A stretch of DNA of 63,460 nt, the filler included, from Cladosporium halotolerans (lineage: Eukaryota): NCBI RefSeq assembly GCF_011745625.1. It is 11 parts of 11 records of this genome, joined end to end, with 100 filler letters (N's around TTAATTAATTAA, not from the genome) between each part and the next. Parts side by side here need not be neighbours in the genome. Positions count along the whole stretch, not along the records: positions 6,136 to 12,166 come from NW_027191660.1; 10 more parts are not named here. One strand, 5' to 3'. The notes below the pieces were generated by a model. It had not been told where the DNA came from. It was given only the letters and a program-made list of their open reading frames with translations, and made no database searches. A program made the position numbers and the translations under genes. Below, one piece after another: positions 1-63,460 of this stretch (positions are counted from its first letter, which is position 1; every line of letters begins with the position of its first letter).

Positions 1-3000
1 AAGATCGACAGCTGTCGCGGCGTGTTCACCCCTTGCCCCTTTTGACATTTCTGGGGTTGAAAATACCTCGGTCAAGGACTGAATGCTAACGAACCTCTCG
101 CAGACTATCGACGTGATCGCGAAAGAGTTAATGTGCCACGACATTCGAGGTCGTATGCGCTGATTTTGAGGGTTGCTCAAGGCCAGAAGCGATGGCCCTT
201 TGCGACTGCAGGGTCTCCCTCTATTGTGGCCAATAACGCCGGCCGACCTCGCCGCTGCAGGGCTTCCGTAAGGATGCTGGTTGACCTTACGCAACCATCA
301 TGGCACACGCCTCTCCGGTGCGGATATTAGCAATGCCGTCCGCACGCCTGTCCGCATCGCCAGGAGGGCTTTGATCCGTGCCCGCGGGCGCGCTGTCCTT
401 GCTTCCTGGAGCCACATGTCGAAAGGTCAACGGTGCAGCCGAAGTGTTCGTGAGTTTCTTCTGCCATGTTTGCGCCACGCCTATGGACAAGCTCCGAGCA
501 GGAACGATTTTCTGTGCGCCCGTGTCGACAGGACGCTGAGTGGAAGTCCTCAGCGATTGCTGCATTACCTCGGAGCTGCTGACGGGGTTCACCCAAAGGC
601 TACTGTCCCAGCGTCACTATTTCGTGGTGGTAAAGGAATGGCAGGGGCCTGTGGTCGACGTGGCGACCTGTCAACTCCTTGTCAGACCTCCCAACCCCGC
701 CCCCGCCCCCGCCCCTCCTTTACAGAAGAAATTAGGTGACCAGATGGATCGCTCGCACGTGACGATGAGGACCTCAGCTGAAAGCTCGCCCGACGTCCGT
801 AGTAAGGATGACATGGCGGCCGGACACCGTAGCTGCATTGGCCCGTGCTCATGGACAAAGCCCTTGTCGGTCGAAGAGCCAAGCCATGGCCGGCGTCGGG
901 ATGCTGTCGTCCATGCGGAAACTTGTGACAAGGTAGGGAGGATCTCACATTCAAGCCACAACACGCGCATGTCGGAGCGAGCGGTACGATAGTGAAACCA
1001 GCATTTTTTTCAATAAAGTATCGTTATGGATCTTGGTTTCGAAACGACGTGTCAAGCTCCGCACCTGCCGCCGCCGAGTGGAAATCGGTCCGTGGATAAG
1101 AGGATCGCTGTCACCTCTGCAATGCGACAGGCCGCAAAACATGTCAGTCGGGGCATCCGGCGTCCATGGCCGTCAAGCGAAGCTGAGCGAAATTACCAGT
1201 AAAGCCGCGGTTTGGTATTGAGGAAAGCGTGCGTGGTGGCACGATCGGCTGTGTGGTGGCAAAGTTCGATGGCGCCGCCGTGCTTTCTGACCGGACGCCT
1301 TGTCGAAAGTACCGGCCCGATCACTGGCAGTTGATGATTTGTCAGGCCGTGACAGCCATTTTTCTTTTCCAACGCCGTTACCAGCAGGTCAGTGAATGGG
1401 CGCGCCGGTCTGCCGCTGCAAAAAGGCCCAGGCGTGTGTACAGATACCCCGGCGAACTACCAATCAAACCGCGGAACACGAGATCAGTCGAAGCGCCTTG
1501 AGGGAGTTGCCGGTTGTCGTGTAAGATCAGGGTCTTGACAAACGTACCGTCAACCTTGGTCGTCAGCTTCAACGTGGCGCAGAACGATATCCACAAGCAA
1601 CATCCACATGCAGGCGCCCGTCGAGCTTGCTTCGCGAAGCGCCGTTAACTTCGCCTAGACTCTGATCAAGATCCCATCGAGCAAACATCAGCTGCCTCGA
1701 CGGTCTCGGGTCCAGGCCAACCGGCGTTATGGGAACAAACACCAGCGAGACTTCTAGCAAGACGTCCAACGAAAGTGACAATGAGAACAGAAGGGGTGAC
1801 CACGTGCAGGTTCAAGATGGCTTCCCTCCAATTGCATAAAGATACAAAGCCACTGGTCTGCCTTGGGGACGGACATCCACAGGTGGCAAGTGGGTCGTCG
1901 AAATGATACTTTCCATAAGCCGCCAGGGCGCAAAACCAACCGAGACGACTATACCCTGGAGCCATGCATTTATTTGGACACGGTCGACGCTGGCAACTCC
2001 GCCAGCCCGCCGCGGGGCGATTTCAGATTCAGTGGGCAACTTCGGAGCTCTTCACGCTTCCCCAATCACATTCGCAGCATGCGCTACAATAGCGCTACAT
2101 CAGCACTCCGCCCTGGCCCAATGTTCCACTTTTGGCAATCATTCTCGCATCCTTCGCGTTGATCTGGGCCCGGTTAGCCGCGGCGAAACCTCCGAACATG
2201 TGCTTCCAACTCCAACGCATTGCTCCCGCTCAAGCAAGCGCCGCCCTCGTCAACGTGAAGCTCCCGGCCAGTCTGCCCCAAAAGCGGCGCGGCATTGGTG
2301 CATCGCTGGCATGACGACAGCAAGCCGGGCTGCGACAACCCTTCGAGCTCATGGGACCCGAGTCTGGCAGCCGACACGCGTTCTTGCTCGCAAGTGGTCG
2401 CCGCCCTGACCAGTAAATCTAGGGTAGCGCTGCCGCATTGCGAAGCTCCAGGGCGCTGGACATTGTAGCTTTCGCGCCGAGTCTGAACAAAGAAGTCGAT
2501 TCGCCGACCAGTGGTGAGATGGGCCGGAGCCTGCCGACAATGCACTCGGTGCGTCGCCAACGAGGCCAACGGCGTTGCCAAACAGCGATAGCCAGCTCCA
2601 CCTGCGAAAAGATCAAACGCTGCTCTTCCCAAAGACCGAGGACCTTTTCCAAGTGCCAAGCGGCCAGAGGCATCAAGATGGTGCTTCGCACGGGACACAG
2701 GGACCGCGTGTGCGGCAGGCTGAGGCATCCTCGGTGTAGACATCTTAATCTTCCCTCACCTGCCCTGGTCGTGGCACCGGCGCTGAAAGTGAAGCCGTCC
2801 GGAGACGACGCTCCGTCTAGGGGCGCCCGTTCGCCCCGTCGCCGGCGCATCGGCAGACTCGATGGGCTTCGGAGTGCCGTTCCAGCATCAAGCCCGACCG
2901 GATCCATGGTTGAGCGACCCTGCCAGCCAAAGGCCAAGAAGCGCCTGCGTGGTCGTGTTGCTACCCGACAGACGCGTCGACGACGGCGTGCGCTGCAAAC

Positions 3001-3294
3001 CTTGGTCTGGACAATCCCGATCGTGGCCAGTGAGATTAGCATCTGAGGTGTTCTGCCACGTGAGCCGCTCGACTTTGGACGCGAAGGTCAACAACGAAGG
3101 CGAGAGAGACAGGAAGTGGTATGAGAAGAAACATAATGTTGCCAGCGACACCAGAGGGTGTGCCGCCCGAGTCGTTCCATGTTGGAGTCGAAGTTCAACA
3201 GGGAAAAGGAAGAAACAGAAAGTGGGATGAGAGAAAAGAGAGATGTGGCCAGCGACACTCAAGGGTGCGTTCACATGGCTTGCTTGACTTAATG

Positions 3295-3560
3295 TCCTAG
3301 CCGCAGCGGTAGCGTCGCGCACGGACGCCCATCCGTTGTCTGGAGAAAACGGATCGGCGTCCGTGCGTACCAGTGGGGTGGGTGGTGGGGAACAGACGTT
3401 GTGGCTTGAGACTGTGTAGGCTGGGGACTGCGGAGGCTGGAGACTTCGGAGGCTGGCTTCGAAGCGCATGCCGGGCTATCCTAGCCGCTGCGATAGCGTC
3501 GCGCACGGATGCCCATCCGTTCTCTGGAGGAAACGGATCGGTATCCGTGCGCAGCAGCGC
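3295..3560. repeat. Tandemly duplicated ~80-bp unit, each copy holding a ~50-nt hairpin
   Basis: TCCTAGCCGC...CGCACGGAYGCC-CATCCGTT...AACGGATC-GGYRTCCGTGCG at 3295-3373 and again 184 bp downstream. Confidence 0.85.
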
Positions 3561-3566
3561 CCGGTC

Positions 3567-3990
3567 GCAGACCACTGCGCTGAGGCAGCTCAGTCAATCT
3601 CGACGAACGCTGAGGCAAGCGACATGTCGAAGACGGTCGCACGCCGCCGTCCGCAGGTTGATCTGGCTCATGTCAACGAAAACGTCGTTGGAACGGGAAC
3701 GGGAACGGAAGCGGAGTGCAGAGTCCAGAGCGAGTGGCGGCAGCCAGCAAGGGGACGCAGAACCGCACCTACTTCGTGCAGAGCAGTGGAATGATCGGAA
3801 GCTGGCGATGCGGCCAGACGCACCAGAGGGTAGATCTCAAGCGCTTGGCTCGCGATCCCGGCCGCTGTAGCGCTAGGTTGCAGACCACTGCGCCGATGCA
3901 ACTTGGTCACCCTTGACGAACGCCTTGGCAAGCGATATGTCGGAGACGGTCGCACGCCGCCGTCCGCGGATTGACGTGGATCGTGACAAC
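3567..3990. repeat. Diverged ~110-bp direct repeat
   Basis: GCAGACCACTGCGC...GACGAACGC...GGCAAGCGAYATGTCG.AGACGGTCGCACGCCGCCGTCCGC at ~3567-3677 and ~3880-3990. Confidence 0.75.
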
Positions 3991-5056
3991 GGTGGAATGG
4001 TTCGAAAGTAGACGTGGTGCAAAGCCCAAGGCAAGTGAGGCCTGCCAGCGAGGAAACTCAAGAAGAAAGACGCAAAAGAGCGTCAGAAAGGGTGCAATGG
4101 CGGAGAGATGGAGAGATAGTGGGAGAAGAGGAACAGAAGCTCGAAGGTTGAGGCTTTACCCTGAAACAAGCCAGGCTGCGTCTTGACGAGTCTTGGCTCA
4201 CTCTTGGCGCAAGACGGAATGAATTCGTTTCCCCAGCCCTGCCGCCCGGCCTTGCCGGCGCACAAATCCAGGAGGTCCTTCGGCATACGCAACGCTTCAT
4301 CCTGCTGCCAGAGGTTGGCGACAGCCACACAGCCGTTCGCCCTGGGCACCAATCGTGTTGCACAAGACCCACCAAGCGCAGGCAAAAGACGGGATCGGGT
4401 CGGGTTTTGCGACGTGCGACCCCCTCGACCGGCGTGGGAGAACTCCCTGTGCTGGCCTCCCTGTCGATCCAGTAGCACGTCCGTCGAAGCGCGTGTTTGT
4501 TGGTTCAGCCATTATGTTCTATGGCCTTAAATTGTTGTCACAAGTCGCTTCGGAAAACTGTGACCCTGCGTTCTACTCTTTTTTCGTTGTCCCTCAAAGC
4601 TGCGCTGCGCACTCGCCACTCTCCCAATGATGCTGTACTCGTCGCAAGCACCAACCCATTGACCAAGATCGAAACAATTTTTAACAATATCATGGATTTG
4701 CCTTGAGACGTGCTCTTTGGATACTCGCATCACCACAATTCAACGTCAAGGCGTACTTCGATAGATGTAAAGCTCATCATGTCATGAAAAGACCAAAGTC
4801 CAAAGCAAGACTCCAAAGGATTCAAGAGGTGGTATGGAGGTGCCAGATTATTCGGCGCCACGTGTGGACAGATACAGTAGACCGAAAGTAGCAATGCCAA
4901 GCGTTTCACGCGAGGCTTCGTGATGACTCTATCTATTGGCATCACGTGCGCTTTATATAAGTTGTTGAGGTTGGCTCTGTTTCCCCAGTGCCGGATTCAT
5001 AAGCAGTACCACAAGTAGACCTCGTCACTGGCCGAAACCCAGGGATGGAAGAACCG

Positions 5057-6035
5057 GGATTGATTGATTGATTGATGGATGAATTGTGTCTTACTGTACT
5101 CGGTTGCGGCTGCTTTTCTCAGCAGCTATGCCCAGTGGAAGAGGGCTTGGCAGACAGCCGACGCGTTCCGTGCGGGCCGCCCCACTTCGCCCAGCCTGAC
5201 AATGAGATACAAGCTGGACCACCTCCATCGCCCTCCCTTTTTCTCTTCAGCCACCGTCTCCAGTTGCCTGCCAGCTTTCGCAGACGGTGGTTCACTTGCT
5301 GTATTTCCTATCTGCTGTGGTCTCCTCGTTTCTAGCCAGCAATTTACCTACAGTCTCCCCCCAGTGCTCGGCTTCGTCTACTTTTCCACGACCCTGCTTT
5401 GCCCTAGGATCTGCGAACATTCTATGAAGTTGATGGCTTTGATGGCTGTTTTACGCTTGCTGAGAATTGCCCGAAGATTGTTGCGTTCCGGCAAATGGCC
5501 ATGTTCCTGCTTCCTGAGGTTCCGGAGCTTCCTGCACGTCACGAGAACGTGTCGTGTCGTTTGGCGGCCTTCCCGACAGTTGCACGTTGGGATACCGGGC
5601 ACTTTCCGACGAAACATGAAGTCTCCCGGCCCTATTTTCTCGGTCCTCAGCTGCACCAGGATGGCGCTTTGCCTTTTGCTTAGGCCTTCGTGTCGTTGCA
5701 ATACCTTTTCCGATGGTATCGCCGCATATCTGAAAGATGCTCTGCCTCTTGTTTCATTTTGCCACTCGGTCTGCCAGTTTTCGTTTGTCTGTTTCCGGCT
5801 CTACACCTTAAGCGGGGCGTGGAGTGAATATAGCTTTTGCGGAGCAGTGGCTCTTGGTCCGGACGCGGGGCCTCCCCTCCAGCCTGTCGCTTTCTTTGCG
5901 GCTATGTCTGCAACTTCATTCCCATCTTTTCCCTTATGCGAAGGCATCCATCGCACTGTTACCTTGTGTCCACTTGTCTGAAGCGCACCGATTCTCTCGA
6001 CAATCTGCCTGAGGATGTACGACCCAGACCTCCCT
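5057..6035 (-). mobile_element. 3' end of a Tad1-clade LINE (RNase H, CCHC knuckle, (AATC)n tail)
   Basis: Minus strand reads VTVRWMPSHKGKDGNEVADIAAK (canonical RNase H) and LVQLRTEKIG...CNCREGRQTTRHVLVTC. TGATTGATTGATTGAT at ~5061-5076 is the tail. Confidence 0.88.
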
Positions 6036-6135
6036 NNNNNNNNNNNNNNNNNNNNNNNNNNNNNNNNNNNNNNNNNNNNTTAATTAATTAANNNNNNNNN
6101 NNNNNNNNNNNNNNNNNNNNNNNNNNNNNNNNNNN
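6036..6135. other. Artificial contig linker (N44-TTAATTAATTAA-N44). Identical linkers at 12167-12266, 18236-18335, 24245-24344, 30131-30230, 35793-35892, 41378-41477, 46938-47037, 52482-52581, 57999-58098
   Basis: Fixed 100-bp spacer with a stop-codon cassette. Intervening contigs shrink monotonically: 6031, 5969, 5909, 5786, 5562, 5485, 5460, 5444, 5417 bp. Confidence 0.98.
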
Positions 6136-7562
6136 CCATGTGATCAATCTCGTGGCCAAGGCGGTGCTTTACGGCACAGATAACGATGCAATCGATCAGG
6201 AAGAGCGCGAAGACTGCCTTTCGGACAGCCGCCAAGTAACCGCTTTCGAAGCAGTCATGCGGTCTGAGCCTTTAGAAGAGGCACTTCAGACGTGGCGTCG
6301 CAAAGGCCCTGTCGGGAAACTCCACAACCTAGTCACCCATATCCAAAAGACACCAAAACGTCGACGTTTCTTTGAGATGAAGCAAAACGTCGACGCCGAC
6401 GCCGACGACGGCCGCATCTATCGAGTGATTGTCGACGGCGGCATCAGGTGGAACAGTAGCTGCGACATGATCGAGCGCGCCATGAAGCTCCGGGACGCCC
6501 TTGAGCTGTACCAAACACACTTCCGATCACTGAGCGATTCTGATCGACTTTCCTCTTCAGACTGCCTTGATTCTGCCGACTGGTCGCAGCTGGAGCGACT
6601 GCTTGAGGTACTGTCACCCTTGAAGCATGCCTCTTTAAGGTTGCAAGCAGACAACGATGCGAAGCATGCATTGTGGGAACAGCTGGCGACCTTCGACAGC
6701 CTACTAGGGGAGTTTGAGCAGGTCAGGGAAAGGTACAGATACGAGCCAAGTAGTCACATCAAGGCATGTGTAAACCTCGGGTGGAAGAAGCTCGACAAGT
6801 ACTATGGGTTGTCGGACAAGACCTCCGCGTACAGGATGGCCATCTTCCTCCATCCTCACTTGAAGATGGCCTGGTTCGAAAGGCACTGGGGATGTCGGCC
6901 GGCATGGATCGATGCTGCGAAAGCAGCAATCGACGGCGCATACTCAGCCGCGAAGGCAAGGTGGCCGCTGGATGCCCAGAAGGCAGTCTTCCTCAGCCCA
7001 GTGGAACCCAGGGTCAAGTCCGAGTCGAGATTTGAAGACTACAACACCCTTCCTCAAGAGGTCGATTCGATGGATGACTTGCAGCTCTACAAGCGGGAAG
7101 AGCGGACTCCAGGGCTGTACTCGCCTTCACCACTGGAATGGTGGCGTCAAAATCATACCAGGTTTCCGCTCTTGCGACACCTAGCCTTTGAACTCTTCGC
7201 GATACCGGCTAGTGCATCAGCAAACGAACGAACCTTCTCCATTGCTGGCAACTCGGTGGGGAATGATAGGCCACGGACTCTGTATGAGCTCGCGGAGGCG
7301 CAGCAACTTCTGCGCAGCTGGTATGACGAGGACATAATCTGAAGTGTATAAACTCTTACCTACTGTACCATGTGAGCACATTCTCTCGTTATAAGCACAC
7401 TGCCTGCCCTTTCGTGCCAAGACTGGTAAACGTCTTGGCAGATGATGCAGACAGACAGACAAATCACTGCCATTTCTCAGACAGACAGACAAGCCACCGC
7501 TCCTTAGGTAAGCAGACCAGACATTCCCGGAAATCTTGTCTGTCTGTCTGATGAACACCCTG
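6136..7562 (+). mobile_element. hAT DNA transposon, right part, with subterminal (CAGA)n repeats and TIR
   Basis: Transposase ORF followed by CAGACAGAC repeats and the terminus GTCTGTCTGATGAACACCCTG (7542-7562), the reverse complement of the terminus at 41281. Confidence 0.92.
6140..7342 (+). CDS. hAT transposase, C-terminal part (5' end cut by contig edge)
   Basis: HVINL, GPVGKLHNLV, IRWNS, GWKKLDKYY, FLHP, and dimerisation domain PLEWW...FPLLRHLAFELFAIPASASANERTFS with catalytic Glu. Confidence 0.93.
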   Translation: MINLVAKAVLYGTDNDAIDQEEREDCLSDSRQVTAFEAVMRSEPLEEALQTWRRKGPVGKLHNLVTHIQKTPKRRRFFEMKQNVDADADDGRIYRVIVDGGIRWNSSCDMIERAMKLRDALELYQTHFRSLSDSDRLSSSDCLDSADWSQLERLLEVLSPLKHASLRLQADNDAKHALWEQLATFDSLLGEFEQVRERYRYEPSSHIKACVNLGWKKLDKYYGLSDKTSAYRMAIFLHPHLKMAWFERHWGCRPAWIDAAKAAIDGAYSAAKARWPLDAQKAVFLSPVEPRVKSESRFEDYNTLPQEVDSMDDLQLYKREERTPGLYSPSPLEWWRQNHTRFPLLRHLAFELFAIPASASANERTFSIAGNSVGNDRPRTLYELAEAQQLLRSWYDEDII

Positions 7563-10347
7563 ATCTCTGGGAATTTTAGCGAGCTCGGATATGTCTTCAA
7601 CTTTGGAGATGATGTTTCAACATTGTTGCAGGCTGAGACGCTTATGATGAACTTGCAAAGGCGTTTTTTGTTGAAGATCGACAGCGCCACATTCGCCACC
7701 CACTGCTGTATATAGGTTAGGCATGCTCCCACTTGATAGATCACCAATCAACATTCTTTGAACGTACCAAATCTCAACATTTTTATCTGGAAGGAATTAT
7801 TGCATATTGACAGGTCAAGCATATAGTGATTCGATGTTGTATATCAGTCTCGATGGGGCACTTGAAGTCGTCCACGTTGGAATTGGCATTGTTCTGCGAG
7901 CGGACTTACTTATAACATCAAACTTGATAATGGCCTGATATGAAATAAATCATTTCGCGACCAACAGATTCAACGCATGCGTCCAGACAATTTCGATGAC
8001 GCTTGCAGCATCACACTGCACGAAAGCCGATGTGGCTGAGAGAACACTCAAGATGGAAGCTGACTGGGGCTTGTTGCCGGGGAAATTCCTGTATTCAACC
8101 CCAGTCATGGCGTTTAGCGTAGATATCAATCAATTACTTGTCTCACCATTGTTTTCATATTGACAGCTGGTTTTGAGCGTGCAATAACATTCCAATGGTC
8201 ACAGTCACTTGTCAAAATCTAGGCAGATTTGACCAACTTTAGACCAAATACTCCACTCGAACAATACAAGCACTTCAACTCGCCTACTCTAACCCTTAGG
8301 ATTAATTTGCACCTAAATACAGACACTTCGACTCGAAGTTTCTGTCTTCGAATAGAAGCACTGTTTCAAATATTTGTCGATAGCGTTGTCGCTCCTTTGA
8401 CTGATCACATGTTTCAGCCATCTGTCTGTGGACACATACATCCCGTGCTTCTCAGGAACGTCGACAAACTCCCTTATTTGACCTCCGGAAACAAACTGGA
8501 ACTAACTCCACCATATTTGAGCCCATTCCCCTTTTGACTCCTCGAGAACGTCGGAAAGGTAAGCTCCCCCATGGCGGAGTCGTAAGGTCCGCGTATCTCG
8601 GTGAGGCCGTTGCTGCGCGGCTGGGCGCAAATTGTGCCTGATGAATCCACGTACATGATTACGATCTTCTATCAGGACGCTAGTGCTGTTCTCACTTTGG
8701 AATGGACGAGTGGAGAAAACACTGCGGGCGGAGCATCTGAGACCTTCCTTTATGCGTCATTACCGTAAGAAAGCTCCCCGTAGAAGTCTTGCAGACTATC
8801 GTTAATGCGGGCGGTGTGAGATAACGCTGGAGCGGATGCGGCAGAGATGGCGCTAGGTCGAGAAATTGGTTTTCCGAGATCTTGCCATCTCGCCGTCTCG
8901 AAGTTTTTCCTACCTCGAACACGGAAATACCTCAGCGTTTGATGCAATCTCGACGCAATCAAAAAGTGACTCGTCAATCATTGGATGTCATGTCCAAAAC
9001 AAGACTGGTTCGATTGGTCAAAAATGTGATGGAACATGTTGAGGATGATATGCTATGATCAGTTCTCATTCGAATGATTAAGATATGACTGTAATCTGAA
9101 ATGAAGTCCGATATGGAAAGCAAATTTTGCGCCGCATTTGATCGTATCATGTGTGGTCTTGCTGCCTCTAGCATGGATCTTATTCCGCCAACTTTCTCCC
9201 AAAGAAACACCACGGGAAGCCAACTAATCACTGGCCTGACTCAACTGAGGTCTTTGGGCCCTCATTCGTGCGCCTTCAGCGATGGAGCATACCAGACGCA
9301 TCTCTGTCGACATTACTTTGGTAGGGATTGATTCTATCGACTCCTCCCTGCCATAGCCAGCGACATTGCCACCTGGCTGAGCTCCGGTCTGCTACATGAC
9401 ACATTGGTGGGCCTCCATACGCTGCACGATTGCCATAATTGTATCTCTAAATTCCGATCGGCTACATCACCCTTGGATAGCCCTGATTTGCGGAAACATG
9501 GGTGAATGATCCAGCTCTGCCCGCGTCTGCAGCGATGACGGTGGCCCCATTGGAGGGGGGGGGGGGGGGGGGGAAGGGGGCATTGCCGGAAAAGGGTCGT
9601 CGATTTCCGCAATGCCTGGATCGTTGGGGATGGTAGGTATTGAGCGGGACAGGGCACGGCGTGATCGCACCGTACTGGCCCGGTTTGGTGCCATAGTTCA
9701 TGGTACAAGTGTTGCCGAAGTCCGGGCCAGAACTAGCGGTGAACGCGCCTGGGCTAATACCAATTGGCGGCTGGTCGATAACGTTCCGGGAGAAAGTGGC
9801 CGGGTTGACAGCGGACATCCAAAGGCGGGCCTGCGAAGACCTACTACACGCGTCCACGCCGCCGCAGGTGGAAACAGCTCGCAAGCACGAGCTGGCTAAG
9901 TGTAGGGGCAATGAGAGATGGCCGCCGTCGCCGCCTGGCCGCCGCGACCGGTCGCGAAGTCCCAGGGGCAGGAGTACTACACGCCGCCCTGTGACTGCTC
10001 CATTACGCTACTCCCTTCGTCAAGAATGGAATCTCTCATTAAAGAAGGCCAAGAGGATACTGGATACGAAAACCATCCGACGCGCTCCTGCTCTGCAATC
10101 GCGCGCAGAACCTGCGCTGTAGCGTTCTACTCGCTGCAGCAATGTGGAAGCCCCAGGAGCGCGACAGGACACCTCTGAGCTTGAACTACTCTGGGAGCAC
10201 GCCGGATCAGCGAGAAAGACGTGACGAGGGGAACTGCAAGCCGATTTTTAGGGAACCTGTTAAGAGCTAACTGCGAATAAGCATAGAGACCTTGTTAAGC
10301 CGCCCGCCGCGCACCCGCTCTACAGAACTGTTAAGCCCTCTTCTCGC

Positions 10348-11033
10348 GCCTCTGTTAAGGCCTCCCTGATACGACTACCGTACTCTGGCACGACTACCAC
10401 TTGCGGACGAGGAAGGGGAGGGGTCACAGTCCAGCGCAGAGAAGAGTGTCACAGTCCACTGTAGGGAGGGCAGAGCGGAGGAGCACACAGGCCAGCTGTA
10501 TACGAAGCGTAGAGAGTGTCACAGGCCAGTCCTAGGAAAAGGTGGACACAAGCTAGGTTAGTAGGGGATAGGTGCATGGGCTGCCCGGCGAGGAGTCTAC
10601 AGGACCACCCCTGCAAGACACGGTCGGCCTACCGTGGGGAGACCCTCGTAGGCAACGCGAAACGGATGTCGCAAGGCATTCGCGGGGCGTAGTGCGTAGC
10701 AGCCACTGCTGGCTCCGAGGACCTCACCCCTTCGATGGGCTCTGACCCTCGGTGTACCTGAGAGCAGGCGGGATCAAACCCCGGCCGGAGAGACTGCTAC
10801 GTGGGTCGAGAGAACGGATGCGCGTGTCGGTACACAAACAGACAGGACCGTTCGTCAGGATGGAACGCTGGTGATGTGTGCTTAAGGAGCAAACAACGAG
10901 TTACTTGGGCTGGGAGGGGTTTTGCCTGGGCCTCAACTAGTGGAAGCCTACACGGAATTGGCTGAAAACCAAGGCAGGGCCCAGTAGACAATGGGGCACG
11001 CCGCACCTGTTTAGATATACAAGAATCCAATAA
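10348..11033 (+). repeat. ~690-bp conserved non-coding element, copy 1 (putative structured RNA or retroposed module)
   Basis: Colinear homology to the reverse complement of 61102-61776, including the identical block CCAAGGCAGGGCCCAGTAGACAATGGGGCACG. Ends ...AGAATCCAATAA. Confidence 0.9.
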
Positions 11034-11039
11034 CTGTTG

Positions 11040-12166
11040 CGAGAGGTTCTGGCTGCCAGGTGAGGGCGGCATCTGTATGCACTGCTGTGGGCCTGACCAC
11101 TTTGGCAAATGCACCGAACCAGCCAAATGCTTCGTCTGCGCGGGCGACCATGAAGGAGTCAAGCACCGATGTTCCGCAACGGGATGTGGGAAGAAATCAG
11201 GAACATGCGATCACGAAGTAGCAAGGTGCGCGAACTGTGGAGGCCAGCATATGGCCACCTCTCGTCGATGCCCCGAAAGGATGCAGCGAGCCCGAAAGCA
11301 CAAGGAGAAGCCTAGCACCGGGATACGGAGCAGTCCCCCCACGACTTTGGAAGACCAGATACCGATTGCAGGGCAGGAAGCTGATGTAGAGCACATGGAC
11401 GAGGATGTAGCTACACCCCAGGAGGGAGAATTTGCCGCCACTCAACCGCCAGCAGTGACACTGAGATCGGAAGGGATGCGGTCGAGCCCATCGTGGTCTG
11501 ACTCAACGTCGAACTCAGACATCGACAATGAACCGTCAACCCCGACTCCAAGAGGTAAAGGACAGACTCCGATGTCAGTTGATGATGATAGTGCTGCAAC
11601 ATAATTGTAACGGCACGTTGGTGCCAATGATGGCGGCTCTCGAGGCCGCCCTCGAGCGAAAAGCCGAAGTGGTGTGCTTGCAAGAGCCCTACGTCGCAAG
11701 AAAGAACGACGTCAGCCATCCAGGCTTTCAGATCAGATGGCCAGAATGTGAAAAGGGGGAGACGAGAGTCGCGCTGGCCATCAGGAACGATGTGCTGGAT
11801 CGGTACGTGTTTGAGGAAAGGACGGACCTGGTCAGCAGCCCGTATGTGCAATGCTTGGATGTATGGGAGACCCAGCGGCGGAGAAAGGTACGCCGTACGA
11901 GACTGATCAACATATACAACCGGGCGAGGATGGCAGGTGGCGGCTACGCAATCGATCGCGTGGACTTGGCGCAGCTGATTGATGGACGAGTCATCCTCGC
12001 CGGAGACTTCAACGCACGTAGCCCGGCTTGGGATCCGTGGGCGGCGAGGCGATGCAACGCCGGCACCACAGAAAAGCTCATCGAGGACCACGGACTGATC
12101 GTCAACAACAACGACCAGCCAACGAGATATGGCAAGAATTGTCGGTCGATCATCGACCTGACGTTG
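11040..12166 (+). mobile_element. 5'-truncated Tad1-clade LINE: ORF1 zinc knuckles plus ORF2 AP-endonuclease (cut by contig end)
   Basis: ERFW..GEGGICMHCCGPDH, CFVCAGDH, CANCGGQH; ORF2 MIVLQHNCN...CLQEPY...ILAGDFNA...SIIDLTL. Same family as 52677-56990. Confidence 0.93.
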
Positions 12167-14056
12167 NNNNNNNNNNNNNNNNNNNNNNNNNNNNNNNNNN
12201 NNNNNNNNNNTTAATTAATTAANNNNNNNNNNNNNNNNNNNNNNNNNNNNNNNNNNNNNNNNNNNNCGCGCAATTCCCATCACCTCGGTCGATGCAACGT
12301 CAGGGATCAAGGTCCGCAAGGTAGGGTCAAGCGATGGCATCGCGGCCTGCTGCTTCCTCGCCAAACCGACGCTCCAAAGACAGGTCTACTATTGCCGAAA
12401 GTCGAGCCGCGGCCGTACTCCTTCCACAGGGCCGGAAGCGCCCGATGTCAAGGGTGGAAACGGAAGGCAACCTTGTCAGGCCTCTTGCAGACTCCCTTGG
12501 AACAGTTGGCCTCGGGCTCTCCGATTTGGTCAGGTGGCCTGGTGCGGCCGAGGACGCACGTCTAAACCCTCGAAGCCCGCTTGGAGTTCAAATGCGATCT
12601 TATCGCTGACTAACAGACTGACTGGCTCACGTCCCTGGCGGAAGCATGACTCACGCCGCATTGGCGCAGACGGCCCGAAAGCTTCATAACTAGCAACGCC
12701 GCCTCCATTTGGCGAGACTTGGTTTAATGCAATATGGTCAGACTCACCTATCTCAGCAACTTCACAAGGAAACCGGAGCGCCGCTCGTCGCAGTGCATGT
12801 TGCGCGAGATGGATCGCCGTCTGTCGGGCGCAGCGGTTCGAACGAGCAAAGGAAGGTCGATCGAACTGTTAGGAAAAGAGCGGTATTGCAATACCGCACG
12901 GGGTACCGAGTCTTCTGATGATTCGCCGAACCAAGCGCCGATGTCGAGAAGGCTGACCTGACTCAATTTGGCCATGGGATCGTCTCGATCGGGCACCGGA
13001 GCGAGGCCAGGGCCGGCACAGCTTTTCGGCAGGGTCGATCCACACGGCCCTTCCTCACCCAGAGTCTCGGCTTGAGTCCCCGTCCGCAGCATGTCCACCA
13101 TGGCAGAAGAAGCAAGCCGGAGGAGATTGGATGCTAACCAATTCCGTCGATCAACCACGTCGGACAGTACTTCAAGTCTATCATGGCATGGGAGAAGCGG
13201 CACTATCACCCCATAGAGCCTCTTCCAACGTCCCTGTCGACGGTGGTCCTACGTTCTGAAGCGGTTCGTTGACATGTGGTGAACAAAGATAAGCTTCGTC
13301 ACTATGCCAGGGCTCATGATCGCCTTGCGATGAAGGCTCAGCAAGTGATTGAGTGCAGTGCGGTCAGGCCGGCCGCGGTTTTGTGGGGTTACAAAGACCG
13401 TCATTGGCTTGACGTACAACGGCACGGGGGGAATCCTTGCCGAACACTAATTGACGGCCTCAGGTTCTAGCGTCTTGGTAGAAGGCCCGGCAAGCATTTG
13501 GCAAGCTATGTCAGACAAGGTTCGATCGGGCTGTTGGTAAGTTATCCGGATCGAAATCCAAACAAAAGGTATGATATCCCATGCCCGGGATGGCGTGGTC
13601 TTGGTGGGATCTCTGGAAGCACACTTTGATGGTGTGTTGGGATCAGACAGACTGGACGAATCTTGTTCAACAGCTGTAGTCGAGCCATTGGGCTTCCCTG
13701 CCCTGGATACCAGCCTCGCTGTGCCGGCGGAAAATTCTTGTCCCGCTCCTGCTTGTGTTCAGGTGATGGACGTCCTCGGAAGCATGGAGACATGCACGCT
13801 GTCGAGCGGGTGCAGTACAGCGAGACCACTGCCTTTCCCCGGTGCCAAAGAGCCAGGCTTGTCAGATACGAGCGAAGGTTTGCGCCCAAAGTCAAGGGTA
13901 AAGGCAACGCGATAGTGATCTTAACAAAAGCATGTTGTGTGCTCTCGTGCCGCGCTGGGAGAAGCGACTCATTTTGCGTGCTGTCTCCAGTGACACATAT
14001 AACAGAGCTCGTAGCCCCAGCTCCTGCGCGACTTATACCTTTCACAACACTTCATC

Positions 14057-17000
14057 ATGTCTTGCGACGTACTTTTATCCGACATTATCAAAGACCGAGC
14101 AAGCCGCGACCCCGACGCTCCATTTGCCAAAGTGCCGAGAGGTAATGCCTACCGCAACGGATATCGCGTCGTCACCAACTCGGCCCTCGTCGCCGCGGTT
14201 GATCATGTCGCCGACCTCATCGAGACGACTTTTGGGCGTGGCTGTAATTTCGAGCGTGTTGCTTACCTGGGTCTCAATGATTTGAGGTACACGATCGTGC
14301 TACTTGCATGCATCGACACTGGCCACACCGTATTTTTTCCGAGTCCTCGCAACAGCGACGAAGCTCACAAGGCTCTGCTCGAGAGCCTGGGCTTCTCTAA
14401 GCTGATCTCTACATTTCCAGGGCCAGCCGGGGCGGAGGCTGTGGAGAGGGCAATATCGACGAAGCTTATCATTCCGACGCTTGACGAACTCTTGGACGTC
14501 ACGCCAACACGAAGTCCCGAGAAAGCCCGTCGACGGACTTTTGCCGAAGCCAGGACGGATCCCATATTCATCTTGCACACTTCGGGCTCGACCGGTATCC
14601 CGAAGGCTTTGACGTACACCACCGAATTCGTTTCTCGGGTCTACCATGCGCAAAGCCTCGTTCCGACCGACGGATTCGAAAGTGTGAATCAAACCTATCA
14701 GCAAGGTGCCTGCATCGTCACGCTGCCGCCGTTTCACATTGCCGGCTTAGCCTTCACGGTCCTCGTTCCTGCGTACTACGGCAGCATTCCGATATACCCG
14801 ATCGCCGGCACACCGCCTGGTCTCGGAGTGTTCCTCGGGGCTTTGAGCGCCACAGAGGCCGACTGGGCCTTTGTCTCACCCGTGCTTGTCAACCAGATCG
14901 GTAGGGCTCCAGAAATCCTGAGCAGAGTGGCGAGCAAACTGGACCGCCTGTTCTACACAGGGGGCTCAGTGCCTAGTGACTCAGGGACAGCGGTCGCGCG
15001 GAAAATGGGAGTGGACCAAGTCCTCGGCAGCAGCGAGTGTGCTGCCTTTCCTCTCCAGCGAGCAAAGGGTCCGAGACACGAAGAGGATTGGCAACATGTT
15101 CATGTTCATTCTGCGGCCAAAGTCGAATTTCGCCGCGACAACGCAGACTGCTACGAGATGGTACAAGTGCGGAGGCTGGATGAGGCCGCCGGAGGAGCAG
15201 GTCAGAGATACCAGCCCGTCTTCTGCCACTTTGGCGACGTGAAGTCTTACCCTACGAAAGATCTTTTCGTGAAGCATGCTTCTCTACCGAACACCTTTAC
15301 CCACATGGGCAGGACTGACGACATCATCGTCTTTCTCAACGGAGAAAAGACGAACCCGACAAGCTTCGAGAACCAGATGGCTGAGCACCCGCATGTGCAG
15401 GCTGCGCTGGTCGTCGGACAAGAGCGCCAAGAAGCAGCGCTTCTCGTCGAGCCGACGGACGCACAGCCGCTCTCGAACATTGCCAAGAAAGAGTTGATCG
15501 ATACCATCTGGCCGACGGTGGAGAAGTGCAACAAACTCTGCCTGCGACACGCGAAAGTGTCCAAGACCAAGATACTCGTCGTGCCTTCGGCAAAGTCGTT
15601 CATCAGGGTCGGCAAAGGCACGGTGCAGCGTCGTCGCACCGTGGAACTTTTCAAAGATGCCATCGATGGCTTGTACGAAGAAGGCGAGGGTGCAGTAGGT
15701 AGAAGCCACCCTCTCACATCCAACGCTCCCAATATGGCGTTGACGCATGAGGACGCTGCTGTCGTCGTCAGGCGGGCATTGGCCGATGTTGGGTACGAGG
15801 CTCAGTCGCCGTCGACGGACTTCTTCCAGAACGGCATGGACTCTTTGCAAGCGATCCAGTTCGGACGAGCTTTGAGATCGAATTTGCCTCAGGTGTCAGT
15901 GGAAGCGGGCACGATCTACGACAACCCTACCGTCGACTCATTGGCGTTCGCACTTTCGCGGGCGACTCTCGAAGAAAGCCGTTCCGTTGTCGGGATGGTA
16001 GATGTGGAGGAGACCTTGCACGTCTACCAGTCGAAGATAGACGCGCTCTTTGAGCCGAGTGGCTTGATGCTGAAGCCGCCAGAGGAAGCGGAGGAAAGCA
16101 CATCGACGCTGGTGTCGGAGGGGGCGATCCTTCTGACGGGTTCGACTGGAGCGCTGGGTTCGCATTTGCTCAACACCCTGCTGGAGCGGGGAACGCAGAT
16201 GGTGTACTGCCTGAACCGGTCCAAGGATTCCAGGAACGTTCAGATCGAGAGCAACAGGAAGAGAGGCTTACCGCTTGCGTTTTCCGAAGACCGTGTGAAG
16301 TTCTTTACGGCGGATCTTGCCCTACCACAGCTTGGACCGCGGCACACTGACTTCGCAGAGCTCCAACGATCTGTGACGCGCATCATCCACAATGCCTGGT
16401 CTGTGGACTTCAACAAGTCCCTGCAGTCGTTCGCCGATTGCCTTGATGGCGTCGTCGGACTCGTCGGCTTCGCAGCCGCCAGCCCCCGTCCCGTGACCGT
16501 CCAATTTGTGTCTTCCATCGCGTCTGCCAGAGGGACTGGTCAAGATCAGATCGTACCCGAAGCAGTCCTCGACAGCACACGCGGGCCGGCGTCGACTGGG
16601 TACGGACAATCAAAGGACGTGGCCGAGAAGATGTTGGCGCGTGCCTCGAAAGTCCTCGGCATCAGGAGCATGTCAGTACGGGTCGGTCAGGTCTCTGGGG
16701 ATGCTCTACGGAAAAGAGGCTGGAACCGCCAAGAGTGGCTTCCCAGTCTGGTCGTCAGCTCCCTCCACCTAGGCGTTCTGCCGGAAAGCCTTGGATGTGC
16801 CGAGGACGGGAATGAGGTGCGATGGATACCGGTGGACTCTGCCGCCAGGATTCTGCATGACATGTCGGGGAAAACCATAGCCACCGGCGGCAATGAAACC
16901 CTGAACGTGGTGCACCCGAAGCCGACGCCGTGGGCAGAGCTGCTACCGGCGGTTCAGACTGTACTCGACAAAGTGGAAAGCGAACGTGGAGGCAAGCCGC

Positions 17001-17266
17001 TAGAGATCGTCACCTACGGCGAATGGTGCCAGAAGTTGAAAGCTACTTCTGAAATGGAGACGCTCGACAGCCAGACCATGTCTGCGAACCCTGCTGTCAA
17101 GCTTCTTCCTTTCTTCGAGAGCTTGCTTTCTGAGAAGCCTATGTTCGGTGCGTTCGCAATTGATAGAGCTATGGCTAGCAGCGAGTTTATGCGGGCGCTG
17201 GAGCCTTTGCCGAGTGACTGTCTACAGGCCTGGGCCACCAAATGGATTGAGGGCAAGGATTCCTAG
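14057..17266 (+). CDS. NRPS-like A-T-R enzyme (carboxylic acid reductase type), 1069 aa
   Basis: A domain FILHTSGSTGIPK, PPFHIAG, TKDLF, GRTDDIIVFLNGEK, GKGTVQRR; T domain FFQNGMDSL; R domain LLTGSTGALG, IIHNAW, YGQSK. Confidence 0.93.
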   Translation: MSCDVLLSDIIKDRASRDPDAPFAKVPRGNAYRNGYRVVTNSALVAAVDHVADLIETTFGRGCNFERVAYLGLNDLRYTIVLLACIDTGHTVFFPSPRNSDEAHKALLESLGFSKLISTFPGPAGAEAVERAISTKLIIPTLDELLDVTPTRSPEKARRRTFAEARTDPIFILHTSGSTGIPKALTYTTEFVSRVYHAQSLVPTDGFESVNQTYQQGACIVTLPPFHIAGLAFTVLVPAYYGSIPIYPIAGTPPGLGVFLGALSATEADWAFVSPVLVNQIGRAPEILSRVASKLDRLFYTGGSVPSDSGTAVARKMGVDQVLGSSECAAFPLQRAKGPRHEEDWQHVHVHSAAKVEFRRDNADCYEMVQVRRLDEAAGGAGQRYQPVFCHFGDVKSYPTKDLFVKHASLPNTFTHMGRTDDIIVFLNGEKTNPTSFENQMAEHPHVQAALVVGQERQEAALLVEPTDAQPLSNIAKKELIDTIWPTVEKCNKLCLRHAKVSKTKILVVPSAKSFIRVGKGTVQRRRTVELFKDAIDGLYEEGEGAVGRSHPLTSNAPNMALTHEDAAVVVRRALADVGYEAQSPSTDFFQNGMDSLQAIQFGRALRSNLPQVSVEAGTIYDNPTVDSLAFALSRATLEESRSVVGMVDVEETLHVYQSKIDALFEPSGLMLKPPEEAEESTSTLVSEGAILLTGSTGALGSHLLNTLLERGTQMVYCLNRSKDSRNVQIESNRKRGLPLAFSEDRVKFFTADLALPQLGPRHTDFAELQRSVTRIIHNAWSVDFNKSLQSFADCLDGVVGLVGFAAASPRPVTVQFVSSIASARGTGQDQIVPEAVLDSTRGPASTGYGQSKDVAEKMLARASKVLGIRSMSVRVGQVSGDALRKRGWNRQEWLPSLVVSSLHLGVLPESLGCAEDGNEVRWIPVDSAARILHDMSGKTIATGGNETLNVVHPKPTPWAELLPAVQTVLDKVESERGGKPLEIVTYGEWCQKLKATSEMETLDSQTMSANPAVKLLPFFESLLSEKPMFGAFAIDRAMASSEFMRALEPLPSDCLQAWATKWIEGKDS

Positions 17267-17721
17267 GCAGCATCGGTGTTGCTTTGAAGAGAAACGATCT
17301 CGTGGTCTGATCAGGAGATTTGTAGAGGTTGTATTCAGGCGCGTATCACTTTACTTGGGAACTTGCAATTGCTATTGCGATGCCATCACGTTCGTTGGTC
17401 TCGATCCTGGTCAAGGTAAGCCGATGCAGATGTGAGCGTGAAGCGCCGGTCGAAGACGACATTTCAGTGACGAGGTTCAACAGGAGTGCCCGCCCGCTTG
17501 GGAAGCCGGTCGCTCAATGGAAAGCACTTTACTATAAGGATGCACTGTTTTGCAGCGTTCGAGGTTGCATTGTACCTGCGATCCTGCGCATCCAGTTCGT
17601 CGCTTCATATTGACGAGCCTAGCGCTCCTCTGCTTACATCTTCAGTCACTACTCATGGCGGTCAAGACTTACACATGCAAGTTGGACGATCAAATGTTCC
17701 GGTACCGCATGTAACATTGCC

Positions 17722-18235
17722 CTAGCTAAATATGAGATCGGAATAGGCCGGGCCCCTGGCGAACGACCTGGACATGATCATGTTGTCCACCCTCCGGGCG
17801 ACGACGTCCCAATCGCGACCCCTTGGAAGCTCGTGTCCGACTTCTGAGGTGACCACAGTCGCGTTTTCCGGTTTGCACAGCTTGATCAAGTCGTGCGAAC
17901 GTGCTGCGAAAACATCATGCAGCCCGACAACGTGCAGCGTGGGCACGGCGATCAGCGCCGGTATGGCGCCTGAACACAGCGCGTACACACAGTCCAAGGC
18001 AGGACATCCGTGATCTATGTTTCCCTCTTCGAAGCTTTTCAGCGAATCTCGTACGTCGCTCTCAAGCATCCTTATTCCTAGCTCTTCAGACGGCGAGAGG
18101 ACGTTGACGGCATTGAAGAACACGGCGAACCCGAAGATCGGTTCAACAAGTGGTCCTTTGCCAGCAGCATCCTCGAGGAGGAGAGCTGCCGCAAGCGCGG
18201 CGCCTTCGGAAAAGCCGATGACCCCGTCGTAAGGT
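17722..18235 (-). CDS. FSH1/DUF341-type serine hydrolase, C-terminal part
   Basis: YDGVIGFSEGAALAA (GxSxG), PTLHVVGLHD (Asp), VGHELP (His). 5' part cut by contig edge. Confidence 0.85.
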
Positions 18236-18341
18236 NNNNNNNNNNNNNNNNNNNNNNNNNNNNNNNNNNNNNNNNNNNNTTAATTAATTAANNNNNNNNN
18301 NNNNNNNNNNNNNNNNNNNNNNNNNNNNNNNNNNNCGCCTT

Positions 18342-18464
18342 AGGGTTAGTAGGAGATCAGTGTTCTCCTCCGTTGCCTTTTGGCGAGGGTTAGTAGGAGA
18401 TCAGTGTTCTCCTCCGTTGCCTTTTGGCGAGGAGATCAGTGTTCTCCTCCGTTGCCTTTTGGCG
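18342..18464. repeat. Three tandem copies of a 35-44 bp unit, two carrying AGGGTTAG
   Basis: AGGAGATCAGTGTTCTCCTCCGTTGCCTTTTGGCG in units 18342-18385, 18386-18429 and 18430-18464. Confidence 0.92.
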
Positions 18465-18469
18465 AGGAA

Positions 18470-19493
18470 CGTCTTCGAAGGCAGAGAAGTCGAGCGTTCT
18501 GGTGTCTATTAGCGTTGCATGGAAAGACACGAGCCGGAAAGACTACTCACTCTACCATGGGAATTTTCGACTTGACATATTCCAAGCGCCAATTGTTGTC
18601 GACTATGATTACCCGGGATGCCCCTTCCATGAAAGCATAGTCGGCGCACATCTGACCGATGGGACCTGGTTGCAATGATCAGACTAGCCAAAAGCATCGA
18701 CAGTTGTGGGATTCGTTTACCTGCTCCCCAAATACCTACAACGTCACCCTCTTTGATGCCAGTGTCTACGACACAGTGATATGAAGTTGCAAGTACGTCT
18801 GACAAGTACAAGCCTGGATACCAGTCAGCACCGGAGTCGTTCAACATCTTCACTTTAAAGGCGAGAGTGCCACCTACCCTTCTCGTCTGGTACGTCATCC
18901 GGCAGCGGAAGCAGGTTGACGTCGCCATACGGAACCCTCACATATTCCGCTTGACCCCCAGCAAAACCTCCAGTAAAGTGGGAGTACCCGAATATGCCAG
19001 CTGTCGCTTCGCCGTACATGCCCCGCGCCATTTCATTCGAGCATGTCTTCTCACACTGACTCGACAGTTTCTTATTGCAATAATAGCATTCGCCGCAAGC
19101 AATTTGGAAGCTTGCCACAACTCTGTCTCCCACCTTGATCCCTCGGGCATTGTTTTTCGCATTCTCGCCAATTTCCTCTACCACGCCGCAGAACTCGTGG
19201 CCGAGGATGTCGCCGGACTTGCACTGGACGATCGCGCCGTGAAGTAGGTGGAGATCGCTGCCGCAGATGGTGGTGCCAGTAACTCGAACAATGATGTCTC
19301 TTTGATTGGTGTCAAACAGAACTGGTTTGGGGGTCTCGATTACACGGACGTCATTCTTGGAATTCCAGACCAAAGCTTTCATAGTTTCCGTAGGATGTCC
19401 GTAGGCTTTGCGGTCCATGGCAGGGTTGCTCACATCTTGTATAATGGTATTACTACCACCCTTCGAATGCGAGTTGGTTGATGTGGAAGTCAT
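18470..19493 (-). CDS. Zn-dependent medium-chain (formaldehyde dehydrogenase-like) dehydrogenase; intron-containing, 3' end truncated
   Basis: TICGSDLH, LGHEFCG, CGECYYC..C, GGQAEYVRVP, LSDVLATSYH, GIWGAGPIG. Three GT-AG introns. Last exon runs into the tandem repeat. Confidence 0.88.
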
Positions 19494-19689
19494 GCCTGAT
19501 CTGATGGATGATGAACAATAGTTTCACGATCGTGAGCAGTGGGGTTTGAATGGGAGGAGAAAGTTATAACTCTAGCGGGGAAAGGCGAGATGAAGCTAGA
19601 CTTATAATGTTGAGGAGAATGCCACGTCGGCACATGTTCGTCATGGCATCAATGACATCGGAATGACTCTGCTCATGTCAATTAATGCG

Positions 19690-21670
19690 TTACACGTCCA
19701 GATGACATGCAGGTGATATCGCAAACGTTCATGCGAAGTGAGGAGTGACGCCTACACGTCTTCATGATATCTGGATGACACCGCCTACCTATACTTATGT
19801 TCAGTAGGAAGCTACGCTAACACGTCTTAATGATTTCTGGATGATATCATTCCTCGCTACCTATATCGAATGAGATACGTAATGCTCGTACTCTAAATTA
19901 CATCACTTCTAAGAATATCTAATATTCCGGATGCTGATATGAGTATATAGTGATGTAATACGTTGGATATTACATCGCTTTTGTGATTGAGTTGCCTATC
20001 AGATGGATGACATCCGCACGGATCCGGTTGAGCTTATATGTCGCAAACCCCTCTTTATGCCAAGCGAGGGATGACGCCAATACGTCTTCATGATATTTGG
20101 ATAACACTGCCTACTCATCTGACATCGCCGGTACGGAGAAAACATCCAGTGCCATCGCCGACAGCTGCGGCCACATGGCTTTTTTCCTCCATCCAAGACG
20201 AGCTTGGTGACTTATTCACAGGCAATGACTTGTCGTGCGGCGGTTCCGCATAGTATTGTGCCTGCTGATCTACGGATGACCGCAGGTTCTCGTCGTCATC
20301 CGACCACTCATCCACTTGCTCTGAGACTGCCTTCGGTGAGTTTGGCCTGTCATCTGGTGTCCCTTCGCTCCTGTAGCACCTCCATAGCTGCTCAATGCTG
20401 ACCCTGGCTTGATTTATCCATTCCTGGCGGCCTGCCCAGTCCTCGAACCAGCGCCACTTCTGTCCAGGATGCAAGACGACAGCGGCACAAAAGATAGGCC
20501 ACTGGTCAAGCTTTGTATAATATTCATCCAGCTTTTGCCAGCCAAGATTAATGTTGGTGCTAAAATGGTGCTCGACCATCAGGTAACTCGAAGCTATCGG
20601 TGCCGCGTGTTCTCGACCGTACGATTGCTCTGAACTCAGGCTGCAAAGTTCTACTGGCCGGTGGATGCGCCGTTGCTCTTCTAGATGGGTCAGCAATTGT
20701 TCAAACACCGGTAGCACCTGCCATATAGTGCCAGTACAGCCTCCAATCTGTCCTTGGAGATACAGCGTCGCACTCTTGGATGGTCGGAGTATCTCATGAT
20801 ATTGTATTACAACATCCCAGTCATCCGAAGTGAGCTGGTCACGCAACACAGATGGCTCCTTCCCTTTCACGTAACGCCGCTCGTGGCGCTTCAAGTCCGG
20901 GCGTCTCTGGAAGTAGGACCAACTGTCACGTTCTTCTTCGATGAAGTCGTCAATGCACGCACGGAGCGCGATAGCACGCTCTACACAGTCGTCGAAAGAA
21001 TTCCACCGGGTGACGTTATCCTTGACAAGTTTGAGGACGATACCGCCTTCGGTACCTGTGTTGTTTCTGCGCTGGATGTTCTCGAAAGCTTCGATCCGCT
21101 GAGGCGATCCGGTAATGTATCTGACCACGTTGTGCAGCTTGCCCGCCGGTCCCTTCTTACGCCACTTCATGAGTTCATGTTCTTCCACATTGAGATCTTG
21201 CAGCTTTGTCTCAAATGCATCGAGATCCTTCCAGAAGAGGACAGCTGCTGCGACGGGATTCAGGACATGCCCAGCGCAGCGCACGTGGCGTTCAGCACTG
21301 CCGAAGCCGAACTCCTCACCTAGGAAATGGAGGTAGGTAGTGTTGTTCGAAGCATTGCCCGTGACGAAGTAGCCAAGTTTGCTACCAATATCAAATTCGC
21401 GGATAACCTCGGCTACTATTTCCAAGATGTTATGTCCGCAATGCTTCCCGTTTTCTCGAGGGAGGTTGAGCAGCACGGTACGAGGTGCGCCGGAATGGTC
21501 AAGAAAATGTGCGACAAGACCTAAAAGCGCCAATTTGGTTTGCGACATCCACAGATCAAATGAGAGGGTGATCCGCGTTGCCGCTGTGCGAATTACTCCT
21601 TTCACAGCCTCTAGCTGCTGGTCGTAGGCTCTGGCTACCCATCTCTGCTTTGTAACTAGGCACGGCATCT
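19690..21670 (-). mobile_element. Defective hAT transposon (second lineage) with subterminal repeats
   Basis: ORF 20115-21668: LSFDLW, TGNASNN, RCAGHVLN, TRWNS, GWQKLDEYY. After a frameshift, WPQLSAMALDVFSVPAMSDE stops before the catalytic Glu. Repeats ACGTCTTCATGATATYTGGAT at ~19756, ~19822 (variant), ~20082. Confidence 0.88.
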
Positions 21671-21678
21671 GGCAGAAT

Positions 21679-22622
21679 GTGACTACCTCTGGTTTTATGC
21701 ATCAAGCATCGTCGTCCGATGATCGATTTTGGTATAGGGTGCAGCCTGGTGACGGCATTGTCGCATCTGAGCTTTTGGAGACAGTCAAGGTTTCCGGCAG
21801 ATATCTTCGGACCTTCGCAAGGTCATGTTTCACTCTGCCGCAAGAAAGATATCACATCGCGTGGTCACCACAATGGGTTCCAGTTGAGTCAATATCAGGA
21901 TACTTGAAGGACGCTCTCTGGTCGAAGGTGCGTTCGACATTCTGGAGCTTGATTGATACACTAGGCGAAGACGTGATATGGCGGGAGGAAATCGAGCAGC
22001 TCATCACCCTTTCCTACAGCACTTCACAGCACCCGTCTATCAGGCAAGGGTGTATGACATGTGAGACTAGAAGTCCATGCGAACATTCTGTCGACGACAA
22101 CAAGCCAGAAGGGTACGTCAGCAATGTGGTTGAACACTACCGATGCGTGACACCATGCCTATCCGAGTCGTGCCCCACCAGCTACAGTCTCGCCGGTGAT
22201 CGAATACTAATATCTGACAGCACGTCTCAAAAACACCAGCAGTCGTATCCAAAACATCCAGAAAAGGTCTGGAGTATGGAAACGGTGAGTCTCTGTTAGT
22301 CCTTGGCGGTTGAGAAAGGCACAGCGCACTCATGTCTTATCTCCAGCTCAATCGCTTGCATTGTGCTATCCATAAGTACGAAAGTGATCGATGGATTGTC
22401 GTTTCAAAGCTGGTGGGTAACAGCATCTCTAACGACGACTGCCGTCAGAAGGCGAAGGAACTGGGTCTCTGGTCGTCTACGATGGGCGTGTTGGGAATGC
22501 ATGATAGCCTGCCACACGAGATTGGCTGTACGAGGTTCGCAGTAACACACAACTTGCGCGCCCGTCAGACTCACCTTGAAGTGGTTCCCCAACGCAGTAT
22601 TGTCACGTCTTCAACGCAGTAA
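21679..22622 (+). CDS. Hypothetical protein with C-terminal Myb/SANT-like motif (intron 22285-22346)
   Basis: Phase-0 GTGAGT...CAG intron joins VWSMET to LNRLHCAIHKYESDRWIVVSKLVG...CRQKAKEL. True start and end uncertain. Confidence 0.5.
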
Positions 22623-24148
22623 ACGACCGGACCCCGCATCAGCGACACAGTAGCCTGGGTTGTGGAAGGGTGCTGCACCACCCATCTTGACTTCAAGCCA
22701 ATGTGGAGTTCGAACAAGCGATGATTAGCCACCCACTCACTTGGCAACATCAAGTAACCGTCATCTAGTATGGCTGATTGACACGGCGGTTGAAGCTGCC
22801 ATAAATCAGCGTCGGGCATGGATAGACAGGGAAGGCTGACGCACGGTAAATTCAGCGGACCACTGTGGGATGCAAAGCCGTAAAGTCACATTTGCTTTGG
22901 TATGGCCAACTTTGAAGGCGATAAGTTCTCCCCACGGCCATGAGGTTTCCTGATGGATCTCTACGACCTCGCTCCCCAGCTGAAAACTCAGTTTGGATGG
23001 CAAGAAGAGGTTGACGCTGATGTCTGCTGCGATCGAAGCTTCATCAACGTCATAAGACCATGCAAACCCGCCGATCTGCTGAAAGTAGGCGAAGGTTATT
23101 AGGCGGACAGCAAGCTACCGTGAACCAATCCTCCCTTTTGGACAGATTTGCTCCACTCGAGGCCAACTGGTTGACGTAAGTGAAGGCTTTGCCATCGTGG
23201 GACATTGCAGTCAACACCGAATTGTAGACACACACATCCATGATATCCGTGAATCTTGCATTCTTCTCAATCTGTCTCTGTCAGCAAAGTCGTCTTCGAG
23301 GCCCCACAGCGCGAACAAACCCGCAACATGCGATCGGCGAGCATCATGACCCCGATGCTCGCGCGCGTCTCTGCATAACAAGCGCCCTCATCCGAGCCTT
23401 GGGGTAAGAAGTAGTCGATGCCGAAACCCTCTCACTGCTGCATAGCGCCGATGCCGCCAGTAACGTACATCTTCCGCTGGGTCATACTGTCCCATAGTCG
23501 AAATACCGCTTGCTTCAGATCCTCAGTCGTGGCAGCCTTATCTATGCGAACCAGATCGGCGGTAGCAGTGAGCAGGTACATCGCTCGCACAGAGTGGCCT
23601 TCGATGCTCATCTGTTCTTTGATCGGTTGATGAGCTTGATGGTACCTAGCGCCATGATCAGTATCAAAGTTCTTCTCCTCAGCCAGTTCAACGGTCTTCA
23701 GACATACCAGAGTGATCTTGGGTGAGGATAAAAAGCTGGCAACTTGCGTAGATCATCACCACGCTTCTCCGACTCAACATCGTAGTAGTCCCTTCCATCG
23801 ACCCCGTCGGATTTGCCACGCTCCGTGATAAAGTATCGCGCGAGATCCAAGTGTTGCAGATCCTTTCTACGGTCGAACAGACGTAACAGAGCCAGCTCGA
23901 TCTCCGGATGTCCCGGGTAGCCATGGATCTGCTGCTGGCGGGGCCCGAAAGTGGAGCAAAGGAGTTCAACATGTCGAAGCACGGGGCCCAAAAGAACGTC
24001 GTTCTCGTATGCCTGGTTGTGGGCAAGTGCAGCTTCAATCAAGTGGCCAGCATTGTAGAGCTCATACATGTCGCGCAGGTTGCTGAAGCGCTTGCCGGGC
24101 TGCACTACCGTGTAGTGGATATTGATGTAGCCATCCGGTTGCTGTGCT
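22560..24148 (-). pseudogene. GH127 (beta-L-arabinofuranosidase/DUF1680) pseudogene
   Basis: QQPDGYINIHY, ELYNAGHLIEAA, GHPEIELAL, IEGHSVRAMYL, WFTVACCPPN, RGPVVYCVE across several frames with frameshifts. 5' side interrupted by a TIR at 24149. Confidence 0.88.
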
Positions 24149-24244
24149 CAGAGGTGTGCATAATCAATCAATTCAAGTTTCAGGGCCCTGACTTGATTGA
24201 TTGCCAAGGATTTTTCAGATTGATTGATTGCTTACTTCACATCG
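24149..24244 (+). mobile_element. Terminus of a TIR DNA transposon (hAT-like, CAGAGGTGTGCATAATCAATC...)
   Basis: Matches 35694-35792 and the reverse complement of 24345-24442. Internal AATCAATC/GATTGATT subterminal repeats. Confidence 0.85.
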
Positions 24245-24344
24245 NNNNNNNNNNNNNNNNNNNNNNNNNNNNNNNNNNNNNNNNNNNNTTAATTAATTAA
24301 NNNNNNNNNNNNNNNNNNNNNNNNNNNNNNNNNNNNNNNNNNNN

Positions 24345-24442
24345 GTCGATGTGAAGTAAGCAATCAATCAATCTGAAAAATCCTTGGCAATCAATCAAGT
24401 CAGGGCCCTGAAACTTGAATTGATTGATTATGCACACCTCTG
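24345..24442 (-). mobile_element. Same TIR terminus, second insertion
   Basis: Reverse complement of 24149-24244 with a different flank. Confidence 0.85.
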
Positions 24443-25844
24443 ATTGTTGTCTACTTAAGAGCATGCTGGTGTACTAGGTATTCCTTCTGTAGAGCTGTCA
24501 ACTTGCCAGGCAGAGCGATACTCCTAGAAGCCCCTGCGGAGGGCTCTGCAATTGCAGCCCGGCGGGCAAACCTTTTTTAAAGAAGCTCCAACATCGTCTT
24601 ATATGTGCTTTTGGTGGCCGTTGCGACGGCAAGGCTGAAGCCAGACGATACGAGCTCGGTATAAGGCAATGTCTAAAGCTAGTAGACTTTTTCGTGGCTC
24701 TGGCGTACGTTGGAGAATGATGTTCGTGTAAGAGGAGGCATGTAGTACGTCAGCAGAACTTGACGGCATACAAAGTAGGGCTTCTTGCTAACGCCAATGT
24801 ATCAATGCGCCTCTGCTGTTCAGGCTTGCTTGCCAGGAGGGCAAGTAATTGCATCTCCGGAAGATGTGCAGGTACCGTGATCCCGTATACCTGTGCACAC
24901 ATTTGTCTTGCAGGAGACTCGCGGGTAAATGGAGCTCTCTTGCAACTTTTCCGAGGCGTCTCCGGAATATTCTTGCCTCGATATCTGTGGTTTGACGAAA
25001 TTCGAGAGATCTCAGCTCTATAGTGGAGACTACGTCGAGCGTGCATGCCACAGATTTGAAACACAGGTACGTTGCCCGCAATCTACCAAGCGTTGTAATG
25101 TGTCCTAAAGCCTTTCAAGCTTCAATGAATCAAGTTTGTCCCAGACGCAGCGCAGCTCGAAAGCCTTATCGAAATTATAGCTGAGATAACTACTGTACAG
25201 TCGAGTCATACGTGGCCCTTCCGCAGAGACACTGTAAATGATCAATCAGAGGGCCATGAACGCTTACCTCGGCTTCCAGTGCTGCGACTACGCCGCTCGA
25301 TTGATTGATCTGAGTAATATGGTAGTACAGACGCCCCCGGGGATATCCCAAAAGGCCGCTGTCTCCGATCCAAAGGCGACCTGTCTGCGTTAGTGGCGGT
25401 TGTTGAGCTTGAGAAACAGCGCGTAGCCACACTTGGAGTCTTGACAAAGTCTTTTGATCTGAATCATCTCGACCCCCGTTTTTGGCTATAGGAACATGAA
25501 ACTTGGAACTTGGATCAATTCCAATTATATCACATACACCACTTTTTTTATGCATGACAGACACTGTGGCACAGATAATGCCTAGAAAGAGGCTGAAGCG
25601 CCAGGAATCAGAAACAAATCGTACCTAAATCAATACTTCCTGAGAGCTCAAAACACTTAAGAGCCAACTTCAACTTTGAAAAGCTAAAACTTGGACCGAT
25701 GAAAGTTCACTGTGACTTCTTGATCAAAGCATCTATCCTTTGTTTCGTGCGGTCGAACCAACCGTGTAGTTTGGTAGCGCCGGTGCTCCCGCTGACAGCC
25801 TTGAGCCCAGCTTCACTGGCGAGCTATACGCTGTCAGTTAAATC

Positions 25845-27663
25845 TTCGGTTTGAAACAGGAGGCGAAAAAATGGCTCGGCTTCTGGCTGGATTCGAAGCT
25901 GTCGTTCAAGACGCACTTCGAAAACAGGATGGCAAGCGCCGAAGGAGCACTACAGCGGGTATCCAGTCTCAGTAGAAGCAATGGCGGCTTGTCCATCAAT
26001 CTGATGCGGGAAGTGGTCGTGGCCGCAGTCACCTCCGTGGCATTGTACGGGTCGGAGATCTGGTGGAGAGGTCAGAAAGACCGATTGGAAAAAGCGCAGC
26101 TGTTGCTGAACAGACAGGCGAGGACCAGAACAGGGCTGTTGAGATCAACCCCTCGAAACTCCCTTCGGGCGGCATCGTGCCTACCCACCGCCCAAGGTCT
26201 GCTTGACCACCGTCAGACCAGGTTTGCAATACGGGCGCTCAACGCGAACGGAGACCACCCAACGCACCAGCTCCTGCCCGCCAACTTCCGTTTCGGCGAG
26301 CTTCACCGACACGAAGGAGCGACTGGTCAACTGTCAAGCATCGGATGGATAAGACCGGAAAAGACGCACCGATCGTTCGGAAGCAGACTTGCACAGCAGA
26401 TAGTGAGGCACGTCAGCTACGACACCGAGTATGGGTTCGAGCTGCCTCGCAAGGTGGACTGGCCTGCAGCAAGCCCAGTGATCCGGACTCAAAGCTACTC
26501 AGAGACGCCGCAAAGAATGCAGCCCGACAATCCGCAACAACTAACACCGTTCGTGAGCACAGCCAAGGATGTAAGCTTTGGCCTAGGGGTCGCATGGAAA
26601 GAACAGTATGCATGGACGACCAAAATGTCATCGCTGGGCAAATACGCCACGACAGTCGATGCTGCGTTCTTCGCCGTGGGCATGGGTGTGAAGAATCTCA
26701 TCTCGATACTGTCAAAGACAGATCACTGCCGCGCCGAGATGGCTACGGAGTCGCGGGCTGCACTGACCGCCATCCAGAGCAGCAAGCAATGGATCCTACC
26801 GATAATCACCGGTATCAAAAGACACGCACACGGCGTCGAGACGCAGGAGGCCGATATGGTCTTGACATGGCTTGCGGATGGCGGAGACTTAGAGGGCTAC
26901 AAGACAGCGAAAGCTGCGACACAAAGAGCAGCCAAGCAACAGCCAAAAGAAATGCGATCAGCCTCCCTGTCGTTCGTCAAACAAGCGGTCAAGGAGAGGT
27001 GGAAGACAAGAGCTAAGATCAACAAACATCTCGAAGACGCGAAGAAATCTGTTGCAGCTCGCTACTTGCAGCTCAAGTCTGGCCATGCGGTTACAGGTGC
27101 CCACCTGCTGAGGATCGGTAAGGCCCAGGATGCACAATGCTGGTGGCGTGGCGGGAACAGGCTAACCGTCGCTCACCTCTTGCTGGAGTGCCGAAAATGG
27201 CGAAGGCAGCGGGACTCTATGCTACGGAAGCTGCGAGCGAGAAAGATCGAGATCAGCGGAAGGCGAGGTCGGGCAGACCTGAAGGCTCTGTTCGGAGATG
27301 AACCCATTGCAGAAGTCCTTCAATTTATTGACAATACTGAAGTGGGCAAGAAGTTAGCTCAGGAAGCAAACAAGGATGATTCGTGGGACATCGAACGGCT
27401 GGATTGCAGGATGGAGGATGGGGAGGAGATGTTGGAGGACTTGAGCGGGTAAAGTGAGAGGAGGAGCGCGAAGACGACAGGAACGTAGGAGGGCGCAAAG
27501 CCCAAAAGCTGTGGCGGCTTGATAAAGTTGGGACGGCGAGCATGAGTGTACTGTTGATTCACAAAGAGAAAGCACATGTAGAAGCCACAGAGACCGTCGT
27601 GGATAGCCGACGTGCCATAAGCTATATAGCTTGAATGCAGTATGATTCAAAAAAAAGGAAAAA
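25845..27663 (+). mobile_element. 5'-truncated Tad1-clade LINE (RT C-terminus, RNase H-like domain, knuckle, 3' UTR, A-rich tail)
   Basis: KWLGFWLDSKLSF, ALYGSEIWW, YLQLKSGHA, TVAHLLLEC. Ends AGCTTGAATGCAGTATGATTCAAAAAAAAGGAAAAA. Confidence 0.93.
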
Positions 27664-27889
27664 AGTGCGTTGTTGTTGAGCTGCGAAAGTGTGCACGAGT
27701 CAGGTATGTGCACGAGCCAGGGTAGACGTCTAGGACGAGATCAAAGCGTATGCCCACAGCAGTACGCATGCACCCACAACCCAGCTGGACTGCGCTCACT
27801 AGCCATTGCAACGACTTGTACCTCGTTGTCATCGCCGCGATAGACTTTACACTAACCACGCTTCAAGGACGTTCGTGCGGAGTGGAGTA

Positions 27890-30031
27890 GAAGCTTTCCC
27901 CACTGCGTGCACAGACACACTGCGTGCACAGCGCTTCAACAGCGTAAACGTGGTCTTGAAACACGTACGACTTACAACACAACACTCTGACCTGGCCGAA
28001 ACTTGATTCACGTTGTAGCCCGAGGCTAACAGTAATGTATGATTTCGAGATTAAACATCAAATCGCGCCGGTCGTCTCGAGCTTCGACCGCTTCTTGTAA
28101 CTCGCTGTTTCACCGGCGCCTCGACTGCAACTTCGATTCGGGTCCCTTCAGACCTCTGAGCGTCTGATTGCTTCTTCGGCCGTCCTCTTGACTTCCCGCT
28201 CAAGCATCTCAATTTGGTTTCACGCTGCCGTCTGGCGCCCTGGGCTTTTTTTATTCTTGTCTTTGCAGCCCTCTTTTCTTCAGCCGCCTTCTTCCGAGCC
28301 GCGGATGCCCTCGCTCTTTCTGCGCGCTTCTCCCGAACTTCATCTTCCTTCCGAGCTTTCTCTTGGGCTCTTTCATGAGCTCTGAGCTCTCTTTCTCGCG
28401 ATAGCTGCTCTTTCTCGCGTGCCCTGCCCTCCTGGATGTCTCGAGCCTTCTGGACTCGAGTCGGGCTCAAGATGAGCGCGCCTGAGCCTTCGGAGGCTCT
28501 CAGCTCTTCGACAACCTTCTTCTGTCTTTTCCTCCGCTTCTTTTCATGCCTGGGGGCGGCATCAAGCTGCTTGGTACGCAGTTCAGAGAGCGTCAGTCTA
28601 GCAGAAAGACCGAGGACGGTGTCGCCGAGCTTTCGAAGCGTTTTCTGCGTTTTCTTGTCGCTTCTGGCCGCAGTAGCGTTCAGAACAGTCCTGAGCCTCT
28701 TCGGCTTCGATGGTGAGCTGAAGACACTCCCCGCACTATCGCTAGATGGCCTCTCGGCTCGTTGAGACGGTCGCGATTCGTCTTCTGCTTTAGAAAACAC
28801 GTCGAGCACCTTCGACGGATTGAAGGGCATGAGGCCCGTCTTCGACCACGCAGAGAAGATGTTCTTCTTCGTGAAAGCGTTCTCGAAGGCTGGCCAAAAG
28901 AGCGAAAAGAAATCTCGCTTGCTGATCGATGTGCGCCCTTCCGACTGTCTAACGAGGTCGTCGAGCGCTTGGCTGTAACAATGAGCCAAGGGTGCAAACA
29001 CGCTCACATCCAGAGGCTGCAACCTATGCGTTGAGTGAGGTGGAAATACGACAACCAAAATTCTGTGGTTCTCACACCAGTTCAGAAACTTCATGTTGAG
29101 ATGAGAGCCGTGACCGTCAACAATAAGGAGTCGCCAGGACCTCTTCGCTTTGGCAGCAGTCTCCTTCTCGAATAGTCCAGTCGACCAGCTGTAACCAAGC
29201 TCGTCGCTTGTCCATCCGTTCTGCGATGATGTAAAGTAGCAAGCTTGCTCGGAAGGCTCGAATTCATCGAGCCAAATGTCTTGCAAAACGCCGGAAACGG
29301 CTTTGTAAATCAGAGTTGGCGGTAATCTTGTGCCATCTGCGCATTTAGACGCGACAAGCGTGATCCACTCACGGCTCCCATCTTGGCCAGGCCCTACCAG
29401 CTTGCTGTGCTTCTGCGAGTCTTTCGCGAAGACCCTCTGGGTCTTTTGAAGCCTACCGAGGAGAAAGCCTTTCTCGTCCATGTTGTACATATTCTCGGGC
29501 AGTATGTTGTATCCATCTACTTTCTCGGCTAGACTTGCGAAGTATCGCTCATAACTAGCTCTTGAATCAGCTTTGTGACGTGACAGGTCGATGGCGTTGA
29601 GAAATCTGGCGTCAAGCTCGTCCTTGTGCCTGGCGACGAAACCAGACGACCAGTTCTTTGAAGGCCTCGTGCCACATAGTTCCGAGGCAATGTTCGCGAC
29701 AATCCTGGGAGTTGGTGGGAAGCATCGCTCGCAGAGCTCCTTGATATGCTTCACGAGCTCTTTCTCTTGTGCGTTATTCAGTAATCTTTTGGATTCGTGA
29801 TGTTGGGCCAAATCTGTGGTCATCAGGCGGAAGCGCCTGCTAAGCGTTGATCTGTTCACACCATGGGTTCTTGCTACCATAGATATATTTGGCGATTCGC
29901 AAGAACTCAGCTCCGCAAGCGCCGCGTCCATGCCAGCAAATTTCGTGGAGATATCGCGTGCTAAAGAGAGCGTGTCATGACCGCGTCGCGCGTGCACTCA
30001 GTGTGTCTGTGCACGCAGTGGGGAAAGCTTC
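27890..30031 (-). mobile_element. Complete Pogo/Fot1 (Tc1-mariner) transposon, 2142 bp
   Basis: ~40-bp TIRs GAAGCTTTCCCCACTGCGTGCACAGACACACTG(C/A)GTGCAC, flanked by TA at 27888-27889 and 30032-30033. Confidence 0.96.
28051..29931 (-). CDS. Pogo/Fot1 DDD transposase, intact ORF (likely start MDAALAEL)
   Basis: HTH VARTHGVNRSTLSRR, CENP-B-like region, YNMDEKGF, LIVDGHGSH, HRLQPLDVSVF. Confidence 0.94.
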   Translation of the reverse strand: MDAALAELSSCESPNISMVARTHGVNRSTLSRRFRLMTTDLAQHHESKRLLNNAQEKELVKHIKELCERCFPPTPRIVANIASELCGTRPSKNWSSGFVARHKDELDARFLNAIDLSRHKADSRASYERYFASLAEKVDGYNILPENMYNMDEKGFLLGRLQKTQRVFAKDSQKHSKLVGPGQDGSREWITLVASKCADGTRLPPTLIYKAVSGVLQDIWLDEFEPSEQACYFTSSQNGWTSDELGYSWSTGLFEKETAAKAKRSWRLLIVDGHGSHLNMKFLNWCENHRILVVVFPPHSTHRLQPLDVSVFAPLAHCYSQALDDLVRQSEGRTSISKRDFFSLFWPAFENAFTKKNIFSAWSKTGLMPFNPSKVLDVFSKAEDESRPSQRAERPSSDSAGSVFSSPSKPKRLRTVLNATAARSDKKTQKTLRKLGDTVLGLSARLTLSELRTKQLDAAPRHEKKRRKRQKKVVEELRASEGSGALILSPTRVQKARDIQEGRAREKEQLSRERELRAHERAQEKARKEDEVREKRAERARASAARKKAAEEKRAAKTRIKKAQGARRQRETKLRCLSGKSRGRPKKQSDAQRSEGTRIEVAVEAPVKQRVTRSGRSSRRPARFDV

Positions 30032-30230
30032 TAGTGTCAGCGAACTGCCCCAGAGTCTCTGCCGATCGTGCGATCGGAACACGAGCAGCCTGCGCAGTCG
30101 AGGCAAGAGTCCGCCCTCCTCTATGAAGGCNNNNNNNNNNNNNNNNNNNNNNNNNNNNNNNNNNNNNNNNNNNNTTAATTAATTAANNNNNNNNNNNNNN
30201 NNNNNNNNNNNNNNNNNNNNNNNNNNNNNN

Positions 30231-30325
30231 TGATTGCTGATTGATTTCTGATTGAGCGCCCACCTGACTGATTTGATTCCTGATTGAGCTTCACCTGATT
30301 CTGAATATTCAAGATTCAAGATCTA
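30231..30325. mobile_element. Terminus of a third TIR family (TAGATCTTGAATCTTGA), inserted in a LINE
   Basis: Ends TCAAGATTCAAGATCTA, same as 52660-52676. CTGATT subterminal repeats. Confidence 0.75.
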
Positions 30326-33300
30326 TGCCGGTACCCTCCGCTCTCGCAACCGATCCGCTAGCACCGAGGAGTGCACGCCGTTGAACGCGCCTTGCAAGTC
30401 AGACGATACCAGGGACAGGACTCTGTAGGCTCGCCACGCTTCGTGTATCTTCTCCACCAGGAGATTGAGCGCCTGTTCCGCCGACCTGTTTGGCCGCCCG
30501 CCAAAGTGGTTTTCCGGCAGCAGTCTGTAGGTCTCGGCCAGGTAAGACAGTCTTCTTGCAACTACCGCCTTGAGTCCTTTGCTGATCGTTTCCAGCAGCG
30601 ATATGGGCCGGTACGCCTTCGGCTTCGAGTAGTCGGGCTTGTTCGGCTTGCGGAGCACGACGATCTTGGCCGTACGCCAACGTTGTGGCACGTATTTCAG
30701 GTCGAGTGAGGCTTGGTACAGCTTCGGGACCCAACTTCCCAACACCGGCCAGAGCTATTTCCACACACGGAATGTGATCTCATCCAGACCAGGGGCCTTG
30801 TCGGACTTGGACTGCATGATCGCAGCCTCGACTTCCCCAAGTGTCAACTTTGGAAGCTTGATCCGTAACGGAATTTTTTTGCCGGCATGCTCGCACGGTC
30901 TGCTGCCACTTCTTGTGACCAGCCTTGGTTTTATCGAAGCGCTGTCACGGCTCACTGGTTGCGGCGGCACGGGAAAGGAAGAGTTGAGGAGGAGGCTGCC
31001 CTGTCATCCGTTACCTCTGTGGTCCCCATCTTCAACACGGGTATGCCGTGGCTTGCGCGGCTAGCCTTCGTGTATATGTAGGCTTTCCAGATGTTCTCGC
31101 GTTTGTCCAAGATCTCCGTCCAGTGCTCTCTTTTGCATTGCTCGATCTTCTCCATGTATAGGCGTCGGACCAGTTTGACCCTAGCAGCGGCTTCTGCGAC
31201 ATCCTCACCCCTTCGTCTGACCGTGGTCAGTCGGTCCCGTGCTGCGCTCAACGAAAACCGCAGCGTCTTCAGCTTGTCTGTCCACCACCGCTTAGCATAA
31301 GGCGACGGTCGAGCCCGTGCGACATGCTCTTCCAAGACCCCGTTGACCGCCGCCTCCAACCTGTCCACGACCACGTCCAGCTCATCCTTAAAAGATGGTG
31401 CACGTAGATTAAAGTCGCCTACGATCCTTGTCGACACTTCCTCGCGTATCTTCTTCCAGTCTGCTTTGTCGTACATGCGCTTTCGTCGTTTCTCCTCATA
31501 CTCTGTCGTGTCCACCACAAAGTGAGCCCGAATGGCTTTGTGATCAGACCCGTAGTCAGTCGGGTGCCTTCCGCAGTACCCACACGCCTCGCTCAAACCA
31601 TTACTTGCCAAGAAGAGGTCTGTCGTGGAACAAGTAGACCCGTTGTAGTGCTCCCAGGTCACCGTGCTCGACGGAAGCAGTGAACTGACTGCGTTCTCCT
31701 GCATGAAGTCCATGATAGGCTCGGCCTCTTCAGTGTGACCAGCCTCTCCACGAGCCTGAGCACCGCCCCACAGTACGTGGTGGCGGTTGAAGTCAGCACA
31801 TAGCAGCAGGTTGACTCGAGTTCCCATTCCATTGCTTAGGTTGAGGGCTTTCACCCTATCGTATGCATCCTTGACAGTATGCAAATTGGCTCGGAGTTGT
31901 TCTTCGCTTGCCGCCCGGCCGCCAATGGACTTCACATCTCAGGCAGAAACTATGAGTGGGGCGCCGTGCTTCGTTGGGATCGTCGCCGCCACCACATCGC
32001 TGGAGGGTACAGCGATCTGTTGCGCAGCGTGTTTCTTGTTCACCCACACAGATGCCCGGTAAGCATACCGCGCCTCTCCTTCCTCTTTGTCACTCGGCTT
32101 GAATAACTGCCAGTTCCGCTCGAGTGGAAAAGCCGGCTCGCCAGTATCAATGTCTTCGTAGATGTACGGTTCAACCACCAAGAGAGCGTCAAAGTCTGCC
32201 AAACTCTCGTCGCAGAACAAACTCCAGTGCGCCGTCTTTCGCTTGCCAAGGTTCACGTGTAGCACTTTGAACTGCCCTAGCATGAGAAATTGCTAGATGT
32301 GTTCGACGTGCTCGCCCTGCTCGCGACCTGTGCCCCACCACTTACACTCGATGTGACAGTCGGGCTTCTTTGCGTGCTATCGTCCGCGTCAACGTCCATG
32401 GCGGCACTGCGTTGGTCCTGCCTCGGCCCAGCCTTTTGTTGTCCGACGTGGCGGTAGTGCTGCGGGTGTAGCTTGCACGCCCGGTCGAACACGGTGTGAG
32501 CATCGCCGCACGCCGGGCACTTCGGGCTGTCTTTGTTTGGACAGTCATCCCGACGGTGACCTTTCGAGCAGATAGCACATCTGATATAGCTGGTGCACGA
32601 TGCCTGCTTGTGTCCGTACCTGTTGCAGTGGTAGCAAGGACGACTGTTGTCCCTAACGATAAAAGGTGAGCAGAACGCATCGGTCGCGCCGAACATAGCT
32701 GCGCCTGTCCACAGCAGGTAGTCTGCGTCGACTCTATTCTTCAGCCAGACCACCATCGATCCTACCTTCTTCTTCGCGTCGACTTTGCTGAGCCAGGTGT
32801 CCTTCATCACCGTGCACTCCGCCGTCTCGCAGCTGTTGTCCGCCTTGAAGTCCTTCGCAAAGTCCTTGTTCAGCGTCTTACCGTCATTCACATCCTGGTC
32901 TAGCACACACTGCTTCACGACACTGTCGAACTTGGCCGGATACCACTGCTCACCTTTGACGCGCGCGCCAGCCAGGCTCGACGTCAGCCAGCGAGTGTGC
33001 TGCTTGGCCTTGTTGGCTTCGTCGTTGCCCGCAAACACTACGTCGATCCTGTCGCCTGGGCCAGGTCGGAGAGACTTGATTGTCAATCTTTCAGTGACCT
33101 TGTTGACCTTGAGTCCAGCGCGTAGGCCGTCCCTGATGGCATTGTAATTGTTCTTCGATCCCCTAAACCTGCCCATATCTATAGACACAGCTCTGTCGTC
33201 CTGCACCTGGGGCTTTTCCTTGCGCAATTGTGAGCTGGCTGCAGACGTGGACCTGGCCTGAGAACTCTGCAGACCCACAGACGTGCCACTGTTTGCAGTG

Positions 33301-33800
33301 ACCTCGCTATACGTCCTTTGGCTTGCATTGTCCTGTATCAGCGCCCGCAGGGCCTTGATCTCTTCGCGCTGCGTCTTGATCATCTCCGTCAGCTCTTTAT
33401 TGCGGTCCAGTATGACCTTGTTGCTCTTCATGAAAGCCTTTTGATTGTCAGCCATCTCCTTCTGAGTCCCCACCAGCTGTGCGATGGTCTTTGCCATCGC
33501 TGCAAGCTTGTCGTTGACGCTGTCCTCGGCCTTTCTCTTTCGCGCTGCAGTCGACGCGGCCTCAAAGCCGGGCGCAGCCTGCTGCGAGGCTCCGCCGTCT
33601 TCCACCACACTCGATCTGACCCTCATCCTCGTTCTCTTCGCTCCTCCCGCCCTCGCCTTCCCTCTCGTCACCATTTGCCACTCCGCACCCCCTCCGCCCT
33701 CTGACCCCGCATCAGCGGCGCGGCCGGCGGCGACAGCGGGCGTCGAGCTTTGAGCTCCAACACCTGCCTCGCGTCGACCATCACCTCCCACAACAGCAAC
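30326..33800 (-). mobile_element. Tad1-clade LINE (second family): ORF1 32277-33791 and frameshifted ORF2 (APE-RT)
   Basis: CYHCNRYGH, CAICSKGH, CPACGDAH; ADFNRHH, GSDH; KAPGLD, YRPISLL, HFGGRPNRS, DLQGAFN. Confidence 0.92.
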
Positions 33801-33849
33801 GCATTGTTTTGAGTGATTTCATTCATATCCTGAATAAGTATTGTGAGAT

Positions 33850-33893
33850 CTTGACCCACTCGCTTGCCTGACCCGCTCGCTTGCCAAGTACGT
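33850..33893 (-). mobile_element. Isolated Fot1/Tan1-type TIR
   Basis: Minus strand TA|ACGTACTTGGCAAGCGAGCGGGTCAGGCAAGCGAGTGGGTCAAG: ACGT start with an internal direct repeat. Confidence 0.65.
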
Positions 33894-34192
33894 TAATGTT
33901 AGAACGCCGAACCCTAACCCTATAGATCTGATCAAATCCCCAAGGTGAAGGCACCCTCGCTTACGTTTACCTCACAATTTCATCACCATGACAACTTCGT
34001 CTTCGACCGGATCTCGACATATGTATATCGTGTTGCTTGAATAAAGTCAGACATCCTGGAGGAACAAGAAGAGAGTCTTCTAGTAACTCCCTCCGTTATC
34101 CACAAGTCAACATCAGCATTTAGATCACACCAATGAAGTTAAGCGCCCTCAATCTCCCGTAAACTTATCAGGAGACCCTCCAAACCGTCAAG

Positions 34193-34787
34193 ATGTCCAA
34201 ATTCAACGGCGGCTGTAAGTATATCACGTCCGCTCAAATGTGCACTCACTAACATCCAAGAGGCACCTGCGGCCTTCTCCGCTACACCCTCAACCTCCCT
34301 GGATCCTCTGACGACGCTCGCACAACCCTCTGCCACTGTCACAGTTGCAAGCGCGCTTTCGGCGGCGCCTTTGGTTTAACTGCCAAAACGGCTAAAGACA
34401 ATTTGAAATACACGACGTCAACCACGCCAAAGATATTCGTGCAGAACAACGGCGTGCATAGGGAGTTTTGCGGGGAGTGCGGGGTTTTTATTTCCGAGTA
34501 TGGGGAGCAGGCTAAGAACGACTTCAGGTTTGTGGTTGATGCTTTTGTTTCCCTTACTTCTTACAGGGTATATTGCTGACCGGATTGGTGCTCCTGTAGG
34601 TACTTGTGTGTGGGTACTTTGGATGACGGGAGCAATGCGCTGCCGCCAAAGGGCGAGTTTTTCACTATTGAAAGGGATCAATGGATGCCGCAAGTGCCGG
34701 GTAACTGACGTCCTTTTCAGACTGTTGGAAAAAACTGGTATTGACTTCTCTGCAGATACCTTCCAGAAGAAGGAAATCAAAAACTAA
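34193..34787 (+). CDS. GFA/Mss4-like zinc-binding protein, 4 exons
   Basis: Spliced MSKFNGGCTCGLLRY...LCHCHSCKR...REFCGECG...VGTLDD...EFF...W. The first intron requires an unusual GAG acceptor. Confidence 0.85.
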
Positions 34788-35693
34788 TCAATACTGAGAT
34801 AGAGTTCGATTTGCGAATCAGCAGTAATCTTGACCAATGCGGTGACATTGATGTGCTATCATTCGAAATGGACCCAACGCCGGACGGAGAGCGCACATAT
34901 CCATGTCCGGTGTGAGTAACTTAGCTGCACATGCAGCGGCGAAATCAGGGCGCGCTACAGAACAGCCAGGAATACGATGAGCCATACGGTAGTCTCGCAC
35001 AAAGCCATCGCTTGACGACGCCGTTTCCACCGACGAGCCCCGACATGGCCGCCTACCCCAGCGTCCAGCAGTCGAGAAAGCTCTGATACCATACGGCAAA
35101 GCCTGTGCACGCCGCACGCCAGCAGGCAACACGGCCCCACCGCCGCAGACGCAGCCTCCACCGCCGATTCGGCATCGAAGATGAGAAAGAGTCGGAAACA
35201 CACGCGTGAGACGCACAAGAACGCGACGAGCTTCCCAGCTCTACCTGAAAGATCCATACACCGAGCTCATGATTGGGGTGTCACATCTGATAAACACCCA
35301 TTACGGACGACCTACGCGCTCGGCCAGGCGGATACAGCACGACAAGCACGGCAGATGTTACTTGTCAGTACATGGCCGCGGATAACTCCGTACACCAGCT
35401 CACACGCGACACGGAAAGAGGCAGACATCAAGGAACACAACCCCAAGAGGTGCAGCAGCTTAGTCAAGCAACTTCACGGCATAAGAAGCGAGCCCATTCG
35501 GCTACGGGTACCTTCTCAAGGTCGGTTTTCGTGCCGGAAGCTCACATAGAGCACCGTGAGGATGATCACAACGCTGGCTCCTTCGCCAACGCGTAAGATG
35601 TGAGCCGAGTGCTTCCGTAACTAGGGCTTCCGCATTCCTGCGGCGGGTAGAACGCTACAGTGCGGGCTGTGCGCGCAACTGCTGAGTGGGAGC

Positions 35694-35792
35694 CAGAGGT
35701 GTGCATAATCAATCAATTCAAGTTTCAGGGCCCTGACTTGATTGATTGCCAAGGATTTTTCAGATTGATTGATTGCTTACTTCACATCGACC
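35694..35792 (+). mobile_element. Same hAT-like TIR terminus as 24149, third insertion
   Basis: Matches 24149-24244. Confidence 0.85.
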
Positions 35793-35892
35793 NNNNNNNN
35801 NNNNNNNNNNNNNNNNNNNNNNNNNNNNNNNNNNNNTTAATTAATTAANNNNNNNNNNNNNNNNNNNNNNNNNNNNNNNNNNNNNNNNNNNN

Positions 35893-38456
35893 AAGGCATA
35901 CTATTGCGAAAGCAGGGAAAGCCTACCTACACAGTCGCGAAAGCATATCGGGTCATCAGCCTACTCAGCTGTCTAGGTAAAGTGGTTGAGAGGGCGATCG
36001 CAACTCGGATTGCCTCGTTCTGCGAGAGGAACGAAATCTTTCATCGAGGGCAGTTTGGCTGCCGTCGAGGAAGAGGAACGTCAGACGCAGTGGCCCAACT
36101 GGTCACCAGAGTCGAAGACGCCTGGTGCAACAAGCGCACCGCCCTTGCGTTGTTCCTTGATGTCAAAGGCGCCTTCGACAGAGTGAACAAAGGACGGCTG
36201 CTGAAGCGGATGATCGAAGTCGGCATTGCCGGTAATATCGTGCGCTGGGTTGATTCATTCCTGACGGATCGGCAGGCGATGCTCGTGATCGACGGACGCA
36301 CAGGCGAGACCCGCAGGGTCCAGGCTGGCCTACCCCAGGGATCACCGGTCTCACCAGTACTTTTCATCCTGTCGGTCAGTGCGATGTTCGGATGGCTGGA
36401 AGACAGGCACCCAAACCTACGATCTATCTCGTTCGTAGACGACATAGGGCTAGTCATAGACTGTGAAGACTTGAAGCAAGGCGCAAGACATCTCGAACTT
36501 ATGGCCAGGGATGCGGTACGGTGGGGCACCAATAACAAAGTCGAGTTCGAAGTCGGCAAGACGGAGGTCCTCTTGTTCAGCAGGCGTCGCAAGGTGCTTC
36601 AAGCGGCGAAAGACGTAGTCGTTCAAATCGGAGAGTTGAGTTTCACGATCAAGCAAGAAGCAACGAAATGGCTAGGCTTCTGGCTCGATCCGAAGCTTTC
36701 GTTCAAGGTACACTTCGAGCGCAGGATGGCGAGCGCCAAAGGCGCTCTGCAGCGGGTGGCTAGCCTCAGCCGAAGCAACGGCGGATTGTCGATCTGCCTA
36801 ATGAGGAGAGCGGTCGTCGTAGCGGTCACATCCGTGGCAATGTACGGGGCGGAAGTCTGGTGGAGAGGCCAGAAGGATCGACTGAGAAAGCTACAACTAC
36901 TATTGAACGGTGAAGCAAGGACCATTACGGGCATGCTCAGATCAACACCACTGGCGTTCCTACAAGAGGCAGTATGTCTGCCGTGCGCCAAAGACCTTCT
37001 CGACCACCGTCAGACTAGATATGCATTACGCGCTCTCAGTGCGGATGGAGACCACCCAACGCATCAGCTCCTGCCTGCAAACTTCCGTTTCGGTGAACTT
37101 CACCGATACGAAGGCGCGATAGGCCAGCCATCCAGCGTCGGCTGGACGAGACTAGAGAAGACACATCGATCGTTCGGAGGCCGACTTGCACAGCAGATCG
37201 TCAGGAACGTCAACTACGATACCGAATACGGATTCGATCTACCTTTCAAAGTTGCTTCATCCGCACCATGCCCGGTGATCCGGACTCAAGGATACTCAGA
37301 CGTGCCGGATAGGATGCTACCTGACCACCCGCGACAACTGACAGTCTTTGTGAGTGCGACCAATGACGTCAGCTACGGAGTAGTGGTGGCATGGAGACAG
37401 CAACGCGGGTGGAAGACAAAGGCCGCGTCGCTGGGCAAGTACATAACACTCCCCGATGCTGCAGTGTTTGCTATCGGCATGGTGGTGAAAGACATCACCC
37501 AGATCCTTCGTCGGGCAGACCGCTGCTTTGCTGAGATCGTGACCGATTCACAGCTCGCAATAGCCGCCATCGAGAACGACAAGGACTGGGCCTTGCCTGT
37601 CATCACAGACATCAGGAGATGGGCACTACGGGCCGAAAACGCAGGTGTTCGAGTGGCCCTGACATGGCTTGCGAGTGACGAAAACATAGAAGGCTACAGA
37701 ATCGCGAGCCTTGCAGCGCAACGAGCCGCACAGCAATATCCTAAATAGATGCGCTCGGCGTCACTGTCTTATGTTGAGCACACCATCAGAGAAAGATGGA
37801 AGCCACAAGGCAAAATCAGTAGAAGCATCAAGGATGCCAAGAAATCGATCGGAGCTCGGTACTTGCAGCTCAAGTCTGGCCACGCGGTCACAGGAGTCTA
37901 CCTTTTGAGAGTTGGCAAGGCCCTCGACGCTCATTGTTGGTGGTGTGGGGCAATCGAGCAGTCAGTCAGACATCTACTACTCCAATGCAGAAGATGGCGA
38001 AGGCAGCGAGATGCTATGCTACGGGGGCTGAACAGCAAGAAGGTCTCGATCAGCGAAAGGAGAGATAGAGCCGACCTGCAGACTCTGTTCGGAGCAGAGG
38101 CCGCGGCAGAAGTGCTTCAGTTCCTCGACGATACAGAGGTGGGCAAGAAAATGCCTGGAGAAAGTGCCCAAGATGATTCGTGGGATATTGAACGACTAGA
38201 TCGGGGCGTTGGGGAGGGAGAGATGGCGGATGAGAGCGGGCATGGATGAGAGGACGGACGAGGAGGGACGATGACAGGAACGTAGGAGGGCGGTAAGCCC
38301 GAAAGCTGTGGCGGCTCGGTGGAGTCGGGACGGCGAGCATAACTGTATTGTAAACGGTCGACGCGAGAGCACACCAGGATGCCATAGAAGTCGTCGAGAA
38401 GATAGCCGACGTGCCATAAGCTATTTAGCTTGAATGCAATATGAAAAAAAAAAAAT
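35893..38456 (+). mobile_element. Tad1-clade LINE ORF2 (RT, RNase H-like domain, knuckle) with one premature stop, 3' UTR and poly(A)
   Basis: YRVISLL, LDVKGAFD, GLPQGSPVSP, SFVDD; TAG at 37746-37748 where relatives have E; CWWC...HLLLQC; ends AGCTTGAATGCAATATG(A)n. Confidence 0.95.
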
Positions 38457-38626
38457 CAAAATTGGAATGTGTAGTCATGTATGGATATGACCAGGAGCGC
38501 AACATAGCTGCTTGCGTACTTCCCCACGACATCGTCCTTTTCCTCAAATCTATCTCTACCTTGCTTGTAAACTGTAGCCTCAAGCTCTCTTCGACATCCT
38601 GCCGACTAGGGCTATCGGATCACAGC

Positions 38627-38988
38627 CTATGGATAGACATGCCTAGTCGTAAGATGGTTTCCCTGTGAGTCCTTATAGAGAACGGTGAAGTGTGGATAAG
38701 AGTCTTTCTGGCTAGGATGCTCGCTCTCGCTAGTGCATAGATTAATGAAGATGATCTGGACCATAAGCTATGGCACGAGGTACGAGTGAACACTTACGCC
38801 ATGATAGCCGTCGCTGCGTTGGCAGGGACGTCTGCCTTAGCCATAGCCGAGACGAAGTTGTTCTGGATTTCCGGCGCAAGGTAGGTGCGTTTCCAATCGC
38901 CAGTCTCTTTGGCGATCATGAGCGAGAGCTGTCGCCCACCCACTGTGATCGTCCGGACGAAGGTGCTTGTAACGACCTGAAGAACCAT
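38627..38988 (-). CDS. Small 97-aa hypothetical protein (exons 38988-38798 and 38729-38627)
   Basis: GTAAGT...CTAG intron gives an exact 294-nt CDS ending ESEHPSQKDSYPHFTVLYKDSQGNHLTTRHVYP*. TATA-like ATAAATATAG ~90 bp upstream. Confidence 0.75.
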
Positions 38989-39510
38989 GTTGGAAAAGTA
39001 TTGTTGGTAGTGTGGTCTTTGAAAAAATTGTAATGATGATGATTTTAAGTGACTTGAAGAAGAAATAAGAGCGACGGGGCTATATTTATGTTTCCAGCGC
39101 TACGCCGCGCTTCACATCAGCTGTCCAGCACGCCCTTGATAATGCTGTTACAGGAAGCGCTCATCAACGAGATGTAACCAATGCCATCGACAGTAGTAGA
39201 CTCATGCAGTCCTGAAACGAAGAAGACAACCAACCGATGATCGATCTGGTTGTTCCAGAACCACGTTGCGCGTCTACATCGTGGCTATGTCGTCGAGTGC
39301 TAGATAACTGGATGCGGGCGTCTCCCGTCATCCAAATTGATGTCACGCTGCAATACGCTAAGCTCAAGACGGTTAGGGGCGGATGACGGGCGCTAAAGCA
39401 CCGGCGCGTATACAGCGGCTAGAAACATTCAAACACGTTACATTCGTCAACCGTGCATCCGACAAAGTGCCTCAAAAATCTCGCAATTACGGCATTCTAG
39501 CCTGGCACCT

Positions 39511-40680
39511 ATGTCTTTTCTCCGAGTACGATCACACATTCATCACCTAAGCTGTTCGATTGGTGTTCGAATGATTTCCACCGTCACTGGCGACACTGGT
39601 CGCGTCTACACAAATGGCACGCTCATCAGGCGACATCCTCAGGATAGGGAACTGGACATCTACAAAGCCGAGTGAGATCTAACTTGGATACTTCTGTACA
39701 TGGCTGCTAACATCGAGTAGATCCGCTGGCCAGAGCTTCATTCTGAAGCACGTATCTGAACGTTTCTTTCTTACATCTCAGCAGATCGCGGATGACTTTC
39801 CGTCTACCAAACGACTACGTGTGCATACAGACGTCAGCAGAAAAGAATCGGTCTTGGTGTACCCCTATTTCCGGGACACTCTTCTGGCCCTCATGAAAAA
39901 GGACCCCGAGTTCCCTCCACCGCAAAGACTAAAGATAATGCGAGCGGTGGCAGAGGCAGTGGCGGAGTTGCATGCAAAAGATTGGGTCCATTCCGGTATG
40001 TTATATTAGTGGCGGACGTCACGTGCGCTAGGTTGACAAGAGCCCGCAGATATCAAACCCGACAACGTCCTAGTCGACTGGACAGAGGATGATGGGAAGA
40101 AAGTTGTTACCAGTGTCGTGCTGGGCGATTTTGACCTCGCCTGTAAATTGAATGAAGGCGAAAGTCGACTGACGCGACATGCCATAGGGAATGCGATGTG
40201 GCGAAGTCCTGAGGCACAGACAGGGGTAACAGGCCGAGCATCTGACGTTTACTCATTGGGTCTAGTTGTAAGTCAGGCGTGCTCCTCTTGCAGGGATGGC
40301 CCTAACGCGTTTCCCAGTTCTGCTACATACTTGGAGCTGGAGAGTTGTTATTACTAGACAATTACCAGGACTTGCTGAAAGCAGGCATCACGCCAGAGCA
40401 AGAAGTGCTTACTCGCCATTTCGCCTACTTCGGACCTGTTCCGGAGAGTCTATACACACACATCCCTGATGAAGCTTGGAAGACTGCCTTGCGCAGTGCA
40501 GCTCAGGCGGCTGATCTTGAAGTTACTGAGAGGCCTGGGCTCAGACTGCGGATCTGGGGTCAACAGATGACCCATCTAACCTTGGAGTTGCTCTCTAAAA
40601 CTAACAATCTCGACCCCGGGGCTCGCCCAACGGTTCGACAAGTGCTCGAACACTCTTTCTGGGACGATGCTGCGAAGTGA
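39511..40680 (+). CDS. Ser/Thr protein kinase-like gene, 4 exons
   Basis: FILK, HS|DIKPDN, GDFDLA, GNAMWRSPE, SDVYSLG, LDPGARPT..VLEH. Three GT-AG introns preserve the frame. Confidence 0.88.
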
Positions 40681-41280
40681 TCGAGTCAGCCAGACTTATC
40701 TCGAGCGATCACTTCGTGCTCAACATTGCTTAGCTGTCGATCTTGTCTAGAGTTCAAGAATCTCTGGTCAATCGTGGACGCCGTGTGAGTTTGATGTAAA
40801 TAGGAAGAGACAAGTGCGTCGTCGACTGCTGTGTGCTGTCTCAAATCAAAGGCGTCGATGGTACCCTTGTCCATTAATGAGCATCTAAGTTACCCTGTAC
40901 TTGTCCATTAAGAAAATTCCTGTCCTTTAATCCATTGTCTCTAAGTGGTATGCAATAGGTGCCTTGGCAAACGTAGTTCTCGGAAGAAATGTGAACATGC
41001 TTGAGGTGTAATACACTCGACAGTGTCTTCTAATCACGCGACCCTCGATACGTATTGAAAATCAACAGTCCTCTGGAGCATGGGGCTGCACAGCAACTCT
41101 TATCATATGCTATAGTGAGATCATGCTTCCATCACGCGACTCCAGCGGAGTTCCCACGCCTCCCATGCTGTATCTTGTCCCCACGCGGACTACCATGCCC
41201 CGCTCTGTTTCGCGGCGCGACTACCACGTTAGGGTTAGGGGTTAAATTTTATGAACACTATGTAAGCTAGCAGACGCAAA

Positions 41281-41377
41281 CAGGGTGTTCATCAGACAGA
41301 CACAGACAGACTGTCTGTCTGTCTGATCACGTAATCAGACAAACAGACATCGGCAAAGTCATTATATAAGCAGACCA
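41281..41377 (+). mobile_element. Opposite (left) terminus of the hAT family seen at 6136-7562
   Basis: CAGGGTGTTCATCAGACAGAC matches the TIR ending at 7562, then diverges. Confidence 0.85.
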
Positions 41378-44299
41378 NNNNNNNNNNNNNNNNNNNNNNN
41401 NNNNNNNNNNNNNNNNNNNNNTTAATTAATTAANNNNNNNNNNNNNNNNNNNNNNNNNNNNNNNNNNNNNNNNNNNNCCAGGCAGCAGCAGCCAAAGCCA
41501 TTGCTGGGATATAAGGGTAGCAAGGTCATAAACATCAGTCGCTGTCGGGAGAAAAGAAGCTCAGGATCTGTGGTGAATTATGTTGACTTGTCGCCAGGCA
41601 GTAAGATCTCCCGTCTAGTGGATGCTTTGTCGATCTGCCCTTCTTTGAGGTTTGAGCCTAACATTCTCGCAAATGGCTTCGAGGCATTACAGAGAAGACA
41701 GAATGATGCGAAGAAGCGGACCTGGTCATCACCGAACACCAAAAAGATGTCTCCTCAGGGTCATTGTCCGCAGTGCCTGCTGGCATATGTGACGTAATGA
41801 TAGAGGTGAAGTGGCTAAAGCACGCTGATGGAATTCTGAGACCATGCGTTACTTGCTTCAGAGACGCTGATCGATGATGCAAGCAGAAATCTTCTTCTTC
41901 CAAGTGGCTCATCAATGTCAGAAGAGTTGGCGTGATCCAAGTGTGACATAGAATTACGCCTTACTCTGCAGGTATGTTATTGAAGTTTGGGATGATTTCG
42001 CTACTTTCTTAGGCATTGATGGGAAGATCTCGGCGGATATAGACTACAATCCTTTCTATGATTGAATGTTTCGAATAGTCACTGGACTTTGTCGCATTCT
42101 GCTAGAAGTGGCCATTTCGTAAATTCTTTAGAGGTCAGGGCGTCGAGGTATACAACAGCCGACTTATTTCGCACGATGCCGTAAGGCGAGCCCGCTCCCA
42201 GTCCCGCCATCGAAAGCACACATGCAAGGGTGCTAACCGACATTGGGAAAGACCGGTGTTAGCTCAGACTTAGAAGACGCAGATGATTTTTGCACTAGCG
42301 CTATCCTAGGCGAGCCCTGCTCAAAATCGAGGGGCGGAGACTCCTGCCGACTGAGTTGTAGCCCGGGCTTTTCAGTTGGTCGGATCGCATGCTAATGCCC
42401 TGATATTTCCAGCAGCAATCCCAGAAGCCCAGTCTTAGCTCGCCGAACTTCGATACTGAAGACCGTCATCAAACAACCAGGACTACTCACACTGCGCTCA
42501 AGACTGGACGAAATTCCAAAAGCTCATGATGTAAGATGTTCAATCCTAAACTGACTCGGAAGATCAAACGATAGATCCGAACGGCGGTAACAAATCAGAC
42601 GCTCACGCATCGAGATAAGGCAGGGCGTCTGGAGCTTGATTGCCGCTAGCCTTGCAGATATCAAGAACTAGGATCTAATCCGTTGAGGGATTGCCAGAAT
42701 CTGATTCGCCAGGGTAAGGGGTCCACTAAGCCACACGCGATACAGACAGGACATGATCGTAATGAAATAAACTGTCACGTTTTAGCTTCACCCATGTGCA
42801 TATATGCACGAACTAAATCCTGTTGCTCCGGGGCGGAGGCCACCCAGCCGGCTCGCGCGGTACAGATAGCCTAGGCCCGGTTCACAAGGCTGGCAGAGGT
42901 ATCGAAGCCCTAGACTGGACGCATGCAATTCGCGTACCTCGCAAATGGGCGTCTGACATCCCTCGTACTATCTAGATGCCTAAGATGCATGTCCACGCAT
43001 GCGCGCCTCGTACCGCTGTCGCTTGTATAGGAGCAAAGAAGACGGGTTATGTCTGTAAGTGTTCATTCAGTCAGGGATCGAGCGTTCTCAAACCTAGCAA
43101 TGGGAATCGAGACCGGGCAAGCCTGGTTTCAGATTGAAGACGACTCCAAACAAACGTGGTGGGCACATCTAACATTGGAGGCGCAATCATTGCTAGGATA
43201 AGGTTCGTTCTCCGAGCAGTTTCCAGCTGACTACTGAAGACCGACTAGTCCATTAGATATGCGCTTAACTCACATGCAGCCCGTGTCATCGCCATGGTAG
43301 ACATCAGGGATTAACTTTGCACTTACGCGTGTGGCTCAATCCTTGAGGGCCTGCTCGTGACGTCGCCAGCTTCATTTACGGCACTGATTGGTGTAGATCC
43401 CAGGCGAAAAGCTTCGAGGCGGCTTCTTGGCAAGATGACTTGCACGAGAGTCGTGGTGCCAAGTTCGGACGAACGAAGGTGCGGATAACATTCTTACGTT
43501 GTCACGCGGCGTCACGCAGCCAGTCTGCGGGTTGTCCGTCTCCCGCCGACGGCGTCTGGTGGTGCCAGGCTTGGTCCCTTACGAAGCTCGTAAGTCCTAA
43601 TCCGGGTCAAGTTCGACATCATCGGCCGCATCTTGGATGAACCAGGGTCCAAGTAAAAACGATTGAGACACACAGTTGGCTGCCCCCCTACGTACGTCCC
43701 GCCGTGCTGCGGCACCTCTGCGGGGTCTGAGACCGCGATGTCATGGGAATTGTTCGACAGATCGATCTGCGCGGCAGCGTGTTCGATCAACGTGCGGATC
43801 ACCAGCGATCCATTTTTCTTGGCTATTGAAACCCTGCACTGCGTGTTCCGGCTATGCATTAGCACGGAGATTGACGGTTGCGCCATCCTCGTGGTTATGT
43901 CTAGCAGTAGGCTCTGCAAGAATGTCACGATCTTCAAATTTTTTCCGCTATGGAAAGTTACACCAGGAACAACGCACCATATGATTACATCTCCGTTAGT
44001 GATGGAGAGTCCGCGCTCTTCTTTACCACTCTATTATCCCATCCGATAGCTCTTCTTCATATCTTTCGCCTTTCTGGCCCGGAAACAACTGTTGTCCTTA
44101 GTATGAATCATGGTTTCAGCACTCCGGCTGAAAAAAATGCCGACAATATCGATGAAACAATATTCCCCTGATCAGCTACGAGAAGAAGCCCTTCGCTTAC
44201 AGTCTATCGTCTGGTAAAAGCCATTAAAGTGTCCTTTTCGAGGCTAAGATCGCCGGGTTTGAATTTGTACTACGCAATTGTCATAGACCTTAGTGAATC

Positions 44300-46560
44300 T
44301 CACATCAATCTAGAGTGTAGTGCATGCTCCGTCGACCTCAGCTTTCGGCCGCCGATGTGAGTGTTTGGGAGGACATGGTACGCTTCCACAAGGTAGCTCA
44401 GTCTGCGAGCCATGACAGCGTCCATGATCTTGCCAATCGTGTTCGAAAAAGCTATTGGACGATATGCCTTCGGTATCGTGTAGTTGTCCTTTCCTGGTTT
44501 TCGCAGTACCACAGTAATCGAAGAGCGAAAATGCGCCGGGCAGTAGCCAGTGTGCAAGCTCTGGTTGAAGACGCTTGTCAGGTGGCCCACTATGATGTCC
44601 GCCGCCGCTTGTAAAGCACGGTTCGGTAAACCATCTGGACCGGGTGCTTTTAGAGGCGACGTTGATTTGATGGCTTTCAATATCTCCTTCTCGGTTATCG
44701 GTGGTAGAATGATCTGTTCGGCGTACTGTGCGTCTTGCATGTCTTCTAGATCGGCCGCTGGTGGTCTAGTGAAGAAGGTGCGTCTTGAATATTTCTGCCT
44801 TTTCGCTTACTTCAGTGACCTCACTCCCAGTCTGTGGACACCGCAACGATGGCGTCACGCTTGGTGGCAGTGTCTCTATGCCTCTGGCCCACTTGGCTAT
44901 CTTCCAGAGAGCCTCCAGGAGTTCGATGCTGCTGCGACCTTCTCCCTGCGCGCCGTCTGTAAAGCTTTCCTAATGATCCTTGCCTTCCTGTTCCTCGCCG
45001 CACAATAAGCCTCCCAGATTTGATCTGTATGATCTCTATAGTGTGCTCGGCGCAGTCGCTTCGACTCTGCCAGTACCCGAGTGCACTCGTCGCTCCAGCC
45101 TTCTCTTGCCTTTGGTGAGAGTCGTGCTCTTGGCAGTACCTTTTCGACCGCCTCATGGACTGCCTTACGATCATAGTTGTGTATCGGTCAAGCGCGGTCT
45201 TGGTTCTGGGTCGTCGTCGTTGCGGTAGAGTTTGTCGGAGCGCTTCCCAAAGCTTCTTGTCGTCCAGTCTCTTCCGATTCCTCCTCGGCCCTTCGTCCAG
45301 CTTTTTGGCACTCAGATTTAAGACGGTAGTAATTGGCAAGTGAACCGTGTCGTGGTCAAGTTCTTTGTTCACTTCGCTTCTGATAAGCCTGTCGAGAAGA
45401 CCTAGGGTGATAGCATAAATCGATAGTCGTTTGGGCATTGCGTTCCGCGTACGCCACTGACCCCTGTTGGAGTGTGTTTGTCATGCCGAAGCGCTCCATG
45501 ATGACAATGAGCTCTTCGGCCTCCTGATCTTCCTGGACCACTCGATCTCCGCCCTACGAGCGATGGTGGAGTCATAGGGTACCGCTTGCTCGTCCCGCTC
45601 GTATCTCTCGAGAAGCGTACAGATTAGAGGCAAGACACTCTCGCGGTTTTCTGATGCTAGGCCAGGGTTGTAGATATTGTGAACGTGTAGCCGCCCCTGT
45701 GTTTGGATTCCTGCCTCGCAATGGATATGGAGCGAGCACACGTCTTTCGTACACCACTCGAATTGCCACTTCGTGTTGTCGAGTCCTTTGTTAACAAAGA
45801 AGCATAACCTGGCGAGTCCATCTTCCACAGCTTCCGGGAAGCAAAGGTGAAAGCGATCTTTAGCGGGGTGGTGTGTTCTTGTCAAGAACGTCGATGATCT
45901 TGTTTGCGTCTTCCGGCCGAGTGAACTCAATGATTGCCGACGATGCCGACTTGCTACAGGCATTTCTGGTCAGCCAGCCCAAATATTGAATCTCCGCTTG
46001 TGTTATGAACGGTCGATTGTCGTATAGGATATTCTTCCGGATCTCTTCAAATTTGTCCATTTCCATGGTGCTGGTGCGGATGCCGTGTACGAAGACGCTA
46101 TACGTCGGGTTGCGGATGTCCGCCCCGTTACCGACTCGGCAAACCCAGTCGTCTGCGAACTGTCTGAGTGCCTGTGTCTCTGAGGTAGTAGCTATTCTGA
46201 GGCTCAAGTCACCGCTCTTCAGGTGGTTGGAGGACATTATCTTCACATGCGCAATGTGTTCATTCTGACTCTGTTCGAGGGCGCGTTCGATGTGGGACTT
46301 CAGGTTACGCAGGTTCATGGCTCGCAGTTTTGAGATGGTCAATGGGTTTCTGATGCTCACGATGACTTCGCGTTGGGCTTGAAGGGAAGCGGCTTTGGCC
46401 CCATGTGCACTTAGGCGTTCCCGAAGCAAGCACTCCATTTGCTGCGACTGCTGCATAGCTCATATGTCCGTGTGTTCTGATGGAAAGCGTCTTATCTTTC
46501 AGCTGCAGATGCGAAACGTCATTTGCAGCCAATCCTTGAGCTGTCGCTTCCCGGCCCGTA
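44300..46560 (-). mobile_element. Degenerate, internally deleted Tad1-clade LINE (third family)
   Basis: ORF1 LKSGDLSL...VHGIRT...IIEFTRPEDANKII; APE HVHNIYNP, TTIDL; RT KAPGPDGLPN, AYRPIA, HIGGRKLRSTEHA. Multiple frameshifts. Confidence 0.88.
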
Positions 46561-46569
46561 ACAGCAGAC

Positions 46570-46937
46570 ATCTTAAAACCCTTGAACACCAAAGACTCTA
46601 CCTGAAATTAAGCAGCAAAGTCAGCTGGTACTAACAAAGAGTCGCAAAGGAAAGAAGTCGTCAGCTTCTTCAGCTGAAAACTCTTTTCATCAGCTTCTGG
46701 AAGGCTTTGAGATTGCAGTGTATAACAAGGCACTTTTGATGGCTGAAGTGGCTCCTCTTTGAGCTGAGAATCAGTACCAAAAACAGGAGAGAGCACGTCA
46801 AAAAGGTCTATTCGACAAGATAGATCTATGGCTGTCCACAATCTCAGAGTCATGTGTTTGAGGAGCAACCAAAGGATAATGACGAGAACATTGATCCAGT
46901 CTTGCTGAACTGGGCGCTCAGAAGTGCTCGCAAAAAG
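46570..46937 (+). pseudogene. Pogo/Fot1 transposase C-terminal remnant
   Basis: TPKTLPEIKQQ...FHQLLEGFEIAVYNKALLMAEVAPL*AENQYQKQERARQK resembles the Fot1 C-terminal helical region. Confidence 0.6.
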
Positions 46938-47037
46938 NNNNNNNNNNNNNNNNNNNNNNNNNNNNNNNNNNNNNNNNNNNNTTAATTAATTAANNNNNNN
47001 NNNNNNNNNNNNNNNNNNNNNNNNNNNNNNNNNNNNN

Positions 47038-50000
47038 TGTCGCAGGCCGAGGCACTTTGGGAATCCAAGTCGCAGATCGCAGGACAAGCTTGCCAAGACA
47101 CTAGATAGAAAGGCCCGGTCTACCAGGCCGCGCGCCTAAACAAGAATAACAATCTATCGACCCAAAAATTTATATCAACGAGAGGTCACCCTCTCGTGCA
47201 ACAGTTATGAGCCCGGAGACACTTCCACTGCGAAGCAGCACCGCCGATTTTACAACTCGCTTGCGACGGGAGCTGTCCTCATGGATTCAGCGTTCACCGC
47301 CAGTCTGGATGAGAGAAGCGGGGTAGCAGACAAAGCAATACAGCTACACCACGACAGTCTCACCACGATGAAGAAGAAAGAGAAAGGAGCGAGGCGATCC
47401 AGCACTCGAACACCACAACGAAGCTCGGAAACAACAGAGTCTATCCCATCATGTCGATCAAAGACCACAATCTCCCAATGCTCAACTCCCGCAATGACTG
47501 GACAGACTGGATCAACTCTATAGAGGATCTTGCAGTCCGCAATGATGTCTGGAACTACTGCGACCCTGATGGCATCGACAACTTAGTCTTCACTGCCACC
47601 AAGCCACCAGACTCAGCGCACAGAGATGTTGTCCAAAGGTACCAAGCGCTTCAAGCCATCTACGACAGCGAGAAGAAGAAGTATGACAAAGTCTCTGAGC
47701 GCATCGACATCACAGTCTGCCAAGAGTTCAAGCAACACTACCTTGGGAAACACACCGTCCGAAGCAAGCTCATCGCATTGGCCGAGAGCATACAGCCGAC
47801 TGCCAAGGACCAGAAGCAGAACGTTAGAGCAGAATTCGAGAAGCTAAAGAAGGGACCCGGCAACACCAGCCTCGACAGATGGCTTAGTCGATGGCCTGCA
47901 CTTGTCAACAACGCAACGCGATACGACATCGAGAACCTCAGCGAGTCGCAAATCTGCGATGCCTTCATCGAGTCGTCGCACGACATTAATCCTCCTTTCT
48001 ATAACTACATGAAGTCAAAAGAAGCACAAGTTGAGAGCGACACAACCCTTATCAAAGATATGGGAAAAGCTATGTCGACAATCTCGACCGCGATCATCAC
48101 TGCTCTCAATGAGATCCATCCGAATCATGCCAGTATCGGTGCCGTCACAGCGGTCGATTCTGGTGACACAGATGCAGAAGACATGGACCATGACGCTTCT
48201 GTCACGATCATACAGAAGGCACAGAATAGGATCAGCAGGACATTGCGTTCTTTCTGCGCTCTAAGTCCAGCTCTTTCGGACAAGCGCATCACAATAGGTT
48301 TCTGTATCAAGCAGTTCAGAACCATGGCGCCCACAAACGACAAGCCCACCAGAGGCAGAGCAGCACATGCTACCCTCCAGGGCAAGACCATTTTGGACGT
48401 CGATTCTGCCTCATCAGGTGACGAAGCCTCCAAACCGCAAGGGAAGAAACGAAAAGTCAGGGCTGGCTCGACTCCGACCTTGACGAATGAGCCCTCAACA
48501 CTTCGTGACTGCGCCTGTGGCATGGCCCATCGATATGCAGACTGTTACTATCTTAATCCATCGAGAGCACCGTCGACATGGACGCCAATAGTTCAGATAC
48601 AGTCCAAGGTCATCACCGCAGTCAAAGGCAGCAAACGCCTTCAAGAAAAGATCAAGAAGAACTTTGACAGGAACAAGATTGCTCTACCAAAATTCTGGCC
48701 AACAGAAACAGCCAAGGGTAGCAGTGAACGGGCTGTCGACCAAAGAATGTCCAACGCAAATGCAACTCCGACAGCGTCAAGAGCTTCATATGCAACGTCG
48801 AGATTCGTATCAAGCACCATATCAGCAGACAAGCACGACGATTACTTCCGACTCGACAGTTGTGCAGACACACATGTCTGTAACGACTTGTCTCGGTTCG
48901 TCGACTACAAACCCCTGCACGACGAAACGATACGGTTCGGCAACACAGATACGCACATCCAAGGAATCGGAAAGGTTTCTGTGCATGTCCACACTCCTCA
49001 GGGCCCGAGCCTCGTCAATCTCGAGGACGTCGCATATGTCCCAGGGTTCCACCTGAACGTCATCAATACGGATTCTCTCGAGAAGCAGGGCTTGTTCTTC
49101 AACACAAGAACATGCTGGATGGAGTATGTCGACGGGACGAATGCGTTCAAAGCCACCAAGCACGGCGCGTTCAGAGTAGTAGAGTCACCTCTCGAAGATT
49201 TCACTGTCGAGTCAGCGTCCAATACCACCACGGCGCAGGCTTTTGCAACAGCAAGAAGGTCACGGACCCCCTCAACAGCTGTGGCTACGATGGACACTTG
49301 GCATGCGAGATTGGGACACATCAGGAAAGAAGCTCTTGAGAAGGTACCTCGCGTGGTCGATGGAGTCGCACTTGGCACTCGCGACTTTGAACGGACTTCA
49401 GATCTTTGTCCTGAATGCCAACTCGCGCAAGCCCACCAGCAGGTTTCGCGTATACCAACGTGGAGGGGAAGCTACCCTTTTGAAAAAATTCATTTGGATC
49501 TCATCCACATGCAAGCAGCCTTCAACCAAGATACTTGGGTTGTCCATTTCTACTGTGACTTTTCCGCTTACCACGTCTCTTTTAACCTACCTCTCAAGAC
49601 GCAAGAGAATTTAGTCTCTGTCACGCGAGATTTTCTTGCGCTGACAAACGACAACTGGGGCTTCACTACGCGATACATCCAGTCAGACGGGGAATCAGGC
49701 CTGGGACAGAGATGGCAGGATCTCGTTGCAACAAGAGGCATCACGTTCAACCCTTCACCACCAGATACTCCAGACCAGAACGGTCTTGCTGAACGTTCTG
49801 GGGGGGTGATCATGACGATAGCACGCAAGATTCGCATACAGAGCAGGTTGCCACACAGGCTCTGGCCATACATCGTCTCACACTCTACTCGTCTTCTGAA
49901 TCGCATCCCAGTACAGCGAAAAGAGTGGCAAACACCATTCCAAATGGTGCATGGAAGAAAGCCTAACCTTTCACATCTCAAGATCATTGGTTCCCTAGCG

Positions 50001-52481
50001 TATGTTCTCATCAAGAACACGCGATACCGTCCAGCTACAGCCAAGCTTCAGGAGAAGGCAGTCAAAGGATGGCTCGTCGAGCTAGAAGCTACCAATATCC
50101 ACAAAGTCTGGATACCGCACCTCGATCGTGTCGTCAGGACCCGCGACGTACAAGTCGACGAAAAAGTCATGTATGATCCATATCTTGACACTGACCGACC
50201 TGAGACCGCAAATGCTAGCTCGATCATGATCAATGAAATTGATCTGGACGAAGAAGATACAGCTACATGGTCGTTGACAGATGACACAAGTGCTGTCCAA
50301 GAGCCTAATCTCGTCCGATATGAAGTTCCACAAATCATGATGCTACCACTACCCACTACTTCTGAGGATGCTGGTATGAAAGCAACACAAGTTCACGAAG
50401 GAAGGACAAGATCGTTTCCAACTCCAGTATCGCTCGAGCCTCGTCAAGCAAGCACCATGTTGTCCAATTCATTCGACGCAGAACTGAACCATCACGAAGC
50501 AAACGCCCTGCAGTCAACCCTCACACCACGTCAAACGCGAAAACAGGCACGTCGACAGGCCCACTCCTTGCGGCTCGAACGTGCTAGATTTGGCAGTCAG
50601 ATAGCCCATGCTTTCGCGTCCGCACGTTCAATGCGCGTCCACCACAAGAACCTGGACCCACCACCAGATTTTTGGCATCAGCTAAAGCGACACCCGGAGA
50701 AGAAAAGCTTCATGGATGCTGCAAAGTCCGAGATCGAGACACTCAAAGAAAAATCGACTTTCGAACTTGTAGACTATCCTAGTCACAAGCAGGTCCTACC
50801 ACTCAAATGGGTCTTTACTTACAAGTTCGACGACGCCGGATACCTCGTTCGCTACAAAGCACGAATCTGCGTCAGAGGCGATCTTCAACATCATATGACC
50901 GATGAGATATATGCAGCAACTGGTGCATATCGCAGTTTCCGCATCCTGATGGCGCTTGTCAGTGCATTTGGGCTTCTCTGTCATCAAATTGACTTCAAGA
51001 ATGCTTTCACTAATGCAGACATGGACGACGAGGTCTACACCACATGTCCACCGGGCTTCGGAATGCCTGGGAAATGCTGGAAATTGTTGAAAGCACTGTA
51101 TGGGTTGCGCAAGTCGCCGAAACTGTGGTTTGACGAACTCGTATCATTTCTCCACGGTCTGGGATTTCATCATTGCCCAGATGAGCCGTGCATACTCATC
51201 AACAAAGACACAGGACTTATTTTGTTCCTCTACGTGGACGATCTCCTTGTCATCGCACGACAGGATTGCATACACCATATCGAACAGTTCAAGACAACTC
51301 TGAACAACAAGTACGGGATCAAGGATTTGGGTGAAGCAACGTCCTTCCTCAACATCAGGATCCTTCGGGATCTCAAGGCGAAGATGCTTTGGATATGCCA
51401 AGATGGATATATTGACAAACTTTGCAGTAAATTCGGTATAGATGAGTCTTCGAGGACGGTTGCTACACCCCTCATGCCATCATACCGCCCCAATCCTTTC
51501 GAAGGACAGGCTACTCTGCAGCAGATCACAGAGATGCAAGAAAAAGTGGGCTCGATCCTGTACGCCGCAGTTGTGTCAAGACCAGATGTCTCCTTTGCAG
51601 CCAGCCAGTTAAGTCAGTTCGCCACGAACCCTTCGCCGGAGCACCTGCGATATGCAGACCGAGTCCTCTCATATCTCCAGACCACGAAGTACTATGCCAT
51701 CGAGTTCTCGGGCTCTGTGAACACAGAAGTAGAGACAGGCGATGATGAAGTGCTTCAGTTGTCAAGCGACGCATCGTTCGCGGATGATCCCGAGACTCGT
51801 AGAAGCACGCAGGGCTACCTCATGAAGATGTTCGGTGGGCCGATCATGTGGCAGTCGTCTAAACAGAAGACTGTAACCACGTCAACAACTGAAGCAGAGC
51901 TCTTATCGCTGTCACACACAGCGAGGGAGACAATGGGTCTATACAGACTTTTTGCGCAGATACAGTTCGACCCCGAGCAACAACCCAAGATTCTCTGTGA
52001 CAACCAGCAGACAGTGGGCCTGATCCAGAAAGAGAGACCTCAGTTGACATCAAAGCTGAAGCATGTCGATATCCATAATCTCTGGCTTAGACAGATCCAC
52101 AAAGATGGCAAAGTCGCGGTGGACTGGGTTCAGACCAAGGATATGCCCGCAGATGGTTTCACGAAGGCCCTTTCCACAGATAAACACAATCACTTTGTCA
52201 AGCAATTAGGCCTGGTTGATCTTTCCTCAAGGATTGATCCGGGTTACGCCTCAGAAGAGGAACATCCTCAAGACACACAGATGTCATCTGAAGCAGAGTG
52301 AGATCTGGGGGGGTGTGTCGCAGGCCGAGGCACTTTGGGAATCCAAGTCGCAGATCGCAGGACAAGCTTGCCAAGACACTAGATAGAAAGGCCCGGTCTA
52401 CCAGGCCGCGCGCCTAAACAAGAATAACAATCTATCGACCCAAAAATTTATATCAACGAGAGGTCACCCTCTCGTGCAACA
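47038..52481 (+). mobile_element. Complete Ty1/Copia LTR retrotransposon
   Basis: Identical 166-bp TG...CA LTRs (47038-47203, 52316-52481); PBS GTTATGAGCCC at 47204; PPT GGGGGGGTG before the 3' LTR. Confidence 0.98.
47451..52301 (+). CDS. Copia Gag-Pol polyprotein (gag-PR-IN-RT-RH), 1616 aa, intact
   Basis: CACGMAHRYADC, LDSCADTH, WHARLGH..CPEC, HLD/QSDGE/QNGLAERSG, YKARIC, LYVDD, SDASF, TTEAE, KLKHVD. Confidence 0.97.
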   Translation: MSIKDHNLPMLNSRNDWTDWINSIEDLAVRNDVWNYCDPDGIDNLVFTATKPPDSAHRDVVQRYQALQAIYDSEKKKYDKVSERIDITVCQEFKQHYLGKHTVRSKLIALAESIQPTAKDQKQNVRAEFEKLKKGPGNTSLDRWLSRWPALVNNATRYDIENLSESQICDAFIESSHDINPPFYNYMKSKEAQVESDTTLIKDMGKAMSTISTAIITALNEIHPNHASIGAVTAVDSGDTDAEDMDHDASVTIIQKAQNRISRTLRSFCALSPALSDKRITIGFCIKQFRTMAPTNDKPTRGRAAHATLQGKTILDVDSASSGDEASKPQGKKRKVRAGSTPTLTNEPSTLRDCACGMAHRYADCYYLNPSRAPSTWTPIVQIQSKVITAVKGSKRLQEKIKKNFDRNKIALPKFWPTETAKGSSERAVDQRMSNANATPTASRASYATSRFVSSTISADKHDDYFRLDSCADTHVCNDLSRFVDYKPLHDETIRFGNTDTHIQGIGKVSVHVHTPQGPSLVNLEDVAYVPGFHLNVINTDSLEKQGLFFNTRTCWMEYVDGTNAFKATKHGAFRVVESPLEDFTVESASNTTTAQAFATARRSRTPSTAVATMDTWHARLGHIRKEALEKVPRVVDGVALGTRDFERTSDLCPECQLAQAHQQVSRIPTWRGSYPFEKIHLDLIHMQAAFNQDTWVVHFYCDFSAYHVSFNLPLKTQENLVSVTRDFLALTNDNWGFTTRYIQSDGESGLGQRWQDLVATRGITFNPSPPDTPDQNGLAERSGGVIMTIARKIRIQSRLPHRLWPYIVSHSTRLLNRIPVQRKEWQTPFQMVHGRKPNLSHLKIIGSLAYVLIKNTRYRPATAKLQEKAVKGWLVELEATNIHKVWIPHLDRVVRTRDVQVDEKVMYDPYLDTDRPETANASSIMINEIDLDEEDTATWSLTDDTSAVQEPNLVRYEVPQIMMLPLPTTSEDAGMKATQVHEGRTRSFPTPVSLEPRQASTMLSNSFDAELNHHEANALQSTLTPRQTRKQARRQAHSLRLERARFGSQIAHAFASARSMRVHHKNLDPPPDFWHQLKRHPEKKSFMDAAKSEIETLKEKSTFELVDYPSHKQVLPLKWVFTYKFDDAGYLVRYKARICVRGDLQHHMTDEIYAATGAYRSFRILMALVSAFGLLCHQIDFKNAFTNADMDDEVYTTCPPGFGMPGKCWKLLKALYGLRKSPKLWFDELVSFLHGLGFHHCPDEPCILINKDTGLILFLYVDDLLVIARQDCIHHIEQFKTTLNNKYGIKDLGEATSFLNIRILRDLKAKMLWICQDGYIDKLCSKFGIDESSRTVATPLMPSYRPNPFEGQATLQQITEMQEKVGSILYAAVVSRPDVSFAASQLSQFATNPSPEHLRYADRVLSYLQTTKYYAIEFSGSVNTEVETGDDEVLQLSSDASFADDPETRRSTQGYLMKMFGGPIMWQSSKQKTVTTSTTEAELLSLSHTARETMGLYRLFAQIQFDPEQQPKILCDNQQTVGLIQKERPQLTSKLKHVDIHNLWLRQIHKDGKVAVDWVQTKDMPADGFTKALSTDKHNHFVKQLGLVDLSSRIDPGYASEEEHPQDTQMSSEAE

Positions 52482-52581
52482 NNNNNNNNNNNNNNNNNNN
52501 NNNNNNNNNNNNNNNNNNNNNNNNNTTAATTAATTAANNNNNNNNNNNNNNNNNNNNNNNNNNNNNNNNNNNNNNNNNNNN

Positions 52582-52676
52582 TGAATCTGATTATTCAGGT
52601 CCGAGCTCAATCAGGGACCTGATTGATTGATTACCTGATTGATTATCTGATTGAGAAAATCAAGATTCAAGATCTA
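52582..52676. mobile_element. Other terminus of the TAGATCTTGAATCTTGA TIR family, inserted in a LINE
   Basis: Shares the terminal 17 bp with 30309-30325 but has a different subterminal TGATT array. Confidence 0.75.
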
Positions 52677-55600
52677 TGTTGGCTGTTCAGCAGCAGCTGT
52701 ACTTTCTTCACTCGGTCTTTCTGGCCTCTCCACCAGATCTCTGACCCGTACAACGCCACGGAGGTGACAGCGGCCACGACCACTCTCCGCATCAAGTCGG
52801 CCGACAAGCCGCCATTGCTTCTACTGAGACTGGATACCCGCTGGAGGGCTCCTTTGGCACTTGCGATCCTGTTTTCGAAGTGCGTCTTGAACGACAACTT
52901 CGAATCCAGCCAGAAGCCCAGCCATTTTGTCGCTTCTTGCTTGACGGTGAAGGTCTGCTCTCCGATGCGGATGGCTGCATCTTTTGTTGCTTGTAGAATC
53001 CCTCGACGCCTGCTGAAGACGAGTACTTCGGTTTTGCTGACCTCGAAATCGGCTTTATTGTCCGATCCCCATTGTATTGCATCTCTGGCGATATGCTCGA
53101 GCTTCCTCGCGCCTTCTTCCACGTCATCACATTCTGTCACTAGCCCGATGTCGTCCACGAACGAGATGGCCTGGAGCTTCATGTGTCTGTCCTCCAGCCA
53201 CTGGAACATTGCGCTCACTGATAAGATGAACAGCACCGGTGATATCGGTGATCCTTGCGGCAGGCCAGCTTGAATGCTGCGGGTCTCGCCCGTCCTTCCG
53301 TCAATCACCAACATGGCTCGACGGTCTGATAGGAACGAGTTCACCCATCGCACGATGTTGCCGGCCATCCCGACTTGTATCATCCGCAGCAGGAGTTTCT
53401 GCTTGTTGACCCTGTCAAACGCACCTTTGACATCAAGGAGTAAAGCGAGTGCAATGCGCTTTTGGCTCCATGCATTCTCGACCTTTGCGACCAGCTGAGC
53501 CACCGCATCTGATGTCCCTCTCCCCTGACGGCAGCCGAACTGCCCTCGATGGAAGACTTCATTTGTCTCACAGTAGGATGCGATCCAAATTGCTACCGCC
53601 CTCTCCACCACTTTTCCGAGACAGTTGAGGAGGCTGATCACCCGGTACGCTTTCGCGACGCTGTACGTGGGTTTGTTTTGCTTCCGCAGCAGAACTCCCT
53701 TCGCGGTCTTCCACGTGTAGGGATGGAACCCTGTCCTTATGCACCCTTGTACAAGAGCTACCACACGGTCTTCCGCCCATTGCCATAGGAGTCTTAGCAC
53801 TTTGAAGCCGATCCCGTCCAGACCGGGGGCTTTGTTGACCGACTGAGTGAACAGAGCTTCGCGGACTTGCTTGACACTCACGCCAGCACTCGTGTCTGGG
53901 ATCTGAATGTCCTCGTTGTCCACGACTTGGGGTGGGAATGCCTGCGCCATGAAGATCCCCTCCTTCTCCTCGGCTGTCGATGCAATCTTGTCCGGCTGGC
54001 CGTCAATGCTTGCTACCTTGATCGCCGGTGTGTGCGACGGCACCTGAGGTTTCGTATATCTGAGCGCTTGCCAGCATCTTGCGGGATCAGACGCCAATTT
54101 CGAGCTTTCGTCGGTCGGGAAGACGCCCTCAAGAAAGCGCTCCCAAGCCAGTCTCTTGGCTTTCCGGATGTGTGTGTAATAGTCGTTTCTCACCCGACGG
54201 TACTCGTCGAAGCTAGTGCGGCCGTCATTGTAGGCACGTCTAGCGCTCCCAAACAGCCTTCTCTGCTGTTTGATCTCTTCCGTCCACCAGTGCTTCGATC
54301 GTGGTCTCGGCGCTCTGCCAGCGGCATGTCTGTCCAGTACAGCTCGTAGGCTGTCTTGGATCCACAGTGCTTCGGCTTCCAGTTCTGTCGGTGACGTGTC
54401 CCACGCATTGATCAGCGACCTTCCTTCACTCAACTCAAGCCAATGTTCGCTTGCGGCTTCGAGGGCCTGTTCGTCTGAGCAAAGCCGATTGATGTTCCAG
54501 TTTTGCGAAGCGTTTATCTGCCTTTCCGCGACGGCCGCGTTGAGTGGTGCCCACTCAAAGACGATTACCTCGTGGTCGGATGTTGTGGCCAGTGACTCGT
54601 CGATCTCCCATGTGACCAGTGCTCCGACCCTGCGGGTACTCAAGGTCAAGTCGATTATCGATCTACAGTTCTTCCCACACCTCGTGGGCTGGTGGTCGTT
54701 ATTGTTGATGATGAGCTCACGCTTCTCGATCAATCTCTCTACCGTCCCTGCGTTCTGCCTACCTGCCACCCACGGATCCCACAAGGGACTGCGAGCATTG
54801 AAGTCGCCTGCGAGTATGGTCCGGCCCTCGATGAGTCGCGACACATCTACGTGGTCCATCGTGTATCCGCCGCCTTGGACTCTGGCTTTGTTGTAGACAT
54901 TTACCAGCCTCGTCCGTCGCGCTTTTCTGCGGTTCACTGTCTCCCAGACGTCCAGGCACTGAATATGCGGACTATCCACCAGGTCAGTTCGCTCCTCAAA
55001 TACATAGCGGTCTAGTGCGTCGTTTCGGATGGCTAGCGCTACTCTTGTCTCTCGCTTCGCACACTCTGGCCACCGTATCTGGAATCCCGGATGGCCGATC
55101 GCGTGTTTCTTTCCCACGTACGGTTCTTGTAGGCACACCACTTCGGCTCCTCGCTCCACGGCCGCCTCCAGTGCAGCTATCGTCGACACAGCCGTGCCGT
55201 TGCAGTTATGTTGTATCACTATCATCGTCAACGAACATGTGCGTCGGGTCGCTGGAGCTGAGGATCTGGGTCGCCCTCGCGAACTGTTTGGTCCTTGGCC
55301 GGAGTTCCCTTGTTTGTCGGGGTGACGGTTGGCTCTGCGGCAGTGGCTCTGGTGTGTTCCTGTCCGAAGACGTCGGGATCGCTTGTGCTTGAGTGGCTTG
55401 TCCTGGGTCGGCAGGCGTCATTGTGATATCTGCCTGATCTCCATGATCGGAGAGATCGTCTTTCCCTGCTGCCGATTCCATCGCCGGCGGGCTGCTGCGC
55501 ATCTCGCTCACCTTTCGCTGGCGAGTCTGGTGACTTGATCTCCTTTCGGGGCACCTTCTCGATGTTGCCGGGTGTGGCCCCTTGCAGTTGGCGCATTTCG

Positions 55601-56990
55601 CCACCTGATGCTCACACGGTCCTGATCTCTTGCTACAGATTTCGGCGGTGCATTTGTGTTTGCTCCCTTCGTGTTCTCCTGCACACACAAAGCACCTTGC
55701 ATCTTCGGTACACTGGCCGAAGTGGTCTCGGCCACAACAGCGCATGCACATCCCACCTTCTCCTCTTTCCCAGAACCTCTCTACCTCGTGGCGTCTGCCG
55801 CCAAAGGACAGTCCCTTTGCTAGAATCACATCCGCCGCCTTCTTGCTTTTCACAGTCAGGACCAGTGTCGACCTCTTGATACTCCCGCTGTCGAAGCGTT
55901 CAGCCAGTGTGTCGCCTTTGATCCAACGCGGCGCGTAAGGCAACCTTTCACCTGTCATCAGTTCAATCTCCTCTCGGGCTACTTCCATTCCGCCTTCACC
56001 CATGTAGCGATCCAGCGCGACGCCGTGCACCCGCAGCTTTAGCCACTTTTCCGTCTTTTCCATGTAGGCAACTTCAGGGTCTAGCTTCTTCACAGCAGTC
56101 ATCACGGCGGGTGCATAGCTGAGCAGCTCGTCTGCGCATGCATTCTCGCTCATCACTCCTGTCAAGTTGCCCTTGCCCGTGTATGCCATTTGGGTCAATC
56201 TCACCGTCACATGGGCCCTCGAATGAGCAAGGGCTTTGTTCACTTCAAACATAATGTCTCTAGGGTCGCGATCATGCGACTGTACATTTCTGACGAAGAG
56301 TACTCGGCGCTGGCCACGAGGGTGTTTTTTCAACTTTTTCTTACCGTTCGTGACCGTAGTCCATCCAGTGCCTGCTCCAGATTCTGTGATATTGGCCCAG
56401 CTGGGCTGCGTCACTTGCGCCGATAGTGGACGTGCTTTTTTGTTGGATGTCTCCGCTGTGCCTCTCGGGAAGGCACTGTTTCCTGACAGGGGCGGACTCG
56501 CTCCTGTCTCCTGCCTTGGTGCCCGTAACACTGTCATCACCGTGTTCATGAGCTGCGTGAGTTGCGTTTGCCCCTTCCTGATCTCTTCCACCTCTGCTCG
56601 GAGAGATCGCACGTCTTCCGTACAGCCAGTGGTGGCGTTAGGCCCCAGGGGCACACGTAGAGCTTTCACAATGGCATCTTCGATCGCTTGTAGGAGCTCA
56701 TCGCCGTGCAAGCCAAAGGCTGAACCTATGTCTGTCTTCCGCTTCTTTGCGTTCACTGGTTTTGTGGCGTATGCCTGCTGTTCCTCCCAACTCTGCAATC
56801 TGCCTCCTCGAATTTGAGGGGCGGAGAACTGAAACTGGCTTCCAATTGGTTCGGAGGCTTCCCCGCACTTTCCAGACCCTTGAACGTCACTCGAGGCTGG
56901 CCCTCCGCCACCTTTACTGCGGGCTGACATGCCCGCCAGCAAGGCGCCTGGGATCTTGGTAGTGTGCGCTTGATCAGCTCACTTTGCGCT
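52677..56990 (-). mobile_element. Tad1-clade LINE, 5' part: ORF1 (55206-56930) overlapping ORF2 APE-RT (starts 55225)
   Basis: ORF1 with three Cys/His knuckles. ORF2 CLQEPY, AGDFNA, SDH, YRVISLL, PQGSP, FVDD, open up to the TIR insertion. Confidence 0.96.
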
Positions 56991-57692
56991 TTCAAATGAT
57001 GTAAAAATTGACTCTGTCTGTGACAAAGTCGAAAAAAAGTCCCGCACCGCGTGTCGTCGCGTCACCCCGTTGCCTGGATGGCCTCCACACCTCCAATTCG
57101 CGAAGTCGGACGACGAAGACGTACCGACTGGGTTCCACAGCTGAAGCAAGCGCCACCTGCCAGGGATCCGGGGACATCCAAGCACGAACACTGGCACGTG
57201 CGAGCGGGCTCCCCATGGTCTCTTCGGCTGAACACTGAAGTTGAAGCGTGGACTACGGGCGAGGCGAGAAGGCCGACGTCCCGTTACTGGACCGTGCTTC
57301 TCCGAAGTGAAGAGACCGGATTTTGCTTGGAAAACCGGGCCTTCCGGATCCTCCTCATGATCTTAAAATCCAGAAGGTGGCCATCGCTGGCACGGTCGCG
57401 TGCTCACTGTTTGTTGCAGCAGATGCTGAGGAGATGCGAATTTCGGTCTACATGAGTAGCATAGCCATCAAGGTGGAGTTTTATTGCCGCTTGATAATAA
57501 GACCCCATCGATACTCTACATCATCGGCGCCTTCACTACATGCGTGAGCATCTATCACCCCTGACAGCCTTCGTTAGGGAGCAAGTCGTCTCTACCCTTC
57601 TTGCAGAGATACAGTTCCGGTCGGGTCACGCGATGCACAAAATTGTAGAGAACGTCAATTGAATGATCAGACTCCTCAGTCTCCGTGGCTAG

Positions 57693-57998
57693 TCAAGACC
57701 TTGGAGATGTTGTACATTTTTCGATTTCTTGGACGATCAGTTCTATGTCGGGCGCGTCAGTTTGCCGGGGTACCAAGGTCTCTCAATACAAACTTACTTC
57801 TCGCTCCACCAGTGCTCAGACAAATGGGGTCGCCGAAGTTCAGATAGTCACGAGGTATACGATGCGCTTCAGGTTCGTCGGCAAAATCGTGGTACACTTC
57901 GAGGTATGGATGTTCCAGGGCCATCCCTACACTGATGCGCTCGTCAGGATTGAAGGACAACAGTCGGTCCAATATGTCGAGTGCTTGGTCGGAAGCAC
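57693..57998 (-). CDS. MAP kinase (Fus3/Kss1-like) C-terminal fragment, divergent
   Basis: [38 protein letters not shown], then a GTAAGT...TAG intron and LIVQEI. Cut by contig end. Confidence 0.8.
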
Positions 57999-58104
57999 NN
58001 NNNNNNNNNNNNNNNNNNNNNNNNNNNNNNNNNNNNNNNNNNTTAATTAATTAANNNNNNNNNNNNNNNNNNNNNNNNNNNNNNNNNNNNNNNNNNNNGC
58101 CGGA

Positions 58105-59307
58105 GTGCGCCATCTAGCAAGAGATGCGAATCCATCGACAGGCGACACCTCCCGAGCTTTCGCCCGGTGCCCCAGTGCGAGTGAGGTAGATGGATGTCAT
58201 CAAGACACATCTGACAAGCTCAAAGCGCAACTCTTGACCCCAGATTCTGTGGCGCTGCCTAACGTTCGTTTCTTCGTCAAGCCCGATTATCGTGATAACA
58301 GACGAGGGGTCGCAAACGCCATGGAATGTTTGATTGAGAAGAAAGGGCTCGGCGAACTTCAAAGGTTCGGTGTGATTGCACAGAGCGACGGTACAGACAT
58401 GCAGGGTATTACCCATCGCCTACGTACACAGCAGTTCTTGCGCACTAACGCTATGCCAGATTTATATGTGAAACAGATTGCGATGGCTGCGAAGGCGTAC
58501 AGAATCACAACATATGCCCTGTTCCCCGAGAGCACACAACGTAGTAAAATTGAGGATCTGCAGGCATATGGAGTTATTGTTGAGCTCAGCAAGGACAATG
58601 GCCGCAGCAACAAGGACCTTCTCGCTAGAACGGCAGCACATCTCGAAGCATATCGATTTCCGTCTCGTGATGAAGCTGATGTAATTCAGGGGCATGGTAC
58701 AGTCGCACTGGAGCTAGAGGACGATGTGGAAAGTATACTGGAGACGGATGGCACAATCCCCGATCGCGGTGCGGGAAAACTTGACATCGTGATCGCCATC
58801 ATGGGGAATGGCTCTGCGCTTTGCGGTATCTGCATGGCTTTTCAGCAAACTGGAACGAGAGTGTTTGGGGCTGAGATGATATCTGAAAACGGCGGTAATG
58901 TCCGTAGGGACCTTGCCTACTCAGACAAAGAAGAAGGTGGTCGTTACAACAACCGGAGCGCCTTCAATGCCCCCATGGGTGCACTGCCTTGGTCTGTCTT
59001 CACGTCGCCGAGTATGCTGTCGGGTGTACTTTATGTTGATAAGAAAGCTGCGGAACTGGCCCGTGGGAAGCTACTTGAGCAGCTTCGCGTCAAGGTCGGG
59101 CCTCATGACGCTGCGCCTCTAGCTCTTGGGGTTTACAGTGAAGAGTTCCGGCGGCTTTTGGAGAAAGATACGGCAAAAGATCGAGTATGGAACGTTGGAG
59201 TCATCGTACAGTCAGAGATCTCAATGCTTGAAAATGAGCGGCCAGAGGCTTTGAGCGAATCACCGGAGGATGATTTGAAGCACTACATGAGCGATCTGTG
59301 GTTATAG
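58105..59307 (+). CDS. Divergent PALP-fold (serine racemase/threonine dehydratase-like) protein
   Basis: AMAAKAYRI, KIEDLQAYG, VIQGHGTVALEL, DIVIAIMGNGSALCG, TRVFGAE, NVGVIV. 5' end probably outside the contig. Confidence 0.72.
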   Translation: MRHLARDANPSTGDTSRAFARCPSASEVDGCHQDTSDKLKAQLLTPDSVALPNVRFFVKPDYRDNRRGVANAMECLIEKKGLGELQRFGVIAQSDGTDMQGITHRLRTQQFLRTNAMPDLYVKQIAMAAKAYRITTYALFPESTQRSKIEDLQAYGVIVELSKDNGRSNKDLLARTAAHLEAYRFPSRDEADVIQGHGTVALELEDDVESILETDGTIPDRGAGKLDIVIAIMGNGSALCGICMAFQQTGTRVFGAEMISENGGNVRRDLAYSDKEEGGRYNNRSAFNAPMGALPWSVFTSPSMLSGVLYVDKKAAELARGKLLEQLRVKVGPHDAAPLALGVYSEEFRRLLEKDTAKDRVWNVGVIVQSEISMLENERPEALSESPEDDLKHYMSDLWL

Positions 59308-59645
59308 TCTCCAGGATACTTGGTGGATCTTCGAAATGCGCCACGTTTGTTACAAGATAGTTAATTGTGGAGGTCAATTTAAGGATCTGCCCTTGCCTGG
59401 AACACTGCGTTACTTCCTCAAGCGCTTCCTCCGACCTATAACCACAATAAACCTGTATTGCGACATTAAGCGTTAGCAGAGGCACCGAGACCGACCTCCT
59501 ACCCCGTACCCGCTTGCCTGCACATCATCCGCATGGTCAGTATTGCTGGGAGGATATATAGTAGCCTTCAACAACCAAGACAGTTAAGGATTCAGCCGGG
59601 CTCGGCCGGCAGAAATTCACGAGCACCAGAACGGGGTTCATTGGT

Positions 59646-59915
59646 TTACGAAGAATAGTTCAGGTCTTGGCTCCATGTGCGTATATGGACGATGATATTC
59701 CGGGCCTTCGAAGCGATCTTGCGGGCATGGCGATACAAGAAAATAGAGAGTTCGTCATTCACCGTGCTCACACCACGCTGTTGGAAACGCTCTATCAGTT
59801 CGCGGCAGGCAGCTCTTAAGATTCCGAATGTACCCACATCGCAGTGCCGTAATTTATGAGATATGTGAGAATGAAGGCGACAAAGAACGATGTTGTGCTC
59901 AAAGCACAATGCAAG
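59646..59915 (-). pseudogene. Pogo/Fot1 transposase remnant
   Basis: CFEHNIVLCRLHSHISHKLRHCDVGTFGILRAA is a degenerate LPxHxSHxLQPxDVGVFxPLK. Confidence 0.75.
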
Positions 59916-60339
59916 TTGTTTGGTTTGACATGATATGATATTCCGTTATCCCGGTGTAGCTCCCTTGCGGGTCCATGCGGGCCGTTGCTATGTATGATAT
60001 GATGGAGGAAAACCGTAGCAGTAGCCCGGGTGAAGACTCCTTCCTCTGCAATGGCCACTGCCTTTTCGCCAGTGAGTCTATGATACAGAAGCGAGCTGTG
60101 TGCCTCACATGCGCGTCAGCGCTCGCCGTCATCCTCATCCATATACGTTCCCGGCCTTCGCCCCCTTTGCCTTGGTTCGCATCTGTCCTTGCCAGCGAGA
60201 ACTGGGTGAGGATATCCCGTTGCAGGGATCATCTCGTCACCGCGCGTAAACCCGCCTCAGTCGATAGTAGCTTCGTGTAGTCGGTCGTCTTTGCTCTACC
60301 AGCATATCTGCCCGTCCTGGCGTGTGTGTAGGACAGAAA

Positions 60340-61101
60340 AGAATGATATGTTTCGGAGTATAGCGCGGTCAGCCACACTCGCAATCTGGCTTTGAGTATC
60401 CGGGTACCCGCCGTCGAAACAGGCCATCATTCAAGCCGATATGTTCGGTTCGTAGCAGTGTTGCGACTGTGCTTTCGACCTTCGTCAGATTCTCCTTCTT
60501 CCGCAACCCTCGAGTCCAAGTCCTGCGATCACTACATTGCTGTAATCGTTCGCTAGCGCACACGTTTGTTCCTGGTACTTGATTCACCTGGCCTTCCGAA
60601 CCTCTTCGAGCTCCCTCTTCATAGCCGTTTTGCTCCGCCACGCCCGGCCAGGCACGATTGCTGTTGTATCGATCTAGCTCTCCTTCGGAACTGGTCGGTA
60701 TGTCTTACAGGGATGTTGCCTTTAGTCCGAAAGCGGCGCTGGGCTTATTGATTGTTAGCCTTGCAGGTTTGTTCCACAGCGCGGTCACCCGCAATGTTTT
60801 CCGTCCTCTCTTCGAATATGGTTGACCGCCAACATTTCGAGGTGGAGTTCTAAGGGCGGGATGCTCGTCTCATGCTCTGGACTTGGACACTCATTGTTTA
60901 ATATGCACCGATGATTTTTGAGGCACTTGTTCTGCAGAGTGTGAAGTGGGTAGATCTGTTTATTTCGGTTGGCTCGTTCGTCTCCGAGGGCGAACCACAC
61001 TGGGCACCAGTATGCTAGTATCGGCCGGAAAACAGCAGCATAAATCTGCCTAGCTTTTGCGAACATGGCTCCCCATGCGCTCTTGGTGAGTTGAGCAGCG
61101 G
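60340..61101 (-). mobile_element. Degenerate 5'-truncated Tad1-clade LINE
   Basis: LTKSAWGA...ARQIYAAVFRPILAY.CPVW, LQNKCL, ETSIPPL, LLRTEHIGLN..LFRRRVPG...CECG. Confidence 0.85.
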
Positions 61102-61776
61102 TTATTAGATTCTCGTATCTTTAAGTAGGTGCGACGTGCCCCATTGTCTACTGGGCCCTGCCTTGGTTTTCCGCTAGATCAATGCCATCTTCCACTAGTT
61201 GAGACCCGGCAAAACCTCTCCCAGCCCCAAGTAACTCGTTGTTTGCTCCTTCAGCACACATCACCCGCGTTCCGTCCTAGCGAACAGTCCTGTCTGATTT
61301 ATGTACCGGCACGCGCATCCGTTCTCTCGAGCCACGTAGTAGTCCCTCCGGCCGGAGTTTGATCGCGTCTGATTCTAGGTACACCGAGGGTCAGAGGCCA
61401 TTGAAGAGGTGAGGCCCTCGGAGCCGGCAGTGTCTACTACGCACTACGCCCCGCGGGCTGCCTTGCGGCCTCCGTTCGCGTTGCCTACGAGGGTTTCCCC
61501 ACGGTAGGCCGACCGTGCACTGCAGAGGCGATCCTGTAGATTCCGCGTCGAGCAGCCTACGAACCCTTTCCCTACTGACCAAGCCTGTGTCCACCTCTTT
61601 CTACGGCTGGCCTGTGATTGTGATACTCCCTATGCGTGGTATACAGTTGGCCTGTGTGCACCCCGCCTCATTCCTCTTCCCCCATAGTGGACTGTGACAT
61701 CTCTTTCCGGGCTGGACTGTGACTCCTCCCTTTCCTCGTCCGTATATGGTGATCGTCGGGAGGCCTTAACAGAGGC
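61102..61776 (-). repeat. ~675-bp conserved non-coding element, copy 2
   Basis: Reverse-complement homolog of 10348-11033. On its own strand begins GCCTCTGTTAAGGCCTCCC and ends AGAATCTAATAA. Confidence 0.9.
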
Positions 61777-61779
61777 TCG

Positions 61780-62235
61780 GAATCTACTGTTCTCGCTGTG
61801 AGGCAATTGACGCAATGGTTGCATCGGAGCCCGGGTGGCAGGCATCTGCACCTGGAGGCGGCGGCTGCTGATTGGCGAGCTGCTGCTCGACTCCAGCCTC
61901 CAAGGTAGCAGGCCTAACCTTTGTGATAGGCTTCGTTCGCGGCCTTCTTCATTTTCGACTAGTCGGAGCTGCCGCTGCTGCGCGACGGGCCACGAACGTT
62001 TTGGTGGGTGCGACAATGCTGCTCCATGTTGTCCTTACGTGTAAAGGCTTTGTTGCACGCGGAAGAACGCATCCTTCTTGGCGGCATGCTTCTTCGCGTG
62101 GCGGGAAGCATGGCCGGAGGTTGTGAAGGACTCCGAGCAGTTGGCCTGCTTGGCGAGAGGGCAAGGGTACTGGTTCTTTTTCTGTGCGGGCGGGCGCGCG
62201 TTATTGTTCGACGCATTACGTACGGCTGAAGCACA
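61780..62235 (-). pseudogene. Fragment of an Nrg1/CSP-1-like double C2H2 zinc-finger gene (frameshifted)
   Basis: YPCPLAKQANCSESFTTSGHASRHAKKH...KKDAF, then in another frame CNKAFTRKDNMEQHCRTH. Confidence 0.82.
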
Positions 62236-62239
62236 TGAC

Positions 62240-62645
62240 GGGATCTCCATTGCATATGGTGAGCATTCCCTTCTTCCCGCCTATGACGCTGTCTCCCGTG
62301 TCATCCCGTATAGGCATGCGCCAGCACTAGGCTTGCATGCACGATGTTAAATCTAACACAGCTCACTGTCGAAGACGAAAGATACAATGTCTACTCGCAG
62401 AAGGTATTTCCCAACAGCGTTGCGGGAACCGCATTCGACCGAAAAAGAAATGCGTAGCCTATCCGGTAGACCAACAGATTATTACCGAGAGCCCATCTCA
62501 GTCTTCGAACAAGGTCGACACCGGGTGTGTACCATCGTCGGTCAACCCACCATCTCCTCCTGAGCTGGCCTCGGAGAGGCCCTTCGACCGCGCTTACCAG
62601 CTGGGAAGCTTTCCCTCGCTTCCTTCAGATGCGCCTCAAGGGAAA
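62240..62645 (+). pseudogene. Fragment of a Zn(II)2Cys6 transcription factor gene with retained intron (62259-62361)
   Basis: ISIAY|AHCRRRKIQC...QRCGNRIRPKKKC..YPVDQQ; two of six Cys mutated; GTGAGC...CTAAC..CAG intron. Confidence 0.78.
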
Positions 62646-62659
62646 ACACGAACGCGGTC

Positions 62660-63460
62660 GCACAGACTGAAAAGCAGAAATTCGTTGAAGGCAGCCACGC
62701 CTGTGAAAGCTATACAGTGTGAGTACAGTATCATTCAGGGAAGGCTTCGGGAAATCAAACATTACATCGGGATCATTCAGGAACAGAGCGACCAAGTGGT
62801 ACTATCCCAGCTGCCCACAGACGGCAAGGCCGATCTAATGGAGTCGGTAAAGACCACGGCGAAGCGCGCAGCGACACAACAGCCGAAAACGATGCGCTCG
62901 GCATCCCTCTCGTATGTGCTGCGGTCAATCAAAGTAAGGTGGAAGTTTGGAGCGAAGATCATCAAACCCGTCAGTGAGGGCAAGAAGTCGGTGACGGCAA
63001 GGTATCTACAGCTGAAAGTCGGGTCACACCGTGACGGGTGAACACCCGGTGAAGACTAGCCAGGCACAAGACGCACGATGCTGGTGGTGCGACAGCAGCA
63101 AACAGAGCGTCGCCCATCTCCTGGTGAGTTGTCGGAAGTGGAGGAGAGCGCGTGACGTAATGTTAAATGACATGCGCCACAAGAAGATCAATATTTCAAC
63201 CCGGCGAGACACATCAGACCTCCAGCGTCTCTTCGACGAGAGGGCGGTGGAAGCAATGCTCCGGTTCCTCGATCACACGTCTGTTGGGAAGAGGAAGGAA
63301 GAGAAAGAAGCAAAGGGTATGAATGAATGGGATATCGAACGACTCGATCGGAGCGATGTGGGAGACGGAGAGATGGTGCAGGAGGACCACTGATGAGGAG
63401 TAACAACACGACGGGACAGTAGGAGGGCTCAGAGCCCGAAAGCCGTGGCGGCTCGACGAA
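62660..63460 (+). mobile_element. 3' fragment of the main Tad1-clade LINE family
   Basis: AATQQPKTMRSASL, RYLQLK, CWWC...AHLLVSC, WDIERLDR, and start of the shared 3' UTR. Confidence 0.9.

Follow-up and report, generated by a model that had tools for sequence, protein, structure and literature searches.

The closest described system to the element reported here is MINE, a chimeric retroelement of Magnaporthe grisea/oryzae in which a non-coding RNA, WEIRD, is fused to the LINE MGL (Gogvadze et al. 2007, PMC2104539; MINE also goes back to Fudal et al. 2005, as cited in that study). A MINE consists of the full-length, 1113-nt WEIRD sequence and MGL truncated at one of 28 different sites; WEIRD is non-coding and well expressed, MINE is transcribed, and there is no solo WEIRD copy (PMC2104539). 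The formation of MINEs has been ascribed to template switching by the LINE reverse transcriptase, with a GCC*A/U motif reported at the MGL switch site, and target-site duplications were shown for 19 MINEs (PMC2104539). For WEIRD/MINE, the study names accessions EF585235-EF585237. Full-text literature searches for WEIRD/MINE and for fungal chimeric retroelements returned such chimeras only in this Magnaporthe study (PMC2104539); one later Magnaporthe paper uses the terms MINE and WEIRD. For the second comparable system, chimeras of U6 snRNA and L1, excerpts of a preprint consider both a template switch and RNA ligation before retrotransposition (bioRxiv 10.1101/2025.02.02.635956, citing Moldovan 2019).

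We analysed a 63,460-nt stretch of DNA from Cladosporium halotolerans (hereafter the window), which consists of 11 contigs of 5.4-6 kb each with N spacers between them. Each spacer joint has the form 44 N, 12 bases, 44 N (6036-6135, 12167-12266 and eight more within 18236-58098). Several contig ends carry identical overlaps of 96-166 nt, resembling those of an assembly graph; for example, 52316-52481 equals 47038-47203, and 35694-35791 is the reverse complement of 24345-24442. Two copies of a non-coding repeat, here called X, lie on separate contigs of the window. We read them as MINE-like chimeric retro-copies, and X as a WEIRD-like RNA.

Results

Copies of X share the ends of a 1212-nt unit

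A first-pass annotation of the window had described two diverged copies of a 680-nt element on separate contigs. Both copies and their divergence are confirmed: A (10348-11040, plus strand) and B (61776-61095, minus strand) align over 665 columns with 82.7% identity, differing by 83 transitions and 33 transversions. The size given for the element does not hold, as X is 1212 nt long and starts at 9829 rather than 10348; nor is its end the proposed AATAA, since the 3′ end of X, at 11039/11040, lies seven bases beyond it. The features of X in the window are as follows.

6136 to 12166: contig of copy A (copy on the plus strand)
9829 to 11040, plus strand: X, full-length copy A (blastn against loci L001, L004, L005 and L007; nhmmer model positions 1-1212)
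10348 to 11033, plus strand: the stretch annotated earlier, the 3′ 57% of X and no unit by itself
10257 to 10359, plus strand: second internal motif of X, CTGTTAAG, four occurrences (repeat search, sequence reading)
10418 to 10529, plus strand: internal direct repeats of X, GTCACAG(T/G)CCA, 3-4 copies with 25-70 nt spacing (repeat families D1-D5 and D7)
58099 to 63460: contig of copy B (copy on the minus strand)
61095 to 61776, minus strand: copy B of X, 5′-truncated, X positions ~515/520-1212, 682 nt
35620 to 35696, minus strand: isolated 77-nt X-like piece (blastn, 81% identity; nhmmer, E=7e-13)

These limits come from nine copies, namely A and B plus seven outside loci (L001-L007) found in one 24-mer scan of metagenome contigs. 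The organism behind the outside loci is unverified, and several strains or species may be mixed among them. The 24-mer was taken from the 3′ part of X, so the outside loci can include only copies that retain this part. L005 and L007 have both flanks in common and are 99.9% identical; we treat them as one locus, which leaves eight independent copies.

In blastn comparisons with L001, L004, L005 and L007, X in copy A starts at 9829 and ends at 11039/11040. The first base (GCCTGCGAAG..) is common to A, L001, L004 and L005/L007, that is, to all four copies that are neither cut nor truncated, and the upstream flanks of the full-length copies are mutually unrelated. The last bases, ..AATAACTGTTG, are the same in 8/8 independent copies, with one extra C in five of them. 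Copy A departs from the family consensus at 27 of 1212 positions (2.2%). Copy B, which is older, does so at 103 of 670 (15.4%), compared with 1.7-4.9% for the other copies. Among the seven close copies, 137 variable columns are singletons and 44 are shared; such mostly private variation is what would be expected of independent retro-copies of one source.

The 77-nt piece is similar to X positions 253-329 (10081-10157, plus strand) and lies in an unrelated context at a contig end. The same positions form the only part of X with a clearly low folding z-score. The piece could be a motif that X has in common with other sequence, or it could hint at where X came from.

The surroundings of the copies differ. 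Copy A is preceded by AT-rich DNA and by part of a hAT transposase:

6137 to 7339, plus strand: hAT transposase tail with the C-terminal dimerisation domain (Pfam, E=4e-15), 2.5 kb upstream of copy A; ORF cut by the contig start

A run of ~24 G lies at 9553-9576, 250 nt upstream of the X start, and GC content jumps there from about 0.45 to about 0.62. Directly upstream of copy B, 61800-62200 (minus strand) contains a frame that by eye resembles a C2H2 zinc-finger protein and is broken by stops, which suggests that copy B lies in or next to a decayed host gene and not in a LINE. X chimeras seem to be located in repeat-rich DNA. At L004, a LINE of a second family (P0005-like) occupies oriented positions 718-3378, about 0.5 kb upstream of the X-LINE chimera, and a telomere-repeat-like motif, TTAGGGTTAGGGG, is found upstream of X in L005 (oriented 3795-3810) and likewise in L007. 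A repeat rich in CAATCAATCAATC..GAAACTTGAATTGATTGATTATGCACACCTCTG occurs at contig ends of the window (35700-35792, minus strand; 24345-24442) and within the sequence interrupting the L005 LINE part (oriented 7150-7290), and possibly marks where a different mobile element ends. Elsewhere in the window, 14015-17266 (plus strand) holds an open frame of 1083 aa, by eye an adenylate-forming enzyme with carrier and reductase domains (NRPS-like).

X has no coding capacity and does not fit the common repeat classes

Consistent with the earlier annotation, X has no recognisable protein product: an ATG-initiated ORF of at least 60 aa occurs in copy A only, and in 0/8 of the other copies. With no conserved ORF, we conclude that X is non-coding. 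Equally, no Rfam match at gathering thresholds was found anywhere in the window, in agreement with the earlier annotation, which had assigned the element to no known family. A search over 9300-11100 at E up to 1 gave only two chance-level matches, both upstream of X, and no Rfam 15 covariance model of a known structured RNA or self-cleaving ribozyme matches X.

Three other kinds of sequence were considered and rejected. For a DNA transposon, a test for terminal inverted repeats located the reverse complement of the X tail only at the two X tails themselves. For an LTR or solo LTR, the ends are not TG..CA, and copy B is 5′-truncated. An rDNA spacer or ETS came into question from the abundance of X in small sequencing runs; contigs leave the X end into differing sequences that are not rRNA-like, and the flanks of X differ between copies.

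The idea that X is a SINE fares no better. No tRNA, 5S or 7SL head, or other Pol III-type head, was detected with Rfam, and nucleotide self-BLAST of the window gives no X-to-LINE match that would indicate a shared 3′ tail; the LINE tail, ..GCTTGAATGCAGTATGA(A)n, is unlike that of X, ..AATAACTGTTG.

X sequence in public sequencing runs

We looked up the 31-mers of a 690-nt query (window 10348-11037) in public sequencing runs. At least half of the query 31-mers were present in 14 of the 24 runs listed, and near-identical X sequence was found in runs from leaf, air, food, wine, litter and tick samples. Six runs from four studies are on record as RNA and hold 36-45% of the query 31-mers; in the two of these that were compared, contigs are 95-99% identical to X. 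These contigs of RNA-labelled libraries, in which the ends of the RNA are not visible, suggest that X is transcribed.

Four public runs were followed over 10000-11400. Coverage extends from the start of this interval (about 10060 in run X15) to 11039-11044 and then stops, and the sequences beyond differ between runs, in keeping with the 3′ limit of X. The interval 11081-11400 is uncovered in the RNA runs and in the DNA run X1 alike, and the uncovered part is therefore no evidence. One RNA-library contig joins 11039 back to 10502, placing the 3′ end of X directly before a 5′-truncated X, which fits the process that would form the chimeras described below. Neither of the two 30-nt loose ends behind 11044 (runs X2 and X1) could be placed on a LINE; by eye, one shares only four residues (AVAE) with the contig-10 LINE ORF2, too weak a likeness to be used. 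A joint of 10186 to 10870 in X15 was disregarded, as one of its sides comprises just 24 letters. In run X18, an RNA-library contig passes into Illumina adapter at 11019, 20 nt short of the end of X, a position at which fragments may often end.

Both window copies run straight into 5′-truncated LINE sequence

The annotation had suggested that X might be the long 3′ UTR of a LINE, with long copies continuing upstream into ORF2. The arrangement is the reverse, and had been overlooked: the LINE lies downstream of X, and both window copies run straight into 5′-truncated LINE sequence. The LINE features of the window are as follows.

52667 to 56978, minus strand: near full-length LINE on contig 10, the reference for junction mapping (ORFs; Pfam RVT_1 and Exo_endo_phos)
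11041 to 12166, plus strand: 5′-truncated LINE after copy A, from about ORF1 residue 399 into the endonuclease domain; cut by the contig end
60119 to 61094, minus strand: degenerate C-terminal part of ORF2 of a second LINE family, directly at the 3′ end of copy B
25845 to 27662 and 35895 to 38461, plus strand: further LINE copies
30341 to 31383 and 44141 to 44764, minus strand: further LINE copies

The contig-10 LINE has an ORF1 of 590 aa with zinc knuckles and an ORF2 with endonuclease and reverse transcriptase. About 1 kb upstream of its ORF1 showed no likeness to X by window self-BLAST or nhmmer. Two of the further copies display the family 3′ end, ..GCTTGAATGCAGTATGA followed by an A-rich tail, and two are distant reverse transcriptase fragments, 26-36% identical to the contig-10 ORF2.

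Behind copy A, tblastn places ORF1 aa 399-518 of the contig-10 LINE on 11038-11388 and ORF2 aa 49-259 on 11537-12166, and Pfam Exo_endo_phos and Exo_endo_phos_2 match 11465-12166. Behind copy B, the 812-aa reverse transcriptase P0005 is collinear from the X end onward (tblastn, aa 477-812), with 64% identity to its residues 481-581 by BLASTP; the RVT_1 domain of P0005 spans 203-432. The copy B flank has no BLASTP match to the ORF2 of the contig-7 LINE, and pieces of this flank have no Pfam match. Among named proteins, the best matches to the flanking LINE come from Hortaea and Friedmanniomyces.

The same architecture recurs outside the window. In 7/8 independent copies, the base after the X end belongs to LINE sequence in the same orientation, at seven different points of the LINE, and the 5′-truncated LINE is joined to X directly, with neither poly(A) nor filler at the junction. 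Mapped on LINE homologues that are 70-78% identical and are not the parent LINEs, the junctions fall at the following points.

L004: about aa 191 of LINE ORF1
A: about aa 399 of ORF1 (zinc-knuckle region), followed by the endonuclease domain
L005/L007: about aa 678 of LINE ORF2
B: about 50 aa past the reverse transcriptase domain, in the second LINE family
L001: C-terminal region of LINE ORF2; weak match (E=5e-4)
L006: just before the C-terminal Cys motif, with alignment to two LINE copies from the first base of the flank
L002: only the final ~300 nt of the LINE, then an A-rich tail

In the eighth copy, L003, no LINE follows X. Directly adjoining X there is an ORF in antisense orientation, whose match to carboxylesterase is weak (E=0.024) and falls short of the Pfam cut-off. 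X is joined to LINEs of at least two families, which argues that X is not one family's own leader.

We looked at the junctions and at the outer ends of the chimeras for traces of the joining and integration steps. At the four junctions that can be mapped on an intact LINE homologue, AG precedes the junction in none, and the GCC*A/U motif of MGL switch sites is not apparent. After the A-rich tail of L002, the one LINE tail visible, the terminal bases of X are neither repeated nor continued. A search for target-site duplications found no exact repeat of at least 8 nt. The contigs do not span a whole chimera, except perhaps in the case of copy B, for which none appeared even with one mismatch allowed. 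X and the LINE piece would have integrated as one unit.

X would have been acquired as an RNA during LINE reverse transcription

The earlier proposal that a non-coding sequence is being copied via RNA by retroelement machinery is supported by the discrete ends of X and its direct, same-orientation fusions to LINEs. We consider it probable that X is a discrete 1.2-kb non-coding transcript of which cDNA is made and integrated by LINE reverse transcription, most likely by a template jump. The LINE would start target-primed reverse transcription on its own RNA and copy a variable length of the LINE 3′ part, and copying would then continue from the exact 3′ end of the X RNA. This second template would be reached by a jump of the reverse transcriptase, which we favour, or would already have been ligated to a LINE RNA fragment. 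The copy would usually reach the X 5′ end, giving the full 1212 nt, and sometimes stop early, as in the 682 nt of copy B. The product would be a chimeric retro-copy of the form 5′-X-(5′-truncated LINE)-3′. Presumably, X RNA exists in free form with a defined 3′ end that is not adenylated, and X may contribute a promoter, which would keep some chimeras transcribed.

The same chimeras could also arise by joining at the RNA level, with X RNA ligated (RtcB-type, through a 2′,3′-cyclic phosphate end) or trans-spliced to LINE RNA and the product then reverse-transcribed. The architecture is identical to that of the U6/L1 chimeras as presented in the preprint excerpts (bioRxiv 10.1101/2025.02.02.635956), and an exact X 3′ end with no filler bases fits ligation as well as it fits a template jump. 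The lack of AG at all four mappable junctions speaks against trans-splicing, while our analysis offers no counter-evidence to ligation; template switching and RNA ligation are indistinguishable from DNA sequence. Overall, we regard joining at the RNA level as unlikely, and keep the template jump as the working explanation.

That X is instead the 5′ leader (a 5′ UTR or promoter exon) of a LINE family, with the junctions being internal deletions or splice products, appears very unlikely. Spliced LINE copies are known in mammals, X is always 5′ of the LINE and in the same orientation, and its short internal repeats are reminiscent of some LINE promoters. However, the X side of the junctions is constant to within 1 nt whereas the LINE side takes seven positions, and random deletions would vary both. 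The involvement of two LINE families, the lack of X likeness in the ~1 kb upstream of the contig-10 ORF1, the lack of an AG acceptor at the mapped junctions and the one copy without a LINE (L003) all count against a leader.

We find it highly improbable that X is an independent dispersed repeat and that a site-specific LINE inserts exactly at its 3′ end, as R2 does in 28S rDNA. A constant upstream flank combined with variable LINE 5′ truncation is also the signature of such an element. However, the sequence past the A-rich tail in L002 does not resume X, two LINE families would need one common specificity, and LINE copies elsewhere in the window terminate in ordinary flanks that lack X. Moreover, the LINEs carry an AP-type endonuclease (Pfam Exo_endo_phos), and LINEs with such enzymes are as a rule not strictly site-specific. 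Acquisition of X RNA during LINE reverse transcription remains our preferred account.

Substitutions among the copies do not track a conserved fold

The first-pass annotation had described a fold under selection, with substitutions that preserve pairing. The details that it quoted are present in copies A and B: a GAGA versus a GAAA loop, GTC-GCAA-GGC versus GCC-GCAA-GGC, and GAGG..CCTC versus GAGA..TCTC. Across the nine copies, the interpretation as pair-preserving change fails, as the covariation term of RNAalifold is +6.86 kcal/mol, which is a penalty. Only one of 277 predicted pairs is compensated on both sides; shuffled controls have a mean of 0.4 compensated pairs and equal or exceed the observed count in 179 of 500 trials, and control structures with slid partners have 1-4. 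Going from A to B, the substitutions keep 168 of 207 predicted A pairs, compared with 167.3 +/- 3.9 for random placement (P=0.49), and the reverse test from B to A gives P=0.45. Compensated pairs number 0 and 1 in the two directions, as against about 2.8 expected.

The GAGG/CCTC to GAGA/TCTC exchange, put forward as a true compensatory change, is uncompensated in 4/9 copies: GAGA faces CCTC in L005 and L007, and TGAG is present in L001 and L004. The hairpin with the GCAA loop has a GNRA loop in all copies (GCAA, GCGA, GTGA or GTAA). As every change in the loop is a transition at one of its two free positions, GNRA is kept by definition. Its stem has one covarying position (A-U, G-C or G-U), with mismatches in three copies. 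The invariant block noted near the 3′ end is present, as a 37-nt run identical between A and B, but it is only nominally unusual (P about 0.018, from a null that scatters clustered gap columns and is thus too strict, so that the true P is larger). Invariance of this block in the outside loci is partly forced, since they were found with a 24-mer from within it.

Nor is there excess stability that would point to selection on the fold. The minimum free energy of copy A is -266 kcal/mol, compared with -260 +/- 7.5 for dinucleotide shuffles (z = -0.82; copy B, z = +0.57), and 22 sliding 150-nt windows of the consensus have a mean z of -0.06. The one outlier (z=-2.84) lies at 10029-10178, outside the stretch annotated earlier.

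Dispersed retro-copies decay neutrally, without selection, and covariation among them is therefore a poor test; its absence says little on the fold of the source RNA. For the DNA copies themselves, the structured-RNA reading is largely refuted. A structured RNA or ribozyme of ~680 nt whose fold is under selection, a SINE or a long LINE 3′ UTR is scarcely credible as an account of X, given that, against the GNRA-type loops, the single hairpin with one position varying as A-U/G-C/G-U and the one low-z window, covariation is not in excess, substitutions fall as if random with respect to pairing, free energy is like that of shuffled sequence, Rfam yields nothing for X with E allowed up to 1, the unit measures 1212 nt instead of 680 nt, and the flanks upstream of X are unrelated with no reverse transcriptase match continuous with X.

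Discussion

X has discrete ends and no coding capacity, and it is fused directly, in the same orientation, to LINEs at many positions. The tempting reading of a large covarying RNA, possibly a ribozyme, gives way to a documented mechanism. This is a second fungal case in which one ~1.2-kb non-coding RNA is the preferred partner in LINE-made chimeras, and its host is a different, apparently ubiquitous fungus. X-LINE is a new system for two questions: why the RNA of X is chosen, and whether joining occurs by template jump or by RNA ligation. For annotation, the X-LINE chimera should be masked as a single composite repeat.

It is conceivable, and we suggest it tentatively, that X and WEIRD belong to a wider, unrecognised class of fungal RNAs picked up at the 3′ end by LINE reverse transcriptase, or that X is an abundant functional non-coding RNA of the nucleus. 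If such a class exists, its members would be RNAs without a LINE-like tail that bring a promoter-bearing 5′ module, and they would spread by turning dead, 5′-truncated LINE copies into transcribed chimeras. If X is instead a nuclear non-coding RNA, a special 3′ end (non-adenylated, possibly with a cyclic phosphate) would make it the preferred partner, and its presence in leaf, litter, wine and tick RNA libraries would reflect a highly expressed RNA of a ubiquitous fungus.

Comparison with known systems sets X apart from SINEs and other non-autonomous, LINE-dependent retroposons such as Mg-SINE. Like them, X lacks coding capacity, relies on LINE enzymes and can be truncated at its 5′ end (copy B), but most X copies physically carry a piece of LINE. 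The mammalian U6 snRNA/L1 chimeras (also U3, 5S, 7SL and Alu with L1) are closer, combining, in the excerpted account, a full-length RNA with an exact 3′ end and a sense, 5′-truncated LINE. X is ten times longer than U6 and has no known RNA family match, and its copies make up a sizeable separate family instead of rare pseudogenes.

The closest likeness is to MINE, and it is one of architecture. X-LINE differs from MINE in its host, in the use of two LINE families, in the one copy of eight without a LINE, where MINE has none, and in the GCC*A/U motif, not evident at the four mapped junctions. Both elements have a full-length non-coding 5′ part of ~1.1-1.2 kb with fixed ends, which in X are constant in 4/4 copies at the start and 8/8 at the end. 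Both join this part directly, and in the same orientation, to a LINE truncated at many sites, as seen in 7/8 X copies (with the weak match at L001, E=5e-4, included). Both have few or no stand-alone copies and occur in a filamentous ascomycete. The 5′ part of MINE is transcribed, and the RNA-labelled libraries suggest transcription for X. We conclude that X-LINE represents a type of chimeric retroelement already described, and that X is no novel ribozyme-like RNA.
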